A DNA stretch of 64,000 nt, from the NCBI GenBank assembly GCA_036726225.1, contig DAIMCS010000003.1, positions 73,769 to 137,768 of the forward strand. The letters run 5' to 3'. The position numbers and the translations under genes were made by a program. Below the pieces are notes generated by a model that saw only the letters and a list, made by a program, of their open reading frames with translations, searched no databases and was not told where the DNA came from. How positions within the stretch are numbered: position 1 is the stretch's first letter; every line of letters starts with the position of its first letter. Below, one piece after another: positions 1 through 64,000 of this stretch. Source of the DNA: Patescibacteria group bacterium. Its GTDB lineage: Bacteria; Patescibacteriota; Doudnabacteria; UBA920.

Positions 1-1
1 T

Positions 2-742
2 ATATGTAGCGAAATCTCTGCAAACGCTGGAGGAGCTATTCACAAAGAGATTAGTTTACAATCGCCGATCGTCAAATTTTTATCAGAGCAAGAGATTTCA
101 TCTATTTTGCAAAAAACTAAAGCCTCTCCTGGAGATATTATTTTCTTTGGCGCAGACCAAAAACAAATCGTAAACAAAGTCCTGGGCAAACTTCGAGACA
201 AACTGGGCGATATTTTTGGACTTAAAGACCCGAACGTAATGGCTTGGGCGTGGATTACAGATTTTCCAATGTACGAGCTAAACAAAGAAGGCCGTTTAGA
301 TTTTATGCACAATCCCTTCTCTATGCCCCAAGGCGGGCTTAAGGCTTTGGAAGAACAAGATCCGCTTACAATTCGCGCTTACCAATACGACATTATTGCC
401 AATGGTTTGGAATTATCATCGGGCGCGATCCGCAATTACAATCCGGAGATTATGTACAAAGCTTTTGAACTTGTGGGGTATTCCAAAAAAGTTGTTGATG
501 AAAAATTTGGAGCTATGATTCGAGCTTTTGAATATGGCGCTCCCCCGCACGGTGGCTTTGCTCCGGGGATAGATCGCTTATTGATGCTACTTGAAAATGA
601 ACCCAACATTCGCGAAGTCATTGCCTTCCCAAAAAATGGTTCTGCCGAAGACGTTATGATGGGCGCTCCGGGCACGGTGGAAGAAAAACAGCTGAAAGAA
701 TTGCATATCAAGCTGGATATTCCGAAATCAAAATCTAAATAG
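2..742 (+). CDS. aspS: aspartyl-tRNA synthetase, C-terminal portion; the 5-prime end lies upstream of the window
   Basis: Frame 2 is open from base 2. Class II motif 3 [19 protein letters not shown] and bacterial AspRS signature [11 protein letters not shown]...[12 protein letters not shown]. Confidence 0.85.
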
Positions 743-803
743 AAGATCCATCCCGAGCGAAGCGAGGGATCTGATCTAGCAAAGAAACATAAATAAAAAA
801 ATT

Positions 804-1064
804 ATGGACTGGAAAATAAAAGGTTTAAAAATGGGTTCTGTTATTGGCCTATTCTTTATAATCGTTAACAGCTTATTCGCTCTTTACGGCTTAGTGCAAG
901 AAGGTCTTTGTAATGCAGAAAAATTAAATGTGTTTGAGTGTGTTTATTTTTATAAGAAATTTTTTGCTTTTTACGTATTGCCTTTTGAACTAATTATCGC
1001 CGCCTTAATTATTGGCCTTTGCCTCATTGTTTTTTTCGTAAAACATAAATTCTTTGGAAAATAA
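804..1064 (+). CDS. small hydrophobic membrane protein, hypothetical
   Basis: 86-aa ORF with two predicted TM stretches; no recognisable family. Confidence 0.3.
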   Translation: MDWKIKGLKMGSVIGLFFIIVNSLFALYGLVQEGLCNAEKLNVFECVYFYKKFFAFYVLPFELIIAALIIGLCLIVFFVKHKFFGK

Positions 1065-1087
1065 TTTTAGTAAATTAGAGAAGTAAA

Positions 1088-1792
1088 ATGGAAAAAGTAA
1101 AAGTCTCACAATTTGAAGGGCCTCTTGATCTATTGTTATCTCTTATTGAGCAGCGGCAATTGGATATTACAACTATTGCTCTTGCGGAAGTTACGGAGCA
1201 GTTTTTACAGTATTTAAAACAACTAAAATTAATTGATCCGACCAGCTTGGCAGATTATCTCGCTATTGCTGCAAAACTACTTGTAATAAAATCTAAAGCT
1301 ATTTTACCAACTCTCGAACTTGAGCCCGAGGAAGAGGACGCGGCGTTCGACCTTGAAGCCAAACTTATTTTATATAAGCAATTTAAAGAGGTTGCTAAAT
1401 ACTTTAAAATTTTAGACAATAAGCGCAAGCAGGGGTTTTTGCGAACTGTGACTTCTGAACAAAAAGTTAGTTTTTATCCCGACCCCAAAGTTGGCACTAA
1501 AGAGCTACATAAAGCAATTTTAACTGTTTTAAACAGCTTAAAAGAATTAGACAGCCTGCCAAAAGCAAAGCTCAAAGAAGCTATTTCCATTCAGGAAAAA
1601 ATTGACCATTTAAGAGGGAACCTTAGCGACAAAATAGAAACTAAGCTTAGCGATATTTTAAAATCGGCAAAAAACAAAGACGAAGTAATAGTAACATTTT
1701 TAGCTTTGCTCGAATTAATAAAGCAAAAAATTTTTGTTGCGGACCAGGAAGCTTTATTTGCGGACGTAGTAATTAAAAAGTATAACGTATGA
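1088..1792 (+). CDS. scpA: segregation and condensation protein A
   Basis: N-terminal FEGPLDLLLSLIEQRQLDI motif typical of ScpA; followed by scpB. Confidence 0.85.
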   Translation: MEKVKVSQFEGPLDLLLSLIEQRQLDITTIALAEVTEQFLQYLKQLKLIDPTSLADYLAIAAKLLVIKSKAILPTLELEPEEEDAAFDLEAKLILYKQFKEVAKYFKILDNKRKQGFLRTVTSEQKVSFYPDPKVGTKELHKAILTVLNSLKELDSLPKAKLKEAISIQEKIDHLRGNLSDKIETKLSDILKSAKNKDEVIVTFLALLELIKQKIFVADQEALFADVVIKKYNV

Positions 1793-2031
1793 GTAAAGCA
1801 TCTATCGGATTTTTAATTATACTTATTGGCGCTGCCTATGGAAGTTTGGTTATAGATAAAGTTTATGACCATACCTTGGGTTGGTTGGTTCAATATAATT
1901 GGGTTAAGCCTCCTTCAGAGCCGGGCCAGGATGACTTAAGAAAGCTTTTAGGACGTAAGCCAACAATTTTACTTTACGCCTCTCTAATAATTATTATTGG
2001 TATATTTATACTATGGAACAGGAACAGCTAA
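1789..2031 (+). CDS. small membrane protein between scpA and scpB
   Basis: ATGA overlap with the scpA stop, 3-prime overlap with scpB, two hydrophobic helices. Confidence 0.4.
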   Translation: MSKASIGFLIILIGAAYGSLVIDKVYDHTLGWLVQYNWVKPPSEPGQDDLRKLLGRKPTILLYASLIIIIGIFILWNRNS

Positions 2032-2606
2032 GTGGGATTATAGAAGCTTTGCTTTTTACTTCAGGAAGGCCTTTAAAGGCTAAAGATTTTGCAAAAATAT
2101 TAGGTCTCGAAGAAGATTTGGTGAAAAATGCTTTAAGCGCATTGGTGGAAGAAAAAAAAGAGGCCGGTGTTGTGGTTTTAGACAACAACGGACAATACCA
2201 GCTTGCCACCAGCCCCAGGTTTTCAACACAAGTAAAAAATTTCCTCAACGCAGAGCTTAGGGAAAAGCTTACCGAGGCCACAGTTGAGGTTATGGCTATA
2301 ATCGCCTACCGCCAGCCAATTTCTAAAGCCGAGATAGAAGCTATTAGAGGCGTTAACTCGCAATACAGCCTGCGTAATTTGCTTATGCGCGGGCTTATAG
2401 AAAAAATAACCAACCCCAGCGACGCCAGAAGCTTTTTGTACCAAACCACAACGGAATTTTTAATGCATTTGGGCATAAATTCAGTTAAAGAGCTGCCGGA
2501 GTTTGAAAAATTGGTTGTAAATATAAAACTGCCGCAAACAGCGGGTTTGCAGCAGGAAACTTTACCTTTGCAGCTCAATCAGGATAGGCCGCAACAAGAC
2601 GGCTAA
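2013..2606 (+). CDS. scpB: segregation and condensation protein B
   Basis: ScpB-like winged-helix repeats (IIEALLFTSGRPL...AIIAYRQPISKAEIEAIRGV). Confidence 0.85.
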   Translation: MEQEQLSGIIEALLFTSGRPLKAKDFAKILGLEEDLVKNALSALVEEKKEAGVVVLDNNGQYQLATSPRFSTQVKNFLNAELREKLTEATVEVMAIIAYRQPISKAEIEAIRGVNSQYSLRNLLMRGLIEKITNPSDARSFLYQTTTEFLMHLGINSVKELPEFEKLVVNIKLPQTAGLQQETLPLQLNQDRPQQDG

Positions 2607-2615
2607 ATTTTAAAT

Positions 2616-2738
2616 CTACCTAGGCAACTCTTCGTAAGACTCTTTAGGGCTGGAAGGGATTTCTTTTTTTAAAACAATTTTTTGGCAACCCGCGGAGAGT
2701 AATAAAAGGCCAATTGAAATCCAGAGTATTTTTTTCAT
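2616..2738 (-). CDS. candidate 40-aa lipoprotein (MKKILWISIGLLLLSAGCQK...)
   Basis: Hand-translated minus-strand ORF with a signal peptide plus lipobox LSAGC; weak SD; below the ORF-track size cutoff. Confidence 0.25.
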   Translation of the reverse strand: MKKILWISIGLLLLSAGCQKIVLKKEIPSSPKESYEELPR

Positions 2739-2818
2739 ATAAGGTCGGATAATTTTATACTTCGACCTCATGGAGAAGTTAAAATTATTTTATTGTTCTC
2801 GACTTCGCTCGAACAATA

Positions 2819-3592
2819 TTATTTTTTAAATAACAACGCGGCGCCAATTGCGCCCGCGTTTTTTAATTTTGAAGTTAAAATGACAGGCACGGCTTTTTCG
2901 TTGTACAGAAATTTTTTCATTTCTTTTTTCGCAGAGCCTAAAAATTTATTGCCGGCATTTTTAGTCAGCCCGCCGCCTAAAATTATTGCGTCGGGAGCAA
3001 AGAAGTTAATTAACGTAGCAAAAGTCCTGCCCAAAATTTGACCTAAAGCTTTATAGTTATTGCTTTGGCGGGCGGGCTGAAAGTAGCGGGTTTCCAGAAG
3101 TCCTTTGTCCAAAGCCATTTGCCCAAATTCACCTCCGCTGTTATCACTGCCGCGGTAGATTTTCTTGTTAATTACAATCCCCCCGCCTATTCCGGTGCCT
3201 AAAGTTATGCCCAAAAAATTGTTAAGGCCCCTCCCCTGCCCCACAAACATTTCTGCCCTTGTAAAACAGGCTGCATCATTGTCAATTTTTACAGGCAAAC
3301 CGTATTTGTTTTTAAACAGCTTAACTAAATTTAAGCTGGCTTTAAATTTTGCGTTGTGCGTAACTCTTATAATGCCGGTTTTTGGGTTAGCCAGGCCGGC
3401 AATGCCTATGCCAATACCCGCAATTTTGTTTTTAGCCGAAAGGAAATCAACCAGTTTAAATAAATTTCTTTCAAATTCAAAAAAAGTTTTTGGAGTTATA
3501 ATTGTTAACTCATCTAAAACTACGCTGCCGTTAAAAACTATTCCCGTAATTTTTGTACCGCCTATGTCTATACCAATAATTTGCTTGCCCAT
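2819..3592 (-). CDS. ROK-family sugar kinase (glucokinase-like)
   Basis: N-terminal IGIDIGGTK ATP-binding motif and overall ROK architecture. Confidence 0.8.
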   Translation of the reverse strand: MGKQIIGIDIGGTKITGIVFNGSVVLDELTIITPKTFFEFERNLFKLVDFLSAKNKIAGIGIGIAGLANPKTGIIRVTHNAKFKASLNLVKLFKNKYGLPVKIDNDAACFTRAEMFVGQGRGLNNFLGITLGTGIGGGIVINKKIYRGSDNSGGEFGQMALDKGLLETRYFQPARQSNNYKALGQILGRTFATLINFFAPDAIILGGGLTKNAGNKFLGSAKKEMKKFLYNEKAVPVILTSKLKNAGAIGAALLFKK

Positions 3593-3609
3593 ATTTAGTC
3601 CATTTACAG

Positions 3610-4626
3610 TTAGTTTACCGAGTCAAAAAATTGCTTAGCTGCATTGAACATTTCGGGGTGGCCCTGTTTTTTTGCCCAATACCACCACTCTACACCCCAG
3701 AAATACTGCCTGTCCATACCTGACCTTTTAGCATAATTAATATTATCATAAAACACTTCGGGGTTCATAAGCCCAAATTGCTCAGCCCAAGGCACGCTGT
3801 GGACCGTACCATTAAACCAGGGTTCAGCCTGGAGCTCCACGCCAAGCGTCCTATTCATAGGACTTAAAACCTTTAGCATTCCGGCTTTGACCCTGTAAGT
3901 AAAGGCCGGAAGCGGATAGGTAATGTATTTGCCCTTTCTGTCGTGGTACACGGTTCGGTATAATGTTGAGCCTAAAAAGTTTCCTCCGGAGAAGGACACC
4001 GAAAGCCAGGCGCTTTTCTCCCCGCTGTCAGTAACAATAATTGGCCGGGTGTCCAGACTTTTTACAAGTTTAACTTCTTTTTCAAAAAGCTGCTGCGGGA
4101 TAGTCGGGCAGTTTGGCCCGTATTCAAAATAGGGTTCGTTTTCTACTTGCCACATTTCGACGGCCGGAAAATTTTTAAAATAATTTACGGATTTTTCAAG
4201 CATATTTAAAACTGCAGCTTCTTGCGCCGGTTCGGTCAACTTTTCGTACCAGGCTGGATGGTGGCATTCCGGCCATCTGGGCTGCTTATGGCCTAAAACT
4301 AAAATGACTTTAACGTTTCTTTTTGCCGCCTCATCCAGCATAAATTTTATGTCTGTACTGGGCAGGTCAAATTTTCCTCGGTTGGCTTCCAAATTCTCCC
4401 AGTATGCAGTTAGCCTTACGTATTTTGGCTTAAGTTCGTCTAAAATTTGGACAAATAATACTTTAGGCTGAAAACCTAAATACGAGGCAAAGTCAGAGGA
4501 AAAATTTACTCCCCAACCGGTATTTTTGCTCGGTCGATAAGCAAAATAAAAAATTGCGGACAATACTAATATTAAAATTATTAGTCCGGCTAAAATTTTA
4601 ATTAAAAAAATAAATATCCGCTTCAT
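3610..4626 (-). CDS. membrane-anchored glycoside hydrolase, clan GH-A (GH5-like)
   Basis: N-terminal TM anchor; WQVENEPYFEYG (catalytic-acid NEP motif). Confidence 0.6.
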   Translation of the reverse strand: MKRIFIFLIKILAGLIILILVLSAIFYFAYRPSKNTGWGVNFSSDFASYLGFQPKVLFVQILDELKPKYVRLTAYWENLEANRGKFDLPSTDIKFMLDEAAKRNVKVILVLGHKQPRWPECHHPAWYEKLTEPAQEAAVLNMLEKSVNYFKNFPAVEMWQVENEPYFEYGPNCPTIPQQLFEKEVKLVKSLDTRPIIVTDSGEKSAWLSVSFSGGNFLGSTLYRTVYHDRKGKYITYPLPAFTYRVKAGMLKVLSPMNRTLGVELQAEPWFNGTVHSVPWAEQFGLMNPEVFYDNINYAKRSGMDRQYFWGVEWWYWAKKQGHPEMFNAAKQFFDSVN

Positions 4627-5564
4627 TTAACTAAAAAGAAAAGGCCTATAGAAATTAAAATTAAAGATGCAATTTTAAGCACAATTTTGCTTTCAGATAC
4701 GTCCTCCTTTAAAATTTTGGGAAAACGAACGGAAAGCAGAATTGTTAAAATTAACAAAAAAGCGTATTGCGTGCCCTGCAGGGCATTGACCATGGTAACG
4801 CTGCCAATAGCTATGGCGTAGTTTTGGAATAAACCGGCCATTGAGCCTGTTACCCTTGCGCCCAAAAATAAAAATTTGTTGCCGGTTGAAGCTTCTTTTG
4901 GCGCATTGAAAATATATTTTCTGGATTTGGGAACAATTAAAAAGCTTGCCGAAACCAGAAAAAACCCAATGCGGGTCCAGACCAGGCCCGACCCAAAGTT
5001 AGACTGGTCAAAAATGAATTTTTCCAAAGTAAAAGACAACGCGAACAAAAACGAGGAAACCATGGCATTGCCAAAGGCAATGGCGTGCCAATGCCCGCCC
5101 TTTTTTTTAAGCGAAATTAGAATTGCTCCAAGTACTAAAAAACCAAAAGCTACGGTTTGGTTTAAAGAAAGCCTTTCCCCCAAAATTGCGTACGCCATAA
5201 CCAGGGTAAAGCAAGGTACCAGGCCGCCCTGCACAGGCAATATTCTGGAAATACTGGTTTGCTGGATGGCTTTATAAGAAAAATATAAAGCTAACGGGAA
5301 ACACGCTCCGCCAATTATAGCTACGAAGGTGTGCATGGGAGTTAGAAATTGAAAAACCAAATTTGTCTTAAAAAAGTCCAAATTAAAAGCCGCGCCTAAG
5401 TAGCCAATAGGGATGAGCAGCAAAGTAAGAGGAGCGCCAATGCCGACATAAAACGCATAAGCCACCGGGTGCTTAACCGCTTTAGTAAGCAAAAATTTGT
5501 CTATTACGCCGTTTACCGCCAGCAGGAAGTACCCGGCAATTGCGAGGCTAACCCAAAGGGACAT
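4623..5564 (-). CDS. EamA/DMT-family permease (10 TM)
   Basis: Polytopic membrane protein with duplicated 5-TM halves; overlaps the hydrolase stop. Confidence 0.55.
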   Translation of the reverse strand: MSLWVSLAIAGYFLLAVNGVIDKFLLTKAVKHPVAYAFYVGIGAPLTLLLIPIGYLGAAFNLDFFKTNLVFQFLTPMHTFVAIIGGACFPLALYFSYKAIQQTSISRILPVQGGLVPCFTLVMAYAILGERLSLNQTVAFGFLVLGAILISLKKKGGHWHAIAFGNAMVSSFLFALSFTLEKFIFDQSNFGSGLVWTRIGFFLVSASFLIVPKSRKYIFNAPKEASTGNKFLFLGARVTGSMAGLFQNYAIAIGSVTMVNALQGTQYAFLLILTILLSVRFPKILKEDVSESKIVLKIASLILISIGLFFLVK

Positions 5565-5569
5565 AAAAT

Positions 5570-5609
5570 AATTGACAAGATTGAACAGGATTGATCATGA
5601 TTGACATAA
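5570..5609. promoter_or_regulatory. four phased direct repeats (A/G)ATTGAnnnn at 10-bp spacing immediately upstream of the permease start
   Basis: attgacaaga ttgaacagga ttgatcatga ttgacata; one helical turn per repeat. Confidence 0.35.
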
Positions 5610-5639
5610 TTATTTCTTGTGCAATCTTTTAAATTTTTA

Positions 5640-6857
5640 TCAGTAGTGGTCAATTTGCATATAATTGTTTTTGCAAATTTCTGCGTACTTAATGGCGCTG
5701 TATCGCACTTTCCGCCTCAGTAAATCCTCCCTGTCAATTTCTATAAGTCCAAAGCGCGGAGCAAAGCCTTTATCCCACTCGAAATTGTCGATTAAAGACC
5801 AATGTAAATAGCCGCGCACATCTACGCCTTTTTGAATGGCCCTGTGCATGTAATATAGGTGGTCTTTAATAAATTTTTCGCGTTTGTGGTCCTTTGCGTC
5901 CGCAAGGCCGTTTTCTGTTATGTAAACAGGTTTGCCGTATTTTTTTAAACTTAACAAAACCCACTCAAGTCCCTCAGGATGTATGCCCCAGCCCAAATCG
6001 CTCTCACTGTGGTGGCTATGGCTGTGGGCTCTGTTGCCAAATAAGCCAACGTGGTGATGGAAATAATAATTTAAACCTATAAAATCGCACCAGCCCACGC
6101 TGTGCTCAAAAATAAACCGGTTAAATTTTTGGCGGAAATAAACGGTTAGGGAACTCAGCAGGTCGCTCGATCGAAGGTCGTGAAGATTACATGCCATCCC
6201 AATGGGCTTGTTAGTTATTTGCCGCATAACCTTAACCGAGCCTTCAAAAACCAATTTGAGGTTTTTCGCCATAAGAAAACTCGTAATCAGGCTTTTTTTC
6301 TGCGGAGGCCAAATGCCCAGCCAATATGAAAGCGAAACCATTTCTTCCGGTTCATTAAGCACCACCCAAAAATCCGTATATTGGTCGAGGCGTTTAACAG
6401 CTTTTTCAACGTACCTGTGAAAATAGCGTGCGTTGGCTTTTTTTTCAAATCCCCCCCTTTTTGCAAACCATAAGGGGTTTGTGTAATGGTGCAGGGTTAC
6501 AAAAGTTTTTAGTCCGTGGAATTTAGCGGACTGTAAAACCTTTTCGTAGTGGTCCAAGGCCTCCTCGCTAAAATGCCCTTCTTTTGGTTCTATTCTTGCC
6601 CATTCAATCCCCAGGCGCGTCGCGTTGTGGTTTAAATGCTCGGCTAGGGCAAAATCTTCGTCAAAGCGGTGGTAGCTGTCGCAAGCCTCCCTGCTGTAGT
6701 AATCGGCAGGATTTTTTCCCTGTGACTCAAGCTGCATTGCACGTTTTTGGCTGTGCTCCCATGCCCACCAGTCAGAATTGGTATTATTGCCCTCTATTTG
6801 ATGCGCACTTGTTGCCGCACCCCATAAAAAGCCTTTTGGAAATTTTAGCTTCTGCAT
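5640..6857 (-). CDS. GH1 beta-glucosidase
   Basis: FLWGAATSAHQIEG N-terminal signature, LNEP acid/base and ITENG nucleophile motifs. Confidence 0.9.
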   Translation of the reverse strand: MQKLKFPKGFLWGAATSAHQIEGNNTNSDWWAWEHSQKRAMQLESQGKNPADYYSREACDSYHRFDEDFALAEHLNHNATRLGIEWARIEPKEGHFSEEALDHYEKVLQSAKFHGLKTFVTLHHYTNPLWFAKRGGFEKKANARYFHRYVEKAVKRLDQYTDFWVVLNEPEEMVSLSYWLGIWPPQKKSLITSFLMAKNLKLVFEGSVKVMRQITNKPIGMACNLHDLRSSDLLSSLTVYFRQKFNRFIFEHSVGWCDFIGLNYYFHHHVGLFGNRAHSHSHHSESDLGWGIHPEGLEWVLLSLKKYGKPVYITENGLADAKDHKREKFIKDHLYYMHRAIQKGVDVRGYLHWSLIDNFEWDKGFAPRFGLIEIDREDLLRRKVRYSAIKYAEICKNNYMQIDHY

Positions 6858-7168
6858 TTTCGTTTAATGGTTGATTTTCAGTTTTTATTTCTTAATCTCT
6901 AATCTAAAATCTTTAATCTAATTATGCCACAAACTCTTGAAAAAAACAAAAAAAGATGATAAAATCATCTAGTTCAGTAGTATTGGGGTTCCCAAAAATC
7001 AGGAGCGCAGTAGCTAAGGATTCTTGGAAAAATGACAAACCTAAAAACGAGTAGCGCAGCTCCGACGTCTAGTCGGAGCGAGCACGCGTTTTTAGGTAGA
7101 GGAGCAAGACGCATACCGCAGGTCTTTTGCGAAGCAAAAACCGAAGGTGATGTGGATTGCGACGACGA

Positions 7169-7243
7169 GGCGGTATCGTCTAGTGGCTAGGACAGGTGGT
7201 TCTCATCCACCAAACCGGGGTTCGATCCCCCGTACCGCTACCA
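7169..7243 (+). tRNA. tRNA-Glu (anticodon CUC), CCA encoded
   Basis: Hand-folded cloverleaf: acceptor GGCGGTA/TACCGCT, D-arm GTCT-AGTGGCTA-GGAC, anticodon stem GGTGG/CCACC with loop TTCTCAT, T-arm CGGGG-TTCGATC-CCCCG. Confidence 0.85.
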
Positions 7244-7340
7244 TGAATTTTTGTTATCGAGGTATGTTGAGTTATCAAACCGCCTAGAAAAGTTCTAGAC
7301 GCTGTTGCGTCAAAATGTAGTTCGGAAAGTGTTAACTCGC

Positions 7341-7371
7341 AAAAAAACGACCCAGTAGGGTCGTTTTTTTG
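7341..7371. terminator. bidirectional rho-independent terminator
   Basis: aaaaaaACGACCCagtaGGGTCGTttttttt; A-run and T-run flank the stem. Serves tRNA-Glu (+) and the 744-aa gene (-). Confidence 0.7.
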
Positions 7372-7463
7372 TCTTAGAAGAACACCCCGGGTGCAGAGCC
7401 ACCATTTCCTGAACCCGTGAGGATACATCGTCTAAATCTTAAACTGAGAGTAGTGCCAAGAAA

Positions 7464-9698
7464 TTAGTTCTGAATAACTCTGACCGAATCGCTACCTATG
7501 ACTTCAGTTTGATAGGATGTATTTCCAGAGAAACCAGCCATTTCGTTAGTTGTCGTAAGCTGCAGGGCTTGGGTACTCACCTGTACAACCATATCTAATA
7601 AACCGTCATTATTTATATCTTGGAAGGAATACATCGCCGTTCCGTTGCCCTTAAGATTTACCGGAGCACTGGCAAGACTGACAGACAAAGGGTCTATTGT
7701 GGTCGCATCAAATTCTGATGAGCTAAATATAGCAATAGGGACAACTCCATTTGAGCCAAGGTTGATAGTATTTGGATAACTGCCCGGCTTAATATCAATA
7801 ATTGCCTGCACCTGCTTTTTTTCAAAAATTGCAAAATCTGAGAAGGAATTGGTTAAACCGCAAATAATATTATTGACCGTATCCGGGTAGCCTGACTCAG
7901 TAATATTTGTCCAGTTGGTTCCGTCATAGTGGAATAATTTCAAGTTTGTTTCATTGTTGAACTGTCCCTGTTGCCAGCTTAAACAGACTTCTATTTGGCC
8001 GCTAAACTGGGCTGTGGTGGTGATATTATAATATGTGGGCGGTGAACCAAGCTTAAATCCTGTTGGAGGCTGCGCCCCAGAAGAGCTTTGCGTAATACTT
8101 GTCTGCCCTTCTTGGGTAATATTGCTGTAAGTCAGGGTGGTGCCACCTGATGTTACCTGGACATTATTTCCAACAGGTGTATTGCCATGAACTTGAATCG
8201 ACAAATTGGCCGTTGCTGTTTGGTTGTTCGCGTCAGTCACTTGGATGGTAAAACCAGAAGTCTCAATAGTAGTGGGCAAACCGGAAATCTGCCCCGTGGA
8301 GTTGTTTAAAGTTAGTCCACTTGGCAAAGTTCCGCCAGAAATACTCCAAGAATAAGGCGACGTACCGTGTGTTGCCTCTAAGGTGGCATTGTAATTTACG
8401 TCGATTGACGCGTCTGGTAGCGAAGCCGTGGTAATGGCGGGCTTATACAGATCTAAGAAAAATGGAAGTTGGCTGTCACCTGTCAAATAACTGCTAAAAT
8501 CTCGATAACTCACTTCGTGGAGGAATCTGCCGGTAGTCGAATCCCAGGCACCATCTCCGCCAGTATCCGCAAAAAGCTGCAATACATGCAGCGGAGTTGG
8601 TAAGCTGACGAATAATTCCCCACCATGATTTATACTTTGCCGCACGCCCCCTCCTAAAATGTAATACTGGATATCGGAACAACCAGCCAATACAGCGCAG
8701 GTTTTTGAAGTGGCTACCACAAACGCCATATAGCTCCCGTCAAAAGTGCCCGAAGGACATTCGTAATTTAACCTTAGTCCTTCCAGATAATGAAATTGGA
8801 AAGCATTGTTAGGTTGCCCATAATCCGGCCAATCAGTATATGGATGTTTAGCCATACCCATATAGTGGCTTAACGCGGGATTAGGCGTGCATGCACCGAT
8901 CTGATTTCCATCACCAACTGAAATTGATAAATTTTCAGTAGATGATTGATTGTTTGAACCCGTTACCCTAACACCAAAATTAAAGTTTCCCATTACTGTT
9001 GGTATGCCGCTTATTCCCCCAGTAGTGGAATTTAGTTCCAGACCATTAGGTAATGTGCCTGAATCAATGGTCCACGAGTAGGGCGAAACTCCACCACTGG
9101 CTAGCAAAGTTGCGCTATAATTGTGACCAATGGAAGTAGTTGGTAACGAATTTGTTACAATTGCGGGTGTATTTATAGGCACATACAGATCTAACAAAAA
9201 AGGAGCCTGGTTTGAACTACTGAAGTCCCTAAAACTTACTTCGTTTACAAATCTCCCCGTGTTTCCATCCCAGTTCTGATCACCTCCGGTATCCACAAAA
9301 ATTTGTAAAACATATACGGGAGTAGGCAAGCTTAAGAATAAACCACTTGCATTAGTACGAAAGCTTTGTCTTAACCCACCACCAAAAAGTGAATATTGTA
9401 TATCTGTACATCCCGCTAGCACACTACAAGTTTTAGAGGTAGCAACAACAAAAGCGGTGTAAGACCCGTCAAATGTACCAACTGGGCAATTATAATCTAA
9501 ACTCAACCCTTCCAAATAATGGAAGTGGCCATCAGCCGGTTGACCCAAGTCAGGCCAGTCGGTGTAGGGATGCTGAGTGACATCAATTCCATAACCTGCG
9601 CCAGCGCAGGAACCGATGTCAGCCGAAGATTTAAAAGGGAAAGAAAGTGACGAAAAAACCAATAAAGTGATCACCAAAAAGATTTGTATTTTTTTCAT
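7464..9698 (-). CDS. secreted/cell-surface protein with signal peptide, two about 242-aa tandem modules containing putative-Ig (He_PIG-like) motifs, and a C-terminal FG-GAP-like DINNDGLLD motif
   Basis: N-terminal MKKIQIFLVITLLVFSSLSF signal; HPYTDWPD...SPYSW(T/S)I(D/S)GGTLP(N/S)GL module repeated twice. Confidence 0.7.
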   Translation of the reverse strand: MKKIQIFLVITLLVFSSLSFPFKSSADIGSCAGAGYGIDVTQHPYTDWPDLGQPADGHFHYLEGLSLDYNCPVGTFDGSYTAFVVATSKTCSVLAGCTDIQYSLFGGGLRQSFRTNASGLFLSLPTPVYVLQIFVDTGGDQNWDGNTGRFVNEVSFRDFSSSNQAPFLLDLYVPINTPAIVTNSLPTTSIGHNYSATLLASGGVSPYSWTIDSGTLPNGLELNSTTGGISGIPTVMGNFNFGVRVTGSNNQSSTENLSISVGDGNQIGACTPNPALSHYMGMAKHPYTDWPDYGQPNNAFQFHYLEGLRLNYECPSGTFDGSYMAFVVATSKTCAVLAGCSDIQYYILGGGVRQSINHGGELFVSLPTPLHVLQLFADTGGDGAWDSTTGRFLHEVSYRDFSSYLTGDSQLPFFLDLYKPAITTASLPDASIDVNYNATLEATHGTSPYSWSISGGTLPSGLTLNNSTGQISGLPTTIETSGFTIQVTDANNQTATANLSIQVHGNTPVGNNVQVTSGGTTLTYSNITQEGQTSITQSSSGAQPPTGFKLGSPPTYYNITTTAQFSGQIEVCLSWQQGQFNNETNLKLFHYDGTNWTNITESGYPDTVNNIICGLTNSFSDFAIFEKKQVQAIIDIKPGSYPNTINLGSNGVVPIAIFSSSEFDATTIDPLSVSLASAPVNLKGNGTAMYSFQDINNDGLLDMVVQVSTQALQLTTTNEMAGFSGNTSYQTEVIGSDSVRVIQN
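8163..9611. repeat. intragenic tandem duplication, 2 x about 726 bp
   Basis: Protein repeats aa 30-271 and 272-513 are colinear and about 60% identical (HPYTDWPD at aa 43 and aa 285). Confidence 0.7.
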
Positions 9699-9910
9699 AC
9701 GCGTATGTTTAATTTTATAATTTCAATATTTAGTTATAATAAGTTGGAAAGCGCCCACACTAGTGGTTGATTATATTTTTTATTGTTACAAAAATATTTT
9801 GCACTTAAATTTAATATACACTAATAGACTAACTTTTGTAAAATGCTAAAAATTACTCCGAAGTTTACCCGGACGTCTTGGATGGCTAGAGAATATAGTT
9901 CTAAAATTTG

Positions 9911-9940
9911 ACACATTCATACACGACTGTATGAATGTGT
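9911..9940 (-). terminator. hairpin immediately downstream of the glgP stop
   Basis: acacattcatac-acgact-gtatgaatgtgt, 12-bp perfect stem; weak T-tract on the minus strand. Confidence 0.4.
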
Positions 9941-9943
9941 TTG

Positions 9944-11647
9944 CTATTCGTACTTATGCTCGTGCTTTTGTGCGAGTGTTGGCAGGTAAAGTTGCTCAAT
10001 ATATTCTTTGAGCATACGGGTCGTTGAAAATTGTTCACTAATTATTTTTCGGCCGGCCTGCATCCGGGCGTTCCATTTGGAGTTCCAGGGGTTAGTAATA
10101 TGTTCGTAATACAAAGGTGCAATTTCCCTCTCCGCTATCTCAAGCATTTTTTCCCCCACATTGGGTTCATCCACAGCCCACCCCGAGCCGGTCAAATCCA
10201 CCTCTGCTATCCAGCCGTCCCGCGTGGTTAGCGGCAGCGCCCCGTTTAAGGCCGCTTTCATACCGCTGGTGCCCGAGGCCTCAGAGCCAACGACGGGAGT
10301 ATTTAGCCAAACGTCACATCCGCTTACCATCATTTGCGCAAGTTCCATATTGTAGTTGGGTAAAAGCGTCGCGTAGCCTTTTAATTTTTCCTGCAAAAAT
10401 TTTTGGACTTCCAGCAAAAGCGAGTTATTGCCCAAATTTTGATTGTCAGTCGGTCCGGAAAAAACCAAACGAATAGGTTTTTCACTATTTTTAGCCAGAG
10501 AAAAAAATTTTTCCAAATTCTCCACAAAAATTAGCGGACGTTTGTAAGGGACAATCCTGCGCGCCCAGCCAAAAAGTAAGGTATTTTGGTCCCAGTCCTC
10601 GCCTGTAATTTTTTTTATATATTTTAAAAGCTCATTTTTGTTATTTTGGTGCTGTTGCCAAAAGTTGCCTTCATTAGCAGCTCCAATTTTATCCCACCTC
10701 GGCACATAAATGCCGTTGGTTACAGACTGCATAGGATTTTTAGGCCAAACTTCCAGGGCTTTGCTGGCATGGAGCTTGCTAACGCCGTTCGTCTGGCTGG
10801 AAAGCCGGAATGAGAGAGAAGTCATTGCAAAAATGTTGGATCCCTCAATAGTTCCCAGCGCAACTATGTCGCCTACGGGCAAGGCCAGTTCTTCCGCGTA
10901 TTTGTCCAGCATTGCGGAAACTAACTCGGTGGCAAATTGCTCCTGCCCCGCGGCCACTAATGTATGGTTTGTAAAAACTATATGTTTTTTTGCAAACTCG
11001 CAGGCGTTGGAAAAATCTGTTCGCTGGTGCTTCATTTCATGGCTCACCAGTTCCAGGGCTAAAAACGCGGAATGGCCTTCGTTTAAATGATAAACAGACG
11101 GATGGAAGCCTAAGGCCTGCAGGAATCTAAACCCCCCAATACCTAAAACCATTTCCTGCTTGAGGCGCATTTCCCTGTCTTCAGTGTAAAGCCGCGCAGT
11201 TATTTCCCTGTCCTGCTGCTGGTTTTCCGGAACATTGGTGTCAAGCAAATATACCACAGCATTGCCTTTTCTCCATTGCCAGGCCTGGGCACAAACTACA
11301 GAATGGTGAATGGGCACAGAAATTAAAAGTTTTTCCCCATGCTCGTTTGTTACTAATTTAAGATCCCCTTTAGCAACATAGTCCTGCGGAGGATAATTAA
11401 CAGGCCTTAAACTATTTTGGGCTTCACGATAATACAGCCCGACTGCAAGTAAAGGGATCTCCCTGTCCCCTGCTTCCTGCACAAAATCCCCGGCGAGAAT
11501 TCCAAGACCGCCCGCGTAAGTGGGTATGTCCGTTAGAAGTCCGTATTCCGCAGAAAAAAACGCCACAGGCTTTTTCTTTAAGTCGGCATACTGGGGCGAT
11601 TTTTTAAAATTTTCAAACCACTGGTCAAATTCCTGCGGCGTTGGCAT
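9944..11647 (-). CDS. glgP: alpha-glucan (glycogen/maltodextrin) phosphorylase, short GT35 form
   Basis: YAGGLGILAGD N-terminal motif and PLP-lysine motif EASGTSGMK. Confidence 0.85.
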   Translation of the reverse strand: MPTPQEFDQWFENFKKSPQYADLKKKPVAFFSAEYGLLTDIPTYAGGLGILAGDFVQEAGDREIPLLAVGLYYREAQNSLRPVNYPPQDYVAKGDLKLVTNEHGEKLLISVPIHHSVVCAQAWQWRKGNAVVYLLDTNVPENQQQDREITARLYTEDREMRLKQEMVLGIGGFRFLQALGFHPSVYHLNEGHSAFLALELVSHEMKHQRTDFSNACEFAKKHIVFTNHTLVAAGQEQFATELVSAMLDKYAEELALPVGDIVALGTIEGSNIFAMTSLSFRLSSQTNGVSKLHASKALEVWPKNPMQSVTNGIYVPRWDKIGAANEGNFWQQHQNNKNELLKYIKKITGEDWDQNTLLFGWARRIVPYKRPLIFVENLEKFFSLAKNSEKPIRLVFSGPTDNQNLGNNSLLLEVQKFLQEKLKGYATLLPNYNMELAQMMVSGCDVWLNTPVVGSEASGTSGMKAALNGALPLTTRDGWIAEVDLTGSGWAVDEPNVGEKMLEIAEREIAPLYYEHITNPWNSKWNARMQAGRKIISEQFSTTRMLKEYIEQLYLPTLAQKHEHKYE

Positions 11648-11650
11648 ATG

Positions 11651-13144
11651 TTAAGAACCTCGTTGTTCCGGCTGCCCCCCACGGATTTTGTAATATTTAG
11701 CTTTATATTTTTCTATAGTTTCTTCAACCTCTTTGTTAGGCACTTCTACGCGCAACAGGTCTATGGCATTTATAGTATCGTAGATATCCAGTTTATTTTC
11801 AAGTTTATACAAAGCGTCCCTCCACAAAATTGCTTTTTCATATTCCCCTTTCAAAGTGGCCTGCTTTTCTAAATCTTTCATCATATCTACAAACGCCCAA
11901 TACACACCTTCTTCTGCGCCGCCTTTGCTAACGGTTCTGTCTTTAAACGGAATACGCAAAATTGCATTTTGTTCGGCCATCATTTGCCGAATTTTGCCTG
12001 TCCTCTGCCAATTAAATGCCGTAGCAATAATTTTTTCGTAATAGTAACTTCCCAAATCCAGTTTTGTTTTTTCTATATTTGGAATGTGCCTTAACGCGTC
12101 CAGGAGCCTAAAGGCTCCGTCTTCTATCATTTCCAAACTCCACCACGGCTTGGCCGATGCCCACCAAAAATGGTCTGAGGCCAAAGCAACATCCATTTTT
12201 GCTCGTATAAGTTCGTAACGTTCGTGCTTTTTGTCCAAGCTATACACTTCTTTTAAAACCATTTCCGTAAACGCCCACTGCCATTTGTGGATTTGGTTTT
12301 CCGGGTCAGACCAGGAAAGAAACTGACTGCCGTTTTCTATATCCTGCTTGCTGGAAGCCCAGGTCGCATTGGTAGGTTTTATAGTTTTAGTTTTTTTGTA
12401 GTGCTTGGCAAGGTCGGAAATTTGGACAAGGTCAAATTCCTTGGTTTTAAAGATTTCAAACAGCATTTTCTCCAGGCCAGGACGGTGATGTCCAAAAGTT
12501 TCTGCATCCATAGCCGTAACAATGTAGGAAGGCTGTTGTAGGTCGCTTTTCATAGCTTCTGCAAGCGTGTCGCTGGATCTTACAACCGCGCTCATAATTA
12601 AGTTGCTCAAGCGCCTGTCCCTAAAAAATACGCTTAAGTTTGTGTCTTTAATTTTGTAAATTACGTTTCGGTCTATTTGTCCCACTTCCCCACCGCAGGA
12701 AATTTCATCTAGTATCATCCACTCAAAGCCCAAAGAGTCCACTATGGGTGCGAGTTTTGCATCAAAAGCCATTTCCGGGGCGAAAAAACCTTTAATTTTG
12801 ATATTTTTACCCAAAAAAAATTTGAGCGTTTCGTTATTTAGTTCAATTTGGCGGACAATTTCGCCGTGGTTTAAAAAAGGCAATAATGCATGAAATTTAG
12901 CTGACGAGGTAAATTCAATTCTCCCGTCTTCGGCTAAGTCACGCAACATTTGCAAAATATCTTTGTGACCGTTTTTTTCAAACAATTCCAAAAGCGCGCC
13001 GTTAATGTTTAAAGTCAAACGGACGTGCTTGTGCTCTTTTAGGCCCTCAATAATAGGCCGGTAGCTTTGGGCTATAACGGCCTGTAATATGTCCGGCTGC
13101 TGCTCTGCCGGTTGGTACATATGTAAAAAATTTGCCCAGCGCAT
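11651..13144 (-). CDS. GH57-family alpha-glucan-active enzyme (4-alpha-glucanotransferase / branching-enzyme type)
   Basis: N-terminal pattern FLHMYQP...SYRPIIEGL...GRIEFT matches the GH57 HQP...SYRPF...GQLE signature. Confidence 0.8.
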   Translation of the reverse strand: MRWANFLHMYQPAEQQPDILQAVIAQSYRPIIEGLKEHKHVRLTLNINGALLELFEKNGHKDILQMLRDLAEDGRIEFTSSAKFHALLPFLNHGEIVRQIELNNETLKFFLGKNIKIKGFFAPEMAFDAKLAPIVDSLGFEWMILDEISCGGEVGQIDRNVIYKIKDTNLSVFFRDRRLSNLIMSAVVRSSDTLAEAMKSDLQQPSYIVTAMDAETFGHHRPGLEKMLFEIFKTKEFDLVQISDLAKHYKKTKTIKPTNATWASSKQDIENGSQFLSWSDPENQIHKWQWAFTEMVLKEVYSLDKKHERYELIRAKMDVALASDHFWWASAKPWWSLEMIEDGAFRLLDALRHIPNIEKTKLDLGSYYYEKIIATAFNWQRTGKIRQMMAEQNAILRIPFKDRTVSKGGAEEGVYWAFVDMMKDLEKQATLKGEYEKAILWRDALYKLENKLDIYDTINAIDLLRVEVPNKEVEETIEKYKAKYYKIRGGQPEQRGS

Positions 13145-13161
13145 TTAGTAGCGGTTAGTGA

Positions 13162-14865
13162 TTAGTCAATGAGTTTTAAAGTCTTTGCAGCTTGTTCCAG
13201 GTCTTCAAAAGGTGCTTCAACGCCGGAAAAAACATAGTTAAATTTTTTACCGACAACTATTATGTATTTATCGGCTTTCAGCTCTCCCATTTCGTATTTT
13301 ACGGCTTCGAGTGAATTAAATTTCAGGATTGTTGGTTTAGTCGGGAACATATACTCGTAGTACTCGCTTCCTTTTAACTCCGCAATTATATCTTGAGCGC
13401 TTTTATATTTATCAACGTACATATACATATCTCGACCTATTGCACAGCCGCCCTCGCAGCCACCATATGCGTTTCCAAAATAAATTTTACCGTCAGCCGT
13501 TTGTTCAGAAGGCTTAAGTTTGATTTCTGTATTGCCCCACTTGTCGTTGTAGGGAATTAAAAAATAGAAGCCTTTATCGTTATCAATATAGGTAAAAAAA
13601 GTATTCGCTACATCAAAATTCCATTTTGTATCTTCCGAATATTCCAATAACTCGTCTACTCCCAAGTATTTAAATTTTTCGAAAATCGGGGAAGTGAATT
13701 TAAAGGTGGAAAAAACTTCTTCAAGCATATCATCGGCTTCTTTATTCCTCGGACTAAAGCTAATGCTCGCAACCTTTTTGCCATAATCTGTTAAATTTAA
13801 AAAGCTTGGCACTTCTATTTTCACACTACGTACAACTCTAGGCTCAAATTGGCCATCTACCTTTGGTTGCATAGCAGTATATTCTTGTATATAAATATCC
13901 GTATATTTATTTTCCACCTTAGAAAGCTTGAACGGATTTTCATCGTTCCCGCCACTGTATTTGGCTGTTATCTCAAACGGTAATCTTTGACACCTCTGAG
14001 AACCCCGTCCAACCACATAGCCACCCCCAGATTCATAATCTGTGAGGTCAAATGGCCAGTAGTTAATGGTGCCATCGTCAAAAACGCAAAAAAAGATTTC
14101 AGACGTCGAATAGCCAAAAGAAAATTTATCTTCAAAGTTGCCAAAACCTGAAGGATAAGAGACTACAAAGCCAAATTTTTCATTTTTAAAAGTTTCCCAA
14201 GCGGGATCGTTAACTAGAGGAAGGGTAAACTTAAAAGTAGAAATAATTTTTGGTATTAGCTCTCTGTGATTCCTAAATTCCTTATTTTCCGAAAACTTCC
14301 TATAAATGTCAAAGGTCCCGTCGCTAGTGGTAAACCAAAGAGAATAGGACCTATCGCTTGGCTGGCAAATCATTTTCGAGATAATAAAACTACGGGATGT
14401 TGATGTAGGACTGGAATAATTCGATTCAATCTCTATTCCATGCGCACCGTCAGACAAGTTAACCAAAGGGCCAATGTATTCGATTTTTTCGGAACCGCCG
14501 CTAGAGTTTTTATAAAAATTTTCCAACTTCACACAATCTCGGGCAGCTTTTATTTGAACTTTTATTCCTTTCATATCCATCCCTAAACCATAGGAGTCGA
14601 TATTTTTGTCATCTAGCGGTCCTAAATCTGCCGGATATTTAAATTCAAATCCATATTCTGGGTTTGTGTATGTTTTCCAATCTTTAAATTCGTCTTGATG
14701 TTTGACTAAAGTATTAGAATCATCAACTTGTGGTTTGTTAGCATAGTAAACAATTCCTCCCGCAGCTAAAACCGCCGCCAAGCCAATAACTATCCAGTAT
14801 ATTGGATTTGTAGGAGGTTTGGGAGGAAGCGAGTTTTGGGGCTCTGGGATTTGTTGTGGTTCCAT
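13162..14865 (-). CDS. membrane-anchored extracellular protein, paralog 1 (Pro-rich cytoplasmic tail, one TM, repeated WKTYTN-EYGFEFKYP-DW / ILSTFKFT modules)
   Basis: N-terminal 65 aa nearly identical to the next gene; no catalytic motif recognised. Confidence 0.6.
   Translation of the reverse strand: MEPQQIPEPQNSLPPKPPTNPIYWIVIGLAAVLAAGGIVYYANKPQVDDSNTLVKHQDEFKDWKTYTNPEYGFEFKYPADLGPLDDKNIDSYGLGMDMKGIKVQIKAARDCVKLENFYKNSSGGSEKIEYIGPLVNLSDGAHGIEIESNYSSPTSTSRSFIISKMICQPSDRSYSLWFTTSDGTFDIYRKFSENKEFRNHRELIPKIISTFKFTLPLVNDPAWETFKNEKFGFVVSYPSGFGNFEDKFSFGYSTSEIFFCVFDDGTINYWPFDLTDYESGGGYVVGRGSQRCQRLPFEITAKYSGGNDENPFKLSKVENKYTDIYIQEYTAMQPKVDGQFEPRVVRSVKIEVPSFLNLTDYGKKVASISFSPRNKEADDMLEEVFSTFKFTSPIFEKFKYLGVDELLEYSEDTKWNFDVANTFFTYIDNDKGFYFLIPYNDKWGNTEIKLKPSEQTADGKIYFGNAYGGCEGGCAIGRDMYMYVDKYKSAQDIIAELKGSEYYEYMFPTKPTILKFNSLEAVKYEMGELKADKYIIVVGKKFNYVFSGVEAPFEDLEQAAKTLKLID
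14677..14865. repeat. about 190-bp direct repeat, copy 1 (5-prime ends of paralogs 1 and 2, about 90% identical)
   Basis: Compared 14677-14865 with 16307-16508 by eye. Confidence 0.7.
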
Positions 14866-14873
14866 AACAAATT

Positions 14874-16508
14874 TTAAAGAGGCTTTAATTCAAAAGATTT
14901 TATTACTTCTTCCCACTTTTTTTCAAAATCTGAAAAGATTTTCTCTGCTTCTTCACCGTCTAGATCCTCAACCATTGAACCTTCATAACAACTGTTATAT
15001 TTGAAGTCAACAATAATGCCCAACTGTTTTAAATGAATTAAGCTGTGAGTACTGCCACAGCCGGCATCGCCATAGCCGAATTCAGAATATACCGGAAGGC
15101 CGGAGGAAGTGTTCATTGTTGCCTTTAATATTATAGGGCTATCTTTTTTGTATGTAAGAGTACTACTAATAGAGTAAAGGTCTCCCATAGAATACCATTT
15201 GCCATCTGCTCGGTCATAAAAAACCCAGTTGTAGTCATAATGGTAACCTGCAAGTTTGTCGTCAGAAAAAATATGCACTTCTGCGGCAATGGATGTGACG
15301 GAGCCGTTATACTCTCTGGGCAATGACATAATATATTTGTCCAGTAAATCTCCTTTCACCAAAGAGCTGCCGGAATTTTTGGTGGTAGCGGCAATTGTCC
15401 AGTCTTCGGGCAGCAGTAGAGTAAAGTCTTCATTGTATTTGAGCCCGGTTACCGGAGTACTTTCTATGAATTTGAAGGTGGAGAGGATTTTTTCAAAGGT
15501 TTCTTCGCTAACATTTCCTGTATGATAAATTACAAAATTATAAAACATCCCCCCGTGCTCCAATTGATAATTGGTTTCACCGAAAAGCTCCCCAGCTTCG
15601 AATTTTAGCCACTCTTTATTAGTGATTGTCACCTTATCGGTAGCTAATGGCTGAGCATATTGCCCGTTGACAGCCGTGTAATAATCCAAGTTTCTAAAGA
15701 GCATATCAACAAAATTAAATTCACCACCACAATTCTCACCTTTATAGTTTGTAAGAACGCACTCTTTTTGGTATTTATCATAAAATTGTTTCGTCTGATC
15801 CGATAAAAATGCCAAACTTCCATTTTTCTTCATAGTTGTCCAATCTGCAGGAATCTTAATCTCAAACCCATACTCGTTGTTCGTATAAGTCTTCCAGTCT
15901 GTAGTATTAACTGCGGTGGTGAATTTGAAGGTGGAGAGGATTTGAGTTAATTTCACTTTATCTTCCGGAAAAACCTTAAAAACATAAGATTTACCTTTCT
16001 TATTTGTTGTGTAACGCAACCCTATGTTTTCTCCCTGAGTGACTATCCATTCAATGTCATTTATTTTTTCTACTTCAAAATTGGAAGTACCGTTTTGTTC
16101 CAATTCAGTAAGATAGAAATAGAGGTCGATATTTATTCTGGAACATTCCATTGGTTCTTTTTCCTGAATGACCGGGTCTTTACAGCGTTCACGCAACGCT
16201 TGATTACCATCTTTTGAGACTTGCGAATAGAAGAAAAGCTCTTCTTTAGATTCTTGTTTTTCAACAGACCAATCGGAGGGGATCCTTAATTCAAAACCAA
16301 AATCTTCATTTATATAAGTTTTCCAATCTTTAAATTCATCCTGATGTTTAACTAAAGTATTAGTATCATCAACTTGAGGTTTGTTGGCATAGTAAATAAT
16401 CCCTCCCGCAGCTAAAACCGCTGCCAAGCCAATAACTACCCAGTGTGTCGGATTTGTTGGGGGTTTGGGAGGAAGCGAATTTTGGGATTGAGGGATTTGG
16501 TTTTCCAT
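14874..16508 (-). CDS. membrane-anchored extracellular protein, paralog 2
   Basis: MENQIPQSQNSLPPKPPTNP...VIGLAAVLAAGG TM anchor; modules ending ILSTFKF repeated three times. Confidence 0.6.
   Translation of the reverse strand: MENQIPQSQNSLPPKPPTNPTHWVVIGLAAVLAAGGIIYYANKPQVDDTNTLVKHQDEFKDWKTYINEDFGFELRIPSDWSVEKQESKEELFFYSQVSKDGNQALRERCKDPVIQEKEPMECSRINIDLYFYLTELEQNGTSNFEVEKINDIEWIVTQGENIGLRYTTNKKGKSYVFKVFPEDKVKLTQILSTFKFTTAVNTTDWKTYTNNEYGFEIKIPADWTTMKKNGSLAFLSDQTKQFYDKYQKECVLTNYKGENCGGEFNFVDMLFRNLDYYTAVNGQYAQPLATDKVTITNKEWLKFEAGELFGETNYQLEHGGMFYNFVIYHTGNVSEETFEKILSTFKFIESTPVTGLKYNEDFTLLLPEDWTIAATTKNSGSSLVKGDLLDKYIMSLPREYNGSVTSIAAEVHIFSDDKLAGYHYDYNWVFYDRADGKWYSMGDLYSISSTLTYKKDSPIILKATMNTSSGLPVYSEFGYGDAGCGSTHSLIHLKQLGIIVDFKYNSCYEGSMVEDLDGEEAEKIFSDFEKKWEEVIKSFELKPL
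16307..16508. repeat. about 190-bp direct repeat, copy 2
   Basis: See copy 1. Confidence 0.7.
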
Positions 16509-16513
16509 TTCAA

Positions 16514-17512
16514 CTAACGTGAGGTGTCAATATTAAAGTTGAACGTTGTAGTCTGGCCGGCCGTTATAGTTATTTTTTTTGGTAACTCCTGGCTGCTTCC
16601 CACAAACGAAGAAGACATATCAAGTATGTATTCCCCCGCCGGCAGTTTTTGGGTGTATGTCCCGTCACTTTTTAAATAACTGCGCGCCACTTCAGTTGTG
16701 CCGTCACTTTTAAAAACAATAATTTCGCGTGACAGGTAATCTTCGGGTGAGGAAGAACATAGCGTACCCGGACACACTATAGTAGCCTTTCCGTACAAGG
16801 TTCCGGTTGTGGCTTGCGGAAGAAAAGTGAACGTAGAAAGAATGGTCAACATTTCTTCAGGGGTTACCGATTTTCCCGGCAGGCCGTAGGTGTTTAATAA
16901 CTCCTTGTCATATCCGGCGGTGTAACCGTCCACAAAAATATCAAACTCCTCCCCTCTTACCAGCCCGTAATTTATGGCCTCACCTTCTATTTCACAAAAG
17001 ACAAGTTTTATGTCCAATCCGGTATTTACCGATTTTTTTATGCAGTCGTTGCTTTCCCAGTAGAAATTAAATTTAGCGCGGGCTTTATTTTTTAAAGCAG
17101 TCTGTTCAACTTTTACAAAAACCAACGGGCCTACCGAGGTCCCAAAAACCGGAGCCTTGGTTGTACCCAGCACCGAGCCCACTATGCTACCGACTGTTTT
17201 TTGGTACTTAGCAGGGTACCTAAGCATAAAGCCGTAACCGTCATCCCTGTAGCTTTTCCAGCCCACTGTCCCAACAGCTGTAATAACTTTAGAAAAGCTT
17301 TGACGTAGTTTTGGGTATCGGGTAGGATCGTTCGTATAAACCCAAGAATCGTTCGCTTTTGTCCAAAGCCAAATGGCGACCAGCGCGGCCAAAGCCGCAA
17401 TAATTACCATAGCTACCCACGGTGTTATGTGGTAGTGAAGTCTTCCTTTTTTATGTTTTAGCATTGTTTTTTCCCTTCCTATTAATTTTGTTTTTTTGCC
17501 CGAGACGGGCAT
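16514..17512 (-). CDS. membrane-anchored extracellular protein, paralog 3 (shorter; one WKSYRDDGYGFMLRYP / LTILSTFTF module and a C-terminal beta-sandwich-like tail)
   Basis: Same architecture (basic tail, TM, shared module motifs). Confidence 0.55.
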   Translation of the reverse strand: MPVSGKKTKLIGREKTMLKHKKGRLHYHITPWVAMVIIAALAALVAIWLWTKANDSWVYTNDPTRYPKLRQSFSKVITAVGTVGWKSYRDDGYGFMLRYPAKYQKTVGSIVGSVLGTTKAPVFGTSVGPLVFVKVEQTALKNKARAKFNFYWESNDCIKKSVNTGLDIKLVFCEIEGEAINYGLVRGEEFDIFVDGYTAGYDKELLNTYGLPGKSVTPEEMLTILSTFTFLPQATTGTLYGKATIVCPGTLCSSSPEDYLSREIIVFKSDGTTEVARSYLKSDGTYTQKLPAGEYILDMSSSFVGSSQELPKKITITAGQTTTFNFNIDTSR

Positions 17513-17552
17513 ATGGGCACTATTGAAATTGTAAACTTAAAATTTTGTAGGT

Positions 17553-19046
17553 TTAGTTTTTGAGCCTGCTTAGTGCTTTTTTAAACAGCTCAACATATTC
17601 TTTTGCAGATTTTTCCCAGGAGAAATTGGCAGTCATTGCCCGCTTTTGGATGTTTTGCCAAACCGCGTCGTATTTAAAAGTTTCCAGCGCCCTGACAAAA
17701 GCTCCATAAAAAGCGTAGCGGGAATAATTTTCAAAAACAAAACCCGTGCCGGTCTGCTCTTTGGCATTGTAGTCCTCCACGCTGTCTGCAAGCCCGCCGG
17801 TTTTACGGACCAAAGGCACAAGCCCGTAACGCATTGCCTCCATTTGGGTAAGCCCGGAAGGTTCAAACTTGGACGGAATAACTATCATATCGGCTCCGCT
17901 AAAAATTACGTGAGGTAAAATTTCGTCAAAGGAGAGATGGGCGGTTACCTGGGGGTACTTTTTATCCAGCTCCTCAAAATAGGTCATAAACTTAGACTCG
18001 CCGGAGCCGACAATGACAAACTGGAAATCAAAATTCTTCAAAAGAGGTTCAATAGTTTCAATAATTAAGTCCATACCTTTTTGTTCGGTAAAGCGCGAAA
18101 CTATGGCGGCGACAAAAACGTCGTCTCTCTCTTCAAGATTAAACTTTTGCTGAAGGATTTTTTTATTTTTCCTGCGCGCCGCTAAATTTTTATGGGTATA
18201 TTTATGTTCAACATATACATTATTTTCCGGGTCGTACTTTTCGTAAGAAATGCCGTTTAAAATTCCGGACAAATGTGAGCGGCGTTCCGCAAGCAGTTTG
18301 TCCAACAGTTCCCCGTACTCCGGCGTAGTAATTTCACGGGCGTAATGCGGCGAAACTGTGCTTATAGCGTCTGCATAACGGATCCCGCGGCGCATAAAGT
18401 TAGTTTTAAGTAGCTTTGGGTCGGTAAGCGCGGGTATTTCCGACTTTCCGTCGTCATAATCCATTTCGCTTATGTGGTGATGGTCAAACATCCCCTGGAA
18501 GTGAAGGTTGTGAATAATAAAAGCCACCGGAATTTTAGATACCACGGGATCGTCTTGGTAAACCACTTTTATGTAATTTGGCAAAAGCCCTCCCTGCCAG
18601 TCGTTGGCAACAATAATGTCCGGGCGGAAATCTTTGTTTTGTTTAACAAACTCCAAAGCGCCTTTTGAAAGCAGGGCCCAGCGGGCTGCGTCGTCGTCGT
18701 ACCCATAAACGCTACCGCGTTTTTCGTAGTATTCCTGGTTTTCCAAAAAGTAATTAACCGGTTCCCCGGGCTTGTTGTCATTTTTGTACTTTTTGACGTT
18801 GCAAATTATGTCTTCCTGACCATTGCTTGGGACCTTTAAGCCTTCGATCACCATTTCCGTAGGGAACTCCTCGGAATTGATGCTTGCGTACTTGGGAATA
18901 AAAACTCTGACGTCATGGCCAAGCTCACAAAGTGCTTTTGGCAAAGCATGCAAAAATTCTCCTAAACCACCAATTTTAACAAAGGGCGCAGCTTCAGAGC
19001 CGACAAATAGGATTTTTAAACCTTTATTACGTTTTAGTAAAGCCAT
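17553..19046 (-). CDS. glgA: glycogen/starch synthase (GT5)
   Basis: KIGGLGEF (the KxGGL motif) and overall GlgA layout. The track ORF runs to 19073; a start at MALLKRNK (19046) is more likely. Confidence 0.85.
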   Translation of the reverse strand: MALLKRNKGLKILFVGSEAAPFVKIGGLGEFLHALPKALCELGHDVRVFIPKYASINSEEFPTEMVIEGLKVPSNGQEDIICNVKKYKNDNKPGEPVNYFLENQEYYEKRGSVYGYDDDAARWALLSKGALEFVKQNKDFRPDIIVANDWQGGLLPNYIKVVYQDDPVVSKIPVAFIIHNLHFQGMFDHHHISEMDYDDGKSEIPALTDPKLLKTNFMRRGIRYADAISTVSPHYAREITTPEYGELLDKLLAERRSHLSGILNGISYEKYDPENNVYVEHKYTHKNLAARRKNKKILQQKFNLEERDDVFVAAIVSRFTEQKGMDLIIETIEPLLKNFDFQFVIVGSGESKFMTYFEELDKKYPQVTAHLSFDEILPHVIFSGADMIVIPSKFEPSGLTQMEAMRYGLVPLVRKTGGLADSVEDYNAKEQTGTGFVFENYSRYAFYGAFVRALETFKYDAVWQNIQKRAMTANFSWEKSAKEYVELFKKALSRLKN

Positions 19047-19237
19047 ACCCAGTATATCAACTTTCAACCACAAACTGCTTCAAGCAGTTTGTGGTGCTTA
19101 ATCGGTTGTTAAAATATTTACCACAAATCTTTCGAAATTGGATTTTTTTGAATTTTCACAATAGTTAAGAAGGTAATTGAAAGTTGTATTACTGGGCATA
19201 TGATGTTTATATTATACCATAATTTTTAATATATTTA

Positions 19238-19281
19238 AAGTTCAAAAACTCAGCCTTAAACTTAGGCTGAGTTTTTGAACT
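19238..19281. terminator. 16-bp perfect-stem hairpin between glgA and the GIY-YIG unit
   Basis: gttcaaaaactcagcc-ttaaactt-aggctgagtttttgaac; A/T runs lie inside the stem. Confidence 0.4.
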
Positions 19282-19305
19282 CCCTCCAATTTATAACATC
19301 CGCTT

Positions 19306-19497
19306 TTATATCCTTGAAAAAAGTACCCCTTTAAATTCGTTATTAACTATTAAAGGCACGCCCCTTAGGCATTCTATTCTTACAGCAATTTCCTGAACCG
19401 GGCAAGCATGAGGGCGCTGGTTGTTGGTATTGCAATGAGCGCAAAGCCCGGAAAGCTGTTTGATAATATTAAGTTTTTGTTTAATTAATTCGTTCAT
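19306..19497 (-). CDS. 63-aa Cys-rich (zinc-ribbon-like) small protein
   Basis: MNELIKQK...CAHC...ACP...EC; SD GGAG 8 nt upstream, preceded by a GC hairpin. Confidence 0.35.
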   Translation of the reverse strand: MNELIKQKLNIIKQLSGLCAHCNTNNQRPHACPVQEIAVRIECLRGVPLIVNNEFKGVLFSRI

Positions 19498-19508
19498 AAA
19501 TTTTCTCC

Positions 19509-19528
19509 ATCCCCGCGAACGCGGGGAT
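19509..19528. repeat. perfect GC palindrome ATCCCCGCGAACGCGGGGAT
   Basis: Read directly; relatives at 19829-19848 and 27912-27933. Confidence 0.6.
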
Positions 19529-19535
19529 CCATTAT

Positions 19536-19820
19536 CTATCTCGTAATTTGGTAATACAGGTCGTCCCAATTGGGGTTTACCTCTTTAATCAATTTTATTT
19601 TCCAGGCTCTATTCCATTTCTTTAGCCGTTTCTCTCTTTGTAAAACACCTTCTTTGACATCTGATGACTCAAAATAAACTAGTTTGTTAATCCCATATTT
19701 TTTAGTAAAGCCATCGGCCAACTCATTTTTGTGTTCCCACACTCTTTTAATTAGGTTTGTGGTGAAGCCTATATATAATGTCCCGTTCTTTTTATTTGCC
19801 AAAATATAAACAAAATACAT
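19536..19820 (-). CDS. GIY-YIG nuclease family protein (UPF0213/YhbQ-like)
   Basis: YFVYIL...NGTLYIGFTTNLIKRVWEHK GIY-YIG core. Confidence 0.8.
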   Translation of the reverse strand: MYFVYILANKKNGTLYIGFTTNLIKRVWEHKNELADGFTKKYGINKLVYFESSDVKEGVLQREKRLKKWNRAWKIKLIKEVNPNWDDLYYQITR

Positions 19821-19828
19821 GTTTGTGG

Positions 19829-19848
19829 ATTCCCGCTTTCGCGGGAAT
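19829..19848. repeat. GC palindrome ATTCCCGCTTTCGCGGGAAT between the lexA stop and the GIY-YIG start
   Basis: Read directly. Confidence 0.6.
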
Positions 19849-19857
19849 GGGTAATGC

Positions 19858-20475
19858 TTACTCCAAATTTCTAATTACTCCCACCACTTTCCCTTGCACC
19901 ATCCACTCCTCCTTGGGGTAAATATCTTTGTAGTCCGGATTTTCGGCTTTTAGGTAGGCTCGGTTTTTTATTTGAATAAAGCGTTTTACCGTGGCTTCGT
20001 CGTGAAGCAGGGCTACTACAATGTCGTTATTGCGGACATCTTTAGTCGGCCTGACAATTACTAAGTCGCCTTCGTAAATTCCTGCGTTTATCATACTGTC
20101 TCCCCGAACTCTCAACAAAAATACGTCTCGCCTGCTTTTTATTAAAGTTTGAGGCAAATTAATCCATTCCTCCACGTGTTCTTCGGCTAAGTGTGGGCTG
20201 CCGGCCTGAATATTCCCCAAAACCGGCACACGCACCAGTCCTTTGTCTAAAGCTTCACCTAAAGCGTCTAAAACTGTTATGCCTCGGGCTTTGCCGCTGG
20301 TTTCTATAAAGCCTTCTTCTTCTAAAGCAGATAAAAGTTTGGCAACGGCATTTTTAGATTTTACTTTAAGGTAAGTTGCCATTTCAGATATAGAGGGAGG
20401 CAGGTTATGTTCGCGTATTTGCTTTACAATAAATTCCAGGAGTTGTTTTTGCCTGTCTGTAATTTCTTTTGACAT
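19858..20475 (-). CDS. lexA: LexA repressor (S24 peptidase)
   Basis: N-terminal wHTH; cleavage-site region VLGNIQAG; catalytic Ser in GDSM and Lys in VKRF. Confidence 0.9.
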   Translation of the reverse strand: MSKEITDRQKQLLEFIVKQIREHNLPPSISEMATYLKVKSKNAVAKLLSALEEEGFIETSGKARGITVLDALGEALDKGLVRVPVLGNIQAGSPHLAEEHVEEWINLPQTLIKSRRDVFLLRVRGDSMINAGIYEGDLVIVRPTKDVRNNDIVVALLHDEATVKRFIQIKNRAYLKAENPDYKDIYPKEEWMVQGKVVGVIRNLE

Positions 20476-20531
20476 ATAGATTTAAGATTAATGATTATAC
20501 AAATTAACGAATGAACAAATGAAACAAATAA

Positions 20532-20939
20532 CTACTGATGGATAATGGCAACGGCATCTCTCTTTACAACACGGATAGGTTTAATATATTGGTTCCTAAA
20601 GTTTACCAGCATCCCAAGTTTTAGCTGAGTTTCCTGCAGATAGCGCTGAAGTTGATCATAATCTTCTCTAGTCAGAATCCGCTTCGCTTTAAGCTCTAAA
20701 ATTATTTTGTTTTCTATAATAAAATCGACAATATTTCCACTATCCCCAATTCTACACTCCCTTTTATAGTTGATGTTTTTTTCTTTTAAAATCGATTCAA
20801 TTAAATCTGAATATTGTTTCTCTTTGCTGTAAGCACCTAGAGTATTGTGAGTCTGAAATAAAATACCATTAATATTATATGAAAGCTCAGGATAAAAGAA
20901 ACCGTATTCCCTAATTGAATTTGTATTTATCAGTTTCAT
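20532..20939 (-). CDS. GxxExxY / PDDEXK_3 family protein
   Basis: YPELSYNINGILFQTHNTLGAY...ILELKA pattern of the GxxExxY family. Confidence 0.75.
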   Translation of the reverse strand: MKLINTNSIREYGFFYPELSYNINGILFQTHNTLGAYSKEKQYSDLIESILKEKNINYKRECRIGDSGNIVDFIIENKIILELKAKRILTREDYDQLQRYLQETQLKLGMLVNFRNQYIKPIRVVKRDAVAIIHQ

Positions 20940-21068
20940 TTGTACATCTGTATATTTGTAACTATTGGTATATTATACGTTCGTTCACTCTATGTCAAAC
21001 CATAATAAAAACAAGGTAAACTTACGTTTACCTTTAAGTTATCCACAATAACCGGATAAAGAACTGTA

Positions 21069-21311
21069 TTACTTGGTGTCTAATAAAAAATTAATAAAAG
21101 TCACAATCCCCTGCCACACACTTTCTAAAATTGTTTTGCTGCCCGGCAAAAGGATGACAAGAGCAATTAAAAAAATCCAGTCTTTTTTTATGACCTTAAA
21201 AATTGAGTAGATAATTAGCACTGCCAGGCCAATTGAAATTATGGGCTGGACTTGAGCCGGAAAATTTTTTAAAAACTCTAAATACAGGTTTTGGATTTGT
21301 GAAACTGGCAT
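21069..21311 (-). CDS. small membrane protein, hypothetical
   Basis: 80 aa, two TM helices. Confidence 0.35.
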   Translation of the reverse strand: MPVSQIQNLYLEFLKNFPAQVQPIISIGLAVLIIYSIFKVIKKDWIFLIALVILLPGSKTILESVWQGIVTFINFLLDTK

Positions 21312-21456
21312 TTATTTAATTATACCACAGTGACAAAATAAGCCAAAATAAAAACCATCTTTTATACTTAAAAGATGGGGGTTTGTAGAAATTTGAATTT
21401 TGACCGGGAATTAAGCTTGCGTAAGCTTAATTCCCGGTTCGAATGCGAGGACATTA

Positions 21457-21999
21457 CTAGTCTTCCGGCTCCCCGTCGCCACGGTCGAGTTCTTGCTGGA
21501 CAGAGTATTTACCTTTTCGGGAACGGCGATTGCGGGCGTCCAAAGCTGCGAGCACTCTTAGATTCCGCTCTTCAACTTCGGGATCCTTGAAATTTGTGAG
21601 TTTCTTGATCGGCAGTTGTGGGGCTTTGGGAGAACCAAAAATCGACTCAAAAAGCCTGTTGTAAGCGGCTTGTGAGTTCTGCCTGCTTACGACAGCTGTT
21701 TCGCCGCCCCCACCCGACGATCTTCGGATTCGGTCACCAAACAGAGGTCCTTTTGCTTTTCTAGCGTCCTTCCATTGCTGAAGATCTGAATCCAAAACGA
21801 AAAATTTCCTCCCAATTTGCAAAATGGGGATCCCATCGTCAACTAAAATTCGTCGAAAGTGTCTTACTGAATACCCTACGTCCTCCGCGGCTGTAGGGAT
21901 GTCTAAACACTTAAATTTACTTTGGGTTTTTGCATCCTCCTCAGTTGCTACTGTTACGGGTTGTCCTTGTTTTTCTGGCGTCCTTTCACGGGTTTGCAT
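21457..21999 (-). CDS. excisionase/MerR-type HTH DNA-binding protein in a GC-rich islet
   Basis: AAEDVGYSVRHFRRILVDDGIPILQIGRKFFVLDSDLQQW HTH_17-like motif; local GC visibly higher than flanks. Confidence 0.55.
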   Translation of the reverse strand: MQTRERTPEKQGQPVTVATEEDAKTQSKFKCLDIPTAAEDVGYSVRHFRRILVDDGIPILQIGRKFFVLDSDLQQWKDARKAKGPLFGDRIRRSSGGGGETAVVSRQNSQAAYNRLFESIFGSPKAPQLPIKKLTNFKDPEVEERNLRVLAALDARNRRSRKGKYSVQQELDRGDGEPED

Positions 22000-22168
22000 A
22001 TTTTCCCCCTTAGATGCTACCTGCTATTAGGCAACTCTACCAAAAGCGGGCATTTTTGTAAAATAGGGCGGAATTAACATCATCGCATCGAGATTAGGGT
22101 CGGTTTTGACCTTTAAAACATATATAAAAAACAAGCCCAAATTTTTGGACTTGCTTTAAATTTTTAAC

Positions 22169-22734
22169 CTACTTCCGCTTTTTTAGTTCATCAACCACGG
22201 TTAAATGCCGGTAGTCAAAAATATCTTTTATAAACTTGTCAAAAGTATCACGGCGCTGGACAAACTCTTCCACGCTCATAACACTGTAGTTTATTTCCTG
22301 GCCCATCATTTTTTCCGCTGACTTTAAAAAATCTGCGAGTTTGTTCAGGTTGACCCTGCCGACCAGTAAAATGTCTACCGGCAAATTTGGAAAGCCGCAA
22401 AATATGCCGCTTAAAAATGCAGCCTTAATTTCGCCCAGGGCTCTTATTGCTGAAAACAGCTCGTCCCTGTAAGCCGGGCCGGCTTTTAGCCAAAAAGTTT
22501 TCATTTCCGGCAAAAGTTTGTATTTGGGGTTTATGAGATAATATTTTTTGCCTTTTTTGCTGAAACTTCTTAAGGCTCCGGCGGTTGCAATTTTGTTTAA
22601 GCTGCGGGCGGTTTTTAAATGCGGAATATGGAGTCTCCTGGAAAGCTCGTTTACAGAAAAACTTCTTTGCGGTGCGGTTAAAAAGAAGCTTAGAATAGAG
22701 GAATCTGTTTTGGAATTTATAATGTCTTTTAGCA
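22169..22734 (-). CDS. winged-helix regulator with a C-terminal nucleotidyltransferase-like domain, hypothetical
   Basis: SVNELSRRLHIPHLKTARSLNKI wHTH. The track ORF extends to 22789, but MLKDIINS at 22734 has TATAAT 7 nt upstream. Confidence 0.45.
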
Positions 22735-22855
22735 TAAAAATATTATAGCACAAGCTTTGGTTTTTAAGGAAAATGTTGTATAATAACAAGGATCAAAAGT
22801 TATTGGACTTAAGCCGGTTTTTAATGTGGGCTTAAGTTAAATTTAGCCATTGTTC

Positions 22856-24877
22856 ATGGAAGAAACAGAATCCCAAATAGCCAAAATAGTCTTAGGCAAC
22901 AACAAATCTTCTTCATCTTACGTTTATGTAATGGCGGAAAAAGCCGGGCAGACTGAAGATGAAATTTATATGGTGGCAGAGTTGCCCATCTTAAATCCTG
23001 CAGCCAAAGATGCCTGCGAAAGAATTTGTTTAGCCATTGCTTCTACACTTAAACGTGCCTACAAAACCCAGGCCAATGAAAATAATTTCGAAAATGCGCT
23101 CAGCTCGGTTAATGAAGAGCTTGGCAAACTGGCCGCATTGGGGCAAACAGAATGGGTAAATAAGCTAAACTGCATTTTGGCTACCAAAAGCGGCCAAAAT
23201 TTTCATATTGCCACTTGCGGTAAAACTGCGGCGTATCTTTTACGCAGCCGCGAATATACCGACATTACCTGTTCCCAGGACAAAAGCCATCCGCTAAAGA
23301 CTTTTGAAAATTTTGCCAGCGGCAAAATCCGTTTAAACGACGTTTTAATACTTTCTACAGTGCAGTTGTTTAATTATGTTTCCATGGACAGGCTGCTGAG
23401 TGTTGTAAACACTGCTGACTTTTTAACGGCCTCGCGCACAATAATTGAACTGCTTAAACAGACAGCCGAGACCACAGTTTCGTTCGGTATAATTTTAAAT
23501 TTACAAACTTTGCCGGGAGTTAATTTAGAGGAAGACATAGACTTGGAAAATTATAGCAGCAGAACGCCAAACCCGGTTTTTAGTTTGCCGGGTAAAATTT
23601 TGGGCTATTTAAAACAGGCTTTCGCACTGACTTCCAGGCGTAAAGCCCAAACTGCGCTGCCGAACATCCCCTTTTCGCAAAAATTAAAAGCTTTTGGCGG
23701 AAGTACCCTGGGCCACGGCAGGGCTGTTTGGAAAAAAGCAAAGAGCGGCGCGCAAAGCGCAAGGGCCGCGGTAGACCTGCAAAATTTCCGCCAAATGGCT
23801 CCGGCAAAAAGGCTCCTTTTGGTTTCCATAGCAATTTTGCTTATCGCATCAATTTTTAGCGTTTATGTGGCCGTTCACTTAAAAGGCAAAAGCTCGCGCA
23901 ACGAACAAATTACCAATGAGCTTAAAGAAACCCAAAGCCTTCTTTCCAACAGCCAGTCGTCGCTTTTATACCAGGATGACCAAAAGGCCGCAGATTTTTT
24001 CCGCCAGGCCCAAGCCAAACTTCCCCCCGAAGAAAGCATAAACGACGACAATAAAGATTTTTACAAACAGGTTTTAGAAGAGTTTAACAAAACCAAAAGC
24101 CAAATGGAAAAAGTAGTGGAAGTAGAAACCACTAATTTAGGCAGCTTAGGTCAGGCTGAAAATTTAATTAAACTCCCGGCGCATTTAGCCATTCAGGCCA
24201 ACCAGACGGTAATAAGTTATAACAGAGAGAGTGAGAAAATAGAAGACAGCGCCTTAAAAGGCCTTTCTGTAAATGCTTTAGCGACTGCTGCCGCATCGGA
24301 AAACTCTGTTGTGGTTTATGACGGTTCGGCTCTGCGCGTTTGGAATACAGGTTCAGGCGAGCTTGGGCAGAATTTTACGACAAATGTTCCCCAAAAAGAA
24401 GACTTTGCGGGTTTGGCCTGGTACTCATCTACCAGCCGTGTTTACACAGTGGACAAGAAAAACCAGTCTATAACCAGTTTTGTTGTTGCTTCGGGCTCGC
24501 TTTCCAAACCAACTGTAAGCGCAAAAAACCCGGTACTTAGCTCTTCGGTGGATTTAGCCATAGACGGCAATATTTATGTTTTAGGCAAAGATGGGGTAAG
24601 TAAATTTACCAAAGGTGTGCTTGCGGATTTTTCCATTGCGACTTTAGCTGTGCCATTTTCCGGCAGCGGCAAAATTTATACGCAAAAAGATTTTGTTAAC
24701 TTATATGTTCTTGACTCGGGCAACAACCGGGTGCTGGTGTTTGGGAAAAACGGCAGCCTAATTAGCACTTTAAAGTCTTCCAGCTTCACAGGCCTTAAAG
24801 ATTTGGAAGTTGATGAAAAAAAGAGAGTTATGTATTTGCTTAACGACGGAAGCTTGCTAAAGGTAAGTTTACCTTAA
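22856..24877 (+). CDS. large membrane protein: N-terminal cytoplasmic domain of unknown type, one central TM, C-terminal NHL/beta-propeller-like repeats
   Basis: TM LLLVSIAILLIASIFSVYVAV; LYVLDSGNNRVLVFGKNGSL NHL-like repeat. The track start at 22850 is TTG; ATG at 22856. Confidence 0.55.
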   Translation: MEETESQIAKIVLGNNKSSSSYVYVMAEKAGQTEDEIYMVAELPILNPAAKDACERICLAIASTLKRAYKTQANENNFENALSSVNEELGKLAALGQTEWVNKLNCILATKSGQNFHIATCGKTAAYLLRSREYTDITCSQDKSHPLKTFENFASGKIRLNDVLILSTVQLFNYVSMDRLLSVVNTADFLTASRTIIELLKQTAETTVSFGIILNLQTLPGVNLEEDIDLENYSSRTPNPVFSLPGKILGYLKQAFALTSRRKAQTALPNIPFSQKLKAFGGSTLGHGRAVWKKAKSGAQSARAAVDLQNFRQMAPAKRLLLVSIAILLIASIFSVYVAVHLKGKSSRNEQITNELKETQSLLSNSQSSLLYQDDQKAADFFRQAQAKLPPEESINDDNKDFYKQVLEEFNKTKSQMEKVVEVETTNLGSLGQAENLIKLPAHLAIQANQTVISYNRESEKIEDSALKGLSVNALATAAASENSVVVYDGSALRVWNTGSGELGQNFTTNVPQKEDFAGLAWYSSTSRVYTVDKKNQSITSFVVASGSLSKPTVSAKNPVLSSSVDLAIDGNIYVLGKDGVSKFTKGVLADFSIATLAVPFSGSGKIYTQKDFVNLYVLDSGNNRVLVFGKNGSLISTLKSSSFTGLKDLEVDEKKRVMYLLNDGSLLKVSLP

Positions 24878-24894
24878 ATTTTTTTATCCACCTT

Positions 24895-24928
24895 GTTAAT
24901 AAAAATGACGACCGTCTAAATTATTAAC
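24895..24928. promoter_or_regulatory. imperfect 34-bp palindrome overlapping the putative -35/-10 of the PaaX-like gene
   Basis: gttaataaaaatgacga/ccgtctaaattattaac; TTGTTA-18-TAAATT. Confidence 0.5.
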
Positions 24929-24937
24929 GATACGATT

Positions 24938-25471
24938 ATGTCAAAAAAAGATTTTACATTAACGAGCAAAATTCTATTACATATTGTGGCAGCGGGAAGT
25001 GTGGCCATGCCCTTTGTTAATCCTTACAAATTGCGCAATAAGGTTTTGTTCGGAAGAGATGTGGAGTATGAGCACTATCGTCAAATGGTTTATTATCTGG
25101 CGCGTAAAGGGTTTATTAAAATTGTAGATAAAAACGCCCAAAAATTTTTGAAACTTACCAAAGCAGGCAAGTTGGAGGCGTTAATCGCGAAAGCAAAAAT
25201 TCCCAACATTGGTAAGTGGGACGGCAAATGGCGGTTATTTATTTTTGATATTCCGGAGGAAGCGAGGGATGAACGCCAAAAACTTCGTTTTCTGCTAAAA
25301 TCAAACAATTTCCGTAAATTACAGGCAAGCGTCTTTATTAGCCCCTACCCTTTGAATCGGGATGCAATAAAATATTTAAAAACTACCGGACTGATTAGCT
25401 ATATAAGGATTATGAAAATTGAAGAAATGGATGATGATAGAGATTTAAAAAAACAATTTTCTTTAAAATGA
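24938..25471 (+). CDS. PaaX-family-like transcriptional regulator (wHTH + PaaX_C-like domain)
   Basis: WDGKWRLFIFDIPEEARDERQKLRFLLKSNNFRKLQASVFISP resembles the PaaX C-domain pattern; flanked by palindromes. Confidence 0.55.
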   Translation: MSKKDFTLTSKILLHIVAAGSVAMPFVNPYKLRNKVLFGRDVEYEHYRQMVYYLARKGFIKIVDKNAQKFLKLTKAGKLEALIAKAKIPNIGKWDGKWRLFIFDIPEEARDERQKLRFLLKSNNFRKLQASVFISPYPLNRDAIKYLKTTGLISYIRIMKIEEMDDDRDLKKQFSLK

Positions 25472-25480
25472 CGTGGTTGA

Positions 25481-25524
25481 AGTCTGTTAATAATTTAGAC
25501 GGCCGTCTAAATTATTAACAGACT
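25481..25524. promoter_or_regulatory. perfect 44-bp palindrome (22+22) sharing its core with the upstream site
   Basis: agtctgttaataatttagacgg/ccgtctaaattattaacagact. Confidence 0.6.
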
Positions 25525-25526
25525 GA

Positions 25527-26570
25527 TTATTGAATTGTTTTCAAAAATTTGTTTACTATATTTTCAACTTCTCCCACACCGATTGTTGTCATTAATTCAG
25601 CTCGTAATTCAGAAGCTCCGTCAAACCCGTTTGCGTAAGCTTTAAAATGCTTGCGTATTATTGCGAAAGATTTTTTCCCTTCAAATTCCTGTGTATACAA
25701 TCGCGCGTGTTCCAGCATAACAGACAGGCGTTCTTTTATAGTGGGCTCAAAATTATCTTTCCGAAAAAACCATGGGCTACCAAAAGCTCCCCTACCAACC
25801 ATAATTCCGTCACAGCCTGTTTCTTTAACTCTACTTAACCCTTCCTCGCGCGATTTGATATCACCGTTGCCGATGATCAGAGTCCTGCCATTGCGAGCCG
25901 AAGGCGAAGCAATCTTTTCCTTGTTTGAGATTGCTTCGTCGCTTACGCTTCTCGCAATGACATTTGATTGAATTTGGTTGCGAATTTTGACCGCCTGCGC
26001 AATTGCACCCCAATGAGCCGGAACTTTACTTTTTTCTTGCTTGGTTCTGGCGTGCAGAGCAATAGCTGCGGGCTCGGCCAATAACAGATGCCTAAGCCAG
26101 GCATTCATTTCCTCAATTTTGCTGTAGCCTAATCTTGTTTTGACCGAAACAGGCAAGCCGCCTGCGCCTTTTTTTGTTGCGGCTATAATTTCTTTTGCCC
26201 GCTCCGGTTCTAAAATTAAAGCCGCGCAGGTTTTTTGGCCAATCTCTTTGTCCTGCGGGCAGCCGAAATTAATGTCCACCCCGTCAAACCCGAGTTTCGC
26301 AATTATCTTAGCAGCATCGTGGAATTTTTGCGGCTCCCTGCCCCAGAGTTGCGCCACAATTGGCCGTTGAATTTCTGTAAATTTTAAATCTTGCGATAAC
26401 CTTTTGTAGCCCTCGGGATGAGTTAAGCCGTCAACATTTACAAATTCAGTATAAAAAACGTCCGGTTTACCGTACTTAGCAAACATTTCCCGAAACGCCA
26501 CGTCCGTAACATCCACCATAGGCGCAAGGCAAAAAATGGGCTTATTTAATTGTGTCCAAAAATTTGGCAT
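25527..26570 (-). CDS. dus: tRNA-dihydrouridine synthase
   Basis: CLAPMVDVTDVAFREM and FMN-binding TIM-barrel pattern. Confidence 0.85.
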   Translation of the reverse strand: MPNFWTQLNKPIFCLAPMVDVTDVAFREMFAKYGKPDVFYTEFVNVDGLTHPEGYKRLSQDLKFTEIQRPIVAQLWGREPQKFHDAAKIIAKLGFDGVDINFGCPQDKEIGQKTCAALILEPERAKEIIAATKKGAGGLPVSVKTRLGYSKIEEMNAWLRHLLLAEPAAIALHARTKQEKSKVPAHWGAIAQAVKIRNQIQSNVIARSVSDEAISNKEKIASPSARNGRTLIIGNGDIKSREEGLSRVKETGCDGIMVGRGAFGSPWFFRKDNFEPTIKERLSVMLEHARLYTQEFEGKKSFAIIRKHFKAYANGFDGASELRAELMTTIGVGEVENIVNKFLKTIQ

Positions 26571-26587
26571 AAAGATATCTTAATTTA

Positions 26588-26620
26588 AAAACCGCTACTT
26601 GAACAGTAGCGGTTTTTGGT
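26588..26620 (-). terminator. rho-independent terminator after rplL
   Basis: aaaaaCCGCTACttgaacaGTAGCGGttttt; symmetric A/T tracts. Confidence 0.7.
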
Positions 26621-26674
26621 AAAAAGATCCCTCGCTTCGCTCCCTCAGGATGACTTTGAAATAATAAAACTATA

Positions 26675-27079
26675 TTATTTCAAAGTCACTTTAGCGCCGG
26701 CTTCTTCCATTTTCTTCTTTAAGGCTTCGGCATCGGCTTTAGCAACGTTTTCTTTAACGGTCTTAGGAGCTGCGTCTACAATGTCCTTGGCTTCTTTAAG
26801 TCCAAGGCCGGTAACTTCGCGCACAACTTTAATTACGTTAATTTTGTTCGGTCCGGCTTCGGTTAATTCAACCGTAAATTCGGTTTTTTCCTCGGCGGCA
26901 GGAGCTCCAGCACCGGCTCCGCCAGCGGCCATCATCATGGGAGCAGCGGCGCTTACACCAAACTTCTCTTCTAAAATTTTTACAAGTTCAGACAACTCAA
27001 TGGCTGTTAACTTTTCTACGTGGTCCACAACAGTTTTAAACTTTGCGGGGACTTCAACATTCTTTACTTCATCTGACAT
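26675..27079 (-). CDS. rplL: 50S ribosomal protein L7/L12
   Basis: Ala/Gly-rich hinge and conserved C-terminal domain ([36 protein letters not shown]). Confidence 0.9.
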
Positions 27080-27167
27080 ATTGTATGGGTTAGTTCTGTT
27101 ACGGGTTACGCGTTACGGGTTTAGAAACTCGCAACTCGCCAACTCGCAACTAATTAATTTATAAATA

Positions 27168-27695
27168 TTAGGCTGCAACCACAGCTGCTTCTACAGCAGG
27201 AGCCGGTTCTTCCATTTTCTTTGCGCGGGCGTTTAGCACGCGGGCAAAAGCGGAAATGGGGCCGTTAAGTACTGACATAAACTGCGCTCGCAACTGGTCT
27301 TTGGTCGGCAAATCTGCCAAAGCTAAAACCATTTGCTTGTCTACGAGCTTGCCGTCTAAAAGACCTTCCAAAATTACCAAAGTTTTTATCTCTTTAGAAA
27401 GACTTTTTATAATCCTTGCAGCAGATGTTTCGTCTTCTGTCGCAGTAGAAAGGATTACCGGAGTTTTGTAGTCTATTTGCTCGGAAGGGATGCCGGCGGC
27501 TGCCAAAGCTTTCTTTATCAAAGTTATTTTATAGACTTTGGAAACCACACCTTCTTTTTTTAGCTCCCTGCGGAATTTGTCTAAGTCTTTTACTGTAGTA
27601 CCTCTGTATTCTGTTAAGACAGCCGATTTAGCGGACTTAATTCTGTCCGTTAATTCGGTTAAATCTTTTTCTTTTTGACTTTTTAATTTAGCCAT
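27168..27695 (-). CDS. rplJ: 50S ribosomal protein L10
   Basis: MAKLKSQKEKD...; L10 family, immediately upstream of rplL. The track ORF extends to 27737. Confidence 0.9.
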   Translation of the reverse strand: MAKLKSQKEKDLTELTDRIKSAKSAVLTEYRGTTVKDLDKFRRELKKEGVVSKVYKITLIKKALAAAGIPSEQIDYKTPVILSTATEDETSAARIIKSLSKEIKTLVILEGLLDGKLVDKQMVLALADLPTKDQLRAQFMSVLNGPISAFARVLNARAKKMEEPAPAVEAAVVAA

Positions 27696-27830
27696 AATTG
27701 ATTTAAGTACCAATTCACAAGTACCAAACAAGCACAAATATTTAATATTTAAATATTGAAATTTGTTTGGTTCTTAGCTTTTGGATCTTGATTCTTACTA
27801 CTTTCGACCTTTACTGTTAAATATCCTTTT

Positions 27831-27861
27831 AAAAAAACAAAAACTCGGCTTTTAACCGAGT
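27831..27861 (-). terminator. rho-independent terminator upstream of the rplJ leader
   Basis: On the minus strand: ACTCGGttaaaagCCGAGTttttgttttttt. Confidence 0.6.
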
Positions 27862-28031
27862 ACAAAATTAAATCAGCAGTCTGATTTTCATTTCCTCGGT
27901 GGGCTTATGATGTCATCCTCGCGAAGGCGGGAATCTTTCATAATTTACGATCTTTCGATCACCAACTGTCTTTGGATATTTAATTGTCAATAGTGTACCA
28001 AAATCACTTTAATTCGTCAAGTACGAAGAGT

Positions 28032-28068
28032 AAAAAATTAAACGGCTTCTGCAGGAAAGTCAGAAGCC
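28032..28068. terminator. rho-independent terminator (stem CGGCTTCTG/CAGAAGCCG + T8)
   Basis: aaacggcttctgcaggaaagtcagaagccgtttttttt. Confidence 0.7.
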
Positions 28069-28096
28069 GTTTTTTTTGGAATTTTGGAGCTGATGT

Positions 28097-28321
28097 TCAT
28101 CGGCGCAAGAACAACCTGCCCACCCATTGGACGCAACCTGATACAACAAATGCCGGTATCATACGCCAATCAGCGTGGTCATGATTCATAATTGCCCAGG
28201 CAATTTTCTCGCAGAATTTGTGTAGTTTATCGTCCTGAAATGAACATTGGCCTTCCATACAGCGTCGTATGTGGTCATGGATTTCCTCATTCAGAGAAGA
28301 GAATCCCGAATTAGATTGCAT
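28097..28321 (-). CDS. 74-aa Cys/His-rich small protein in a GC-rich islet
   Basis: Start preceded on the minus strand by A8G7 then CTT-ATG; about 50% GC. Confidence 0.35.
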   Translation of the reverse strand: MQSNSGFSSLNEEIHDHIRRCMEGQCSFQDDKLHKFCEKIAWAIMNHDHADWRMIPAFVVSGCVQWVGRLFLRR

Positions 28322-28370
28322 AAGCCCCCCCTTTTTTTTAGGTACAGTGCGTGTTCAAAATGTGAAAAAA

Positions 28371-28408
28371 GGCAAGCGGCGTCTTGGCAGACGCCGCTTG
28401 CCAGGTGC
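28371..28408 (-). terminator. rho-independent terminator of the 141-aa islet gene
   Basis: GGCAAGCGGCGTC-tgccaa-GACGCCGCTTGCC followed by TTTTTT on the minus strand. Confidence 0.7.
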
Positions 28409-28412
28409 AAAT

Positions 28413-28838
28413 CTACACAAATTCCGCCAGTCTAGCGGTTGCGATCAATTGCTCCGCTCTTATTCGCACTAAAGCCGGCAGGCCCACTTTAACCAAGGCG
28501 AGAAAGTTTTCCGCGACACGCTCCGGAGCGATTCTGCCGATTTCAAAATCAGAGAGCTTGTACTCATTTTCCGGCTCAGGAATGCACATGGTCTCTTGAC
28601 CGAAAGCGGTGAAAATCATGGAGATTTCCAGGTAAGTTGGGTCATACGATCCGGCCGGGTCGTTCAGCTTTGTTGCGCGAATCTTCAGCACCTGCGCGTG
28701 TTTGCTCAGCTCGCCCAGCCCTTCTTGTATGGCTGTGTAAACCTGTAATACAAAGGTCCTTTCCTCGGAAGTAACAAGCCTCCTAGGCCCGACACCGTGT
28801 CCGCGGAAGTGTATTTCGTTGTCAAAAGTAAACTTCAT
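28413..28838 (-). CDS. hypothetical protein in a GC-rich islet (141 aa from MKFTFDNE)
   Basis: AGGAGG SD 5 nt upstream of ATG at 28838; about 55% GC; no family recognised. Confidence 0.5.
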   Translation of the reverse strand: MKFTFDNEIHFRGHGVGPRRLVTSEERTFVLQVYTAIQEGLGELSKHAQVLKIRATKLNDPAGSYDPTYLEISMIFTAFGQETMCIPEPENEYKLSDFEIGRIAPERVAENFLALVKVGLPALVRIRAEQLIATARLAEFV

Positions 28839-28927
28839 TTTTCCTCCTATGGGCCTCAGGCCCATTTCATTTACGAGTTACAAACTCGCAGGAGAAAGTA
28901 TAGGATAAAAATAGTTTTGTGTAAAGA

Positions 28928-29692
28928 CTAGGTTAAAACTCTTCCCCCATTTTTTCCAACTGTTACCGTGTGTTCAAAATGTGAAGAAAGCCCGCCGTCG
29001 GCCGTCCTAATTGTCCAGCCGTCAGCATCTACATTTACAAAATATTCGTGCTCGCAAACCATAGGCTCAATGGCTAAAACCATACCTTCTTTTAAAACCA
29101 ACCCGGTGCCTTTTTTACCGTAGCAGGGAACAGCCGGGTCCTCGTGGACTTCGTAGCCCACCCCGTGCCCGACTAAGTCGCGCACCACGGAAAAACCGGC
29201 CGCTTTAGCAGTTGATTCAATAGCAAAACTTATATCACCAATCCTGTTTCCGGCTTTTGCCTGGGCAATCGCCGCGTCCAGGCATTTTTTTGCGGTTTGG
29301 ATGAGTTTTAAACCTACATCTGACACCCGTCCCACAGCCACTGTAAGCGCGTGGTCAGTATACAGGCCTTTGTATTCCATTCCAATGTCTAGCCCTAAAA
29401 TGTCTCCGGATTTTAAAATAGCCGTTTGCGAAGGAATACCATGCACCACAACATCGTTCAGCGAAGTGCATAAACCTGCGGGAAAAGGATTTTTTTTGTC
29501 TCCGTACCCGTTAAAGCTTGGCCTGCCGCCTGAAGAAACAATTTCTTTTTCCGCAAAAGCATTTAACTCAAAGGTAGAAACGCCGGGTTTTACAAGCCCG
29601 GCAGTCTTTTGCAAAATATCGTGAAGAATTTTCCCTCCCTCGGCAATTATTTCAATTTCTTCTTGAGTTTTAATTAACCCTTTTTTGCTCAT
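28928..29692 (-). CDS. map: methionine aminopeptidase type I
   Basis: Metal-ligand pattern: D..D (DILGLDIG), HGVGYEVHEDP, E..E, C-terminal HFEHTV. Confidence 0.9.
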   Translation of the reverse strand: MSKKGLIKTQEEIEIIAEGGKILHDILQKTAGLVKPGVSTFELNAFAEKEIVSSGGRPSFNGYGDKKNPFPAGLCTSLNDVVVHGIPSQTAILKSGDILGLDIGMEYKGLYTDHALTVAVGRVSDVGLKLIQTAKKCLDAAIAQAKAGNRIGDISFAIESTAKAAGFSVVRDLVGHGVGYEVHEDPAVPCYGKKGTGLVLKEGMVLAIEPMVCEHEYFVNVDADGWTIRTADGGLSSHFEHTVTVGKNGGRVLT

Positions 29693-30287
29693 ATTTAGTT
29701 ATCGAAGCTAAAAGTCTTTTTTTGGCGCCGGGAATTGTGCCTGAAGTAGAAATTTTAACAAACGGATAAAGTTTTTTAAAATAAGAAACAACCTGCTTTA
29801 TATTTTTTTGGTAATAGGCTACTCTGTTTTTTAAAGCGTTGTTGTTGTCGTCCGGGCGTTTGGAAAACTTTCCGCGAAAATAAGTTTTGCGGCTGGTCAT
29901 TCTACGCATTGTTTCTTTTAACGGAATTGTTAAATAAACAAAAAGCACCTGTTGGCGCTTTTCCTGGCGGAGCCATTTTACAACCAGCTTGGCCTCTCCG
30001 AGCATTTTGGGACTACCGTTAAAAAGTATGCCCTGCTTTTTGGGTGTGGAGTGTATTTTGTAGCGCAAGATTTTTCTTACCAGTTCAGTGGGTGTAAGCT
30101 TGCCGCGGTCAAGGGTTTGGTCCAATTTATACTTTGCCCTAAGTTTTTGGTTACCCTCCAGGGCCCTTAGTTCTTTGCCCATATCCAAATTGTACAAATG
30201 GTACTTAGACGCTAAAAACCTCCCGTGAGTGGCTTTCCCGGCAGCAGGGTCGCCTAAAAGTATTATGTTAAAAGGTTGGCCTTTCAT
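29670..30287 (-). CDS. divergent adenylate-kinase-like NMP kinase (tandem paralog of adk)
   Basis: P-loop LLGDPAAGKAT; NMP-binding and LID-less layout colinear with the adjacent adk. Confidence 0.55.
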   Translation of the reverse strand: MKGQPFNIILLGDPAAGKATHGRFLASKYHLYNLDMGKELRALEGNQKLRAKYKLDQTLDRGKLTPTELVRKILRYKIHSTPKKQGILFNGSPKMLGEAKLVVKWLRQEKRQQVLFVYLTIPLKETMRRMTSRKTYFRGKFSKRPDDNNNALKNRVAYYQKNIKQVVSYFKKLYPFVKISTSGTIPGAKKRLLASITKYEQKRVN

Positions 30288-30289
30288 AA

Positions 30290-30892
30290 TTAAAGTTTTT
30301 TGATGAGAGGCGATGACTGGTCAACCCCGAGTGTTTGTTCAATTTTTTTTGTAACCTCATGGATTTGCGGGGAGCCGTCTATTTCAAAAAATTGCGTGTG
30401 CTGTTTTAAAAAATCCAGCACAGGCAGGGTTTCTTCTTCGTATTGCTGCAAACGAAATTCAATTTTTTCCAAAGTGTCGTCGGCCCGCTTTTCCAGCTGT
30501 CCCCTTTTAAGCAAGCGCTGGACAGATTCAGCTTTAGGCAAGCTAATGTACAGGGTTGTAAAATTTTCCCGTCCCTGTTCCTTTAAAAAGTTGAGCAAAG
30601 CTTCGGCCTGGCCAATTCTTCTGGGAATGCCGTCAAAAATTACGCCCTGGGTCTTTGAAATTTCGCCCAGTCTCATTTTTACCACCTGATATAAGTCTTC
30701 ATCCTGCAAAAGCACCCCTGAATCTATTAAATTCTTTATTCGAATGCCCAAAATTGAATCCCCCGCCGCAACTTCTCGTAAAATCCCGCCCATTTCCCAA
30801 TAAAAAAAGTCCAGCTTTTTTGCTAAAAGCTTAGCCTGGGTCCCCTTGCCGCTTCCTTGGGGGCCAATAAAAAAAATGACGTTCAATTGCAT
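30290..30892 (-). CDS. adk: adenylate kinase
   Basis: GPQGSGKGTQA P-loop; short-LID form. Confidence 0.9.
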   Translation of the reverse strand: MQLNVIFFIGPQGSGKGTQAKLLAKKLDFFYWEMGGILREVAAGDSILGIRIKNLIDSGVLLQDEDLYQVVKMRLGEISKTQGVIFDGIPRRIGQAEALLNFLKEQGRENFTTLYISLPKAESVQRLLKRGQLEKRADDTLEKIEFRLQQYEEETLPVLDFLKQHTQFFEIDGSPQIHEVTKKIEQTLGVDQSSPLIKKL

Positions 30893-31032
30893 TGTTTAGA
30901 TTTTACCCTGAGGCGCAGAAGTTTCTTTGAGCCAAAGGATATAGTTTAATAAAATTATGTTTTTATTTTACAATATTTCTGGCAAAAAGGAAAGCGGCCG
31001 GAAAACTTGCCGGTCGCTATATCCGCAAACAA

Positions 31033-31197
31033 CTACTGTGAGCGGGATCTTTTTTTATGTTTTTTGAGAACGCGTATGAGCTCCTTCTTTTGGCCCGCAG
31101 GTGAACCGGACATACTTCCGGCAACTCTACCCCAACCACGCAGGAGTGCATCTCTCACTTTGTCTGTCATTTCGGGCTGTTTTAAGGACTTTTTCAT
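31033..31197 (-). CDS. 54-aa basic small protein (MKKSLKQPEMTDKVRDALLRGWGRV...)
   Basis: Hand-translated; AAGGAGG SD 7 nt upstream; terminator-like hairpin 31233-31270 upstream of it; GC-rich islet. Confidence 0.3.
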   Translation of the reverse strand: MKKSLKQPEMTDKVRDALLRGWGRVAGSMSGSPAGQKKELIRVLKKHKKRSRSQ

Positions 31198-31355
31198 ATC
31201 ATCCTCCTTAATAAAATTGTAGCAACTGCTCCAAAAAAGGGAAGGCCGCGGCGATGTGTTACGCCGCGGCCATCAAGCTCACGCTTTAGTTTCCGGCTGA
31301 TCGTAAAGCATTCCGGCGATGCCATATAAAGCGCAAAGCTGGCGATCCATGCGCC

Positions 31356-31478
31356 TCAGTTCTTCGAGTGTGACCAGTGTGGTGTGTGATCAAGGGATTG
31401 CTTAAGCAACACCAGTCGCTCTTGAAGCGGTAATGAGGCGTAATCTATAGGCAAGTCACGCGGTTGTTTTTCTTTCAT
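31356..31478 (-). CDS. 40-aa small ORF (MKEKQPRDLPIDYASLPLQERLV...)
   Basis: Hand-translated; AAGGAGG SD; in-frame read-through into the next ORF is possible. Confidence 0.2.
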   Translation of the reverse strand: MKEKQPRDLPIDYASLPLQERLVLLKQSLDHTPHWSHSKN

Positions 31479-31570
31479 TTAAGGGATCCTCCTTATAAAA
31501 AGCATAGCATTTTAGAACAAAAAGAAAAGGCCGTGACGTTCGTCACGGCCGACTCAATTAATTTGGGTGC

Positions 31571-31729
31571 TCAATCGTTGACCCCACCGACTTCCTCTTT
31601 GGGAGGGTTGTTATCATCGGGTAAGTGGTAAAAGGTATAAAGGCCATCGTTGACCTTAAGCCCAGTGCCAAAGGCGTCATGTACCACTTCCACTTTGTCT
31701 ATGGGGATCTCAAGTCTGGTTTTTTCCAT
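31571..31729 (-). CDS. 52-aa small acidic protein (MEKTRLEIPIDKVEVVHDAFGTG...)
   Basis: Hand-translated; GGAGGAG SD; followed by terminator hairpin GGCCGTGACG-ttc-GTCACGGCC + T-run at 31529-31551. Confidence 0.3.
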   Translation of the reverse strand: MEKTRLEIPIDKVEVVHDAFGTGLKVNDGLYTFYHLPDDNNPPKEEVGGVND

Positions 31730-31834
31730 CTTGCTCCTCCTTCTGTGAAAGATTGTAGCACTTAAATAAATTTAATGCTATAATAAATAAAATTTTTAAA
31801 CCTACGGAAACTAAAATAAAACCCTGGGAGGTTT

Positions 31835-33559
31835 GTGAACCAACTTTTTGTAGAATTTGCAATAATTTTAATTTTGGGCGGCATAGTAGCGTTTTTTGTC
31901 TCGCTGCTTAGGCAGCCCAGCATAATTGGCTACATTATTACCGGGCTTATTGTCGGGCCTTTTGGATATTACCAAATGCGCCAGTCAGACGTTTTTTCAG
32001 CGCTGGCGCAAGTTGGCGTTACGCTTTTGTTGTTTATGGTGGGTATGCAGCTGGACATTTCACAGCTTAAAAAAATTGGCCGGGTTGCGGTTTTAACAGC
32101 TGTCTTGCAGGTAGGTTTTGCCGCAGTGGTTATGTACGCCCTTTTGAAGTCTTTAGGTTTTTCCACTTCCGCCTGCCTTTACCTTGCTCCGGCTTTTACC
32201 TTTGCTTCTACAATAATAGTAGTTAAGCTATTAGGCGAAAAAAAGGATTTGCAAAGCCTGTACGGAAAAATGGTTATCGGCATTCATCTTACCCAGGACT
32301 TAATTGCTATTTTACTTTTAATTTTCCTGACAACTTTGGGTACTGGCGGCGAGCCGACCATTTACACGGGCCTGCCTCTTTGGCAAAGCTTGGTTATGGT
32401 TATTGTCAGGAGCCTTATTTTGCTTTTGGTTCTTTGGTGGGTTAGCCTGAAAGTTTTACCCAAAATTGTGAGGTCAATTGGCCATAACGACGAGCTGATG
32501 CTGGTTTTTTCCATTGCCTGGGCTTTGGGCTTGGCTACTTTTTTTGCCCTGCCGTTTGTTGGGTTTAGTTTGGAAATTGGAGGATTTTTGGCAGGCCTGG
32601 CTTTAGGCAGAAGCGGTGTGCATTACGAAATTTCGGGTAAAGTTAAACCCATACAAGATTTATTTATAATGATTTTCTTTATTTTGCTCGGTACGCACCT
32701 GCTGTTTTATAACCTGGGCGGGCTAATAAAGCCGGCACTTATCATTTCGGCCGCAGTGCTTATAATAAACCCATTAATTATTTTGATAGCTTTAGGTTTT
32801 TTTGGCTATAAACCCAGAACCGGGTTTTTTACAGCTATGACCGTGGGCCAGGTTTCGGAGTTTAGTTTAATTTTGGTTGCTTCGGGACTGGCTTTGGGCA
32901 GACTGCAAAACCGCGACGTTGAACTGGCAACGCTGGTTGCAATGATAACTATTGCAATATCTTCATACCTTATTATGTACTCGGCGCAAGTTTACGAGTG
33001 GCTAAAAGGACCCTTAAGGTTTTTTGATTTTAAGGGCGGGGCAGCGGAAAGGCACCAGCATACAGTAGTGTTAAAAAACCATATTATTCTGGTAGGCGTG
33101 CACAGGCTGGGACACTATTTGGTGCCCGAGCTTACCAGACAAAGCACTCCTTTTGTAATTGTGGACTTTGACCCGAATGTTGTTGAAAAATATTCGCAGG
33201 AAGGCTTGTTTGTAATTTGCGGGGACATTACTGACGACTTTGTGCAGGAACAGGCAAATATGCCGGCGGCAAAAATGGTAATTTCAACCCTACCGGATTT
33301 TAATGACAATATAAGTTTATTGCACTCCATACACAGGCATACCGCACGCAGGCGCATAAAACCAAAACTTATTTTTTCCGCGCAGGACGAAACCCAAACT
33401 AAAATTTTATACGAAAATGGGGTGGACTATGTAATTTCTCCCCACTTTATGGGAGGAATGCACTTGGCAAAAATTTTAGGCGGAAAAGATAAAAGTTTTG
33501 GTTTGCAAAAGTTGCGCGAAGGCCATTTAGAAATTTTGTTAGGTAATTCAAAAAATTAA
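31835..33559 (+). CDS. CPA2-family K+/H+ antiporter with C-terminal RCK (TrkA-N) domain
   Basis: Kef-like 12-13 TM N-domain; Rossmann HIILVGVHRLGHYL...VIVDFDP; GTG start with GGGAGG SD. Confidence 0.8.
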   Translation: MNQLFVEFAIILILGGIVAFFVSLLRQPSIIGYIITGLIVGPFGYYQMRQSDVFSALAQVGVTLLLFMVGMQLDISQLKKIGRVAVLTAVLQVGFAAVVMYALLKSLGFSTSACLYLAPAFTFASTIIVVKLLGEKKDLQSLYGKMVIGIHLTQDLIAILLLIFLTTLGTGGEPTIYTGLPLWQSLVMVIVRSLILLLVLWWVSLKVLPKIVRSIGHNDELMLVFSIAWALGLATFFALPFVGFSLEIGGFLAGLALGRSGVHYEISGKVKPIQDLFIMIFFILLGTHLLFYNLGGLIKPALIISAAVLIINPLIILIALGFFGYKPRTGFFTAMTVGQVSEFSLILVASGLALGRLQNRDVELATLVAMITIAISSYLIMYSAQVYEWLKGPLRFFDFKGGAAERHQHTVVLKNHIILVGVHRLGHYLVPELTRQSTPFVIVDFDPNVVEKYSQEGLFVICGDITDDFVQEQANMPAAKMVISTLPDFNDNISLLHSIHRHTARRRIKPKLIFSAQDETQTKILYENGVDYVISPHFMGGMHLAKILGGKDKSFGLQKLREGHLEILLGNSKN

Positions 33560-33567
33560 AAAAAGAA

Positions 33568-33597
33568 AAGCCCGGGCGGTTACCCGGGCTTTTTTGC
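33568..33597 (+). terminator. rho-independent terminator
   Basis: AGCCCGGGcggttaCCCGGGCT + TTTTTT. Confidence 0.75.
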
Positions 33598-33804
33598 CGC
33601 TTTACGATTAGGAGTCCTCATAGGTTGGCTCGTCCAACCAGACCCAAAAGCTGGTAGTAAGCGTACAAGCCCCAACCTTAAAGACTAGCAAGCAAAAATA
33701 CAAACCCGCAGTGGTCGAGGGAAACAGTACTAGCCTGCTCATGAGCCAAAACCCTCCTTACAAAAGAATTATACCAAAAACAAGCGGTTTGCTATAATAT
33801 CTCC

Positions 33805-35139
33805 ATGTTAAAACTTTACAACACCCTTACGAAATTAGTACAGGAAGTGCCCAAGCAGCAAAAACTAAACCTCTACACTTGCGGCCCGACTGTTTATAAC
33901 CATGCCCATATTGGCAATTTGCGTACTTATATTTCGTCAGACTTGCTCTACCGCGCCTTAAAACTTGAAGGTTACAACCCAAAATGGGTAATGAACATTA
34001 CAGACATAGACGACAAAACTATTAAAGGCGCAATTGAAAAACACGGACAGACGGCCACAGTTGAAAACTTGAGGGATTTTACCAAGTTCTACTTCGACGA
34101 ATTTTTAAAAGACCTAAGCGAAGTAAATGTGCTTAGGGATGAAATTGAATTTATTAGGGTTACAGATGTTATTCCGCAAATTCAGGAGTTTATAGTCAAC
34201 TTAATGGAAAAAGGCTACGCCTATAAAGCCGAAGACGGCAGCACTTATTTTTCGATTGAAAAATACCAAAACGATTTTGGAGATTACGGCGTTTTGGTAG
34301 GTGAAAAGTTTTTAGAAGGCAAAAAAGTCGGCGCGCGGGTTGCGGTAGATGAATATGAAAAGGAAAATTTGAGTGATTTTGCCCTTTGGAAGGCTTTTGA
34401 TACAAAAACAGACGCACAAATTTTTTGGGACCATAAAACTTTAGGCAAAGGCAGGCCCGGGTGGCACATTGAATGCTCGGCAATTAATAACGTGGGTTTT
34501 GAGGGCGAGCCTGTTGACATCCACACCGGCGCCGTGGATTTAATGTTTCCCCATCACACCAACGAAATTGCCCAGTCCCAGGCGCTTTTTGGCAAAGGCA
34601 ATTTTGTCAGGCACTGGTCACATGCAGAGCATTTGCTCGTTGAGGGAAAGAAAATGGCAAAAAGCGCGAACAATTTTTATACTTTGCGGGATGTTTTAAA
34701 AAAAGGTTTTTCCGGAATGGATTTCCGCTACGCAATGATGGCGTCCTCCTACAGGGCGCAACAAAATTTTACCTGGGAAAGCCTGCTGGCTGCCCGAAAC
34801 GCGCTTACCAGCCTTTTTGTGGTTGGGCAGGAGGCAAAGCAGGCAAATGACTACCTTATGTCCACCCTGCAAAATGACTTAAACGTTCCGGAAGCCATTG
34901 GCCTTATTTGGAAAGAAAAAATTGGCGGAAAAATTTTGGAAGATTTATTTGGCCTTAAAAAAGTTAGTGAGGCCGAAGCCCCGGCTGAAGTTAAAGATCT
35001 GCTTAGTCAGCGGGACAGCGCAAAGCAGCAGAAAGACTTTGCTAAGTCTGACGAACTTCGCAAGCAAATTGAGGATTTGGGTTTTGAAGTTATGGACACA
35101 CAGGACGGACAGGTGGCAAAGAAAAAAATTGACCTTTAG
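33805..35139 (+). CDS. cysS: cysteinyl-tRNA synthetase
   Basis: CGPTVYNHAHIGN (the HIGH motif) and KMAKSANN (the KMSKS motif). Confidence 0.9.
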   Translation: MLKLYNTLTKLVQEVPKQQKLNLYTCGPTVYNHAHIGNLRTYISSDLLYRALKLEGYNPKWVMNITDIDDKTIKGAIEKHGQTATVENLRDFTKFYFDEFLKDLSEVNVLRDEIEFIRVTDVIPQIQEFIVNLMEKGYAYKAEDGSTYFSIEKYQNDFGDYGVLVGEKFLEGKKVGARVAVDEYEKENLSDFALWKAFDTKTDAQIFWDHKTLGKGRPGWHIECSAINNVGFEGEPVDIHTGAVDLMFPHHTNEIAQSQALFGKGNFVRHWSHAEHLLVEGKKMAKSANNFYTLRDVLKKGFSGMDFRYAMMASSYRAQQNFTWESLLAARNALTSLFVVGQEAKQANDYLMSTLQNDLNVPEAIGLIWKEKIGGKILEDLFGLKKVSEAEAPAEVKDLLSQRDSAKQQKDFAKSDELRKQIEDLGFEVMDTQDGQVAKKKIDL

Positions 35140-35180
35140 GCTGTCCCCGGACAGTGTTTGATCAACAAAGTTATCTTAAA

Positions 35181-35207
35181 AGCCTGGACAAATACCGGGC
35201 TTTTTGT
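35181..35207 (+). terminator. terminator after cysS
   Basis: AGCCTGGacaaataCCGGGCT + TTTTT (one mismatch in the stem). Confidence 0.5.
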
Positions 35208-35258
35208 TAATATTAGCTGTTCTTTTAAATTCACTAAACAATGTAGCTGGAGGGCTAA

Positions 35259-35531
35259 ATGAATGACGAAGTGACCGAATTATTGCTCAAAAAACTCGTT
35301 AAATGGCTGGACAGAGTAGAGCACGATAACGAAGAGGTGCGCCCCATCGCTGTCAGCGCATTATTTATAGAGATGAATTTACTCGTTCAGGTTCTTCAGA
35401 AGGACCCGGAAGGATGGAAATATGTCGCCAACTTCATCCAGCGGCAATCACGAAGCTATATGTCTCATGAAGCGACGGGTTGCCTTGATCTTCTAGGCTC
35501 GATTGCCCAGCTGTTCGTAGTAAAACCCTGA
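35259..35531 (+). CDS. 90-aa hypothetical protein, GC-rich, own SD and terminator
   Basis: GGAGGG SD; terminator 35555-35598. Confidence 0.45.
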   Translation: MNDEVTELLLKKLVKWLDRVEHDNEEVRPIAVSALFIEMNLLVQVLQKDPEGWKYVANFIQRQSRSYMSHEATGCLDLLGSIAQLFVVKP

Positions 35532-35554
35532 AGAGGGTCTACTGAAAGCTAGAA

Positions 35555-35598
35555 AAGGCGTTGCGTAGGAGCCAAACCAAACGCAACGCCTTTTTTGT
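35555..35598 (+). terminator. rho-independent terminator
   Basis: AGGCGTTGCGT-aggagccaaaccaaa-CGCAACGCCT + TTTTTT. Confidence 0.7.
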
Positions 35599-35715
35599 TT
35601 TATGGAAGTAGGTCTATCCCCTGTCTTTCCCCTAACATTCCACAAATGCCCTTAAAAGGGCTTTTTTTGCGCTTGGAAGAGATTAGTAAAATGAGTATAA
35701 TGAATTTACTTTGCT

Positions 35716-35860
35716 GTCATTCCGAGCGAGTGCATCCGAGTCGAGGAATCCCTTAATTTTGGATAATTATCAAACGTAAGGGATATTTCCACACCCTCAG
35801 ATGCTATACCTTCGGTAGATCTGCCGTAGACATGACATTCGGGTTCGGTCGGGATGACAC
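35716..35860. repeat. structured GC-rich intergenic repeat element (family member) in the dnaB 5-prime UTR
   Basis: Ends gtcattccgagcgag / gtcgggatgac (imperfect inverted) and internal hairpin aatccctta...taagggat. Confidence 0.6.
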
Positions 35861-35924
35861 ACAAATAACGCCGATAAATCGGCACGCTACAATTAGCAGG
35901 CCGAGGGCCTGCACTACATCCATT

Positions 35925-37316
35925 ATGGAAAATTCAAACATCCAACGAATACCACCACAAAACCCCGAAGCCGAAATGTCAGTTTTAGGCTGCATAATGC
36001 TCGACAAAGACGCACTGGTTAAAATTGGCGACGTAATTGTGCCTGACGACTTTTACGACGAACGTCACCAGCAAATTTACGAAGCAATTTTGGAACTTTA
36101 CGCAAAAAATGTTTCAATTGACATTTTAACCGTCACCAACTGGCTTGAAGAGCATAAACTATTAGACAGAGTTGGCGGCTCTTCGTATTTAACCCAATTG
36201 GTTAACGCAGTCCCCTCTTCTGCCCATATTTCCCATTACGCTTTTATTGTCCGCAAAAAAGGCACGCTTAGAAAATTAATTAACGCGGCTGGTGAAATTA
36301 CAAATTTGGGTTTTGGCGAAGAAGGCGAAATGGAAGATATTTTAGACGCTGCGGAACAAAAGCTTTACAATATTTCGCAAAAACATTTAAAACAAAATTT
36401 TGTCTCTATTTCCAATATTTTACATTCAACTTTTGAAAGAATAGATGAACTTCACCGCGAAAAAGGAAAACTTCGCGGCCTGCCAACGGGTTATGTAGAT
36501 TTAGACAACCTACTTGGCGGCTTACAAAAGTCTGACTTGGTAGTTTTAGCAGCCAGGCCCTCAATGGGTAAAACTTCACTGGCTTTGGATATGATGCGCC
36601 ATGTTGCGGTAAACCATAAAGTGCCGGTTGGAATTTTTTCGCTGGAAATGAGCAAAGACCAATTAGTAGACAGGTTGCTTTCCTCCCAAAGCGACGTAAA
36701 CTTATGGAAAATCCGCACCGGGCATTTAAACGACGATGACTTTGAAAAAATTGGCCAGGCTATGGGAGAGCTTTCCGAATCCCCTATTTTTATAGATGAC
36801 GCGGCCGGCAGCAATATTATGGAAATTCGAACTAAAGCTCGCAGGCTTCAGGCAGAGCACGGCGTGGGCCTAATTGTGGTTGATTATTTGCAATTAATGG
36901 AAGGCCGCAACCAGGAAAACCGCGTGCAGGAAGTTTCGGAAATTTCCCGTGCATTAAAACTTTTGGCGCGTGAATTAAACGTACCTGTGCTCGCACTCTC
37001 CCAGCTGTCTCGTGGGGTGGAAAACCGCCCCGACAAAGTGCCGCAATTGGCAGACTTAAGGGAATCGGGCTCTATTGAACAGGACGCAGATGTAGTTATG
37101 TTTATTTACCGTGAAGAAATGTACAAAGGTAAAGACGCAAAAAGGCCACACGTTGCCGAAATCCACATTAAAAAACATCGCAACGGTCCAACCGGACAAA
37201 TAGACCTGTTCTTTGACCAAGACAAAACATCCTTTAAGAATCTTGATAAAACTTTTGACGTCTCTCCCCAAACAGTAATGGAAAGTGTGGGAGCAGCGGG
37301 AGAGGATACAATTTAG
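35925..37316 (+). CDS. dnaB: replicative DNA helicase
   Basis: N-terminal PPQNPEAEMSVLGCIM; Walker A GARPSMGKTS; the track start at 35832 lies inside the repeat element. Confidence 0.9.
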   Translation: MENSNIQRIPPQNPEAEMSVLGCIMLDKDALVKIGDVIVPDDFYDERHQQIYEAILELYAKNVSIDILTVTNWLEEHKLLDRVGGSSYLTQLVNAVPSSAHISHYAFIVRKKGTLRKLINAAGEITNLGFGEEGEMEDILDAAEQKLYNISQKHLKQNFVSISNILHSTFERIDELHREKGKLRGLPTGYVDLDNLLGGLQKSDLVVLAARPSMGKTSLALDMMRHVAVNHKVPVGIFSLEMSKDQLVDRLLSSQSDVNLWKIRTGHLNDDDFEKIGQAMGELSESPIFIDDAAGSNIMEIRTKARRLQAEHGVGLIVVDYLQLMEGRNQENRVQEVSEISRALKLLARELNVPVLALSQLSRGVENRPDKVPQLADLRESGSIEQDADVVMFIYREEMYKGKDAKRPHVAEIHIKKHRNGPTGQIDLFFDQDKTSFKNLDKTFDVSPQTVMESVGAAGEDTI

Positions 37317-37746
37317 GGCTAAGCGCTAAGGGTTTAGGGTATAGAAAATTCAAAAATGGCTATAAATTCTTATAAAGATCTAATTGTTTGGCAAAAATCG
37401 ATGGCTCTGGTAAAAGAGATTTACCGGGTTACAAAGCTAATGCCTAAAACGGAGACTTACATTTTAATTTCACAAATGTTGAGAGCTGCAATTTCCGTTC
37501 CCTCGAATATTGCGGAAGGCTACAAAAGAAATCACCGACCAGAATACAAACAGTTTCTAGGAATGGCTAATGCGTCGGCAGGAGAGCTAGAAACTCAAAT
37601 TTTAATCGCCAAAGAAGAATATAAAAATATCGATTTTACTACAGCAGAAGGCCTAGTTATTGAGATCCAAAAGATGCTACATACTATGATTCTAAAATTT
37701 TAGGTTTTTCCACTTAGCCCTTAGCGCTACACCCTTAACCCTAGAA
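37314..37746. mobile_element. inverted-repeat-bounded cassette carrying a four-helix-bundle protein gene; the left repeat overlaps the dnaB stop and the right repeat ends 3 nt before recR
   Basis: Left tAGGGCTAAGCGCTAAGGGtttagggt, right cttagCCCTTAGCGCTACACCCttaaccct; a near-identical repeat pair recurs at 52962-53042. Confidence 0.65.
37356..37703 (+). CDS. four-helix-bundle protein (TIGR02436; 23S-rRNA-IVS / Avd-like family)
   Basis: DLIVWQKSMALVKEIY...SQMLRAAISVPSNIAEGY...ELETQI signature. Confidence 0.8.
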   Translation: MAINSYKDLIVWQKSMALVKEIYRVTKLMPKTETYILISQMLRAAISVPSNIAEGYKRNHRPEYKQFLGMANASAGELETQILIAKEEYKNIDFTTAEGLVIEIQKMLHTMILKF

Positions 37747-37748
37747 AT

Positions 37749-38354
37749 ATGACTAAATTACCGTCATCGCTGCAAAAACTCATAAACGAACTTTCCCGCC
37801 TCCCGGGAATTGGACCTAAAACCGCTCAGCGGTTGGCTTTTTATTTGCTTAAACAGGATAATATTGATGTTGGCAATTTGTCACAGTCGATTGTCAAAGT
37901 AAAAGACGGCATAGTTTTTTGCTCCACCTGCCACAATATGGGCGAGCAGGATCCTTGCCACACTTGCAGCGATGTTAAGCGGGACCAGTCTATTATTTGC
38001 GTGGTAGAAGAACCGCTGGATGCGCAAGCCATAGACAAATCCGGCCAATATTCCGGAGTTTTCCATATTCTTGGCGGGGTTTTAAATCCGCTGGAAGGCG
38101 TGGGGCCGGAAAATTTAAATATAGAATCCCTGGTTGACCGTTTGGGCAAACAATCCGTGGCAGAAGTAATTATTGCTACCAATCCGTCCCTGGAAGGAGA
38201 AACCACGTCTATGCATTTGCAAAAGGTTATTAAATCACAACATCCGCAAATAAAAATAACCCGCATTGCGCGCGGGTTGCCTATGGGCGGAGATTTAGAA
38301 TACGCGGACGATATAACTTTAATTCGGGCGCTGGAGGGAAGGAGGGAATATTAA
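37749..38354 (+). CDS. recR: recombination protein RecR
   Basis: HhH LPGIGPKTAQRLAFYLL, C4 zinc finger CSTCHNMGEQDPCHTC, Toprim. Confidence 0.9.
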   Translation: MTKLPSSLQKLINELSRLPGIGPKTAQRLAFYLLKQDNIDVGNLSQSIVKVKDGIVFCSTCHNMGEQDPCHTCSDVKRDQSIICVVEEPLDAQAIDKSGQYSGVFHILGGVLNPLEGVGPENLNIESLVDRLGKQSVAEVIIATNPSLEGETTSMHLQKVIKSQHPQIKITRIARGLPMGGDLEYADDITLIRALEGRREY

Positions 38355-38917
38355 TGGGAGAAAAGATGGACAGAGAATTTAAAGAATTTTCAGAAAAACC
38401 AAGATTTTTGGAAATAGGAATTGGTTACGGGCCATTTTATAAATCGATAAAAAGCAATCGTGGGGATAGTATAAGCCTAATTGGTATTGATATTCAGACA
38501 GATTGGCTTAAAAGATTAAAACAGGATAATCCTAATTTGCCTTTGGTAGAAACAAATGCCAGGTTGTTGCCATTCGCTGACGAAACCTTTGATTCTGTTG
38601 TACTAAATTCAGTTTTAGGCGGACCTGATGAGGATTGGTACATGCGACACAAAGAACCAGAAAAAAAAGAATTTGCCAGTAGGAAGTGGGAAATTGTAAT
38701 GGAAGGTTTTAGGGTTTTAAAATCCGGAGGAAGGCTTAAAATTTTTGAATTGTATAGCTTGGTCCGCGAAGATGTATTCTGGGGAATTATTGAACGTTTA
38801 AACAAGGAAGCCCCTTTGCTTAAAGTAATTCGAGATGACGAAGATTTATTAGCTTTAAAACGAAGTAAAAAACCTTTTGATGCTGCATGGGTTTTCGAAA
38901 AATTAAGAAACAAATAA
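38354..38917 (+). CDS. putative class I SAM-dependent methyltransferase
   Basis: LEIGIGYG motif-I-like and LLPFADETFDSVV motif; weak. Confidence 0.45.
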   Translation: MGEKMDREFKEFSEKPRFLEIGIGYGPFYKSIKSNRGDSISLIGIDIQTDWLKRLKQDNPNLPLVETNARLLPFADETFDSVVLNSVLGGPDEDWYMRHKEPEKKEFASRKWEIVMEGFRVLKSGGRLKIFELYSLVREDVFWGIIERLNKEAPLLKVIRDDEDLLALKRSKKPFDAAWVFEKLRNK

Positions 38918-39056
38918 AAAATCCCGCAAGTGTGGGACTTTTTTATATTTTTGTAATTTCAAACTTTTGAAAAGCGTTGCATTGAACCTATTTTTTCCAG
39001 AATTGCTTGTATGGTAAATTGAGCCATGTTATGATGTTCTGATTGAGGAGGAGCTC

Positions 39057-39458
39057 ATGATTAATTTCTTTTCTGTAACGGCCCAAATCGCGGCCCTTTT
39101 CTGGTTGCTTCTCGGTTGGATTACAGGTATCGCCGGTAAACGTCGGATTTCCGGATGGTTCAAACTACGCTGCATGTACTGTATGTACAGGTCCGATTAT
39201 TGGGACAGGGGCGGTCTGTTCTGGAACTGGAAGAAGTTTAAGTATCTGAAACGCAAATACCGAAAGTTTGGCATAAAAGACCCGAATGACCTGCAGTACT
39301 ATTTCTATTTTGACCGAAACGGTCGAACAGAAGCTTTCCTGGCAGAGAGACTTAAGCTCAAACCCCATCAGAAACTTGCTTTTTTTGAGGAAGCTCTAAG
39401 CGACCATCTTCTTTACCCCGTCGATCACGGCTCTGAAGTGCGATGGCATTTAGGTTAG
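39057..39458 (+). CDS. hypothetical protein with N-terminal TM, GC-rich
   Basis: 133-aa ORF, about 48% GC. Confidence 0.4.
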   Translation: MINFFSVTAQIAALFWLLLGWITGIAGKRRISGWFKLRCMYCMYRSDYWDRGGLFWNWKKFKYLKRKYRKFGIKDPNDLQYYFYFDRNGRTEAFLAERLKLKPHQKLAFFEEALSDHLLYPVDHGSEVRWHLG

Positions 39459-39485
39459 AATAACCTCATATCCTTAGCGAAAAAA

Positions 39486-39519
39486 AACGACCATGTTTTC
39501 GGACGTGGTCGTTGATTTT
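39486..39519. terminator. bidirectional rho-independent terminator (A8-stem-T8)
   Basis: aaaaaaaACGACCAtgttttcggacgTGGTCGTtgatttttt; abuts the rplU stop. Confidence 0.7.
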
Positions 39520-39825
39520 TTATACTTTGATAATTTCTACTTCTGTAAAATGCTGTCTGGCGCCAATTTTGCGGCGATATTTGCTTTTGTTCTTGTATTT
39601 TAAAACATGGATTTTTTTGCTTCTTCCCTGTTTTAAAACCTTGCCCTGTACAGTTGCTCCGGAAATAAAAGGTTTGCCAAAAGCAGCGTCGCTGCCCGTT
39701 GAGGTAAAGAGGACTTTATCAAAGGTAACGCTCTTGCCTTCTTCGGCATCCAATTTTTCTACCTGGACTTTGTCGCCTTTGGAAACCAAATACTGTTTTG
39801 AGCCGGATTCGAATATAGCTATCAT
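39520..39825 (-). CDS. rplU: 50S ribosomal protein L21
   Basis: MIAIFESGSKQYLVSKGDKV... L21 family. The track ORF extends to 39927. Confidence 0.85.
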   Translation of the reverse strand: MIAIFESGSKQYLVSKGDKVQVEKLDAEEGKSVTFDKVLFTSTGSDAAFGKPFISGATVQGKVLKQGRSKKIHVLKYKNKSKYRRKIGARQHFTEVEIIKV

Positions 39826-39880
39826 GGTATAAAGTATTATGTATAACGTATTAAGGAATAAAACAACTCTGATAAGTTTA

Positions 39881-41008
39881 TCAAAGTTCGGGCTTTTCGT
39901 CAATTGGCTTGTTTTCGGCATAATCAAACAAATCCGGTATGTGCGGATGCTTGCGCTTGTATAAAATTACGGTCGTAATAGCCAAAACTAACATTACTAA
40001 ACCCAGTAAAAGTAGGGCAATAAGCTTGCCCATACTTTGCAAAAACACTGCCACTGTGCCAAAAATTGCCGAGATGCTGCACAAAAACAGTACGGCCTGT
40101 TTTTGTGTAAAACCAATATCCAAAAGCCTGAAATGTAAATGCTGGCGGTCGCCTTTAAACGGGCTTTTGCCATACCAAAGCCTCCTAAAAATAACCCAAA
40201 CAACATCTAAAATCGGGATGCCCATTACGAGCAACGCCGTGGCAATTTTTGCCCCCAAAATTACGGAAAGCACTCCTAAAGTAAAGCCTGCAAAAGTACT
40301 GCCGCTTTCACCTAAAAAGATGGTGGCGGGGTTAAACGCATAAATTAAATAACCAAGGAGGGCCCCGCTAAAAATAATGGCCAGGTTTGCGGTAATTGGT
40401 TGGTTAACGTTCGGGCCAAGGGAAATGGCGAAAATGGTAAGCCCGCCCACAAACGCAATGCCGCCACAAAGGCCGTCCAGGCCGTCTAAAAATTTGGTGG
40501 TAAAAATCATACCCATCATCCATAGCCAGACCAGAATAACGGATAACTTAAAATTTATAACTGATAACAAAGAAAAACTGTAATCTATACTTATTTGAGG
40601 GCCGCCAAAAGGGTTGGTAATTTCTTTAATTCCAACGCCAATGCCGGACCAAACTACTATTGCAGAAGCTATGGCGGGAAATAGCCACAAAATTTTAGGA
40701 GGCAGGTTAAATTTATCATCCAAAGCCCCGCCAATTATTAAAACTAAGCCCCCAAAAATAATTCCACAAAAAAATTTTACCGGTACAATATTAAAATCCG
40801 GCCTGGCTAAAAAAATATAAACCAAAAGCGCTGTTAAAAAACTAAAAAATACAGCCACCCCGCCTAAAAAAGGAATAGGCTTGCCGTGGATTTTACGGGC
40901 CTGGTTTGGAAGGTCTAAAACATTCCATTTTACTGCAGCTGCCCTGACTATCGGAGTTACGCCTAAAGCAATTGCGAAAGCAAGCAGGAAAAAGAGCAAA
41001 TATATCAT
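39881..41008 (-). CDS. polyprenyl-phosphate sugar-1-phosphate transferase (WecA/MraY family, GT4 superfamily)
   Basis: NQARKIHGKPIPFLGG and DGLDGL motifs; about 10 TM. Confidence 0.75.
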   Translation of the reverse strand: MIYLLFFLLAFAIALGVTPIVRAAAVKWNVLDLPNQARKIHGKPIPFLGGVAVFFSFLTALLVYIFLARPDFNIVPVKFFCGIIFGGLVLIIGGALDDKFNLPPKILWLFPAIASAIVVWSGIGVGIKEITNPFGGPQISIDYSFSLLSVINFKLSVILVWLWMMGMIFTTKFLDGLDGLCGGIAFVGGLTIFAISLGPNVNQPITANLAIIFSGALLGYLIYAFNPATIFLGESGSTFAGFTLGVLSVILGAKIATALLVMGIPILDVVWVIFRRLWYGKSPFKGDRQHLHFRLLDIGFTQKQAVLFLCSISAIFGTVAVFLQSMGKLIALLLLGLVMLVLAITTVILYKRKHPHIPDLFDYAENKPIDEKPEL

Positions 41009-42666
41009 AAATGTTTTATGCTTTGCATTTCTTTCATCATTAGCCCCGTACTCTCACCCTTGCGGGTTTTTGGCGTGACCCAAAACTCCAAATAACGGCC
41101 GAACATTAGCCGTGTTTGGGCTTCTACAGCCGGGAGACTGCCGAAAATTACGGAAGTAAGCGGCACCAAAAACCACTGCAAATACATCATTACACTCTTA
41201 ATGGGACCGTACTTTTTTGGCCGCGGGGGCAAGAGCACCAAGTTTATATAAACGCTAAAAATTAAAAAGCCCGTGGCAATGGTCATTAACGCTTTGGTCG
41301 CAAAGGGCAAATTATAACCAATAACGCTGCCCCTAAAAGCGTCGCCGCCTAAAAAAAGCGGCAACCAGCCTAAAGAAGAAATTAAAATGCTGGCCGCGGC
41401 CCAGTTAAAGTTCCCTTCGACATATTGGTAAAGCTTCCTGGCTTTGTCCCAAAACCTTGCCTTGTTTTTTAACAGCTTAGGAATTAAATGCGGGTAATAC
41501 TCAACGTTATATGCCCAACGGCGCTTTTGTTTGTACTGGTTAATTAAAGTTTGCCAGGTAGTTTTAGCCAAACAGGTATCCAAAGAAATGGGAATGAACA
41601 GCGGGGCAACCTGGTAATCCCCGTTGTAATGCAAATAACACTGCCAATAAATAAAGCCGTCTTCGTTTACAATATCTTTTCTCCAAAAACCAACTTCAAT
41701 TAAGGCCTTAAGCGTCATGGTATGCGACGAAAAAGTACGGAGCCTGTCAGGCCGGCTGCTTTCCGTAAATTGCCAAAAAGAGTTGGATACCGAAACTATG
41801 CGGATAAAAGCGGGCGTGTCCCAAATATTGTTGTTGTAAATAGCAATTGGCTGGTAGCTCGTCTGGTAGGGTTTTTCTGCGGTTAAAAATTCAAAAATTA
41901 CCCGCGCAAAATATTGGGGATGCACAATGGTATCGGAATCAAAGTTAGAAACCAAAATCCGGTTTACCTCAATGTTAAGCTTTTCCAATTCCGGCAAAAT
42001 TTGCTGCACGGCATAAGAGGCGTTGGCGCTTTTGCCCTTAATTTCGCCTTCCAAGCCGTCGGGATGCACAGTAACAAAAAACTTAAAAAATTTATTTTCG
42101 TACTTTTGCCTAATTTGGGCTGCAACTTTTTGGGCTTCTTCTCCCGCTCTTGCCTCACTTCCCAAAACTAAAATCATTTTTTCCTTCGGGTAATTAACCG
42201 CGGCCAGCGCCCCAAGCGTAGAATCTAAAATTTCAAAACTTTCGTCAATAAAAGGAATGAGTATAAGGTGATAAAAATTTTCAAAGTCCCCGCCCTCACG
42301 TCCAAGGCTAACTAAGCGCCTGATTTTTTTAATCTCTTCGCCGTAAAATTTCCTGCGCGTAGAACCGACAGCCAATTTTTGCTTATTTTCCAAAAATGGC
42401 AAAAATTCCGAAAAGTTATTCAAGCGGCGGCTAAAGTCCAACCAGTCCATTGTCACCGCAACCCGAAATTTTTTATAGGCAGCAACTAAGTGCATTGCCA
42501 CGTTGAGGGCTTTTAGCACCCAGTAGAAATCGAAGCACACTATAAAAATTGCAGCCCATATTGGCCGGAAGTAAGAAAGCAAAACAGCACCAAAAAAGAC
42601 CGTCCAAAGTTGGAGGCCGGGCAGCATTTCCCATAAACGCTCTTGATAGGTGCGTTTTCTGAACAT
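41005..42666 (-). CDS. membrane GT2-family glycosyltransferase (processive synthase-like)
   Basis: GT-A fold with a D,D,D pattern and Q(K)RRW motif (KQKRRWAYN); flanking TM helices. Confidence 0.75.
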   Translation of the reverse strand: MFRKRTYQERLWEMLPGLQLWTVFFGAVLLSYFRPIWAAIFIVCFDFYWVLKALNVAMHLVAAYKKFRVAVTMDWLDFSRRLNNFSEFLPFLENKQKLAVGSTRRKFYGEEIKKIRRLVSLGREGGDFENFYHLILIPFIDESFEILDSTLGALAAVNYPKEKMILVLGSEARAGEEAQKVAAQIRQKYENKFFKFFVTVHPDGLEGEIKGKSANASYAVQQILPELEKLNIEVNRILVSNFDSDTIVHPQYFARVIFEFLTAEKPYQTSYQPIAIYNNNIWDTPAFIRIVSVSNSFWQFTESSRPDRLRTFSSHTMTLKALIEVGFWRKDIVNEDGFIYWQCYLHYNGDYQVAPLFIPISLDTCLAKTTWQTLINQYKQKRRWAYNVEYYPHLIPKLLKNKARFWDKARKLYQYVEGNFNWAAASILISSLGWLPLFLGGDAFRGSVIGYNLPFATKALMTIATGFLIFSVYINLVLLPPRPKKYGPIKSVMMYLQWFLVPLTSVIFGSLPAVEAQTRLMFGRYLEFWVTPKTRKGESTGLMMKEMQSIKHL

Positions 42667-42674
42667 ACCAAAAA

Positions 42675-43031
42675 CTAGTTCACTTTAATTAAAAAAATTA
42701 TTGAAACCAGGGCTGCGAGTTGAGCAGTGAGACTGGCAAAAAGGCACAACATAGAATAAAATTCCGGACTGCCCCTGAGCTTTTTAAACAAAACGAAATT
42801 GATTATTGATATTGCTGCTGCAATGCCGGGGATTAAATATAAATTTTGACCTTTGCCGTACCAGAGCACGCCTGCCAAGACATTATACTTAAGCGCAAGA
42901 CTCTGCCCTTCGGGCCGAATTTTGAAATAAAGGATAGAAAATGTTATAATATTCAAAATAAGGCATAAGACCCACAGAAACCAAACATTCTTAAAAACAC
43001 GGCCGGCTTTTTGGATCCAAAGATTTTTCAA
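42675..43031 (-). CDS. small 4-TM membrane protein
   Basis: 118-aa hydrophobic ORF. Confidence 0.4.
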   Translation of the reverse strand: MKNLWIQKAGRVFKNVWFLWVLCLILNIITFSILYFKIRPEGQSLALKYNVLAGVLWYGKGQNLYLIPGIAAAISIINFVLFKKLRGSPEFYSMLCLFASLTAQLAALVSIIFLIKVN

Positions 43032-43103
43032 TGTAAAAACTTTGCTTATTTATAAGGTTTGTCGTTAAATTATACTACAAATTTGGGATTTTTGCCACCC
43101 TAA

Positions 43104-44924
43104 ATGACTTTAAAACAAAAACTATTTTTGGCAGGGATACTTGCTTTAGCGTTATTTTTCCGATTTTACCAAATTTCAGAAATGCCCGGCGGGCTTTTCC
43201 CGGACGAAGCTGCAAATGGATTAGACATAAATTTAATGCAGCAAGGCCAATTGGAACCTTTTTACGAAAGGGGCAATGGAAGGGAAGCGCTGTTTTTTTA
43301 TATGCTGTGGGGTAGTGTTGAAATTTTTGGCAAAGGCCCATGGCAGCACCACATTGTCTCGGCTGCAGTCGGGGTCCTGGCGGTCTTACTTTGTTTTTTA
43401 GTTACCAGACGCCTGTTTTCTTTGGTAACGGAGGAAACTGAAATTACCGACGCGCCTGCTGTATTAACCAGTATGTTTCCAAAAAATCTTTTGTCCTCCG
43501 CAGTCGAAGTCCACGCCCCTGCTTACGGGACCGCAAATGCTTCTGTTTGGCTAAAAGCAACCAACCTCGCCCTGCTGGCAAGTTTTTTAATGGCAATTTC
43601 TACCTGGCACGTGGTTTTATCCAGAACCGCATTTAGAGCCAACCTTATTCCGCTTTTCACCTCGCTTACTTTATATTTTTTGCTCTGCACTTACCAGGCA
43701 ATTGGAAAAAAGAAACAATTCTTTTACTCTTTTTTGACCGGCGCAGCATTCGCATTGGGCTTTTATTGTTACATTGCTTACCGGGTTTTAGTGCCCATTC
43801 TTTTTATGCTAATTTTATGGCCGCTTCTGGCAAAGCTTAAAGAGCGACAATTTTGGCAAACAGTTATTAGTTATAAATTATCAATTATCGGTTTTCTATT
43901 AGCTTTTGTTATTTTTATCTTCCCTCTTGCCAAATACTTTTACACTCACCCTGGTTCTTTTGTGGGCAGGAGCGGGCAAGTAAGCGTTTTTAATCCTGAA
44001 TTAAACCAGGGCAATTTGCCCGCCGCCGTCTGGCAGGTATTTAAAGAAAGCATCTTAGGGTATTTTACAGCGGGTGATTTAAACTGGCGCCACAACATTA
44101 GCGGTTTTCCATTTCTTTCCCAGCTGATCAGTCCATTTTTCGCAGTCGGGTTAATATTAATTACCGCGTTTGCCGTTGTTTATTTTTTTTCGCCAAACAA
44201 AAGATCGGGCTGGTGGAAATATTTTTTACTTGCCGGCTGGTTTTGGGGCATGCTTTTGCCGGTAATAACTACGGCCGAGGGCATACCGCACGGTCTTAGG
44301 GCTATTGGCACTATACCGGTAGTGTTTATTGTTTGTGCCTGGGCTTTATATGAGTTCGCGCAAATTATAATAAAGCTGCACAAAAAGCTGTGGCAGCACC
44401 TTTTATACAGGCCAAATGACCCTAAATGGGCCCAAGAAAACCATTTTGTGCCCTTGAAGCTAAAATTTGTAAATTTTGTTTTAAAGCTTCTGGTTGCCTG
44501 TTTTGTTATTGCCCTAATTTCCCAAACCTACTTTCTATATTTCACCTATGCGGCAAATTCCCCTGAAAATTTTTACTCCTTTAGGAGTGACTTAACTTTT
44601 ATAAGTAAATACCTGGTCTCAAGATGCGACAAGGCGCACACCTATTTAGTTTTAGATAAATTTTCAGTCCAAACCACAGACTATTTAACCAGCAACTGGC
44701 ACGGGGATTTTAAAGACAGCTGTAATGTCCCCTACCAACAGGTTGATCCGGAAAACGCCTGGCAGCTTTCTAACTTAAAAGTCGGCGATGAAATTGTATT
44801 TGCTCAATCTTCCCTTTTTGACATAAAAAAATTCAAACTTTATCACAAAAATGCGCGCTTAACGGAACAAAATCAAAATAAATTTAAACAAACAATAATG
44901 GCGGTTTACGAAATTAAAAATTAA
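43104..44924 (+). CDS. GT39/ArnT/PMT-like polytopic glycosyltransferase
   Basis: N-terminal FYQISEMPGGLFPDEAANG (DE motif of GT-C) and many TM helices. Confidence 0.7.
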   Translation: MTLKQKLFLAGILALALFFRFYQISEMPGGLFPDEAANGLDINLMQQGQLEPFYERGNGREALFFYMLWGSVEIFGKGPWQHHIVSAAVGVLAVLLCFLVTRRLFSLVTEETEITDAPAVLTSMFPKNLLSSAVEVHAPAYGTANASVWLKATNLALLASFLMAISTWHVVLSRTAFRANLIPLFTSLTLYFLLCTYQAIGKKKQFFYSFLTGAAFALGFYCYIAYRVLVPILFMLILWPLLAKLKERQFWQTVISYKLSIIGFLLAFVIFIFPLAKYFYTHPGSFVGRSGQVSVFNPELNQGNLPAAVWQVFKESILGYFTAGDLNWRHNISGFPFLSQLISPFFAVGLILITAFAVVYFFSPNKRSGWWKYFLLAGWFWGMLLPVITTAEGIPHGLRAIGTIPVVFIVCAWALYEFAQIIIKLHKKLWQHLLYRPNDPKWAQENHFVPLKLKFVNFVLKLLVACFVIALISQTYFLYFTYAANSPENFYSFRSDLTFISKYLVSRCDKAHTYLVLDKFSVQTTDYLTSNWHGDFKDSCNVPYQQVDPENAWQLSNLKVGDEIVFAQSSLFDIKKFKLYHKNARLTEQNQNKFKQTIMAVYEIKN

Positions 44925-44936
44925 CACCCTCGATTA

Positions 44937-46523
44937 ATGAAAAAATATTTACCGATTATTTGCATATTAGTTTTAGGGATAATTTTAAGGTTTTACCACA
45001 ACTTAGACATTTCACTCTGGCATGACGAAGCTTTTTCGGCTTTAATGCTTAGGTACCCCTGGCAGGAAATGTTCTACCGTTTGGGCTTAGATGTGCATCC
45101 ACCAGCTTATTACGTCGCACTAAGGCTTTGGCATTACGCTTTTGGCGATTCGCTGCTGGCGCTTCGGGGTTTTTCAATATTCTTTGGGGTGGGGACAATT
45201 TGGGCCGGCTGGATGTTTGTAAAGGAAGCTTTTAAAAACGAGAAGGCTGCTCTGTGGGCTGCTCTTTTGCTGGCCATAAATCCTTTTGCGTTAAGGTTTG
45301 CTACTGAAGCGCGAATGTACACCTTTGGCGCCTTTTTTGCGCTTTTAGCCGGTTATTTTTTAATTAGAGCATTAAACTTCCAAAAACTTTTTTACGAGTA
45401 CCACTTCCAGAATATGCCCAACCTGCCCGACGCAATTAAAAGCAGGCGGCTGATGGTTTGGCACTACTTAGGCTTTACCGTTTCTACAGCGATAATTATT
45501 TATACACACTATTATCTATTTTTTACAGCAGCAGCTTTAGGTATTTATGGCTTAATTTATCTTTTCTTTCACCATCAAGGCGGATTAAAAAAGTACTACC
45601 CCTTACTTATTTCTTACTTCTTAATTTTTATTTCTTTCCTACCTTGGCTTAAGACTTTCCTGTTCCAGTTAGGCCAAGTAGGCGCGGGATATTGGATTCC
45701 CAAAATGAATTTGTGGAGCATCCCGGCCACCTTTTGGGATATGTTGTTGGGTTTTTCAAGGGACATTGGAAATCCGCAAACCCAAATGTGGCTTACAGTT
45801 ACTTTTCTTTTTAGCCTTTTTATGCTTTTTATGTTCCTAAGAAGAACGGAGAGTTTTAATAAATGGCTGGTAGTTTTTACCGTGCTTTTCCCTTTTTTAG
45901 GCGCAATTGGGTTTGCGGTTTTAGCCAGGCTTAAGGGCAGCTCTTCTTCAGTTTATTTGGACAGATACTTTTTGTTTGCTTCGGTTTACTATTCCATTGC
46001 ACTTGCCGTGTGGCTCAAGGAAATAAAAATTAAAAATTTGTCAATTGGGCTGTTTATTGTATATGTGTGTTTAAATTTTGTAGCGTTTCTAAATTATTGG
46101 GACAAGTTGGATGTCTCAAGCAAGCCGGGCATGGCGGCAGCTGCAAAATTTTTACATGCCAACGTTGAACCAAAGCAACATATATTTTTAGGAACATCTT
46201 TTGAATTCTTTAACTACAAATACTACAACCAAACCGGCTTTGGCACACCGGTAAGTCCTTTGCTTTACACCGGCGGACGCTACAAGGCCTCCCAAATGTC
46301 CCACATAGAAGGCGTTGCTATGCTCACAGACCGGGATTTGTTGCCCAATTTCAGAGATTTTGTAAATACCGGGGACACGGTTTGGATGGTTTGGACCAAT
46401 GCCTTTGGTTCTAACAAGCCGGATTTGCCCCTAAATTGGACTCAAATTGACGAAAAGGAATATCCGGAGGTTCGGCCTTATCCGGGCACAAGCATTTATG
46501 TAAGCGAGTATAAGGTGAATTAA
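44937..46523 (+). CDS. second GT39/ArnT/PMT-like glycosyltransferase
   Basis: LWHDEAFSALML...VHPPAYYVAL GT-C signature. Confidence 0.7.
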   Translation: MKKYLPIICILVLGIILRFYHNLDISLWHDEAFSALMLRYPWQEMFYRLGLDVHPPAYYVALRLWHYAFGDSLLALRGFSIFFGVGTIWAGWMFVKEAFKNEKAALWAALLLAINPFALRFATEARMYTFGAFFALLAGYFLIRALNFQKLFYEYHFQNMPNLPDAIKSRRLMVWHYLGFTVSTAIIIYTHYYLFFTAAALGIYGLIYLFFHHQGGLKKYYPLLISYFLIFISFLPWLKTFLFQLGQVGAGYWIPKMNLWSIPATFWDMLLGFSRDIGNPQTQMWLTVTFLFSLFMLFMFLRRTESFNKWLVVFTVLFPFLGAIGFAVLARLKGSSSSVYLDRYFLFASVYYSIALAVWLKEIKIKNLSIGLFIVYVCLNFVAFLNYWDKLDVSSKPGMAAAAKFLHANVEPKQHIFLGTSFEFFNYKYYNQTGFGTPVSPLLYTGGRYKASQMSHIEGVAMLTDRDLLPNFRDFVNTGDTVWMVWTNAFGSNKPDLPLNWTQIDEKEYPEVRPYPGTSIYVSEYKVN

Positions 46524-46620
46524 AAAATTTTTGACTTAAATTTTTTAATTCATCCCGAACGAAGTGAGGGATCTAAAATTTAGAGCAAAAAATTTTAGTA
46601 GGCTCTTAAACTATACATGT

Positions 46621-46651
46621 TAAAAATACCCCTTGATCAAGGGGTATTTTT
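46621..46651 (+). terminator. rho-independent terminator
   Basis: ATACCCCTTGATCAAGGGGTAT + TTTT. Confidence 0.65.
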
Positions 46652-46856
46652 GGAATACAATATTGTAATGAGAGAAAAAACGGAAGAAGGGTTGTTTGTT
46701 GATGCGCAGATTGCAGTACAGGCCTGCGTAATTGCATTAGCAATCGTCGGGTTCTTAGTTTTGCCCGTCGTGATAATTCAAGAGACGCTTAGACGTGCTG
46801 TGTCAGTCGTCCAATCGTTTTAAGGGTAGAAGTGTCGGATCCTTTATCCGGCACTT

Positions 46857-47537
46857 CTATTTAATTAAAGTACCCTTGAATTTTTTGCCTTCCAAAATAT
46901 GTCGGATGTTTTTTAAATTTTTACCGTTGGCAATTATTACCTTAAGCTTTAATTTTTCGGCGAGCCTTGCAGCGGTTGGGTCAAAGGGTAAATTTTTACC
47001 GGGGTCCCATTTGTTGCCAACAATTTTTCTAAAATTTTTCCAACTAATATGTTTAATCTTTTCGGCCGCCTTAAACTTGCGGGGATCTTTGGTGTAAACG
47101 TAATCTATGTTACTTAAGTTTATTACAGTATCTGCGCCATAAATTTTCGCAAGCCTAATAGCGTCATCATCCGTGCTTCTTCCCGGCATCCAACCGCCGG
47201 CCACCAAAATTTTTTCCTTAAAATTTACCCTGTTGTTCGGATCTTTGACAACTGCCGGGTGAGCCAACCTGCCAAAAATTAAACGCACCAGCTGCGCGTT
47301 CAAGCGCGTTGCAAATATGCCCATCCAGTCCAAATCATCCCTTTTTGATTTAGCAACTGCTTTTAGTGCGCTTAAATACTCTCTCGCCGGCTTCCCACCG
47401 CCTGTAATTAAAATAAACCGGTTGCCTTTTTTTACCTGCCCCAAAACCAGCTGCCTAAAGTTTTTTAAAAAGTTCGAGTCAATTTCACCCGGGTTTATTA
47501 AGGAGCCGCCTAAGGATACTACAAATAGTTGGTTCAT
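46857..47537 (-). CDS. pyrH: UMP kinase, archaeal type
   Basis: VVSLGGS...ILITGGGKPAREY...GGWMPGRSTDDDA; colinear with archaeal PyrH. Confidence 0.75.
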   Translation of the reverse strand: MNQLFVVSLGGSLINPGEIDSNFLKNFRQLVLGQVKKGNRFILITGGGKPAREYLSALKAVAKSKRDDLDWMGIFATRLNAQLVRLIFGRLAHPAVVKDPNNRVNFKEKILVAGGWMPGRSTDDDAIRLAKIYGADTVINLSNIDYVYTKDPRKFKAAEKIKHISWKNFRKIVGNKWDPGKNLPFDPTAARLAEKLKLKVIIANGKNLKNIRHILEGKKFKGTLIK

Positions 47538-47541
47538 ATGG

Positions 47542-48483
47542 TTATTCGGAAGCAGGCGTTGAGCTTGCATTATTTAATAAGTTTATGTCAGCCACACAGG
47601 GAGTGCCTTTGTAACACAGGTAACCCTTGTTTTTATATCTTAAATCAATATAAAATAACCGGCTAAAGTCAGCGTCACTTAAATTGGAAGCCAGTAATTT
47701 CAACCGACTTAAAGCATCGTGCACGTCGGAATTCAAATCTAAGAATAATTTTACATTATTTTCAAAATAAACGGTAATCTCCGGGGTTTGCAAGTTTGTT
47801 GCCTCAAAATACGCGGACTTAGAGTTGACTATTTTAGCAAAAGAACGGTTGGCAATGCTTATAAAATTCACTTTTTCCATAGACATTACCTGCTGTCCTT
47901 GAGCCAGGTTTTTTTCTTCATCAACCTTGAGCAAAGCTAAATTGGGGGCGCTACTGGAAGCATAAACATCCAACTGTTTTGTAACCTGTCCGTCATTGGA
48001 AACTACATAGGTTGCATTTTTGGTTTGTAAAACTAACTGGTCAACCCTGGGCAAAACCCCGACTTCCAAGGAATTTGGAAAATCTCTTTTTATACTGACC
48101 ACTTCCATTATTTGGCTGTTATTTTTAAGGATGTGGTTTTTAAGGTTTTCTTTTGAAAGTAAAATTAAATTTTGCTGCGGCCAGGGAAGTTTTTGTTTCA
48201 AAAAACTACTAACGGAGTTAAGCAAATTAGCCTTAGCCTCGGCTTCAACCCCCACTACGTTTATATTTTTAACAAAAAAAATATTAGGCACATACACCAA
48301 GTAGACTAGTAGCAAAAAGCACAGGAGAGTAAAAAACCTGGCTGTCCATGTGCCCAAACCGATTTGAGAAAAAAAGCTTCCCCATTGCCCCTGGGGAATA
48401 TTTCTTTTTGTTCTTTTATACCCCCTTGCCTGCCTTAGCTGCCTTTGGAACCTGGAATTATGAAAACGAGAGTCTTTAAACAT
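47542..48483 (-). CDS. FtsQ/DivIB-like cell-division protein (POTRA)
   Basis: Basic tail, one TM, POTRA-like VKNINVVGVEAEAKANLL...KRDFPNSLEVGV. Confidence 0.55.
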   Translation of the reverse strand: MFKDSRFHNSRFQRQLRQARGYKRTKRNIPQGQWGSFFSQIGLGTWTARFFTLLCFLLLVYLVYVPNIFFVKNINVVGVEAEAKANLLNSVSSFLKQKLPWPQQNLILLSKENLKNHILKNNSQIMEVVSIKRDFPNSLEVGVLPRVDQLVLQTKNATYVVSNDGQVTKQLDVYASSSAPNLALLKVDEEKNLAQGQQVMSMEKVNFISIANRSFAKIVNSKSAYFEATNLQTPEITVYFENNVKLFLDLNSDVHDALSRLKLLASNLSDADFSRLFYIDLRYKNKGYLCYKGTPCVADINLLNNASSTPASE

Positions 48484-48517
48484 ACGCGGCTCAAATTAGG
48501 CAAAACTTTTTGGATTA

Positions 48518-49894
48518 CTACCTTTTTATTACGTCCTTTCCTACGTAAGGCCTTAAAATTTCCGGCACTATTACCGAACCGTCTTTTTGCTGATAGTTTT
48601 CCAAAATGGCAATTAAAATGCGCGGACTGGCAATTACAGTATTGTTTAGGGTATACACATATTTCATTTTGCCGTCCTGCGCTTTGTACTTGATGTTCAG
48701 CCTTCTGGCCTGCCAGTCTGTTAAATTTGAGTCACTGTGGGTTTCGCCGTAGTCCCCGCGTGCGGGCATCCAGGTTTCAATGTCGTACATTTTATATTTA
48801 CCCGCGCCCATATCCCCGGTGCAGATATTTAAAACCCTATATGGCAGTTTTAAATCCTGCAAAATGCCCTCGGCAAGTTCACGCATATCTTCGTGCCATT
48901 TGTCGCTTTCTAAAATATCGGCCCGGCACATTACCACTTGCTCCACCTTGGTAAATTCATGGACTCTATACAGCCCTTTGGCATCTTTGCCATAGCTGCC
49001 AATTTCACTGCGGTAGCAAGTTGACACACCGCATAATTTAATAGGCAAGTTGGCTTCGGTTAAAGTTTTATCTGCGTAATAAGCCAAAAGCGACGGTTCT
49101 GAAGTTCCCGCCAGGAACAATTCTTCTTTACCGGCTTCCGGGTTTATGGTGCTGCCGCCGGGTGTGGGGATTGGATAATCTTTAGACTCAATTGCCTGGT
49201 AAATTTCCGGCCGGCCGGCAGGAAAATGGCCGCTGCCAAAGAGGGCAAACTCCCTGACTAGTGTTGGGGGCACCATTAGCGTAAACCCGGCGGCCTGCAT
49301 TTTTTTAAGCGCATGCGAAACAAGCGCGTACTGAATTAATACAGCCTCGTTTTTTAAATAATAGCCGCGAAAACCCGAAGTCTTTACGCCCGCATCTACG
49401 TCAATTAAATCCAGCGCTTTGCCTATTGTAAGATGGTCTTTAATTGGGAAGTCAAACTTTTTGCTAATTTCTTTTACTTTGTCCGGGTCTTTAGTCGGGT
49501 CAACCACGCCTATTTCCGCGTTCCAGTACCTCCACGGCACGTTTGCACTCGCATCCGGCCCTATTGGGGTTTCTTGGCTCGGGATATTGGGAACAAGCGA
49601 CATTAAAAGGTCGAACCTTTCAAGGACAATTTTTAGCTGGGTTTTAATAACGCCTGTCTTTTCATCTACTTCCTTCATTTGCAAAAGCTTTGCCTTTTTT
49701 TCCTCTTCAGCCAGCTTGGGTATTTCTTTGGAGGCCTGGTTTTTTGTGGCCTGCAGGCTTTCCATTTCCGTCATTAAAACCCGCCTTTTGGCGTCTAAAT
49801 CCAAAAGCTCTTCTAAATTTAGCTCAACGCGCTTGTCTAAAATTGCTTTTTTTATTTTTTCCGCGTTGTCGCGCACGAACTTTATGTCCAGCAT
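48518..49894 (-). CDS. serS: seryl-tRNA synthetase
   Basis: N-terminal coiled-coil MLDIKFVRDN; class II core. Confidence 0.9.
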   Translation of the reverse strand: MLDIKFVRDNAEKIKKAILDKRVELNLEELLDLDAKRRVLMTEMESLQATKNQASKEIPKLAEEEKKAKLLQMKEVDEKTGVIKTQLKIVLERFDLLMSLVPNIPSQETPIGPDASANVPWRYWNAEIGVVDPTKDPDKVKEISKKFDFPIKDHLTIGKALDLIDVDAGVKTSGFRGYYLKNEAVLIQYALVSHALKKMQAAGFTLMVPPTLVREFALFGSGHFPAGRPEIYQAIESKDYPIPTPGGSTINPEAGKEELFLAGTSEPSLLAYYADKTLTEANLPIKLCGVSTCYRSEIGSYGKDAKGLYRVHEFTKVEQVVMCRADILESDKWHEDMRELAEGILQDLKLPYRVLNICTGDMGAGKYKMYDIETWMPARGDYGETHSDSNLTDWQARRLNIKYKAQDGKMKYVYTLNNTVIASPRILIAILENYQQKDGSVIVPEILRPYVGKDVIKR

Positions 49895-49905
49895 AAATTT
49901 AAAAT

Positions 49906-50322
49906 TTATAATTCTAAGAGCTCCATAATTTCTTTAGTTTTTGGCAAACAATTGCCATAGTCAACTTCTTTTAATTTGAAATATTTTAGATCCCCGACTT
50001 CCGGGTCGTTATTCTCAAGTCTGCCGCCAATTGCATGGCATTCATAAGACAAAATTACTATTTGCACCTTGCCTTCCGGCCAATCCCACACATTGTCGTA
50101 AACTCTAGGCAGGAGCCGGACAATTTTTACGTCCAGTCCGGTTTCTTCCTTCACTTCGCGCAGCAGCGCTGCCTCCGGCTGTTCACCCAGTTCAATTCCG
50201 CCCCCCGGAAATTCCCATTTGTCGTGTATTGCCGGATTTTCAGGTTGGTTTCTTTTAGCAAGTAAAATTTCTCCCTGTTCATTAACTATTAGCCCAACTA
50301 CAATCGTAATTTGTCTTCCCAT
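49906..50322 (-). CDS. NUDIX hydrolase
   Basis: Nudix box GGGIELGEQPEAALLREVKEETGL. Confidence 0.8.
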   Translation of the reverse strand: MGRQITIVVGLIVNEQGEILLAKRNQPENPAIHDKWEFPGGGIELGEQPEAALLREVKEETGLDVKIVRLLPRVYDNVWDWPEGKVQIVILSYECHAIGGRLENNDPEVGDLKYFKLKEVDYGNCLPKTKEIMELLEL

Positions 50323-50325
50323 AAT

Positions 50326-51843
50326 TTATTTTTTCGATTTGTGCTTTGCAGGTTTTGCGGAAGCTGCCTTTTTTTGCTCAATTCCGGTCTCTTTCATAAG
50401 CGGGAAAATAGTTGTCTCACGAATAGATTTGTCTGCCAGCACGGCAAATAAGCGCTCGCTTAAGCCAAAACCGGCCGCAGGCGGCATACCATATTCCATA
50501 GCTTCCACATAGTCTTCGTCTATCATTTGCGCTTCACTGTCCCCGGCTTCCCTAAGTTTCATTTGCTCCTCAAAACGCGCACGTTGGTCTAAGGGATCGT
50601 TTAACTCCCCAAAGCCTTTGCCCAGCTCCGTCCCGAAAGCTAAAATTTGCATTCTTTGGACTACTTTTGGGTTTTGCGGGTCACGCTTTGCCAGAGGCTC
50701 TAATTCTATGGGCTGGTTAATTAAAAAGATGGGCTTATCTTTGGCTAAATTGGTACGGACCGATTTTTTAAAAATTAAATCTATAAGCCTGCCCTTTTTT
50801 GCAAAAGGTTCATAAGTAATTTTATTTTTATCCGCGTATTTTTTTAATTCTGCTTCTGTTGCTTCCAGCGGGTTAATTTTTGTGTGTTCTTCAAAAATTT
50901 TGACATAGTCCACCCGTTCCCAGTGCCCGCTCCAGTCCACCTCCTGGCCGCTGTTGGTAATTTGCAGCTTGTCAAAAGTTTCCAAAATCACGTGCTGGTA
51001 CATTTGCTGGCAAAATTCCATCAACTTTTCAAAATCGCCATATGCCCAGTAAAATTCCATTTGGGTGTAGTCTTGCAGGTGTTCGGTTGATATGCCTTCA
51101 TTGCGAAAAATTCTGCCAATTTCAAAAACTTTTTCATAACCCGCAACCAGCATTTTTTTAAGCGGTAGCTCAAGTGAAATTCTAAGATAAAAATCCCTGT
51201 CCAGTGCATTATGATGCGTAATAAAAGGCTCGGCTTCAGCGCCGCCCGGGACAGCTTCTAGCACCGGCATTTCCAGCTCTAAAAAGCCTTTTTGTACCAA
51301 AAACTGCCTCATAGAAGACCAAAAACGGTTCTTTTTTACAAAAATTTCCCTTACGCCCGGGTCTGATAAAATATCCAAATACCTTTTGCGCAGGCGTGTT
51401 TCCTCATCTGCCAGCCCAAAATGTTCGCTTGGCAGGGGGCGTAAAGACTTAGCCAGTACTTTATAGCCTGCAGCTTGCAGCGTCTTTTCTTCAGTTTTAG
51501 TTTTAAAAAGTTTGCCGCTAACTTGTATAAAATCGCCAATGTCCAAATGCTTGAGAGCAAATTTAAAATTGTCGGCGCCAAGGTCGTCGGACTTAAACAG
51601 CACCTGGATTTTAGCAGTACCGTCCTCAATATGGACAAAAATTATTTTGCCCATATCCCTAAAGCTGCGGATTCGTCCCACTAAAGTCAGCGATTGGTCA
51701 GTGAGCGTGTCGAATTGTTCGATCGCTTCTAAATTAGTATGAGATCTTTCTGTAGAAGAAGGGTACGGATCTATACCCGCATTTTTTATTTCTTCAAGCT
51801 TTTTTTTACGGTTTAAAATGATGTCTTCTAAGCGTTCTGACAT
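50326..51843 (-). CDS. lysS: lysyl-tRNA synthetase, class II
   Basis: OB anticodon-binding domain + class II motifs (FRNEG, GxGxxRL). Confidence 0.9.
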   Translation of the reverse strand: MSERLEDIILNRKKKLEEIKNAGIDPYPSSTERSHTNLEAIEQFDTLTDQSLTLVGRIRSFRDMGKIIFVHIEDGTAKIQVLFKSDDLGADNFKFALKHLDIGDFIQVSGKLFKTKTEEKTLQAAGYKVLAKSLRPLPSEHFGLADEETRLRKRYLDILSDPGVREIFVKKNRFWSSMRQFLVQKGFLELEMPVLEAVPGGAEAEPFITHHNALDRDFYLRISLELPLKKMLVAGYEKVFEIGRIFRNEGISTEHLQDYTQMEFYWAYGDFEKLMEFCQQMYQHVILETFDKLQITNSGQEVDWSGHWERVDYVKIFEEHTKINPLEATEAELKKYADKNKITYEPFAKKGRLIDLIFKKSVRTNLAKDKPIFLINQPIELEPLAKRDPQNPKVVQRMQILAFGTELGKGFGELNDPLDQRARFEEQMKLREAGDSEAQMIDEDYVEAMEYGMPPAAGFGLSERLFAVLADKSIRETTIFPLMKETGIEQKKAASAKPAKHKSKK

Positions 51844-51857
51844 GTGTTTTCCCTGGC

Positions 51858-51933
51858 GTCATTCTGAAGAGCGCAGCGACTGAAGAATCCCTTATATTAA
51901 AGGGTTCCCTCGCTTCGCTCGGGACAAAATGAC
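51858..51933. repeat. structured intergenic repeat element (family member) in the lysS 5-prime UTR
   Basis: gtcattctgaagagcg...gaagaatcccttata-ttaaagggttCCCTCGCTTCGCTCGGGAcaaaatgac. Confidence 0.6.
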
Positions 51934-52046
51934 TTAAAAAGTCATTTTGATTATAACAAAAACCTCTCCTTTAGGCAAAAAAGGCGGTGCTTTGATTTCA
52001 GCGTGTAATCCGCGTTGCAGACTTTCAGCGTCTGTTCTGCGAGTGT

Positions 52047-52508
52047 CTATTCTATAGACACTATTTCGTACTCCATGTCCCCGGCGGGAGTTGCAACTTT
52101 AAACTTTTCGTGTGCTTTCCGGCCAAGGAGGGCTTTGCCAACTAAAGATTCGTTGGAAATTTTGTTTTCTTTGGGATTAGCTTCGTTAGAGCCGACAATG
52201 GTGTATTTGCGTTCCTGGCCGGAAACTTTTATGTGGGCTGTCGAGCCAATGGTTACGGTGTTACCGTGTCCGCTGGTGGTAATTATTTCCGCGTTTTTAA
52301 TTACATCTTCTATTTCCTGAATCCTGCCTTCAATAAAGCTTTGCTCTTCCCTGGCCTGTGCGTAATCTGCGTTCTCCGAAAGATCACCGTGTGCAGCCGC
52401 TTCGCGGATGCGCTCAATGACTTCCTTGCGCTTGTCGTCAACTAAATGCTTTAGTTCTTCGTTAAGTTTTTCCAAACCGTCTTTGGTCAGCAGGTATTTT
52501 TTTGACAT
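52047..52508 (-). CDS. greA: transcription elongation factor GreA
   Basis: N-terminal coiled-coil with acidic tip, FKBP-like C-domain. Confidence 0.9.
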   Translation of the reverse strand: MSKKYLLTKDGLEKLNEELKHLVDDKRKEVIERIREAAAHGDLSENADYAQAREEQSFIEGRIQEIEDVIKNAEIITTSGHGNTVTIGSTAHIKVSGQERKYTIVGSNEANPKENKISNESLVGKALLGRKAHEKFKVATPAGDMEYEIVSIE

Positions 52509-52703
52509 TTGAGAATTTCTCCATCTCGAGCCTGCCTGCCGGCAGGCAGGCAGGCGGAGCGAGAGATCTGTTTACTATCGATGCACAACAGATTTCTCCT
52601 CCGACTTCGTCGGACTCGAAATGGGATTATTATTTAAAGATTCCACCATAAACGGCGGAAGACTGCGTATAGTTTAAAGGAGATTTACTTTTGTGTCAAT
52701 TCT

Positions 52704-54770
<2,067 letters not shown>

Positions 54771-54893
54771 TTAAAATCTTACTAAAAAGGCATAAAAATA
54801 TGCCTTTTATTTATATAAATATTATAGCAGATTTTGTTCAAAAACTCTATCTTGTTTGTGGGTAATTTTTGGCTTAAATAAAAGAAATTCTAT

Positions 54894-55001
54894 GCCATTC
54901 CGATCCGCCGAAGGCGGAGAGGAATCCCTTAAAATTACGTTTCTATCGAAATTAAGAGATCCCTCCACTCCCCGCCAGAGGCGGGTCGGTCGGGATGACA
55001 T
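54894..55001. repeat. structured intergenic repeat element (family member) between pheS and gyrB
   Basis: Ends gccattccgatc / gtcgggatgacat; hairpins ccgcc-gaa-ggcgg, ccgcc-aga-ggcgg, gaggaatccctta / gagatccctc. Confidence 0.55.
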
Positions 55002-55014
55002 GATGAGAGGGGGG

Positions 55015-56157
55015 TCATCTTAGTTCCGCGTTAAACTGCTCCTTTGTCTGTTGATAAAGTTGGTTTTGCAAAGGCTCAACTTCTTCGGTTTTAAGAGTGC
55101 GGTCGGGAGACCTATATACCACCCTATAAGTATAACTGACTTTATCTTTTCCGAATTTTTGTTCGTTTTCAAACTTATCTTTAAGCTCAACCTGTTCCAC
55201 TAAATCCCCTGCTATGTCGCGTACAAGGTCAAAATAATTATTCGGCACAAAACTTTTATCGACAATAAAAGAAATGTCCCGGGTAATGGGAGGGTACTTG
55301 GAAACTTCCACAAACGACTGACCTAATTTTAATTGTTTTTTTACCCGCGGATCTTGTGACCAGAGCAGGCGGATGTCGGGCAAAGCCATACTAATTATTG
55401 CCAACCTCTCCAAACCAAAACCAAAAGCCCAACCGGTATAATTTTTCGAATCCACCCCGAGTTTGTCTAACACGCTGCCTTTAACCACGCCGCAGCCAAC
55501 CACTTCCACCCAGGCGCCGTTTATTTCAACTTCCATTTCCAAAGAAGGGTCCGTATATGGGAAAGTGTCTTTATTAAGCCGATATTTAACAGTGGGGCCG
55601 AATACCGCGGTTGCGATGTTGCCCAAAGCTTCTTCAAGGTCAGTTTGTGTAATAGTTTTAATAGATTTTGGCGACAGATACCAACCGTCAATTTGGTGGA
55701 AAACATTCATGTGTTTTCTGTCAATTTCGTCTTTGCGGTAAACTTTGCCAAAGCTAAAAGCGCCAACCGGTTTGCCTTCCTCGATTCTTTTTTTTACGCT
55801 CTCTTCGCGCAAATAGTAGTACCACATTATTGTGGTGTGGGTGCGCAAAATATTTTTGTCGTCCGCGTAGTAAGTGTCAGACTTGCTCCTTGCCGGATGA
55901 TCTTTGGGGAAATCGAACAGGTCAAAACTAATGTCAGCCGGAACAATTTCAGGCGTCTTAATGACATCTAAAGTTTTAAAATACGGGCTGGCCAAAATTC
56001 TTTTAACAATTTCCGCAATTGGACTGCCTTCTGTTCTGGACAAATCGGCCATATTTAAATAGCGCAGCATCCTTTGTGACTCTGCGTCTGTCCTGGTTTC
56101 TAATTCTTTTTTTAGCCTTGCTTCGTCCTCGGAGTTTATTACTATATTTTCAGGCAT
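55015..56157 (-). CDS. pheS: phenylalanyl-tRNA synthetase alpha subunit
   Basis: FPKDHPARSKSDTYY...RTHTT; class II core. Confidence 0.9.
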   Translation of the reverse strand: MPENIVINSEDEARLKKELETRTDAESQRMLRYLNMADLSRTEGSPIAEIVKRILASPYFKTLDVIKTPEIVPADISFDLFDFPKDHPARSKSDTYYADDKNILRTHTTIMWYYYLREESVKKRIEEGKPVGAFSFGKVYRKDEIDRKHMNVFHQIDGWYLSPKSIKTITQTDLEEALGNIATAVFGPTVKYRLNKDTFPYTDPSLEMEVEINGAWVEVVGCGVVKGSVLDKLGVDSKNYTGWAFGFGLERLAIISMALPDIRLLWSQDPRVKKQLKLGQSFVEVSKYPPITRDISFIVDKSFVPNNYFDLVRDIAGDLVEQVELKDKFENEQKFGKDKVSYTYRVVYRSPDRTLKTEEVEPLQNQLYQQTKEQFNAELR

Positions 56158-56167
56158 AATATGTGAC

Positions 56168-56581
56168 CTATTGTATCATTTCGGGGGAAAACTGACTACC
56201 CGGTAAAACATCACGTTTCAACAGCATAATTTCAGGTTTTTCAGAAAGTGGGCCAATCCCCAATTCAAATTCTGCGCAAATCATTCCCTGGCTTTCAACT
56301 CCCCGGATTTTTGCTTTCTCCAAAGTAAAAGGTTTATGATTCTCGTCATGGATGTTTTGGGCAATTTTGGCACCGGGCAAGGCCAAGGCCACCACATCGC
56401 CTTCACTAAAATTAAACGCGCCGCAAACTACCGGGTCTACAATTTTGTCGCCAACGTCCAGCTTTATGAGCCTCAACCTGTCGGCGTTAGGATGTTTGTA
56501 AATTGCCAAAACCTTTGCCGCAACAATGCCGCCAAAAGTTTTCTGACCGGACTTAAAAATATTTTTAAGAAAATCTAACAC
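56168..56581 (-). CDS. tRNA-binding domain protein (CsaA / PheT-N / EMAP-like)
   Basis: KHPNADRL...VCGAFNFSEGDVVALALPGA...IRGVESQGMICAEFELG. Confidence 0.7.
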   Translation of the reverse strand: MLDFLKNIFKSGQKTFGGIVAAKVLAIYKHPNADRLRLIKLDVGDKIVDPVVCGAFNFSEGDVVALALPGAKIAQNIHDENHKPFTLEKAKIRGVESQGMICAEFELGIGPLSEKPEIMLLKRDVLPGSQFSPEMIQ

Positions 56582-56593
56582 AAAAAAGTAAAT

Positions 56594-58030
56594 TTAATAG
56601 TCCCGGCATTCGTCTTGGTTACACATCCAGCCGGTGGTGCCTTCGGCCGGGTTACCTAAAACAGCCTTTATTGTGAAGGTGTCAAAAGTCCCTGAAGTTT
56701 TATATTCATAATCCTCTCCGGTCTTTGGGTCTTTGGGGATTTCGGAAATGTATTCAGGTGGCAAAACCGCTTTGTACTTGTCTTCTGCAGGGAAAACAAA
56801 TTGTTGGTTGCCGGCAATATGGTCCTGCGAATAAAGCAACAACGCGGTGCGCAACCTTTCTACATCTGTCTGTCTCTGGTTGTCATAAATTTCAGCCTCC
56901 TGAAAAGCCGCATCTTTCTGCGCGTCTGCCGCAGTTTTTTTAATTGCCTGCTTTGCCAACTCACTGTAAAAACTTAAAACAAAGTCGGAGCCGGTTTCGT
57001 TTACTTCATAAATATAAACGTACGGCTCTTGGTTTATTGGGTCGACCGGGTTAATGGCCACCTTCCAGTAAGGCTTTATCATAACAAACATAGAGGCAAA
57101 ATCTTCAGCCAGCGGGTAGGCCTTATTGTCGTCATAATACTTTACCAGGGCTATCTCCACGTTTTTTATGGCGTTGGAGCGTTGCGTGTCGCGGTCTTGT
57201 TGGGCTGCGGGCGAGCTGTCAACCTCATTGGGCAAACCGGCCGGCGGAGTCGGAGCCGGTGGGACTGAGGAATCTACTGCTGAAAAATTATACAAGGTTT
57301 TTAGAATTTCACCCAAAGACTTGAAAGTTGTCTGGTGTAAACCAAAAGTCTTCATTTTTTCGGTAAGCGCCTTAATTTGCTCCGGAGTCATAAGCAAACG
57401 GGTGCTAATGGAATAACCGCCCCTAAAATAATCCAAGTCCGAATATAGCTCGTCTTTTGCCGTATGGCTATCTAGCGGGTCAGTTCCAAAAACGTTCACC
57501 TCGTCCCCGTCTGCCAGCCCGTCTTGGTCGGAATCAGGATTGTTTGGGTCAGTGCGGCCGGAATGCTCTTCTAAATTACTTAGCCCGTCACGGTCAGGAT
57601 TGGCCTCGTCTCCGCAACTTGTAGGATCCGTACAGCCGGGAAAATACTTTTCCCGCCATTCTTTGGGCGTGGTAAAGCCGGGCTCTGAAGCCGGAGGCGG
57701 AGGCGTTGGACTCACCCGGTCCCCGGGGCCAACTACTACAATATCCGTTTCGTCAACTTTTGAGCCGTATTTGTAAATTAAAAAATAGCCTAAGGGGCCG
57801 CCAATTAGTAAAATTAACCCCATAATTATGTAAAACTTGTACTTTTTTTTGCTTCCCGCTGAATCGCTGCTTTGGGCCTCTGGGGTTTGTCTTGAAATTT
57901 GAGTTTCAATTTTAGGCTCAATAAAACCGTCATTAGAAGCTCTTCCCTTGGGCATAACATTAAAAAACCTGACTTGGTCTGTTTGATTTATGTCCTGCGG
58001 ATTTGGGTTTTGCCCAATTGGGTTTTCCAT
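56594..58030 (-). CDS. membrane-anchored protein with thrombospondin-type-3-like Ca-binding Asp repeats
   Basis: TM at aa about 65-85; DPNNPDSDQDGLADGDE, NPDRDGLSN repeats. Confidence 0.5.
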   Translation of the reverse strand: MENPIGQNPNPQDINQTDQVRFFNVMPKGRASNDGFIEPKIETQISRQTPEAQSSDSAGSKKKYKFYIIMGLILLIGGPLGYFLIYKYGSKVDETDIVVVGPGDRVSPTPPPPASEPGFTTPKEWREKYFPGCTDPTSCGDEANPDRDGLSNLEEHSGRTDPNNPDSDQDGLADGDEVNVFGTDPLDSHTAKDELYSDLDYFRGGYSISTRLLMTPEQIKALTEKMKTFGLHQTTFKSLGEILKTLYNFSAVDSSVPPAPTPPAGLPNEVDSSPAAQQDRDTQRSNAIKNVEIALVKYYDDNKAYPLAEDFASMFVMIKPYWKVAINPVDPINQEPYVYIYEVNETGSDFVLSFYSELAKQAIKKTAADAQKDAAFQEAEIYDNQRQTDVERLRTALLLYSQDHIAGNQQFVFPAEDKYKAVLPPEYISEIPKDPKTGEDYEYKTSGTFDTFTIKAVLGNPAEGTTGWMCNQDECRDY

Positions 58031-58049
58031 AAAATTTTTATTTTTTGCG

Positions 58050-58424
58050 TCAGACTTTTAAATTTAAAAACCCTTCGACTGCGGCTAAAAAAAGGATTAA
58101 GCTTGCTTCCACCCACCAAAAAAGCAAACCTTGGGAAAGCAAAATAAATGAGGCGACAATGAGTATGGCAATGAGTATGGCTTGGCGGAAACTATTGGAA
58201 AGATTAACCACATACAGTCCGGGCCAAAAAACTTGTCTCATACCGATTCCAAAAAGAGTAAACGCTCCCAAACATAGCAGGAATAAGCTTAAGTAGAAAA
58301 AAATAAATGCCAGCAGTGATGTGCTTTGCGGGTCGGTAAAGCTAACAATAGAGCCCAAAGAAAAGGCAGCCAGCAGAGTGCTAAAGCTGATTAACAAAAC
58401 ATGTCTTTTCGGGTTGGAGGGCAT
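58050..58424 (-). CDS. small 4-TM membrane protein
   Basis: 124-aa hydrophobic ORF. Confidence 0.4.
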   Translation of the reverse strand: MPSNPKRHVLLISFSTLLAAFSLGSIVSFTDPQSTSLLAFIFFYLSLFLLCLGAFTLFGIGMRQVFWPGLYVVNLSNSFRQAILIAILIVASFILLSQGLLFWWVEASLILFLAAVEGFLNLKV

Positions 58425-58568
58425 ATAAATCCGGCACCTTTTCTTACAAACTTAAAATAATCGTCAGTTACCGAAGGTTTGGTTGAAAAAATATAAGAAA
58501 AGTGCGGCCTAATGAAAAGGTGCTAAATAAATTATACCACTTTTTTTATTTTTCTCAAAATTTAGCGG

Positions 58569-61532
58569 CTATTCAAGGCCTTCATACTCGCAATTATGCT
58601 CTTTTGCGTGATCGTGAGCTTCTTTAAATTTATCATACTTTATAGTTTCAACTATCCTGTGTATGTTTTCCAGCAACCTTACTTTTAATTGCTCCAATTC
58701 CGCGTCGCCGGCAGGTTCCTCCTCCAAAAATTTATTTTCATTTAAATACCAATATTTAAGCGCCGTGACTTTTTCCCCAAAAAACTCCTGCGCTGCCCAT
58801 TGGTACACATATAATTGGTCCAAATTGTCCTTGTCGGTTTTTTTTGGGATTTTTTCACTGGTTTTGTAATCTACTATTTCCAGGCCTTTTGAGGCAGTCA
58901 AGTCAGCGCGGTCAATTTTGCCGGTAAATTTAAACTCGCCTAAAGGCAAGAAAAAAGATTTTTCCAAATACTTTGGCGTGGCGCCGTTTTTTTGCACGAA
59001 GTCATAAAAAACTTTTAGCATCTCGCGGCCTTTTTTTCTGTAATCTTCTTTTTGTTTTTTGTTTTTGTACCATTCGTCAACCCAGTTTTTTTCGTACAGG
59101 TTTTCTAACTGAGCAAAAGTCCCGAACTCGGGTTTGCCTTTTGGCGGGGCAAACAAGTCGCCTTGGGTTTGATTTTGCCTGGCTTGGTAATCTTTTAAAT
59201 ACAACTCAAAAACTTTATGGATCGTCTGGCCAAAACTAAAGAACGCGCTGCCCGGGGAAGGTAACTTTAAGTAATACTGGTATTTGTACTGCAGCGGGCA
59301 GCTTTCAAAAGCTTTAAGCGCGGAAAATGAAAAAGTTGCCGGCAAGGTTTGGTAAACAACTTCAGATTTGGCCGAAGGGCTGAAAAAAACTTTTCCTGTG
59401 GCCTCGGAGGCTGCGGGGGCAGGCACGAGTTTGGTTTCCTGTAAAAACAGGGACGGCTTTTTGGTTTTTGCGCCTCCATAATCTTTTGCCCAGGAAAAAA
59501 ATATATGGCTTTTGGCCCGCGTAACCGCAACATAAAACAGCCTTCTTTCTTCCTGCAAATGGAAATCGCCCTCGGGTAAAATGTCCTTAATTAATTTTTC
59601 CGGAATTTCAATGGCTTCACCTCGTCCGCGGGTGGGAAAACGCTGGTCAACCATATTGGGAATGAAAACATATTCAAATTCCAATCCTTTTGCCGAATGC
59701 ACGGTTAAAACTTTTAGGCTTTCCGGACCTAAATTGGGATCAAATTTAATTTGCCCTTCGTCCCCTGCTTCCATTTCTAAATCCAGCAAATGCAAAAAAT
59801 TATGCAGGCTTTTGTCCGGGCTGTCTGCCACAAAACTTTCGATTTTTTTATAAAATTGTTCCAGCAATTCCCTGTTTTCAGCCGCTTCCAAAGTTTCTTG
59901 GTCCAAAATGTCCTGCAATTTTAAATCCTGAATAATTTGGACAAAGGCTTCATTAGCTGACTTGCTCTGCACAACTTCTGCGTGCTCATTTAACCGTTTA
60001 GCGAGCTTCTCAATTATTTTTTGGCTCTCCTGCCCAATGTTAGGCAAAGTTTTGGCAGCCTGAAGCATTTCATAAAGTGAAAGCGTCTTTCGCTCCGAAC
60101 CGGAAAGCAGTGTAGCCAGGTCTTTGGGAGGCAACTTAAATTCATTAAAACCTAAAACCCTATATAGGGCAAAAGAGTCGTGAAAATTATTTAGGGACCT
60201 TAAATACGCAATAAGGCCTGAAATAAATGGTTTGTTATACAAGCCCGTATTTGCCACAAAAGTATGGGGGATGTTGTTTTGGGCGAGCACCGGAAGCAGA
60301 TCTTTTGCAGCTGAATTGCTGCGCAGCAAAATGGCAAAGTCATTCCAAGTGGACTTAGGCGAGCCCACTTTGAAGCTTAAGATTTTTTTTGCAACTAAAT
60401 TCAATTCTTCGCTAATGTCTTTTCCCTCCAGAACTTCAATTTCAGTTTTTAGGTTGGTTTGGCTTTTTAACTTTTTATCAATTTTTAATTTAACTTCCAA
60501 ACGGTCAGGATTATTGGCTTGAATGAAATTATAGGCCAAATCTAAAATCGGCTGGCCGCTTCTATAGTTTTCGACCAGCGTAACCTGGCTGAATTTTGGG
60601 TAATCTTCCTTAAACTTTAAAATGTTGGAAACAGATGCGCCGCGGAATTTGTAAATAGACTGGTCGTCGTCGCCCACCACTACAAGATTTTGGTCCGAGC
60701 CAGCCATCATTTTAACCAGCTGATATTGCGCATAATTTGTGTCCTGAAATTCGTCCACCAACACAAATTTAAACTGCTTTTGGTAACGCTTTAAAATTTG
60801 CGGTCTGGTTTCAAACAATCTTAAAGTGTAGTTTATTAAGTTGGCAAAGTCTAAAAAGTTACCGTCAAGCAGCAACTTTTCATAAACGTGAAAAGCGTTG
60901 GCAATTTCTTCAATGCGGTCGATTTCGCTCGGGTTAATATCTTCCATGTAGCGTGCCGATTCATCGGCGGATTTGCCCATAAATGGGCGCGCTACATTAT
61001 CGGGGTTGTCCAAGGAAAGTCTCAATTCTTCTGCATATTTTAAGTACTGCTCCGGGGTAATAAGTTCATCCTTACAGCGTGAAAAATGTTTGAGCAAAGA
61101 AGAAATAAACTTTTTTGGGTTGCCTAAAGGCCGGTAGTACTCTAAGTCAAACTTTTCCAAATTGTTATGCACCAAAACCCACGCGCCGGTTTCGTTTAGT
61201 AATTTAAAGTCGCCCGAAAGGCCAATGTCCAGCCCGTGTTGTTCTAAAATTCGTTGGCAAAAGCTGTGGAAAGTGGAAATCCACATATCGTAATAGCCCA
61301 AAGGCAACAATTGTGCCAGCCTGTCCTGCATTTCGCCGGCCGCTTTTTCTGTAAAAGTCAGTGCTAAAATTTCATCGGGCTTGGCCAAACCCTGCTCAAT
61401 TAGGTAAGCAATTCTGCGGGTTATTACTGTAGTTTTGCCTGTGCCGGCGCCGGCCACAATTAAAAGCGGCCCCCCTTGATGCTTTACGGCCGCTAATTGT
61501 TCTTTATTTAAATTTTCTAAGAGATTAGACAT
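58569..61532 (-). CDS. UvrD/PcrA-family helicase fused to a C-terminal PD-(D/E)XK (RecB/Cas4-like) nuclease
   Basis: Walker A AGAGTGKT, helicase motifs (TFT, DEFQDT, VVGDDDQSIYKFRGA, VTRAK); C-terminal CPLQYKY...IDRAD...EIVDYKTS. Confidence 0.85.
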   Translation of the reverse strand: MSNLLENLNKEQLAAVKHQGGPLLIVAGAGTGKTTVITRRIAYLIEQGLAKPDEILALTFTEKAAGEMQDRLAQLLPLGYYDMWISTFHSFCQRILEQHGLDIGLSGDFKLLNETGAWVLVHNNLEKFDLEYYRPLGNPKKFISSLLKHFSRCKDELITPEQYLKYAEELRLSLDNPDNVARPFMGKSADESARYMEDINPSEIDRIEEIANAFHVYEKLLLDGNFLDFANLINYTLRLFETRPQILKRYQKQFKFVLVDEFQDTNYAQYQLVKMMAGSDQNLVVVGDDDQSIYKFRGASVSNILKFKEDYPKFSQVTLVENYRSGQPILDLAYNFIQANNPDRLEVKLKIDKKLKSQTNLKTEIEVLEGKDISEELNLVAKKILSFKVGSPKSTWNDFAILLRSNSAAKDLLPVLAQNNIPHTFVANTGLYNKPFISGLIAYLRSLNNFHDSFALYRVLGFNEFKLPPKDLATLLSGSERKTLSLYEMLQAAKTLPNIGQESQKIIEKLAKRLNEHAEVVQSKSANEAFVQIIQDLKLQDILDQETLEAAENRELLEQFYKKIESFVADSPDKSLHNFLHLLDLEMEAGDEGQIKFDPNLGPESLKVLTVHSAKGLEFEYVFIPNMVDQRFPTRGRGEAIEIPEKLIKDILPEGDFHLQEERRLFYVAVTRAKSHIFFSWAKDYGGAKTKKPSLFLQETKLVPAPAASEATGKVFFSPSAKSEVVYQTLPATFSFSALKAFESCPLQYKYQYYLKLPSPGSAFFSFGQTIHKVFELYLKDYQARQNQTQGDLFAPPKGKPEFGTFAQLENLYEKNWVDEWYKNKKQKEDYRKKGREMLKVFYDFVQKNGATPKYLEKSFFLPLGEFKFTGKIDRADLTASKGLEIVDYKTSEKIPKKTDKDNLDQLYVYQWAAQEFFGEKVTALKYWYLNENKFLEEEPAGDAELEQLKVRLLENIHRIVETIKYDKFKEAHDHAKEHNCEYEGLE

Positions 61533-61975
61533 TACTTACTCCTGACAAAATTGGTAAGTTGCTTCCATAAATCCATACCCTCGTCTTTGTATCTTACCCA
61601 AAACGCCGAAGGGTTAATAATTTTCACATTTTGGAATTCTTCCAAGCGTAAAAGATGGTTATCGTTTGTAACTAAATAATCAGCTTCCGCCTCAACTGCG
61701 CTTTCCAGGATTTTATTATCTTCGGAATCTTCCACTACATTTATTTGCCTTCTGTTTACAACCCAGTTAATTTGCGCAAAAAGGTCGTTTAGCTGGTTTT
61801 GATAGTCATCGCTGTCAATTAATTGAGAAGAGATGAGCTTATTTTCCCTCAAAGTCTGGCGGTTAGCGTAAGCTTCAATCTCGCCGGCTATGACCGCGTC
61901 AATTATCTTTTTTTCGTAAGAGTAGTCGTCTTTAAAGCCATTAATTAAGACATTGGTATCAAGTACTATTTTCAT
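61532..61975 (-). CDS. PIN-domain protein (TIGR00305-type putative toxin)
   Basis: IVLDTNVLI...; TAATG overlap with the helicase start. Confidence 0.75.
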   Translation of the reverse strand: MKIVLDTNVLINGFKDDYSYEKKIIDAVIAGEIEAYANRQTLRENKLISSQLIDSDDYQNQLNDLFAQINWVVNRRQINVVEDSEDNKILESAVEAEADYLVTNDNHLLRLEEFQNVKIINPSAFWVRYKDEGMDLWKQLTNFVRSK

Positions 61976-61995
61976 ATTTAGATTAACACTGACAA

Positions 61996-62460
61996 TTACG
62001 GATTAACACGGAAGGCGGGTTTACGATCGTTAGTGTAGATTGAGCGCTTGATAAATAGCTTTTCACTACTGAAGTTAGCCAAAAACCCCAATTCATATTT
62101 ACTCGCTCTTAAATACGAAAGTTGTTGTTCTACAAACCTTTGTATGGTAAAATCAGTCGCTTTAATTTCCAGAACGATTTTGTCTTCAACCACAAAGTCG
62201 GGTATATAGGTTCCTAACAGTTGGCCTGTATCAAAAGAATGTATGGCAATTCTGGGTTGCTGCAAAAATTTTATTCCGAGCTTTGTAAATTCCTCAGCCA
62301 AAGCTTTTTGGTAAATAATTTCTTTCAGTCCTTTTCCGTATTTATTAGCAACTTCCATTATCGCTCCTCTAACCTGATAACTTAGCTCTGGGTACAATAA
62401 GTCAGTGTTCATCCGTCTGGTTTCCTCCGTGTTAATCTGTTTGCCTTCCTCAGTGTTCAT
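61996..62460 (-). CDS. GxxExxY / PDDEXK_3 family protein
   Basis: YPELSYQVRGAIMEVANKYGKGLKEIIYQKALAEEF...IVLEIKA. Confidence 0.75.
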   Translation of the reverse strand: MNTEEGKQINTEETRRMNTDLLYPELSYQVRGAIMEVANKYGKGLKEIIYQKALAEEFTKLGIKFLQQPRIAIHSFDTGQLLGTYIPDFVVEDKIVLEIKATDFTIQRFVEQQLSYLRASKYELGFLANFSSEKLFIKRSIYTNDRKPAFRVNP

Positions 62461-62979
62461 CTATTTCCTCCCGCCTTTTATTGGCATTAAATATTTCTTT
62501 TTATCTTCGTCTAAGTCTATAAAATTGTCGGTCAATTCTTTTATTTTACTTGAGCAAGAACGTCCAAAGGCAACAGTTTCTGTTAATTGCCCTGACATTT
62601 GTAAAAATTCTAAAAGCGGGACAAAGTCACCGTCACCGGATGCTAAAACAACAACATCTACTTTGTTCATCATTTTTACAATGTCCATTGCAATGCCTAC
62701 ATCCCAATCCCCTTTTTGATGCCCGCCGGCAAAGGTTTGTAAATCTTTCATTTTTACTTCAAAACCTGCTTTGCCCAAAGCATCAAAAAAAGACTGCTCT
62801 TCGGGCATATCTGCCTTAACTACGTAAGCGATGGCGCGAATTAATTTTCTGTTCCCAACTGCCGAATCTAAAACTTCGTTAAATTTTACTCGGGCGTTGT
62901 AAAGGTTTCGCGCAGAATAGTAAAGATTCTGCACGTCCACAAACACACCTACTCTTTGGTCTGGGTTTCTTATTGACAT
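62461..62979 (-). CDS. NYN-domain (LabA-like) putative RNase
   Basis: GVFVDVQNLYYSAR...RAIAYV...VVLASGDGDFVPLL. Confidence 0.75.
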   Translation of the reverse strand: MSIRNPDQRVGVFVDVQNLYYSARNLYNARVKFNEVLDSAVGNRKLIRAIAYVVKADMPEEQSFFDALGKAGFEVKMKDLQTFAGGHQKGDWDVGIAMDIVKMMNKVDVVVLASGDGDFVPLLEFLQMSGQLTETVAFGRSCSSKIKELTDNFIDLDEDKKKYLMPIKGGRK

Positions 62980-62989
62980 AAATTATTTT

Positions 62990-63985
62990 TTAATTTTCTA
63001 AATCAGGCTTTTCCAAGGCCACTGCTTCTATTTGCAGGGCTTCCCCTGTTATTTTTAAAATATCCTTATCAATCTTTTTAAATTCCTTACCGGCCAGGTT
63101 ATATTGGTTCACAGTAGTAGATATAGCGCTGCCAAGTTTGCCATAATATTCTTCGTAAGCTCCCAAATGTTTGCTTAACTGCTCAACGTTTTTAATAATA
63201 TCTTTTGCGGTTTCCTCAATTTTCATTGCCTTAAGCCCCTGAAGCACTGTTTGTAAATAAGCTAAAAACGACGTTGGCGAAACAATAATAACTTTGTATT
63301 TACTTGCGGCGCGCTGAATTAAATTTTCATCTTCCCCTCCAACTCCTCCGACTTTGTTGGTTAAGAGGTCGTAATAAATTGCTTCGTGCGGAATGAACAT
63401 AAAAGCAAAATCCATAGTACCTTCACTCGGGCGAATGTACTTGGAGGTTTCCATTATCCTAAGTTTTAAGTCATTTTCAAAAACTTTTTTTAGCTTTTCC
63501 CGTTCAGCTTCATCCCGAGTTTCCGCCATACGGTTGTAATTTTCCAAAGAAAATTTAGAGTCAATGGGAATAATTTTATCTTTAACAAAAACCGCGGCGT
63601 CTACAATAGTGCCGTCACTAAAACTTTTTTGCATCTCGTAACTGTCGGGCGGCAAAACGTTCTTTAAAAGAGTTTCCAAATAATACTCTCCCAAAACCCC
63701 ACGTTGCTTGGGATTCTTTAAAATATCCTGAAGTTGCCTTAACTGATCGGCAAATGATACAACTTGCTGGTTGGTTTGGTCTAATTTAACCAAACCTTCT
63801 GTAACGTCTTTTATAAGCTTTGACGACTCTGTAAACTGGGTTTTCATAGAGTCGCTCATATGCTTTGTGGTTTCGCTCATTTTTCTGTCTACAACATTTG
63901 AAAGCTCGTTCATTTGGTGGAGCAGAAGTTTCATAGCCTGTTCGTCGGATTCCGGTTTTTCAGATTTCTTTTTAAGGTCAATCAA
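62990..63985 (-). CDS. rmuC: DNA recombination protein RmuC
   Basis: Coiled-coil N-region and RmuC C-domain (DFAFMFIPHEAIYYDLL...VIIVSPTSFLAYLQTV). Confidence 0.8.
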   Translation of the reverse strand: MIDLKKKSEKPESDEQAMKLLLHQMNELSNVVDRKMSETTKHMSDSMKTQFTESSKLIKDVTEGLVKLDQTNQQVVSFADQLRQLQDILKNPKQRGVLGEYYLETLLKNVLPPDSYEMQKSFSDGTIVDAAVFVKDKIIPIDSKFSLENYNRMAETRDEAEREKLKKVFENDLKLRIMETSKYIRPSEGTMDFAFMFIPHEAIYYDLLTNKVGGVGGEDENLIQRAASKYKVIIVSPTSFLAYLQTVLQGLKAMKIEETAKDIIKNVEQLSKHLGAYEEYYGKLGSAISTTVNQYNLAGKEFKKIDKDILKITGEALQIEAVALEKPDLEN

Positions 63986-64000
63986 AAAATAAAAAAGCGC

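Follow-up and report, generated by a model that had tools for sequence, protein, structure and literature searches.

A PaaX-like gene between two cognate palindromes in Patescibacteria: a putative self-regulating gene cassette

The stretch of Patescibacteria DNA analysed here (64,000 nucleotides, hereafter the window) contains, on the + strand at 24938–25471 including the stop codon, a gene for a two-domain protein of 177 aa, recognised from the open reading frame list and from Pfam. It is the only copy of its family in the window. Upstream lies a gene encoding 675 aa, without clear Pfam family (22850–24877, + strand), and downstream, in convergent orientation, is dus, the gene for tRNA-dihydrouridine synthase (25527–26570, − strand; Pfam Dus, E = 1.4e-58). 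Both flanking genes are outside the module and bound its insertion slot. The insertable block, which has no strand, spans 24878–25526 and consists of a 16-nt leader, an upstream palindromic site, the gene, a downstream palindrome and 2 nt; it is present here and missing between the orthologous flanking genes in relatives. Besides dus, the neighbours within 10 kb of the gene include rplL, rplJ, map, adk, lexA and others, with no paa gene among them. Neither cas1 nor any other gene of the Cas1 family was found among the genes called within 10 kb on either side. No transposase or integrase was detected nearby, and the 177-aa protein has no transposase domain.

The downstream palindrome (25481–25524, no strand) is perfect, with two arms of 22 nt, AGTCTGTTAATAATTTAGACGG and CCGTCTAAATTATTAACAGACT, that meet without spacer at the centre CGGCCG (25500–25505). 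It begins 9 nt past the stop codon of the 177-aa gene and ends 2 nt ahead of the stop codon of dus, so that the first-pass annotation, which had described a perfect 22+22-bp palindrome between the two convergent genes, was correct on this point. We presume that it is a strong or auxiliary operator forming the 3′ boundary of the module. The upstream site (about 24894–24928, no strand) is a degenerate palindrome centred on CGACCG (24909–24914), and is presumably an operator embedded in the promoter. Its arms, GTTAATAAAAATGACGA and CCGTCTAAATTATTAAC (24895–24928), are complementary at 12 of 17 positions by direct reading, and 9 nt separate its end from the ATG. The right arm of the upstream site is identical to that of the downstream palindrome, as had been claimed, and its left arm agrees at 12 of 17 positions; an alignment of the two sites over 46 nt gives 78% identity. 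Their centres are 591 bp apart.

The 17-mer arm occurs in the 64 kb at these two sites only (three arm matches, a number reached in none of 100 shuffles), and a perfect 22+22 palindrome would be expected by chance, from simple arithmetic, about 4e-9 times in a sequence of this length. The downstream palindrome, whose A+T-rich stem has no loop, is also the longest hairpin of the window. Folded as DNA it reaches −18 kcal/mol (z = −10.4), versus −4.3 kcal/mol for the upstream site. Further long hairpins of the window are also located at gene ends. A search of Rfam gave no family match, its sole return being a spurious miRNA-hairpin match far below the gathering score. The hexanucleotide GATTAT follows both copies of the site; it shows no general pattern across the family described below, and its reading as a target-site duplication was rejected for that reason.

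Fold-back chimeras can create palindromes during assembly, and some contigs end within the palindrome. The identical sequence nevertheless recurs in the independent assemblies of the organism from JGI, ENA and Logan, inside contigs of 131–138 kb, and this agreement shows that the palindrome is no assembly artefact. A single strain variant (n = 1) carries a C-to-A change within the palindrome core. As the arm matches are not reproduced by shuffling and the same layout is found at dozens of homologues, the probability that we are dealing with chance similarity or an artefact is negligible.

The 177-aa protein was modelled with AlphaFold2 from 30 homologues (pLDDT 82.7). The model consists of an N-terminal winged helix (helix at residues 44–56, beta-hairpin at 60–73) and a beta-alpha-beta-beta-alpha-beta domain. 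The first, a DNA-binding domain according to the model and to Foldseek, comprises about residues 1–90 (24938–25207, + strand). The second, residues 93–164 (25214–25429, + strand), is a Cas2-like domain matching Pfam PaaX_M (PF20803, E = 9.9e-20). When both domains were compared with the PDB by Foldseek, E. coli PaaX (8a39) came first, followed by Rv0674 (3kfw) and 3l09, over about 175 columns; these PDB relatives are 234–316 aa long. Taken singly, the winged helix resembles F-93 and AspA, and the other domain resembles Cas2 (5zyf, target-normalised TM score about 0.6). In a profile search of PDB sequences, the family stretch RLviFDIPE...LQASVF was aligned with FDMPTD...QFSVY of Cas2. Asp104, in FDIPE, thereby aligns with the metal-binding Asp of the first beta strand of a type II-A Cas2 (FDMPTD), and E. 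coli PaaX has LLLSE at this place, the Asp being lost to a Ser. This Asp is a metal ligand of Cas2. In the present gene its codon, GAT, is at 25247–25249 (+ strand), and the residue is invariant in the family, together with W94, D95, W98, R99, P106, R113, Q129, S131 and V132.

The assignment thus moves by one domain from that of the first-pass annotation, which had seen a PaaX_C-like signature in the stretch WDGKWR...SVFISP: this stretch belongs to PaaX_M, the central, Cas2-like domain. PaaX_C gave no match at E ≤ 1, and the protein ends at residue 177. The PaaX equivalog model TIGR02277 scored 35 bits, below its cut-off of 264.55, and the Cas2 model TIGR01573 scored 24.7 bits against a cut-off of 24.5, with an alignment that covers model positions 3–40 of 96 only. 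Because the equivalog test failed, PaaX_C, paa and cas1 are absent and the match to the Cas2 model is partial, the protein appears to be a two-domain “mini-PaaX” that is neither PaaX nor a CRISPR Cas2. Neither of the outcomes that would have told against the first-pass annotation, an arm scattered over many sites unconnected with the gene or a protein of some other family, was observed. No Pfam match to LAGLIDADG, GIY-YIG, HNH, PD-(D/E)xK or Y1_Tnp was found in it. PADLOC, run for defence systems, returned Cas2 models alone, and membership in a defence system was rejected.

Homologues at E ≤ 1e-5 formed 111 clusters at 90% identity. At E ≤ 1e-10 the family comprised 3820 representatives at 50% identity, nearly all of 170–240 aa. 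Species-representative genomes yielded more than 581 matches, nearly all carrying the label Patescibacteria, for the most part Candidatus Doudnabacteria. The mean pairwise difference is 0.70 in the N-terminal half versus 0.43 in the C-terminal half. The much greater variability of the N-terminal domain, compared with the Cas2-like domain, fits a role in setting a private specificity. Neither the family nor ACGGCCGT-centred palindromes in bacteria were described in the literature reached by a full-text search, most subscription journals being outside its coverage, and we could not find a published description of the combined mini-PaaX and palindrome architecture across the family.

The gene flanks were searched at 80 homologous loci from Patescibacteria genomes, mostly Doudnabacteria, and a loop-less palindrome of the CGGCCG type was counted when it lay within 300 nt of the family gene. 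Such a palindrome was present at 61 of the 80 loci: upstream of the gene at 48, downstream at 47 and on both sides at 34. The 19 loci with neither were mostly distant, Paceibacteria-type homologues, with a few that have other palindrome centres. The usual centre is ACGGCCGT and the arms measure about 18 nt, the longest in the family reaching 29 nt. The related loci, 471 kb in all, contained 131 loop-less palindromes whose arms were 10 nt or longer. Of these, 80 had the CGGCCG centre and nine a one-base variant of it, and only about five palindromes of the CGGCCG type were more than 250 nt away from a family gene. The layout of the window is repeated at two closer homologues on independent metagenome contigs. 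The median gap is 26.5 nt between the upstream site and the start codon and 4 nt between the stop codon and the downstream site, which often overlaps the final codons of the family gene. The CGGCCG hexamer itself is over-represented (23 observed versus 5 expected), and restriction avoidance was rejected as an account of it.

The arms of the two sites of one gene share more identity (0.76) than those of different loci (0.37), and the value for orthologues with more than 65% protein identity is 0.60. Extra cognate palindromes bracket further genes at loci L011, L026 and L100, and L024 has three copies; a third cognate palindrome, where present, is 1–3 kb away. A downstream site was found about as often when the next gene was convergent (11/17) as when it was co-directional (31/46). 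As its frequency is independent of the orientation of the next gene, the downstream site belongs to the mini-PaaX gene, and the possibility that it is an operator of the next gene was rejected.

Across 104 sites from the 80 loci, the two arms were complementary, in the Watson-Crick sense, at 84–100% of sites for each of positions 1 to 18 counted from the centre, versus 25–50% in shuffled controls, and complementarity was at background by positions 19–21. It is partly forced by the detection rule at positions 1–8, and unforced at positions 9–18. Since symmetry persists to position 18 and then falls to background, a typical site spans 36–38 bp. All four bases occur at arm positions 5–18. Identity within a locus is bipartite: high at positions 1–8 and 12–16, lower at 9–11, and at background from position 19. 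The outer block (12–16) is locus-specific, and the two blocks are about one helical turn apart. Such spacing in each half-site is as would be expected if a dimer made sequence-specific contacts along one face of the double helix.

Differences between the two sites of one gene were very often mirrored in both arms. At positions 5–18, 70 mirrored differences were counted versus 8.9 expected (maximum of 22 in 500 permutations), and at positions 9–11, 31 of 40 differences were mirrored, mostly by A-to-T or T-to-A swaps. The symmetry is therefore better preserved than the sequence, and recognition by a protein is insufficient by itself to account for this; such recognition leaves unexplained the symmetry at positions 9–11 as well as arms of up to 29 nt. 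Symmetry would be kept either because extrusion of a hairpin or cruciform is needed, or through template-switch correction of quasi-palindromes, an established mutational process. Covariation of arm sequence with the N- versus the C-terminal domain gave a partial Mantel coefficient of 0.01, with values as high in 181 of 500 permutations; weak hints in the expected direction were seen for the inner arm with the C-domain (0.18) and the outer arm with the N-domain (0.13).

The same data bear on the proposal that the palindromes act as RNA hairpins, the downstream one as a bidirectional terminator or 3′ stabiliser for the regulator and dus transcripts and the upstream one as a 5′ hairpin, their similarity being then incidental or the result of a duplication. 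The downstream site does lie between two convergent stop codons, it folds very stably, and the other long hairpins of the window have similar locations. It differs, however, from an intrinsic terminator, which has a G+C-rich stem, a loop of 3–8 nt and a 3′ T-run: it has none of these and is absent from the list of the terminator scan. In the family, just 4 of the 47 downstream sites have a T-run (at least five T in the next 8 nt) after them. The inner arms are rich in T on their 5′ side and in A on their 3′ side, which is the wrong polarity for a terminator. Arm mismatches are as often G:T (31) as A:C (31); this lack of wobble bias gives no indication of selection for an RNA hairpin on either strand. 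Termination, moreover, has no need of an invariant CGGCCG or of arms shared by two sites, and Rfam knows no matching family. The plain terminator role that had been offered for the downstream palindrome is thus not sustained, and we consider an RNA-hairpin function very unlikely.

The upstream palindrome had been reported to overlap a plausible promoter, TTGTTA-18-TAAATT. The palindrome is there, and so is the sigma-70-like candidate (24893–24922, + strand; TTGTTA at 24893–24898 and TAAATT at 24917–24922), but the latter is weak: it matches 8 of 12 consensus positions, is under the threshold of the promoter scan and is absent from its list. An alternative candidate, TTAATA-17-AATTAT (24896–24924, + strand), is like the first inside the upstream site. 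Of 45 cases at the homologous loci, about 21 have the CGGCCG centre in the spacer or at the −35 element of the best promoter match, and two geometries recur. In the first, the centre of the palindrome is in the spacer, 14.5–16.5 nt past the start of the −35 element, as with TTGACA-N17-TATACT at L100 and TTGACA-N17-TATAAT at L070; the weak candidate of the window is of this kind. In the second, the −35 element is a TTGACG (for example at L055) or TTCACG that ends at the centre, and the −10 element lies just past the right arm, 5–6 nt from the ATG, an arrangement that would yield a leaderless mRNA. Upstream sites of the family, that of the window included, are mostly shorter or imperfect, presumably because they must double as promoters, and the perfect long copies are found at the module boundary.

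These features can be compared with those of known repressors. E. coli PaaX binds TGATTC-N27-GAATCA, an inverted repeat of 39 bp, and acts as a repressor at its own promoter, where it sterically hinders RNA polymerase (review, PMC9493321). The mini-PaaX resembles it (E. coli W, 8a39, TIGR02277) in the order of its domains, with a winged helix at the N-terminus and after it a Cas2-like middle domain for dimerisation, and in the size of the operator (about 39 bp there, palindromes of 36–44 bp here, the upstream one over promoter-like sequence). PaaX half-sites lie 14–19 bp from the centre, and here the locus-specific block is at 12–16 and symmetry ends at 18–19. With these comparable distances, the palindromes extend about as far as a PaaX-type dimer would reach, and the sequence evidence is consistent with binding to an inverted-repeat operator of about 39 bp over the gene's own promoter. 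The differences are also clear. The C-terminal helical effector domain of PaaX, which responds to phenylacetyl-CoA, is missing here (177 versus about 305–316 aa); the catalytic Asp of Cas2 is retained, where PaaX has Ser; the palindrome is full-length with a CGGCCG centre, whereas PaaX has 6-bp half-sites with a free N27 spacer; and the sites are found only on either side of the gene for the regulator itself, in a multi-copy family with private arms for each paralogue.

LacI with its O1 and O2 operators, DeoR and GalR are DNA-looping repressors with auxiliary operators. The present locus shares with them a presumed weaker operator at the promoter and a presumed stronger one hundreds of bp away (591 bp here). 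It differs in that the putative auxiliary operator lies past the 3′ end of the regulator gene and that no structural operon is visibly controlled.

We lean, if only slightly, towards a PaaX-like dimer that regulates its own gene through two private operators and is encoded in an insertable cassette. The mini-PaaX, in which a winged helix is joined to a Cas2-like dimerisation domain and an effector-binding domain is lacking, would bind as a symmetric dimer to its private operator of about 36–44 bp. At the imperfect copy inside its own promoter, this would bring about autorepression through occlusion of RNA polymerase. The perfect copy past the stop codon, presumably of high affinity, would be an auxiliary operator that either loops out the roughly 590-bp gene or roadblocks transcription at the module boundary. 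Gene and two sites together would make a self-contained, single-gene cassette belonging to a large, multi-copy family of Patescibacteria, in which each paralogue has its own arm sequence around the common CGGCCG centre. The perfection of the arms would come partly from a symmetry-restoring process (hairpin or template-switch correction, or a functional need for extrusion), in addition to recognition by the protein. The earlier suggestion that the regulator binds both sites is the best supported of those made, through comparative evidence: recurrence of the palindrome pair at homologues with locus-specific arms, bipartite conservation, a span like that of the PaaX operator, and overlap of the upstream site with promoter-like sequence.

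The distribution of the block bears on the other suggestion of the first-pass annotation, namely that the palindromes mark the ends of a mobile cassette. Homologues of the 675-aa gene were found at seven metagenome loci. At six, the gene converging on the 675-aa homologue is dus, just as in the window, with no family gene between the two; in the seventh, the contig stops at the 675-aa gene. At L094, L095 and L097 the stop codons of the 675-aa homologue and dus are 0–30 nt apart. The slot is occupied at L096 by a DUF559 gene (E = 2e-35) between inverted repeats, at L091 by a 260-bp element between inverted repeats, and at L092 by a hairpin repeat. Reciprocally, the slot bounded by a Na+/H+ exchanger gene and cysS holds a paralogue in eight genomes and none in the window, where the interval (33560–33804) contains no remnant palindrome; such a remnant was rejected, an ordinary terminator being all that was found there. 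Further paralogues are lodged at conserved positions elsewhere, the ftsA–ftsZ interval being one. With slots filled in one genome and empty in another, the palindrome-gene-palindrome unit is gained or lost as a block.

A selfish or mobile cassette could be built on these facts. The Cas2-like domain would be an active nuclease that nicks or cuts its own flanking palindromes, perhaps in extruded form (hairpin or cruciform with a GGCC loop), and cleavage would help the cassette to move, to be retained or to undergo gene conversion. In that case autoregulation would play a secondary part, and this reading is compatible with the regulator reading. The empty and filled slots agree with it, as do the other selfish-looking insertions (DUF559, inverted-repeat elements) found in the same slot, the presence of 3–5 paralogues per genome among the 80 loci kept, the extra cognate palindromes that bracket further genes, a symmetry in excess of what sequence conservation needs, and the alignment of Asp104 with the metal-binding Asp of Cas2, to which R113 and R117 can be added. 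The possibility of a nuclease was rightly raised from the start: the Asp that E. coli PaaX has lost is kept here, and this retained catalytic residue hints at an enzymatic role. That the visible sites are only beside their own gene, with no obvious target, suits a selfish module as well as a regulator.

Against a selfish cassette, no two family proteins are more than 76% identical in amino acids, and orthologues hold syntenic positions across species. No target-site duplication was detected beyond the palindromes, direct matches being no more frequent than inverted ones (555 versus 579 of 1738). Near-identical copies and a transposase or integrase nearby are lacking as well, so that the unit differs from transposons, MITEs and insertion sequences. 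No relative of the family was found in viral contigs, and a phage origin was rejected on that account. To our knowledge, Cas2 does not catalyse transposition. The proposal of mobile ends is thus supported as regards gain and loss of the block, and not as regards the usual marks of transposition; we regard the selfish cassette as unlikely.

Other known elements offer partial likenesses. In REP/RAYT and IS200/IS605 systems, as here, a single gene lies between cognate palindromes whose stems covary around a short conserved core; here, unlike there, no HUH/Y1 transposase domain is present, the palindromes are perfect and loop-less, and no dispersed copies exist in the 64 kb. Free-standing homing endonucleases likewise come and go at conserved intergenic slots (here 675-aa gene/dus and exchanger/cysS), but the mini-PaaX has no known homing nuclease domain, and the palindrome is duplicated rather than split by the insertion. 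Cas2 is a homodimer that works beside partly palindromic repeats. With Cas2 and VapD the protein shares the ferredoxin-like fold, the FD(I/M)P motif of the first beta strand with its metal-binding Asp, and the Q-x-SV(F/Y) strand. It differs from Cas2 in its fusion to a winged helix, in having no cas1 within 10 kb, and in matching only about the first 40 positions of the Cas2 model while being closer to PaaX_M than to CRISPR_Cas2; no cas neighbour is recurrent at the homologous loci. The idea that the unit is an unrecognised selfish element, whose winged-helix/Cas2 nuclease binds and nicks extruded hairpins (GGCC loop) bracketing its own gene, seems to us quite unlikely. If it were true, the hairpin stage would explain how arms stay perfectly symmetric despite sequence drift, and Cas2 would be linked to palindromic repeats outside CRISPR, which would bear on the origin of the CRISPR adaptation module.

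Under the preferred reading, an autoregulated dimer with its own pair of operators, each paralogue would have a private operator of about 38 bp on either side of its gene, and the family would offer a testable model of orthogonal repressor/operator pairs. The sequence rule used here (a loop-less palindrome with a CGGCCG centre and arms of about 18 nt) finds such modules, the palindromes explain some of the contig breaks in metagenome-assembled genomes, and the sites constitute a data set in which symmetry is maintained independently of sequence. Should the retained Cas2 active site be functional, the family would provide the first example of a Cas2-type nuclease associated with palindromic repeats other than those of CRISPR. 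The genomes of Patescibacteria are tiny, yet they hold up to five paralogues of this gene each, among the loci kept, and the family, with about 3800 clusters at 50% identity, is without described function. Recurring as it does at most relatives, the layout looks like an undescribed self-regulating gene cassette rather than a one-off oddity.

Where upstream and downstream palindromes differed at positions 9–11, counted outward from the centre, the differences at the 34 loci carrying palindromes on both sides of the mini-PaaX gene were mostly mirrored A-to-T or T-to-A swaps. Such swaps turn round the A/T tracts that flank the centre, so that their polarity is reversed (TTTT..AAAA versus AAAA..TTTT). 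A variant strain of the organism from which the window comes has a palindrome (L004:10544–10587) whose centre reads CGGCAG rather than CGGCCG, the remainder being identical.

Further palindromes, whose arms match the gene's own sites, were observed 0.5–3 kb away and enclose either more genes or gene-free stretches. They are located at L011:114–157, L026:6328–6365 and L100:2888–2925 in three related loci, and in a fourth the palindrome is present in three copies (L024:2764–2803, 3608–3647 and 4015–4054). In four other loci (L006, L010, L052 and L074), the contig ends within or just past the downstream palindrome. Short-read assemblies are probably broken by the mini-PaaX palindromes, and the genome bins of this group are therefore probably fragmented.

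The interval between the Na+/H+ exchanger gene and cysS contains a family paralogue in eight other genomes. In the window, the sole content of this interval (33560–33804) is an ordinary terminator, made of a GC stem and a T run. Between dus and the gene for the 675-aa protein, relatives carry different small insertions in the intergenic slot: a DUF559 endonuclease-like gene with GC-rich inverted repeats on either side (L096:870–1225), an element of ~260 bp with 18-nt terminal inverted repeats (L091:6042–6301), and a long imperfect hairpin repeat (L092:2315–2410).

Three more long perfect hairpins, with arms of 16–18 nt and loops of 4–7 nt, are present in the window (19239–19281, 21403–21438 and 26651–26688). 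The last of these overlaps the rplL stop codon and, upstream of dus, has promoter-like hexamers on both strands. By positions taken from the coordinates of locus L001, lexA clusters with a GIY-YIG gene and a PDDEXK_3 gene (about 19536–20939) some 4 kb upstream of the mini-PaaX module, and two adenylate-kinase paralogues lie in tandem at about 29670–30892.

A close mini-PaaX homologue lies two genes past ftsA, immediately upstream of ftsZ, in locus L098. Its downstream site (4545–4600) repeats the upstream one (3940–4000), operator and -10-like TTATTATTACCAA included, in direct orientation. Because of this repetition, the downstream site might drive or control ftsZ.

Follow-up and report, generated by a model that had tools for sequence, protein, structure and literature searches.

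A repeat of the map 3' coding end upstream of the L10 operon in a Doudnabacteria genome, probably left by a rearrangement

In the 64-kb stretch of DNA analysed here (the window), a 21-nt piece of the 3' coding end of map is present a second time on the far side of the neighbouring gene orf141, and this repeat is a non-random duplication derived from this lineage's own map. The repeat is, with moderate confidence, best explained as the scar of a species-specific rearrangement of two native blocks, with a copy of the map end lying at the junction. The original prediction had read the same geometry as an integration with a duplicated attachment core; the repeat is not, however, an att site where a mobile element integrated. 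The features of the locus are collected in Table 1.

Table 1. Features of the map-orf141-rplJ locus, with positions in the window
Feature	Position	Strand	Evidence or remark
map, complete type I methionyl aminopeptidase	28928-29692	minus	PF00557 and TIGR00500 over full length
Proximal 21-nt repeat copy, CTTTCTTCACATTTTGAACAC	28970-28990	minus	map codons L-S-S-H-F-E-H
Synteny breakpoint J1, 2 nt between map stop and orf141 promoter -35	28926-28927		
orf141 promoter, TTTACA-17-TATACT	28897-28925	minus	10/12 versus consensus; same hexamers and spacing in nzgw383
orf141 5'UTR, UUCUCCU pairing with SD AGGAGGA; inner AUGGGC/GCCCAU hairpin	28839-28896	minus	RNAalifold
orf141, 141 aa, first gene of block B, function unassigned	28413-28838	minus	ORF call and homology
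orf141 intrinsic terminator, 14-bp stem, 10 GC	28371-28402	minus	arms CAAGCGGCG/CGCCGCTTG, identical in nzgw383
Distal 21-nt repeat copy, CTTTTTTCACATTTTGAACAC	28351-28371	minus	possible decayed extension to ~28323
Segment S, ~340 bp: map fragment, A8G7 tract, orf74, terminator	28030-28370	minus	not in nzgw383 at this place
orf74, 74-aa Cys/His-rich ORFan, GC 0.453	28097-28321	minus	only this species
Terminator-like hairpin after orf74, then T-run	28035-28077	minus	inverted repeat in sequence
L10 operon promoter, TTGACG-17-TACACT	27992-28020	minus	homolog in other Doudnabacteria: TTGACGAATTT...GGTATAAT
Ribosomal protein L10 leader RNA	27829-27993	minus	RF00557, 45.0 bits versus gathering score 44
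rplJ and rplL	26675-27737	minus	Pfam; 72% and 95% identical to nzgw383

The repeat of the map 3' coding end

The map protein matched TIGR00500 with 273.7 bits (cutoff 171.35) over residues 7-254. Its C-terminus carries the HFEH metal-site motif, and its tail aligns with those of 47 relatives and fits their profile well. The nearest map proteins belong to Candidatus Doudnabacteria (Patescibacteria/CPR), with 80% identity in nzgw384 and 75% in nzgw383.

The two copies of the repeat are identical at 20 of 21 positions, have the same orientation and lie 619 bp apart from start to start. Their consensus is CTTT[C/T]TTCACATTTTGAACAC on the minus strand and GTGTTCAAAATGTGAA[A/G]AAAG on the plus strand. 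Only these two copies were found in the 64-kb window when up to 3 mismatches were allowed; in dinucleotide-preserving shuffles 0.08 copies were expected with up to 2 mismatches and 0.02 with up to 3, and no shuffle contained two. Ungapped comparison of the 356-nt segment 28020-28375 with both strands of the whole window gave a score of 18 for the repeat and of 14 for the top background match. Gapped local alignment of the repeat reached about 49 columns, up to the A-run/G-run, with a score of 42, against a mean of 15.8 and a maximum of 28 in 2000 shuffles; the 21-nt core alone scored 37, so that the extension adds 5 points.

With decayed flanks, the repeat may measure about 45 nt. The divergence between the copies is uneven, at 20/21 identity (95%) in the core and about 75% with two indels in the putative extension. 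Had a longer duplicate simply decayed neutrally, such a pattern would not be expected. Either the core alone (about 21 nt) was duplicated, or it was kept by gene conversion or by selection, its first 7 nt being, in the distal copy, the T-tract of the orf141 terminator.

Translated in the frame of map, the distal copy reads FSHFEHALYLKKRGG. In an nhmmer search with a map-tail profile, for which the final 120 nt of 47 relatives' map genes were used and the window sequence left out, positions 28374-28334 were the second-best match in the window (E=0.025, the next being E=4), and since this profile held relatives only, the distal copy is map-like in general, beyond its likeness to the map of this genome. 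The residue before HFEH is Ser (TCA) in the map of the window, while the aligned relatives have nearly all Ala, two Cys and none Ser. The TCA codon is common to the distal and the proximal copy, indicating that the distal copy arose within this lineage. The claims that the map end is duplicated about 620 bp away, and that the distal copy still spells a map-like C-terminus in frame, were thereby borne out by the spacing, the shuffles and the profile of the relatives.

The copies bracket 598 bp of DNA, made up of the last 13 map codons and orf141, and the distal copy supplies, with its first 7 nt, the T-tract of the orf141 terminator. The original prediction had placed between the copies a 141-aa ORF with an AGGAGG SD and a strong terminator, and all of these were confirmed, the terminator having a 14-bp stem.

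Synteny of the locus and the genes between map and rplJ

Two collinear stretches meet directly after map. Window positions 35139-28928 (cysS, Na+/H+ exchanger, adkA, adkB and map) are collinear with contig L012 of the sister genome nzgw383, and positions 28865-23537 (orf141, rplJ, rplL, dus and a 675-aa protein) are collinear with its contig L103. The gene map is the last of synteny block A (cysS-NhaP-adkA-adkB-map). Homology to L103 begins at CTTTACA, 2 nt past the map stop, and is absent before it, where 8 of 33 positions are identical.

The tandem cluster adkA-adkB-map is kept in about 50 Doudnabacteria loci, where variable small ORFs and a convergent thrS follow, and in none of these loci was infA, rpmJ or rplJ/rplL found downstream of map. 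The comparison proposed in the original prediction therefore showed the region downstream of map to be lineage-specific here, but the supposed displacement of infA/rpmJ falls away, as neither gene follows map in any of these relatives. In nzgw383, map lies on L012, apart from the rplJ contig, and is followed by an unrelated 141-aa ORF, a 123-aa ORF and thrS. In the closest relatives (L011, L025 and L026), map is immediately followed by small Cys-rich ORFs of the same orientation.

At four outgroup rplJ loci (L107-L110), the order is DUF218, 390-560 bp without an ORF, L10 promoter and leader, rplJ, rplL and dus. The L10 leader lies directly upstream of rplJ and is conserved in L103 and in L107-L115. 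Given the approximately 50 relatives and the four outgroup loci, the ancestral orders are map followed by the thrS side and DUF218 followed by rplJ, and the order of map followed by orf141 in the window is derived. Both ancestral arrangements are kept in nzgw383, with orf139 in addition upstream of rplJ.

The map-orf141-S junctions are spanned by at least 18 contigs from the ENA, JGI and Logan assemblies, all at least 99.87% identical and with the same gene order. Since these are independent assemblies, the arrangement is not an assembly artefact. No structural variants were recovered among the 18+ same-species contigs, and no empty site with a single core was found in these contigs or in 80 map loci. 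A literature search on Doudnabacteria gave nothing relevant to the map-orf141-rplJ locus.

For orf141 and orf74, no significant match was obtained in Pfam, NCBIfam, PHROGs, PADLOC or PDB sequences, and in a word-indexed search of 5.8e9 proteins each matched only itself. An exhaustive HMMER search of 1.8 billion representatives gave one homolog of orf141, the 139-aa protein P0003 (E=7e-9), which is 29-30% identical over the full length (pairwise BLASTP E 8e-20). A profile of orf141 and P0003 found no third member of the family, proteins at least 90% identical from another species were absent from the collection (90% clusters), and no orf141 relatives were found in IMG/VR viral contigs, GenBank phages or PLSDB plasmids. 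The proposed homology search thus yielded one homolog for the 141-aa protein, encoded upstream of rplJ in nzgw383, and none for the 74-aa protein.

The gene for P0003 (orf139) is located in Doudnabacteria nzgw383 (GCA_023245895.1, contig JAHFJJ010000006, locus L103), in the order tRNA-Gln, DUF218 gene, orf139, L10 leader, rplJ, rplL and, further on, dus. The orf141 and orf139 units have in common the promoter, the SD-pairing 5'UTR, the inner hairpin, the SD region GCCCATAGGAGGAA and the terminator arms. Since its only homolog lies directly upstream of L10 leader-rplJ-rplL-dus and shares these regulatory features, orf141 belongs to the rplJ block. RNAalifold on the 5'UTR, run on two sequences only (the window and L103), showed no double compensatory changes. 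In L103 the L10 promoter adjoins the orf139 terminator so closely that the TTGAC of the promoter shares bases with the 3' arm of the stem. It was also observed that the regulatory frame of the orf141 unit (promoter, SD-sequestering leader and terminator arms) is conserved while the coding region is diverging very fast.

The GC content of orf141 is 50.6% with a GC3 of 0.58, the highest among the 56 long ORFs of the window, whose mean GC is 0.418 (sd 0.036), the window as a whole having a GC of 41.6% and a mean GC3 of 0.427. The predicted value of about 55% was too high, but the elevated composition itself was found. In nzgw383 the homolog orf139 has a GC of 0.505 and a GC3 of 0.571 in a genome of 44.6% GC, and since it is equally GC-rich, the GC excess of orf141 is more likely a property of the family than the trace of a recent import. 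The composition of orf74 (GC 45.3%) is unremarkable, and the description of this ORF as the continuation of a GC-rich islet does not hold.

The structure of orf141 was modelled by AlphaFold with a pLDDT of 38.6 from the single sequence and, from two sequences, with a pLDDT of 60 and a pTM of 0.57, the latter model having a predicted α-β-β-β-α core. The top Foldseek matches of this pLDDT-60 model in the PDB were pY and YfiA, and they were weak (E 0.046-1, TM 0.27-0.50). An assignment of orf141 as a YfiA/HPF/pY ribosome hibernation factor was not supported, as no Ribosomal_S30AE Pfam match was present and the hhalign probability was 0.7%. A YfiA-like fold would be compatible with the position beside the L10 operon and is offered as a lead only.

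Segment S, which separates the orf141 terminator from the L10 promoter, is extra DNA relative to nzgw383. When it was compared with about 120 loci of relatives, neither its DNA nor its translation resembled any of them. Segment S as a patchwork of nearby fragments was also considered and rejected, with only the 21-mer rising above background; a 13-mer matching map and a 12-mer matching the end of orf141 were at chance level. The stretch preceding orf74 reads GCACTGTACC. In one sample, the contigs break at exactly 28373 (...CGCCGCTTG) and 27985 (...AATTAAATATCC).

Downstream of segment S, the L10 leader-regulated rplJ-rplL operon (RF00557) is like that of other Doudnabacteria in its leader, promoter and operon. 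It differs from them in what lies upstream, which is map-orf141-S here and DUF218 in the relatives, and rplK-rplA is not adjacent here.

At the orf139 unit of nzgw383, neither a flanking repeat nor a map-like fragment was found, and no map-like fragment follows the homologous terminator in nzgw383 or is present at the other rplJ loci. After the homologous terminator nzgw383 carries TTTTTTGAAAAGG. When the post-terminator sequence was compared with the L10 promoter of nzgw383, 13 of 18 positions matched after a 6-nt gap, while MAFFT gives a different register.

Origin of the repeat

Under the rearrangement of native blocks, the window would interleave two ancestral loci in the order A1 - B1 - A2/S - B2. 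In this scheme, A1 would be the end of block A (...cysS-NhaP-adkA-adkB-map), B1 the orf141 unit from promoter to terminator, A2/S the map 3' fragment with orf74 and its terminator, and B2 the L10 promoter and leader with rplJ, rplL and dus. B1 and B2 were already adjacent in the common ancestor with nzgw383, while the adjacency of map to orf141 and segment S are new, and the map-derived copy lies at the boundary of B1 and S.

The mechanism may have been illegitimate recombination independent of a recombinase, or template switching, possibly where T-rich microhomology (CTTTYTT / TTTTGAA) is present and in or close to the terminator hairpins. Two versions can be envisaged. In the first, the map tail would have been carried along with DNA formerly downstream of map (orf74) and interleaved upstream of rplJ; in the second, a short stretch of map would have been copied as filler DNA when segment S was inserted. 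Compatible with such a mechanism, the junctions abut strong hairpins, namely the orf141 and orf74 terminators. The T-rich microhomology (CTTTYTT; TTTTTTGAAAAGG in nzgw383) may pre-date the copy, the alignment being ambiguous at this place.

Illegitimate or microhomology-mediated junctions can hold short templated filler insertions, as in template switching of the MMBIR/FoSTeS type, events that are documented mainly in other organisms. The locus resembles such junctions in that two loci are interleaved, a copy from about 600 bp away lies at the junction, and hairpins and T-rich microhomology adjoin it. It differs in that the mechanism is here inferred only, with no intermediate or polymorphic allele recovered.

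Three points speak against the rearrangement of native blocks. The order and number of events in it are conjectural, since a single sister genome has an orf141 homolog and this is only 29% identical. The uneven divergence of core and putative extension does not suit the neutral decay of a longer duplicate. Finally, the insertion of a unit extending from promoter to terminator would leave the same exactly bracketing repeat.

The last point leads to the main rival, in which the native orf141 unit moved within the genome into the boundary between map and orf74 and duplicated the map end, after the lineage had gained the order map-orf74-L10 leader-rplJ. A circle that entered by a Campbell-type single crossover, or else template switching, could have produced the move, which would account for the geometry, in which the repeats directly flank the map tail and the orf141 unit. 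The small Cys-rich ORFs that follow map in L011, L025 and L026 would also fit orf74 as a former neighbour of map. However, orf141 would have to leave rplJ and later return to a place no more than 340 bp from the L10 promoter, an unlikely coincidence, and the adjacency of map and orf74 occurs in no known genome. This intragenomic move is consequently rated lower than the rearrangement scar and considered unlikely.

A foreign or mobile orf141 cassette, integrated site-specifically at the map 3' end with the 21-mer as att core, is very unlikely. Genomic islands, ICEs and prophages integrate at the 3' ends of tRNA, tmRNA or protein genes, rebuild these ends and leave att-core repeats; in the present case, the element would have replaced the tail of map by one of its own, leaving the former tail to decay. 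The locus shares with such elements a repeat of the gene end that brackets the downstream DNA, an intact gene and a degenerate far tail. The direct repeats bracket one gene unit including the last 13 codons of map, orf141 has the highest GC3 of the window and is almost an ORFan, and the sequence beyond the distal core has only the loose likeness to map that is expected of a displaced tail.

Against this integration, Pfam families of integrases, transposases and recombinases are absent among the genes called within ±10 kb, and nzgw383 carries the homolog upstream of rplJ, far from map and without a flanking repeat. The GC excess is common to this homolog (GC3 of 0.58 in orf141 against the window mean of 0.427, and 0.571 in orf139), so that the composition profile confirms orf141 as deviating without marking it as imported. 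In addition, viral contigs, phages and plasmids contained no relatives, the present map tail matches the profile of the relatives well, and rplJ is not among the downstream neighbours of map in the relatives. Unlike elements that integrate at 3' ends, the locus has no recombinase called nearby, no known empty site and no mobile relatives; the bracketed DNA measures only 598 bp, is itself native and a neighbour of rplJ conserved in position, and deviates in GC just as the orthologous copy does. Of the predicted integration at the map 3' end, the duplication, the lineage-specific region and the ORFan genes stand, but orf141 is not the inserted unit, being native and linked to rplJ. Nor was an att core supported: no recombinase was called within ±10 kb, and neither an empty site nor relatives in mobile elements were found.

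Other types of mobile DNA were also rejected. For a transposon, IS or MITE, no terminal inverted repeats are present at the ends of the bracketed unit, and the unit is single-copy. A reading of the repeat as a TSD was set aside, as a TSD is usually shorter than 21 nt and the repeat includes coding sequence. For an integron cassette, no integrase was called within ±10 kb, and the sole hairpin after the ORF is a terminator with a perfect 14-bp GC stem and a T-tract.

Less likely still, the 21-mer would be a cis-acting element preserved by selection, for instance as a binding site for a protein or an sRNA or as an element distal to a terminator. The 95% identity of the core beside far more diverged flanks, together with the overlap of the distal copy with a working part of the terminator, would suit such an element. 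On the other side, only two copies exist in 64 kb even with 3 mismatches, no equivalent follows the homologous nzgw383 terminator or occurs at other rplJ loci, and the conserved HFEH coding sequence accounts for most of the map copy.

A chance resemblance between the T-tract with adjoining AT-rich sequence and the HFEH-coding sequence, for which the TTTTTTGAAAAGG after the homologous nzgw383 terminator and a TTTTGAA microhomology to CATTTTGAACA that may pre-date the copy could be cited, is the least probable of all, as 0.02-0.08 copies were expected and 0 shuffles held two, the ungapped match of 18 exceeds the background maximum of 14, and the copies, with the same orientation and a spacing of only 619 bp, have the lineage-specific Ser codon in common.

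Significance for gene order in Doudnabacteria

The rearrangement favoured here is an event of a fairly ordinary kind in a poorly sampled lineage. A further-reaching speculation, in which the orf141 family would be a promoter-to-terminator gene unit shuffled in CPR genomes without a recombinase, by short-homology or template-switch events in which the 3' end of the recipient gene is copied, with segment S perhaps still polymorphic in view of the contig breaks in one sample, is decidedly doubtful. If the repeat were an att site, map would be a new integration target in CPR bacteria, which the evidence does not support. The locus instead serves as a caution, since a repeat of a gene end around a GC-rich ORFan mimics integration, while the synteny of a sister genome shows a rearrangement junction.

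The analysis also flags a small-protein family of two members, fast-evolving and with a conserved leader, located beside the L10 operon. With a short, presumably templated copy at one of its junctions, the locus provides a small and well-bounded case of gene-order change in reduced CPR genomes, the junctions lying beside terminator hairpins.

Adenylate-kinase genes and spacer upstream of map

Two adenylate-kinase paralogs, ~25-30% identical to each other, stand in tandem before map. The tandem pair was kept in ~50 Doudnabacteria (L011-L061), and the adenylate kinase-map cluster lies apart from both secY and the spc operon of ribosomal genes. The 940-bp spacer from adkA, one of the pair, to the divergent Na+/H+ exchanger gene reaches a GC of 0.50 and carries only ORFs of 40-54 aa, with no long ORF; its equivalent in the sister genome nzgw383 is ~380 bp, and an Rfam search of the spacer returned nothing at the gathering threshold.

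Coordinates of the features described (window unless L103, the rplJ contig of nzgw383, is named)
Feature	Position	Strand	Remark
dus indel region	~26300-26570		1-nt indel
Inverted repeat, arm inside orf74	28208-28228
Inverted repeat, arm at orf141 stop-codon region	28410-28430
orf141	28413-28838	-
orf141 5'UTR	28839-28896	-	foldable; orf139 counterpart L103 7943-8000
Adenylate-kinase pair	29670-30892	-
adkA-exchanger spacer	30893-31834
orf139 terminator and L10 operon promoter	L103 8440-8495

Strain variation and contig ends

In a second strain (samples ERZ27267734 and SRR6448454; contigs L006, L140 and L141), dus, the gene beyond rplL, is split by the indel into ORFs of 78 and 258 aa. Position 25495 is a shared end of three Logan contigs. 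In the single sample SRR6448454, contigs L009 (30450→28373) and L141 (27985→25495) break off precisely at either edge of a stretch made up of the species-specific segment S and the L10 promoter, and in a different sample L096 ends at 28924, 4 nt past the map stop. All three positions (28373, 27985 and 28924) are bridged by contigs of other samples, and such contig ends could reflect either an indel polymorphism, seen as a graph bubble, or merely low coverage.

The orf141 product and its non-coding frame

The 21-nt inverted repeat joining orf74 and orf141 is 86% complementary, with an exact core of just 12 nt, a length at chance level for the window. The AlphaFold model of the orf141 product, of moderate confidence, weakly matched pY and YfiA best, which are ribosome hibernation factors; this modelled likeness is suggestive given the place of orf141 beside the L10 operon, and sequence profiles gave no support for a pY/YfiA-like protein.

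In the predicted fold of the 5'UTR of orf141 and of its nzgw383 homolog orf139, UUCUCCU at the 5' end and the AGGAGGA of the SD form a stem around an inner AUGGGC/GCCCAU hairpin, and this SD-pairing fold was kept in both species. The -35 TTGAC of the nzgw383 L10 operon promoter (TTGACT-17-TATAAT) comes from the 3' terminator arm of orf139 (…CGCCGCTTGAC), therefore terminator and promoter overlap in nzgw383, unlike in the window and outgroups, where a separate -35 (TTGACGAATT…) is present. Between orf141 and orf139, the coding region is less conserved than its non-coding frame: identity is 29% for the proteins and 57% for promoter plus UTR, and the terminator arms do not differ.

Follow-up and report, generated by a model that had tools for sequence, protein, structure and literature searches.

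The gap between dnaB and recR in the stretch of DNA analysed here, a 64,000-nucleotide window from a Doudnabacteria-like member of the Patescibacteria, is spanned entirely by a small gene and the two repeat arms that flank it, which together we call the cassette. The features of the locus are as follows.

35673..35701, plus strand: best promoter-like site (TTGGAA-17-TATAAT, 10/12 matches; a consensus match only), upstream of dnaB
35832..37316, plus strand: host gene dnaB, whose stop comes from the first arm unit and whose true start is probably near 35925
37314..37344, plus strand: left arm, about four tandem heptamers (TAGGGCT AAGCGCT AAGGGTT TAGGGTA TAG), TAGGGCTAAGCGCTAAGGGTTTAGGGTATAG
37356..37703, plus strand: cargo gene for a 115-aa four-helix-bundle (4HB) protein, assigned to PF05635 / TIGR02436 by profile matches
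37713..37744, plus strand: right arm, an inverted heptamer array (CTTAGCC CTTAGCG CTACACC CTTAACC CTAG), CTTAGCCCTTAGCGCTACACCCTTAACCCTAG
37749..38354, plus strand: host gene recR, directly 3' of the right arm
38922..38937, plus strand: terminator-like hairpin after the methyltransferase gene (a consensus match only)

Each arm is about 31 nt long and is built from heptamer units that carry stop triplets, the first of which (TAG, 37314-37316, in the first left-arm heptamer) is the stop codon of dnaB. Left and right arms are complementary at 77% over 26 nt; two registers of 16-17 nt reach 88%, a consequence of the tandem heptamers that make up each arm. In both MFE and centroid folds of the 451-nt transcript the arms pair, giving a predicted stem of about 26-28 bp; the fold as a whole is no better than those of shuffled sequences (z = -1.3). 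A search of Rfam at E values up to 1 with the arms and the operon returned no match. An earlier, sequence-only reading of this DNA had described terminal inverted repeats of about 30 nt, the left beginning in the dnaB stop codon and the right ending 3 nt before the recR ATG. The inverted orientation and the left boundary are borne out, whereas the right-hand distance is 4-6 nt and the repeats are not unique 30-nt ends: the arms are inverted arrays of tandem heptamers, not classical transposon ends.

The neighbours of the cassette are dnaB, recR, a methyltransferase gene and rplU. Promoter-like and terminator-like sites, both consensus matches, are confined to the outside of the block of four genes, and no promoter-like site comparable to that upstream of dnaB lies in the 39-nt and 45-nt gaps around the cargo gene. 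We infer that this site is the start of a dnaB-4HB-recR-methyltransferase transcript and that the hairpin at 38922..38937 marks the operon end.

The identity of the cargo gene as a TIGR02436-type four-helix-bundle gene filling the dnaB-recR gap, proposed at first sight, is upheld by profile scores far over the curated cutoffs: the 115-aa ORF matches PF05635 (23S_rRNA_IVP) at E 1.5e-33 with 115.6 bits (cutoff 33.8) and TIGR02436 with 111.1 bits (cutoff 24). The protein carries the RxxxSxxxNxxE(G) motif published for this family (PMC3936711), and among 33 homologs R43, S47, N51, E54 and G55 vary little or not at all. Its relatives in the PDB, matched at the level of sequence only, are the solved pentameric four-helix-bundle structures 2GSC (E 1.9e-28) and 2RLD (7.4e-11), and on the basis of this homology it is predicted to fold as a four-helix bundle. 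Among orthologs, dN is 0.055-0.089 (about 0.06), dS is saturated and dN/dS is far below 0.1, values that mark strong purifying selection on the gene. Searches with PADLOC and against phage genomes found no match for the cassette, leaving a defence-system or phage origin without support.

PF05635 relatives also include the Avd proteins of diversity-generating retroelements (DGRs), and the cargo protein weakly matches three Avd profiles (bAvd PF22296, 28.3 bits; DGR Avd of NCBIfam, 22.6 bits; Avd family PHROG 3206, 6e-9), as would suit a role as a DGR accessory protein. We regard this as highly improbable, given that the first two scores miss their curated cutoffs (28.3 vs 40 for bAvd, 22.6 vs 80 for DivGenRetAVD), that no reverse transcriptase (RVT family) was called within 10 kb on either side, that the only repeats are the arms, with no TR/VR pair, next to dnaB, recR, methyltransferase and rplU, and that at the family level the gene context is one of single-gene cassettes. 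The bAvd protein is a pentamer that serves as a nucleic-acid and reverse-transcriptase cofactor (PMC10053308); it resembles XCC0516 (2GSC) in forming pentamers, shares with the cargo protein a homologous four-helix-bundle fold, and differs from that protein in retroelement partners, profile score and gene context.

The window holds two copies of the element, the second of which has no gene and lies within gyrB (minus strand, 52704..54767).

52962..52991, plus strand: left arm of the gene-less copy, within the gyrB coding sequence, AGGGCTAAGCGCTAAGGGGTTAGGGCTAAG
52992..53012, plus strand: 21-nt loop of the gene-less copy, TTCCTGGGTTTCACTTTTTTT
53013..53042, plus strand: right arm of the gene-less copy, identical over 25 nt to the cassette right arm

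The gyrB reading frame runs through this 81-bp element (52962-53042) on the minus strand, where it encodes 27 residues, and the element folds as a hairpin at -37 kcal/mol (z = -4.2) on either strand. A 25-nt right-arm core and an 18-nt left-arm core are identical between it and the cassette, with a chance expectation of 0, and the earlier claim of a cargo-less repeat pair 15 kb away in gyrB is thereby confirmed. The element occupies the same codon in two further lineages (L095 and L096), at 72% gyrB DNA identity, so the insertion is old and a recent transposition into gyrB is ruled out. The right arm of the window cassette follows the unit order of the gyrB copy, not that of orthologous cassettes. 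From the age of the gyrB element together with this unit order, the identity of the arms is better explained by ectopic gene conversion. An origin of the gyrB loop as an internal-deletion remnant of the cassette interior was rejected, as only the arms align convincingly.

The inverted arms, the near-identical arm pairs 15 kb apart, the presence/absence polymorphism at the dnaB-recR gap and the confinement of homology among family members to the stretch from arm to arm could all be expected of a classical transposon or MITE, with terminal inverted repeats of about 30 nt recognised by a transposase and the gyrB copy a recent non-autonomous transposition. Several observations make this improbable. 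No transposase lies within the unit, next to it or elsewhere in the window; neither the cassette nor the gyrB copy is flanked by a direct repeat or target-site duplication; arm sequence is specific to each cassette and differs between paralogs of one genome; orthologs of the cassette, with dS saturated, are present in four lineages; and the gyrB element, at the same codon at 72% gyrB identity, is old. In collections that do not contain the source contig, scans for the exact arm patterns gave 0 matches in species-representative genomes and a single high-GC chance match in metagenome contigs. The description of the locus as transposon-like in the usual sense is not supported, given that the window shows no transposase and neither copy a target-site duplication, and given the difference in arms between paralogs.

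Comparison of the dnaB-recR junction in relatives indicates how long the cassette has been in place. Orthologous cassettes occupy the same gap in four lineages (L005-L011), in which DnaB and RecR are 70-86% identical. The left arm is conserved in three of these cassettes (L005, L009 and L010), with a long identical stretch in three lineages, and the arms of orthologs stay similar despite saturated synonymous sites. Three other relatives (L092-L094) have no gene, and the same gap of about 100 nt is filled by gene-less hairpins of 7-8-mers whose units are unrelated to GGGCTAA. Each relative thus carries either the cassette or another hairpin, where the same gap without repeat-like ends would have pointed to a conserved regulatory region. 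The closest relative of the window in the tree is an empty-site genome (L094, 91%) and the furthest a filled-site one (L010, 70%), so the filled state looks ancestral. On this pattern the dnaB-recR cassette is an old, fixed and vertically inherited resident, not a fresh insertion.

Other gene-less heptamer hairpins are present in the window, where six lag-7 arrays were found against 0.6 expected.

27098..27151, minus strand: gene-less heptamer hairpin with a different unit (GTTACGG x3 / AACTCGC x3) in the rplJ-rplL gap
27715..27797, no strand assigned: gene-less hairpin of the AAGAACC/GGTTCTT family, with homology to the gap hairpin of L094

The first of these folds with z = -4.4 in the sense (minus) orientation and -2.7 in the plus orientation, and the second is homologous in both arms and loop to the hairpin in the dnaB-recR gap of the closest relative. 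Such elements raise the question of whether the hairpin, and not the gene, is the primary resident. STRR-like hairpins might be native devices for mRNA processing, stability or coupling, with the hairpin as the functional element at dnaB-recR and the 4HB gene a secondary guest that enters and leaves loops, for instance by recombination through the arms. All three gene-less relatives keep a 7-8-mer hairpin in the same gap, the window has the two further hairpins and the excess of lag-7 arrays given above, such arrays also occur in 17% of control flanks (see below), and STRR hairpins between hupS and hupL have been described with exactly these proposed roles (PMC2670836). Nonetheless, we judge this order of events to be rather unlikely, both for the hairpin as a native device and for the gene as its guest: the empty-site units bear no relation to GGGCTAA, the positions of L094 and L010 suggest a filled ancestral state, and the family-wide comparison, to which we now turn, adds two further points against it.

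For this comparison we sampled 75 PF05635 loci from species-representative genomes of many phyla and 227 control ORFs; the loci were found via two peptide patterns and are biased to one subfamily, with 48-81% identity to the query. Upstream and downstream flanks showed complementarity of at least 10 in 80% of the PF05635 loci and in 9% of the controls (Mann-Whitney p = 3e-21). Flank autocorrelation reached 0.49 and 0.42 at lag 7, compared with values of about 0.27 for other lags and 0.30 for the controls, and in the PF05635 loci periodicity was seen at lag 7 only. On the strands that read inward, each heptamer has about one stop triplet (201 and 184 triplets vs 102 and 118 on outward-reading strands), with NTAG found 124 times and NTAA 23 times in arm units, a preference suggesting that the triplet may serve for recognition and not just for termination. 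In 67 of the 75 loci the gene upstream runs in the same direction, at a median gap of 41 nt. Of 43 loci, 19 have the stop codon of that gene within the heptamer array, most often in its first unit, and another 11 have it no more than 8 nt upstream of the array. Mismatches between paired arms show no G.U bias towards the sense strand (G.U vs A.C, 42 against 56), so pairing could equally matter in DNA. Situated in rRNA were 0 of 40 related loci.

Six other ORFs in these loci passed the architecture filter; four are further, divergent 4HB genes and the remaining two look like low-complexity or adjacency artefacts, so that no recognisable gene family other than 4HB was found in this arrangement. 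Where cassettes that share arms and whose proteins are 63-75% identical lie in unrelated flanks, homology begins and stops at the arms, and arms and gene are thus one discrete, historically mobile unit. These are the two points that weigh against a hairpin-first origin: arms and gene travel together between unrelated contexts, and 4HB is the sole recognisable family with the architecture. The initial suggestion of a mobile or formerly mobile unit accordingly stands for past movement at the level of the family and not for a recent insertion of this copy. Among four Nostoc/Anabaena plasmid copies inspected, inverted heptamer arrays flank the 4HB gene in three, and in the fourth, beside an ISL3 transposase, the arrays do not pair. 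Cassettes of this kind are carried by Nostoc PCC 7120, N. punctiforme and Flavobacterium. Paralogous cassettes within a single genome (L022/L027; L062/L087) have different arms, and arms also diverge across the family, in which the protein remains 50-60% identical. The same data bear on whether the arms are a chance or low-complexity artefact of simple intergenic sequence, for which one could cite the several pairing registers that repetitive arms allow; the probability of this is virtually nil, refuted as it is by the exact 25-nt recurrence (0 expected) and by a family-wide flank signal absent from controls, alongside the conservation of the arms across orthologs.

Short palindromes inserted in frame in genes are familiar from Rickettsia palindromic elements (RPE) and other MITE-like palindromes. 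By description, the gyrB copy resembles them in being a short palindrome that keeps the frame of an essential gene and is translated as a surface loop; unlike them, its arms are heptamer arrays and a gene-bearing version exists. The closest known counterpart of the cassette is the 23S rRNA intervening sequence (IVS) with an S23p ORF, as in Coxiella burnetii and Leptospira: such elements share the PF05635 gene, terminal inverted repeats with a stem of about 28 bp and tandem heptamers of varying copy number directly upstream of the ATG, and are regarded as selfish and possibly mobile. In Coxiella, two or three GACAGAT repeats, arranged as tandem heptamers, precede the S23p ATG, the 5' cut by RNase III maps to the start of the first repeat, and excision has been shown experimentally (PMC4990558). 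By contrast, the window element is located not in 23S rRNA (helix 25 or 45; Rfam finds no rRNA in the window) but in an operon of protein-coding genes, its gene-less copy likewise lies within such a gene, and stop triplets such as those in its arms have no role in rRNA. Strong purifying selection on its gene also sets it apart from Coxiella, where S23p is argued to be unexpressed and in decay (PMC4990558).

Cyanobacterial STRRs (short tandemly repeated repetitive sequences) are 7-bp tandem repeats that form hairpins in intra-operon gaps such as hupS-hupL, with function unknown (PMC2670836). The gene-less hairpins of the window and of L092-L094 look the same, each a tandem 7-bp inverted pair in an intra-operon gap; STRRs, however, are described only in filamentous cyanobacteria, unlike the host here, in which a gene occupies the loop and which is Doudnabacteria-like going by the names attached to its nearest GyrB, RecR and 4HB homologs. 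In the literature that we searched, STRRs were never linked to PF05635 genes. A gene flanked by inverted repeats and dispersed gene-less hairpin doublets of the same repeats also make up the REPIN-RAYT system (PMC3116915). The likeness ends there: RAYT is a transposase of the Y1 type, and the REP sequences of any one genome are conserved, whereas the window protein is a 115-aa helical bundle with no transposase domain and no known catalytic activity, and each heptamer cassette has its own unit.

Overall, we think it probable that the dnaB-recR unit is an IVS-type guest-gene cassette outside rRNA, in which a promoter-less PF05635 gene is nested in the loop of a heptamer-array hairpin. Such a cassette would be transcribed together with its host operon, with the dnaB stop supplied by its first heptamer. 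Stop-bearing heptamers can in principle put stops in all three frames because 7 = 2x3+1, with one frame open in the gyrB copy because of irregular unit spacing, and arms of this kind may allow the unit to lie next to or within host genes at little cost to them. Once transcribed, the arms would pair as a stem of about 26-28 bp around the gene, a length that, along with the Coxiella 23S IVS precedent, suggests cleavage by RNase III; cutting the stem would free the 4HB message and part the dnaB message from that of recR. Against this reading weigh the arm complementarity of only about 77%, a fold that as a whole does not beat shuffled sequences, the lack of G.U bias, the preference for TAG over TAA, the subfamily bias of the sampled loci, and the argued lack of expression and decay of Coxiella S23p, the opposite of the selection on the window gene. 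Arms and gene are the unit of inheritance and of past movement in the family, the latter probably through a mechanism acting on DNA. At dnaB-recR this unit is of ancient date, has passed down vertically and is kept by selection. The gyrB copy is probably an old gene-less derivative, tolerated in a hypervariable loop and kept arm-like by gene conversion.

To our knowledge, the very large PF05635/TIGR02436 family has no assigned function; from the early 1990s onwards it has been recognised solely as the ORF of rRNA IVSs or as a relative of DGR Avd, and the STRR heptamer repeats of cyanobacteria have gone unexplained for decades. Scattered four-helix-bundle genes occur in operons and CRISPR loci. 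The view that the form seen at dnaB-recR is undescribed is correct in part: S23p genes enclosed by inverted repeats have been described as 23S IVSs, proposed to be mobile, and heptamers are known from Coxiella (PMC4990558), whereas our literature search found no description of the non-rRNA form, of the family-wide heptamer rule or of an in-frame gene-less copy, with an earlier description of the rule possible.

We put forward tentatively, as a possibility, that PF05635 genes and inverted stop-bearing heptamer arrays constitute one widespread and unrecognised class of mobile cassette. The 23S IVSs would then be copies that landed in rRNA, and gene-less hairpins (STRRs, the intergenic hairpins of this genome and the gyrB insert) would be non-autonomous derivatives; the pentameric protein may act on the arrays, as RNA or DNA, and so drive movement, exchange of hairpin slots or RNase III-dependent processing. 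If gene and heptamer hairpin are indeed halves of one element, the IVS ORF, the STRRs and the scattered 4HB genes become one testable system, which predicts that the protein binds its own arrays, that RNase III cuts the arms and that gene-less hairpins need the gene in trans. For the window itself the message is more modest, that of an old, fixed and selected resident of the dnaB-recR operon. For annotation, such elements would account for odd TAG stops, repeat-filled gaps of 40 nt and short palindromic inserts in essential proteins such as GyrB. The range of the proposed class takes in Patescibacteria, Cyanobacteria, Bacteroidota, Clostridia, Coxiella and others.

The feature in the dnaB-recR gap is real, and its parts are arranged as follows.

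37314-37316, dnaB stop codon TAG
37314-37344, left arm, TAGGGCTAAGCGCTAAGGGTTTAGGGTATAG
37356..37703, plus strand, four-helix-bundle (4HB) ORF, 115 aa
37713-37744, right arm, CTTAGCCCTTAGCGCTACACCCTTAACCCTAG
37749, recR start

The 115-aa protein, probably of pentamer type, matches PF05635 23S_rRNA_IVP at 115.6 bits (E 1.5e-33) against a cutoff of 33.8 and TIGR02436 'four helix bundle protein' at 111 bits against one of 24, and the left and right arms are complementary at 77% over 26 nt and at 88% over 16-17 nt in two registers. These results bear out the sequence-only reading of a 4HB gene bracketed by inverted repeats between dnaB and recR, although the right repeat, which it had ending 3 nt before the recR ATG, lies 4-6 nt from it. 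Degenerate heptamers, about four per arm, make up both arms. Those of the left arm are of the GGGCTAA type, each with a stop triplet and with the dnaB stop codon as the first unit, and those of the right arm are of the TTAGCCC type. For the 4HB protein, GyrB and RecR alike, the closest homologs are named in their sources as Candidatus Doudnabacteria or Patescibacteria. DGR Avd models score the protein under their curated cutoffs, and we rejected a DGR Avd gene, a classical TIR transposon and, as the cassette sits in an mRNA operon, an rRNA intervening sequence (IVS) in the strict sense. What fills the gap is a cassette of the IVS type, a 4HB gene within an inverted heptamer hairpin.

The 23S IVS of Coxiella burnetii codes for S23p, a member of the PF05635 family. 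Its terminal inverted repeats pair into a 28-bp stem, and RNase III cuts the IVS out in vitro; GACAGAT heptamers, two or three in tandem, stand immediately before the ATG, and the 5' cut falls at the start of the first (PMC4990558). IVSs have been proposed to be transposition remnants, or mobile elements with an ORF that aids mobility (PMC4990558), and PF05635 genes have also been seen between cas genes (PMC3936711) and in CPR rRNA insertions (PMC11270868). In the searchable literature we found no paper that connects inverted heptamer arrays, or the short tandemly repeated repetitive sequences (STRRs) of cyanobacteria, with PF05635 genes in general.

Scanning species-representative genomes with a homolog alignment yielded 80 loci with 48-81% identity from Patescibacteria, Omnitrophota, Flavobacteriia, Acutalibacteraceae, Planctomycetes and Treponema, and we compared the flanks of 75 4HB loci with those of 227 control ORFs from the same loci. 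An upstream/downstream complementarity score of at least 10 was reached by 80% of the 4HB loci versus 9% of the controls (Mann-Whitney on complementarity, p = 3e-21), and a lag-7 array (score at least 8) lay in a flank of 68% versus 17%. Lag-7 autocorrelation was 0.49 upstream and 0.42 downstream of 4HB genes versus 0.30 in controls, with other lags at about 0.27 and about 0.28-0.32, respectively. The heptamer itself varies by locus (TAGCCAC, TAGAAAA, GTAGCTT, CTAAACG, CAGTGAT and others). Cassettes with common arm units and 63-75% protein identity have unrelated flanks, and their pairwise homology is limited arm to arm. A filter for this architecture also let through six other ORFs at these loci, four of them more divergent 4HB genes. 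Among the control flanks of L012-L091, the 17% with lag-7 arrays compares with about 3% for lags 5, 6 and 9, so gene-less heptamer arrays seem common in genomes with PF05635 cassettes.

Inward-reading arm strands carry about one stop triplet per heptamer (201 and 184, versus 102 and 118 outward). Its context is NTAG in 124 cases and NTAA in 23, and this excess of TAG is a hint that the sequence of the triplet may itself be recognised, beyond its use as a stop. The upstream neighbour is co-directional at 67 of the 75 loci, and the median distance from its stop to the 4HB ATG is 41 nt; this stop lies inside the array at 19 of 43 analysable loci (mostly in the first unit, mostly as TAG) and at most 8 nt upstream of the array at 11 more.

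The inverted heptamer layout was also present in three of four inspected 4HB copies on Nostoc/Anabaena plasmids:

L097, Nostoc edaphicum pNe_5, nrdA-nrdB gap, 4HB gene antisense to the host genes, arms GTAGGGA/TCCCTAC
L098, Anabaena sp. 90 pANA02, cas6-cas4 gap, arms GACAGGT/ACCTGTC
L100, N. punctiforme pNPUN01, downstream of an integrase, arms GGGTGTA/CACCCTA

The fourth (L099, on plasmid gamma of Nostoc PCC 7120), next to an ISL3 transposase, is likewise flanked by heptamer arrays, but these do not complement each other. In gaps such as hupS-hupL, the 7-bp repeats of STRRs fold into hairpins, for which a part in transcript stability or in translational coupling has been proposed (PMC2670836). 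Cyanobacterial 4HB cassettes are a possible origin or partner of these long-unexplained repeats, and we regard this link and the family-wide heptamer rule as more interesting than the window copy itself.

Looking up the closest 4HB homologs recovered orthologs in the same dnaB-recR gap at 88% (L005-L008), 89% (L009) and 81% identity (L010/L011). All have GGGCTAAG-type arms on both sides, with varying unit order and number. Among the window, L005 and L009, pairwise dN of the 4HB gene is 0.055-0.089 and synonymous sites are saturated, yet the arms remain similar and a long left-arm stretch is identical in all three; we therefore take gene and arms both to be old and under selection at this site. 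The window copy is ancient and fixed. In L010, the most distant cassette-bearing relative, a second, very divergent 4HB gene downstream of recR (5039-5404, equal to L012 4030-4395) has its own arms of the TAATTTC/GAAATTA type, so two cassettes flank recR.

Relatives without the insert, to which the sequence-only reading had looked for its junctions, do lack the 4HB gene, but their gaps are not bare. In three such relatives (L092, L093 and L094) the cysS-dnaB-recR-rplU synteny is kept and each gap, about 100 nt long, is occupied by inverted 7-8-mers that form a hairpin with no gene in it; the units are AATTTCA, CATCTTAA and AAGAACC, and the fold z-scores -2.2, -3.5 and -6.4, respectively. Because the relative closest to the window in DnaB+RecR (L094, 91% identity) is empty and the most distant (L010, 70%) is filled with the same arm family, the filled state looks ancestral, and other hairpins look to have taken the place of the cassette on at least three occasions; that it was gained repeatedly and site-specifically is a possible alternative. 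The L094 gap hairpin (L094 3388-3500) shares homology, across both its arms and its loop, with a window hairpin at 27715-27797 (AAGAACC/GGTTCTT units, next to the L10 leader), which indicates that gene-less hairpin families occupy different slots in related genomes.

The arm pair also recurs without its gene inside gyrB, as the sequence-only reading had noted:

52962-53042, within gyrB (minus strand), gene-less copy of the arm pair, 81 bp, in frame and translated

A right core of 25 nt and a left core of 18 nt are identical to the cassette, where chance would yield none, and the loop between the arms is only 21 nt. Unit spacing is irregular (8-6-7), leaving one frame open, the one used by gyrB. 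The insert falls in a hypervariable lysine/glutamate-rich loop between PPLY and QRYKGLGEM, and among 120 GyrB homologs the arm-derived peptide occurs only in P0167, P0189 and P0190; the closest GyrBs (81-89% identity) lack it, among them P0130, which probably belongs to the cassette-bearing lineage of L008. In the gyrB loci of P0167 (L095) and P0189 (L096) the element sits at precisely the codon where the window has it, despite 72% overall gyrB DNA identity, so it would be either old or strictly site-specific; the first arm is identical at 29 of 30 positions between window and L096, whose second arm has lost 24 nt. The right arm of the window cassette follows the gyrB unit order (GGGTGTAGCGC), unlike the orthologous cassettes in L005 and L009. 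This order and the shared codon disfavour a recent jump between the two sites, and we read the within-genome identity as the probable result of ectopic gene conversion, the two copies belonging to one hairpin family. In other Doudnabacteria lineages (P0200, P0215, P0127, P0132, P0150, P0185 and others) the same loop holds different palindrome-type peptides (SFAKATEGRQ...LRQGYGGQ, PSPLTPLPMGEGE; VAQAPGLP in many), which points to a permissive site where small palindromic DNA looks to have landed repeatedly.

In both the MFE and the centroid structure predicted for a 451-nt transcript of the cassette, the arms pair into a closing stem, and candidate signals lie outside the dnaB-4HB-recR-methyltransferase block:

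35673-35701, best promoter-like site
38922-38937, terminator-like site

For a unit of this anatomy, conserved, embedded in an operon and bounded arm to arm, we propose that the 4HB gene would be co-transcribed with its host genes and that RNase III would cleave the arm stem, which would free the 4HB message and split dnaB from recR. As 7 = 2x3+1, three stop-bearing units could cover all frames, which would render the cassette harmless beside or inside host genes, and 4HB translation may be coupled to upstream termination through the same heptamers. A G.U asymmetry test did not tell RNA-level from DNA-level arm pairing; as DNA, the unit may move, for example, by recombining through its arms into hairpins already present.

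Upstream of dnaB, window 35700-35830 contains 'tgtcattccgagcgagtgcatccgagtcgaggaatccc' and a 14-nt inverted repeat at 35748-35784, with the partly complementary 'cggtcgggatgaca' near 35845; Rfam returned nothing for this region, which looks like another dispersed repeat. Gene callers make the dnaB product 439-463 aa long, so the true start of the 494-aa ORF is probably further in, near 35925. Across the whole window there are 6 lag-7 arrays versus 0.6 in shuffles, with other lags at expectation. Between rplJ and rplL, both on the minus strand, 27098-27151 consists of three GTTACGG units followed by three AACTCGC units and folds with one mismatch per unit (z -4.4 for the minus strand, which is the sense strand, and -2.7 for the plus strand); it is a gene-less heptamer hairpin of another unit family. 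Four tandem TAATCTA-type heptamers at 6893-6920, about 250 nt upstream of tRNA-Glu (7169-7243), have no complementary partner nearby, and lag-7 arrays at 43862-43889 (AGTTATT...) and 45606-45630 (CTTATTT...) lie inside the two PMT_2-type membrane protein genes.

Follow-up and report, generated by a model that had tools for sequence, protein, structure and literature searches.

A conserved RmuC–NYN–PIN_3–helicase-nuclease gene neighbourhood with a sporadic GxxExxY passenger in Doudnabacteria-like Patescibacteria

Introduction

Do five closely packed nuclease and helicase genes in a patescibacterial genome constitute an undescribed defence or nucleic-acid-surveillance module, as the first-pass annotation of this DNA proposed, or do they belong to the host's own DNA and RNA housekeeping? 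The genes lie at one end of the window, by which we mean the whole stretch of 64,000 nucleotides that was analysed. The reading that we favour, with a probability of about 0.55, is that four of them form a conserved core DNA end-processing/recombination neighbourhood concerned with genome maintenance, and that the fifth, GxxExxY, is a sporadic passenger.

Results

The genes, from first to last, and the features that follow them are:

62990 to 64000, minus strand: RmuC-family PD-(D/E)XK nuclease, subtype 'A' (Pfam RmuC PF02646, 3e-52), first gene of the unit
62461 to 62979, minus strand: NYN-domain (PIN-fold) predicted nuclease, 172 aa (Pfam NYN PF01936, 7e-31)
61996 to 62460, minus strand: GxxExxY/PDDEXK_3 small nuclease-fold protein, 154 aa (NCBIfam TIGR04256, 101.6 bits against a cutoff of 35; PDDEXK_3, 3e-27)
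61532 to 61975, minus strand: PIN_3 predicted nuclease, 147 aa (PIN_3, 6e-17; TIGR00305, 46 bits against a cutoff of 29)
58569 to 61532, minus strand: SF1A UvrD/PcrA-type helicase with a C-terminal RecB/Cas4-type PD-(D/E)XK nuclease, 987 aa (Pfam UvrD-helicase, 5e-83; UvrD_C, 7e-55; PDDEXK_1, 1e-25)
58531 to 58558, minus strand: promoter-like site, TTGAGA-16-TGgTATAAT, with an upstream TG and 11/12 matches, the best of the region
58050 to 58424, minus strand: small 4-TM protein 'TM124', no Pfam match, syntenic neighbour downstream of the helicase

ORF coordinates and Pfam matches bear out the positions and domain assignments first given for the five genes, and likewise the gaps of 10, 0, 20 and -1 nt between them. 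The PIN-helicase junction reads AGGAGTAAGTAATG, in which an RBS precedes a TAA stop that shares bases with the ATG start (TAATG). Gaps of ≤20 nt separate 22 of the 54 same-strand gene pairs in the window (41%; median gap 38.5 nt), where the coding fraction is 0.90; four such gaps in succession have p ~0.03 if gaps are assumed to be independent, and comparable runs occur elsewhere in the window (e.g. 9944–17512). The tight spacing supports co-transcription of the five genes, yet is normal for so compact a genome, and the region is best explained as a co-transcribed gene run rather than a dedicated five-part system. The overlap of PIN and helicase is peculiar to this genome. Translational coupling is not a conserved trait: the PIN-to-helicase distance ranges from overlaps to ~1.4 kb, as many as three genes may be inserted there, and in relatives the backbone junctions are freely broken by insertions.

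The promoter-like site sits in the 144-nt gap 3' of the helicase gene and, since it is a strong one, the downstream membrane genes probably form a separate transcription unit. These had been described as two 4-TM proteins and a membrane protein with calcium-binding repeats; a single small 4-TM protein (TM124) is present, and the next gene encodes a 478-aa single-pass TSP3-repeat protein. In many Patescibacteria loci TM124 lies after the helicase, before pheS or both, and it is probably linked to pheS instead of the nuclease cluster. Both flanks are largely syntenic, with atpC (atp operon) and a CCA-adding enzyme upstream and TM124, the TSP3 protein, tRNA_bind, pheS, gyrB, greA, aspS and serS downstream.

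RmuC is truncated by the end of the window. Its reading frame is open through base 64000, with the true start ~48 nt beyond, and the TTG at 63985 previously taken as the start codon is internal. The full-length protein encoded on the source contig has 352–354 residues and an N-terminal transmembrane helix, and a promoter-like TTGTAT-17-TAAAAT sequence together with a complete RmuC gene is present in L002. Close relatives differ in which of two RmuC subtypes, only ~33% identical, they carry at one and the same locus; D155...D168-x-K170 is invariant in both. RmuC also neighbours the helicase-nuclease in other Patescibacteria classes (L016, L019, L022, L023, L031 and L032), where either gene can come first and either RmuC subtype can be present.

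The helicase-nuclease carries Walker A (GAGTGKT) and DEFQD motifs, followed by the nuclease motifs IDRAD...DYKT and QLYVYQ. Among solved structures PcrA matches it best (308 bits), followed by AdnB (158) and AddA (92), and it has >8000 homologues, with 57–76% identity in Doudnabacteria and other Patescibacteria. A second RecB-nuclease or AddB-like gene was found neither in the window nor in the 8–10 kb flanks of related loci. The enzyme is not an AddAB/AdnAB subunit with a partner nearby, an ordinary explanation that the first-pass annotation had itself raised; its core is PcrA/UvrD-like.

The catalytic Asp residues and SGDGD motif of NYN are invariant, its nearest solved structure being 2qip (VPA0982, function unknown; 3e-27), and D6, E44, D83/E85/D86 and D105 of PIN_3 are invariant in 13 orthologues. 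Identity to syntenic copies in relatives is 82–95% for NYN, 72–84% for PIN, 78–89% for GyrB and 59–76% for the helicase-nuclease. NYN and PIN are conserved to the same degree as GyrB, the identity for NYN being at least that of GyrB. PIN_3 also abuts a UvrD-type helicase elsewhere, in two unrelated arrangements (L172 and L081). NYN and PIN are non-obligatory partners of the helicase, because neither lies beside it in the L015/L008 lineage or in other Patescibacteria classes.

RmuC, NYN, PIN_3 and the helicase-nuclease occur in the same order on ~40 related contigs, and this order is kept in 12/12 relatives that were looked up. In a PIN-centred metagenome sample the helicase-nuclease lay within 2.5 kb at 33/40 loci, NYN at 29/35 and RmuC at 16/21. 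Among Doudnabacteria-like Patescibacteria the backbone stays together even where PIN identity is as low as 45%, and it persists across several different upstream contexts and, in L096, across a break on the downstream side. Co-conservation, initially considered for all five genes, thus holds for these four and fails for GxxExxY. Since the four are co-ordered on so many contigs, and the helicase has no AddAB/AdnAB-type partner nearby, they constitute a genuine conserved neighbourhood, best explained as a vertically inherited chromosomal one inside a long housekeeping synteny block. Strong purifying selection acts on all four proteins, whose catalytic residues are intact.

GxxExxY is found in a minority of clusters and can occupy any of three intergenic slots (RmuC|NYN in 6 cases, NYN|PIN in 6 and PIN|HEL in 1). 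It had been counted as a member of the cluster; it is a small PD-(D/E)XK gene outside the backbone, sporadic in occurrence and apparently mobile, and is best read as a selfish passenger. The other slot genes are mostly small orphans, although a HepT-MNT toxin-antitoxin pair, DUF559 and NERD genes also occur there. A second GxxExxY copy (20532–20939) does lie immediately upstream of lexA (19858–20475), as first noticed.

Published Tn-seq data for Southlakia epibionticum cover putative counterparts of the window proteins. In the supplement to that study (PMC10633639), with NE taken as non-essential and GD as growth defect, NE is the call for both RmuC and NYN, a UvrD+PF12705 protein receives NE/NE/GD as its read counts fall, and the genes are scattered around the genome. 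Such calls would fit repair genes.

Discussion

Four conserved, vertically inherited genome-maintenance genes accompanied by a hopping fifth look like DNA/RNA housekeeping and not like a new anti-phage system. We infer that the backbone functions in genome maintenance, processing DNA ends or branched/RNA-containing intermediates in recombination and repair. In this scheme the helicase-nuclease would be an AddA/AdnB-like enzyme that unwinds and resects on its own, with RmuC as its most persistent partner nuclease; NYN and PIN_3 may be lineage-specific accessory nucleases acting on flaps, RNA or ssDNA; and GxxExxY would insert into the intergenic slots of the cluster alongside other orphan or selfish small genes. 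We counted against this reading that UvrD-Cas4-like fusions are defence-linked in other phyla (PMC5704561) and that Shield uses an RmuC domain in defence (PMC10270631), that the sequence upstream of RmuC showed no LexA-box-like repeat, and that the putative Southlakia counterparts are dispersed.

The neighbourhood might instead be a relic of synteny, in which a repair helicase, a recombination nuclease and two RNases are adjacent in a compact genome and co-transcribed through tight packing, with no joint function. Conserved order within the clade is hard to separate from general synteny, because the block also conserves unrelated genes, namely pheS, gyrB, greA, aspS and the atp operon. Short gaps are common throughout the window, inserted genes freely interrupt the junctions, NYN and PIN do not accompany the helicase in other classes, and the dispersal of the putative Southlakia counterparts would agree. 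Nevertheless, the backbone survives rearrangement on both flanks, RmuC adjoins the helicase in distant classes whichever gene comes first and whichever of its two subtypes is present, and the PIN_3–helicase association recurs independently in L172 and L081; we consider purely historical adjacency unlikely.

A defence or surveillance module of the core genome, in which a Shield-like membrane RmuC and a UvrD-Cas4-like helicase-nuclease destroy invading DNA, NYN and PIN attack invader RNA, and the RmuC subtypes and variable slots reflect an arms race, seems distinctly unlikely. The domain mix has defence precedents: Shield employs a transmembrane-plus-RmuC protein (PMC10270631), and UvrD-Cas4 fusions are known from type III RM and Dcm-Vsr contexts (PMC5704561). 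Exchange of the ~33%-identical RmuC subtypes among close relatives, and slots that gather the HepT-MNT pair and the DUF559, NERD and GxxExxY nuclease-fold genes, point the same way. PADLOC, a check suggested in the first-pass annotation, returned generic matches (GajB, RTasRmuC, NYN and PDC-M11A) but no complete system, with GajA and reverse transcriptase lacking. The backbone is kept in every close relative examined rather than being patchy, its site between atp/CCA-adding genes and pheS/gyrB is no defence island, the evolutionary rates of NYN and PIN are as low as that of GyrB, the slot genes are mostly orphans rather than defence genes, and no close relatives of the cluster proteins were found on viral contigs. 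'Nucleic-acid processing module' is a tenable description of the locus; 'anti-phage system' is unsupported.

Patescibacteria generally depend on nucleotide salvage. A role in scavenging, with the membrane RmuC, the two PIN-fold nucleases and a processive helicase-nuclease degrading imported DNA and RNA for a host unable to make nucleotides, is nonetheless very improbable. What speaks for it is circumstantial: the RmuC membrane anchor, pilin-like genes near the cluster (N_methyl proteins and the TSP3 protein, whose GspG-like matches are weak) and, in relatives, nucleotide-metabolism genes at or beside it (L015/L008 have cdd and purH, L015/L086 have AAA_18 kinases). The examined loci do not connect the cluster directly to either ComEC or uptake genes, the helicase core is of the typical repair-type PcrA/UvrD kind, and the nucleotide genes occur at few loci, the L015/L008 copies resembling a high-GC insertion.

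The helicase matches GajB profiles of Gabija strongly, as would any UvrD-like helicase, but there is no GajA (OLD-family ATPase/TOPRIM nuclease) and the PDB GajB matches span only the Walker A region. The window PIN_3 resembles VapC-type toxins (TIGR00305/PIN_3) in scoring above cutoff with an intact acidic quartet, and in relatives often has a small overlapping gene upstream. Unlike such toxins, it is syntenic, retained and 72–84% conserved rather than patchy, and the small upstream ORFs are mutually non-homologous; in the window that position is taken by GxxExxY. ShdA of Shield shares with the window RmuC an N-terminal membrane anchor and RmuC PD-(D/E)XK domain; Shield, however, was found only in Pseudomonas, is patchy (6.8% of genomes) and lies in defence islands, with peptidase-like or other partners (PMC10270631), whereas the window RmuC is syntenic, retained clade-wide and partnered with a helicase-nuclease. 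E. coli RmuC (YigN), a recombination-limiting protein of the same Pfam family, has the same transmembrane-plus-nuclease layout (PMC10270631), but the window protein scores 28 bits against an equivalog cutoff of 810, has 352 rather than ~475 residues, and belongs to one of two deeply divergent subtypes that alternate at this locus.

AddA, AdnB and RecB likewise place a RecB-family nuclease behind a UvrD-like motor in a single polypeptide and offer a plausible model for end resection. The window helicase nevertheless falls far under the equivalog cutoffs (184 against 708 for AddA, 169 against 696 for RecB), its core is nearer to PcrA, and neither the window nor related flanks hold an AddB/AdnA/RecC-like partner. 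In architecture it resembles the UvrD-Cas4-like fusions (pfam12705 branch), whose SF1 UvrD-type helicase carries a RecB/Cas4-type nuclease (PF12705) at its C-terminus. This family has been described as widespread, stand-alone or in varied contexts, possibly redundant with RecB, and has been tied by context in other phyla to type III RM and Dcm-Vsr defence loci (Hudaiberdiev et al., 2017, PMC5704561). The window protein differs from it in context, being surrounded by RmuC, NYN, PIN and housekeeping genes rather than type III RM or Dcm-Vsr, and in the positions of the usual four-Cys cluster, which are occupied by C745, H973, H979 and C981.

A tightly spaced five-gene cluster

ORF calling recovered the five minus-strand genes that the first-pass annotation had proposed as a translationally coupled defence or nucleic-acid-surveillance module:

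62990 to beyond 64000, minus strand, RmuC, 352–354 aa on the source contig
62461–62979, minus strand, NYN protein, 172 aa
61996–62460, minus strand, GxxExxY/PDDEXK_3 protein, 154 aa
61532–61975, minus strand, PIN_3 protein, 147 aa
58569–61532, minus strand, UvrD-type helicase with a C-terminal PDDEXK_1 nuclease, 987 aa

The domain identities given there also stand, every call lying well over the Pfam and NCBIfam thresholds, as do the intergenic gaps of 10, 0, 20 and −1 nt; the PIN_3/helicase junction reads AGGAG-N4-TAATG. The RmuC frame stays open up to the end of the window and its start, which carries a transmembrane helix, lies about 48 nt further on in the 138-kb source contig. Close packing of the five genes is ordinary for this genome, in which same-strand gaps within the window have a median of 38.5 nt and 22 of 54 are 20 nt or shorter. 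RmuC has a promoter-like site of its own, within the 50 nt that separate it from a divergent 62-aa gene. A further strong promoter-like site follows the helicase (58531–58558), so the genes that come next, for a small 4-TM protein and a TSP3 protein, probably belong to a transcription unit apart from the nuclease genes.

The TSP3 protein (56594–58030, minus strand) is a 478-aa membrane protein with a bacterial TSP3 calcium-binding repeat and two C-terminal segments weakly similar to the type II secretion pseudopilin GspG and to pilus-like proteins; it is syntenic throughout the clade. Scanning with Rfam and for tRNAs turned up no RNA gene within or close to the cluster, and the window's only RNA features are a tRNA-Glu(CTC) at 7169–7243 (plus strand) and a ribosomal protein L10 leader at 27829–27993 (minus strand) with a borderline score (45 versus 44 bits). 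The ~138-kb contig stops about 360 nt beyond RmuC on the upstream side, at nearly the same point in three independent assemblies (L001–L003), with two hairpins just before that end (positions 1–360); the shared end hints at a repeat or strain-variable region there.

Four genes form a conserved backbone

The nearest named relatives are Candidatus Doudnabacteria and other Patescibacteria. We examined 12 close-relative contigs, whose helicases are 59–76% identical to the window protein, and found the order RmuC, NYN, PIN_3, helicase in all 12. The proposed five-gene association is therefore upheld in relatives for these four genes and their order; it breaks down for GxxExxY, which occurs in a minority of clusters, and for the junctions, which are not conserved. 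In a wider sample of 80 loci, recovered from metagenomes with a PIN alignment as query, the helicase-nuclease lies no more than 2.5 kb downstream of PIN in 33 of the 40 loci having enough flank, NYN is upstream of PIN in 29 of 35 and RmuC is upstream of PIN in 16 of 21, with the complete backbone seen at PIN identities as low as 45%. Catalytic residues are invariant in PIN, NYN, RmuC and the nuclease domain of the helicase. Identities to the window proteins in relatives are 82–95% for NYN and 72–84% for PIN, alongside 78–89% for GyrB. When distance matrices were correlated with that of GyrB as a test of vertical inheritance, the helicase gave an informative result (rho 0.78), and mosaicism confounded the test for RmuC, PIN and pheS. 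Literature searches found no published account of an RmuC/NYN/PIN/UvrD neighbourhood.

RmuC is the exception to backbone conservation. The window copy is clearly a family member (PF02646, 177.9 bits, cutoff 26) and falls far below the E. coli equivalog (NF007686, 28 bits, cutoff 810). In most relatives the RmuC that occupies this position shares only about 33% identity with it. Two subtypes occupy one syntenic slot, subtype A being found at 8 loci, the window among them, and subtype B at 38 (among related loci L086–L098 and L099–L178). They alternate among genomes with otherwise similar NYN (82–95%), PIN and helicase proteins, and are interleaved relative to PIN and helicase similarity. This pattern points to repeated in-situ replacement or to an old dimorphism. 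Subtype A is widespread in Patescibacteria, at 65–87% identity.

GxxExxY is a passenger in variable slots

In relatives, variable genes are inserted at each of the three backbone junctions, here called slots.

Contents of the three slots in relatives
RmuC/NYN slot: empty; 207–218-aa protein; pilin-like protein; 504-aa protein; HepT-MNT pair
NYN/PIN slot: GxxExxY; DUF559; many non-homologous ORFs of 65–303 aa
PIN/helicase slot: gaps of 3–500 nt; three small genes; membrane NERD protein

Among 75 distinct slot proteins, nine are PDDEXK_3, three are 23S_rRNA_IVP, and DUF559, NERD and HepT-MNT occur once each; about 55 have no Pfam match. The window GxxExxY protein is a confident assignment (TIGR04256, 101.6 bits versus a cutoff of 35) carrying a GLKEIIY motif and the D...ExK core as IPDF...LEIK. 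Within related clusters the gene is found in the RmuC/NYN slot six times, the NYN/PIN slot six times and the PIN/helicase slot once, and its matches number 13 inside the cluster versus one in the flanks. As it is present in a minority of clusters and can take any of the three slots, GxxExxY is a recurrent passenger of the cluster and not a component. We conclude that the four-gene neighbourhood is real and conserved, and that the window additionally holds a selfish passenger gene.

GxxExxY genes behave like mobile passengers elsewhere too, and 23S_rRNA_IVP genes use the same slots. The second copy reported beside lexA was found at 20532–20939, directly upstream of that gene; one related cluster (L133) has two copies, and another related locus (L091:14334–14750) has a split, pseudogene-like copy between the TSP3 and pheT genes.

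The helicase-nuclease is unlike AddAB-type subunits

The helicase scores below the equivalog cutoffs for PcrA (476 bits, cutoff 911), UvrD (355, cutoff 1144), AddA (184, cutoff 708) and RecB (169, cutoff 696), with PcrA the best match, and a sequence search of the PDB ranks PcrA (308 bits) over AdnB (158) and AddA (92). Judged by these matches, the helicase core is PcrA/UvrD-like rather than AddA-, RecB- or AdnB-like, although the protein departs from the ~650–750-aa PcrA/UvrD architecture in carrying an extra nuclease domain of ~260 aa. No second helicase or RecB-nuclease ORF that could serve as an AddB, AdnA, RecC or RecD partner is present in the 64-kb window, and no partner subunit gene lies beside the helicase in related loci. 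On the scores, and on the lack of a partner in the window or beside the helicase in related loci, an AddAB, AdnAB or RecBCD subunit was rejected, and with it the concern, raised at first pass, that the protein might be an ordinary component whose partner is encoded nearby. A separate plain UvrD lies near the helicase in some Patescibacteria loci. The helicase-nuclease architecture itself occurs throughout Patescibacteria and, in a genome-collection scan, at 29–35% identity in Acidobacteria, Chloroflexi and Aminicenantes.

Linkages outside the clade

Six other Patescibacteria loci have RmuC as the immediate neighbour of the helicase; both gene orders occur among them, as do both RmuC subtypes. 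The PIN_3 orthologues that diverge most (50–56% identity; loci L165, L168, L170 and L172) are followed immediately by type IV secretion genes of PrgI-like and TraG/VirB4-like type. In L172, the PIN start is overlapped by 4 nt by the end of a 693-aa UvrD lacking the nuclease domain, and a ParE/Phd-like pair follows. In a Geobacteraceae locus (L081), PIN_3 abuts a PcrA-like gene. RmuC–helicase and PIN–UvrD are thus the linkages that recur outside the clade.

Other arrangements are looser. One related locus (L007) has the atp operon between RmuC and the helicase, another (L015) keeps NYN with RmuC while PIN is replaced by cdd and purH, and in other Patescibacteria classes atpC or rpoD is directly upstream of the helicase. 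In one lineage, a visibly higher-GC segment with purH directly upstream of the helicase, in the usual PIN place, was seen at L015:4250–7100 and L008:1–2880; the L015 purH appears to have a split frame and is accompanied by a cytidine-deaminase-like gene. In a Tn-seq study of Southlakia epibionticum (PMC10633639), a UvrD+PF12705 protein is labelled NE/NE/GD, with falling read counts, and RmuC and an NYN protein are both labelled NE (NE is read here to mean non-essential, GD a growth defect); these proteins, whose genes are dispersed over that genome, may not be orthologous to those of the window.

Genomic surroundings and regulation

The cluster shows no island-like deviation in GC content and is followed on the same strand by tRNA_bind, pheS, gyrB, greA, aspS, a NUDIX gene and serS, a block mostly retained in close relatives, in which atpC and a CCA-adding enzyme are often found upstream. 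Phenylalanyl-tRNA synthetase takes two forms at one syntenic position (window 55015–56581, minus strand; related loci L086, L091 and L097). The window has a 380-aa PheS with a C-terminal FDX-ACB domain and a separate 137-aa tRNA_bind protein, without PheT, and some relatives have canonical pheS and pheT instead; the two PheS forms share only 30–36% identity. The window layout is reminiscent of monomeric mitochondrial PheRS.

The direct repeat TGTTTCATTTGTTC (TGTTY-N4-TGTTC) lies in the promoter region just upstream of lexA (20513–20526, minus strand) and resembles the tandem-repeat LexA boxes reported for Verrucomicrobia. It is the single match in the window and statistically weak, at least one match arising in 31 of 100 shuffles. 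The 50 nt ahead of RmuC lack the repeat (as TGTTT-N4-TGTTC), and SOS control of the RmuC unit was rejected on this ground.

Functional interpretation and comparison with known systems

The most probable reading of the neighbourhood is a unit for DNA end processing and recombination (nucleic-acid processing) in this Patescibacteria clade. The proposal of a new defence system was not borne out: the backbone is retained in every close relative, evolves slowly and sits amid housekeeping genes, all of which disfavours a typical defence system. It is unlikely that the backbone is an undescribed innate-immunity system for nucleic-acid surveillance, fixed in the clade's core genome, with the swapping of RmuC subtypes and the constant turnover of small nuclease-fold and orphan genes in the three slots as the footprint of conflict with phages or mobile elements; this reading retains a small probability because RmuC occurs in two subtypes and because nuclease-fold and toxin-antitoxin genes pass through the slots. 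Were it true, the clade would offer an unusual case of immunity genes that are fixed, as a module, in the core genome. Viral contigs contained no PIN orthologue, and none of their helicases exceeded 33% identity. Sequence searches of the PDB with PIN, RmuC and GxxExxY gave no match, and the sole match to NYN is a structure of unknown function.

As an end-processing and recombination unit, the persistent linkage of RmuC and the helicase-nuclease, joined in one large clade by two conserved PIN-fold nucleases, offers a testable candidate for a stand-alone pathway in Patescibacteria, which have tiny genomes and of whose DNA repair or policing little is known. It may also open a first way into the function of RmuC, which has stayed unclear since 2000. 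The case cautions that an operon of many nucleases and a helicase can be core housekeeping, and that small GxxExxY-type genes can pass for operon members.

Named defence systems fared poorly. PADLOC, run on seven proteins, returned generic domain matches and no complete system. Gabija does not fit, with no GajA (OLD-family ATPase-TOPRIM nuclease) among those seven proteins, and neither does a defence-associated reverse transcriptase (DRT/UG) system, the RT domain being absent from every ORF and the related matches being to accessory-protein profiles only (RTasRmuC, 4e-13; RTasHel, 2e-92). The window PIN does not show the patchy, mobile distribution expected of a type II toxin-antitoxin gene of the PIN_3/VapC-like kind; it is syntenic and 72–84% identical across the clade. 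Its upstream gene in the window is GxxExxY. Relatives do have small ORFs upstream of PIN, some overlapping it, but these are mutually non-homologous; with no homology among slot ORFs detectable by BLAST or jackhmmer, a conserved antitoxin-like gene was rejected.

The window RmuC is similar in layout (transmembrane segment plus RmuC) to ShdA as described for Shield, the one RmuC-based system, which is patchy and confined to Pseudomonas (PMC10270631). Shield lies in defence islands with ShdB–E partners, whereas RmuC here keeps its syntenic place among housekeeping genes in every relative examined, and no peptidase-like partner lies at the cluster. By architecture, the helicase-nuclease matches the UvrD-Cas4-like fusions, in which a UvrD helicase is likewise fused to a PF12705 nuclease; Hudaiberdiev et al. 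(PMC5704561) reported these in the contexts of type III RM and of Dcm-Vsr and suggested that they act in defence or in an ancillary capacity. Four cysteines bind the Fe-S cluster in Cas4 and AddB, whereas the window nuclease domain (58569–59350, residues 720–987) has C745 as its one N-terminal cysteine, then H973, H979 and C981, and only C745 and C981 are invariant, with H973-x5-H979-x-C981 filling the C-terminal positions. This suggests that the nuclease domain would have a different metal site from that of Cas4 and AddB.
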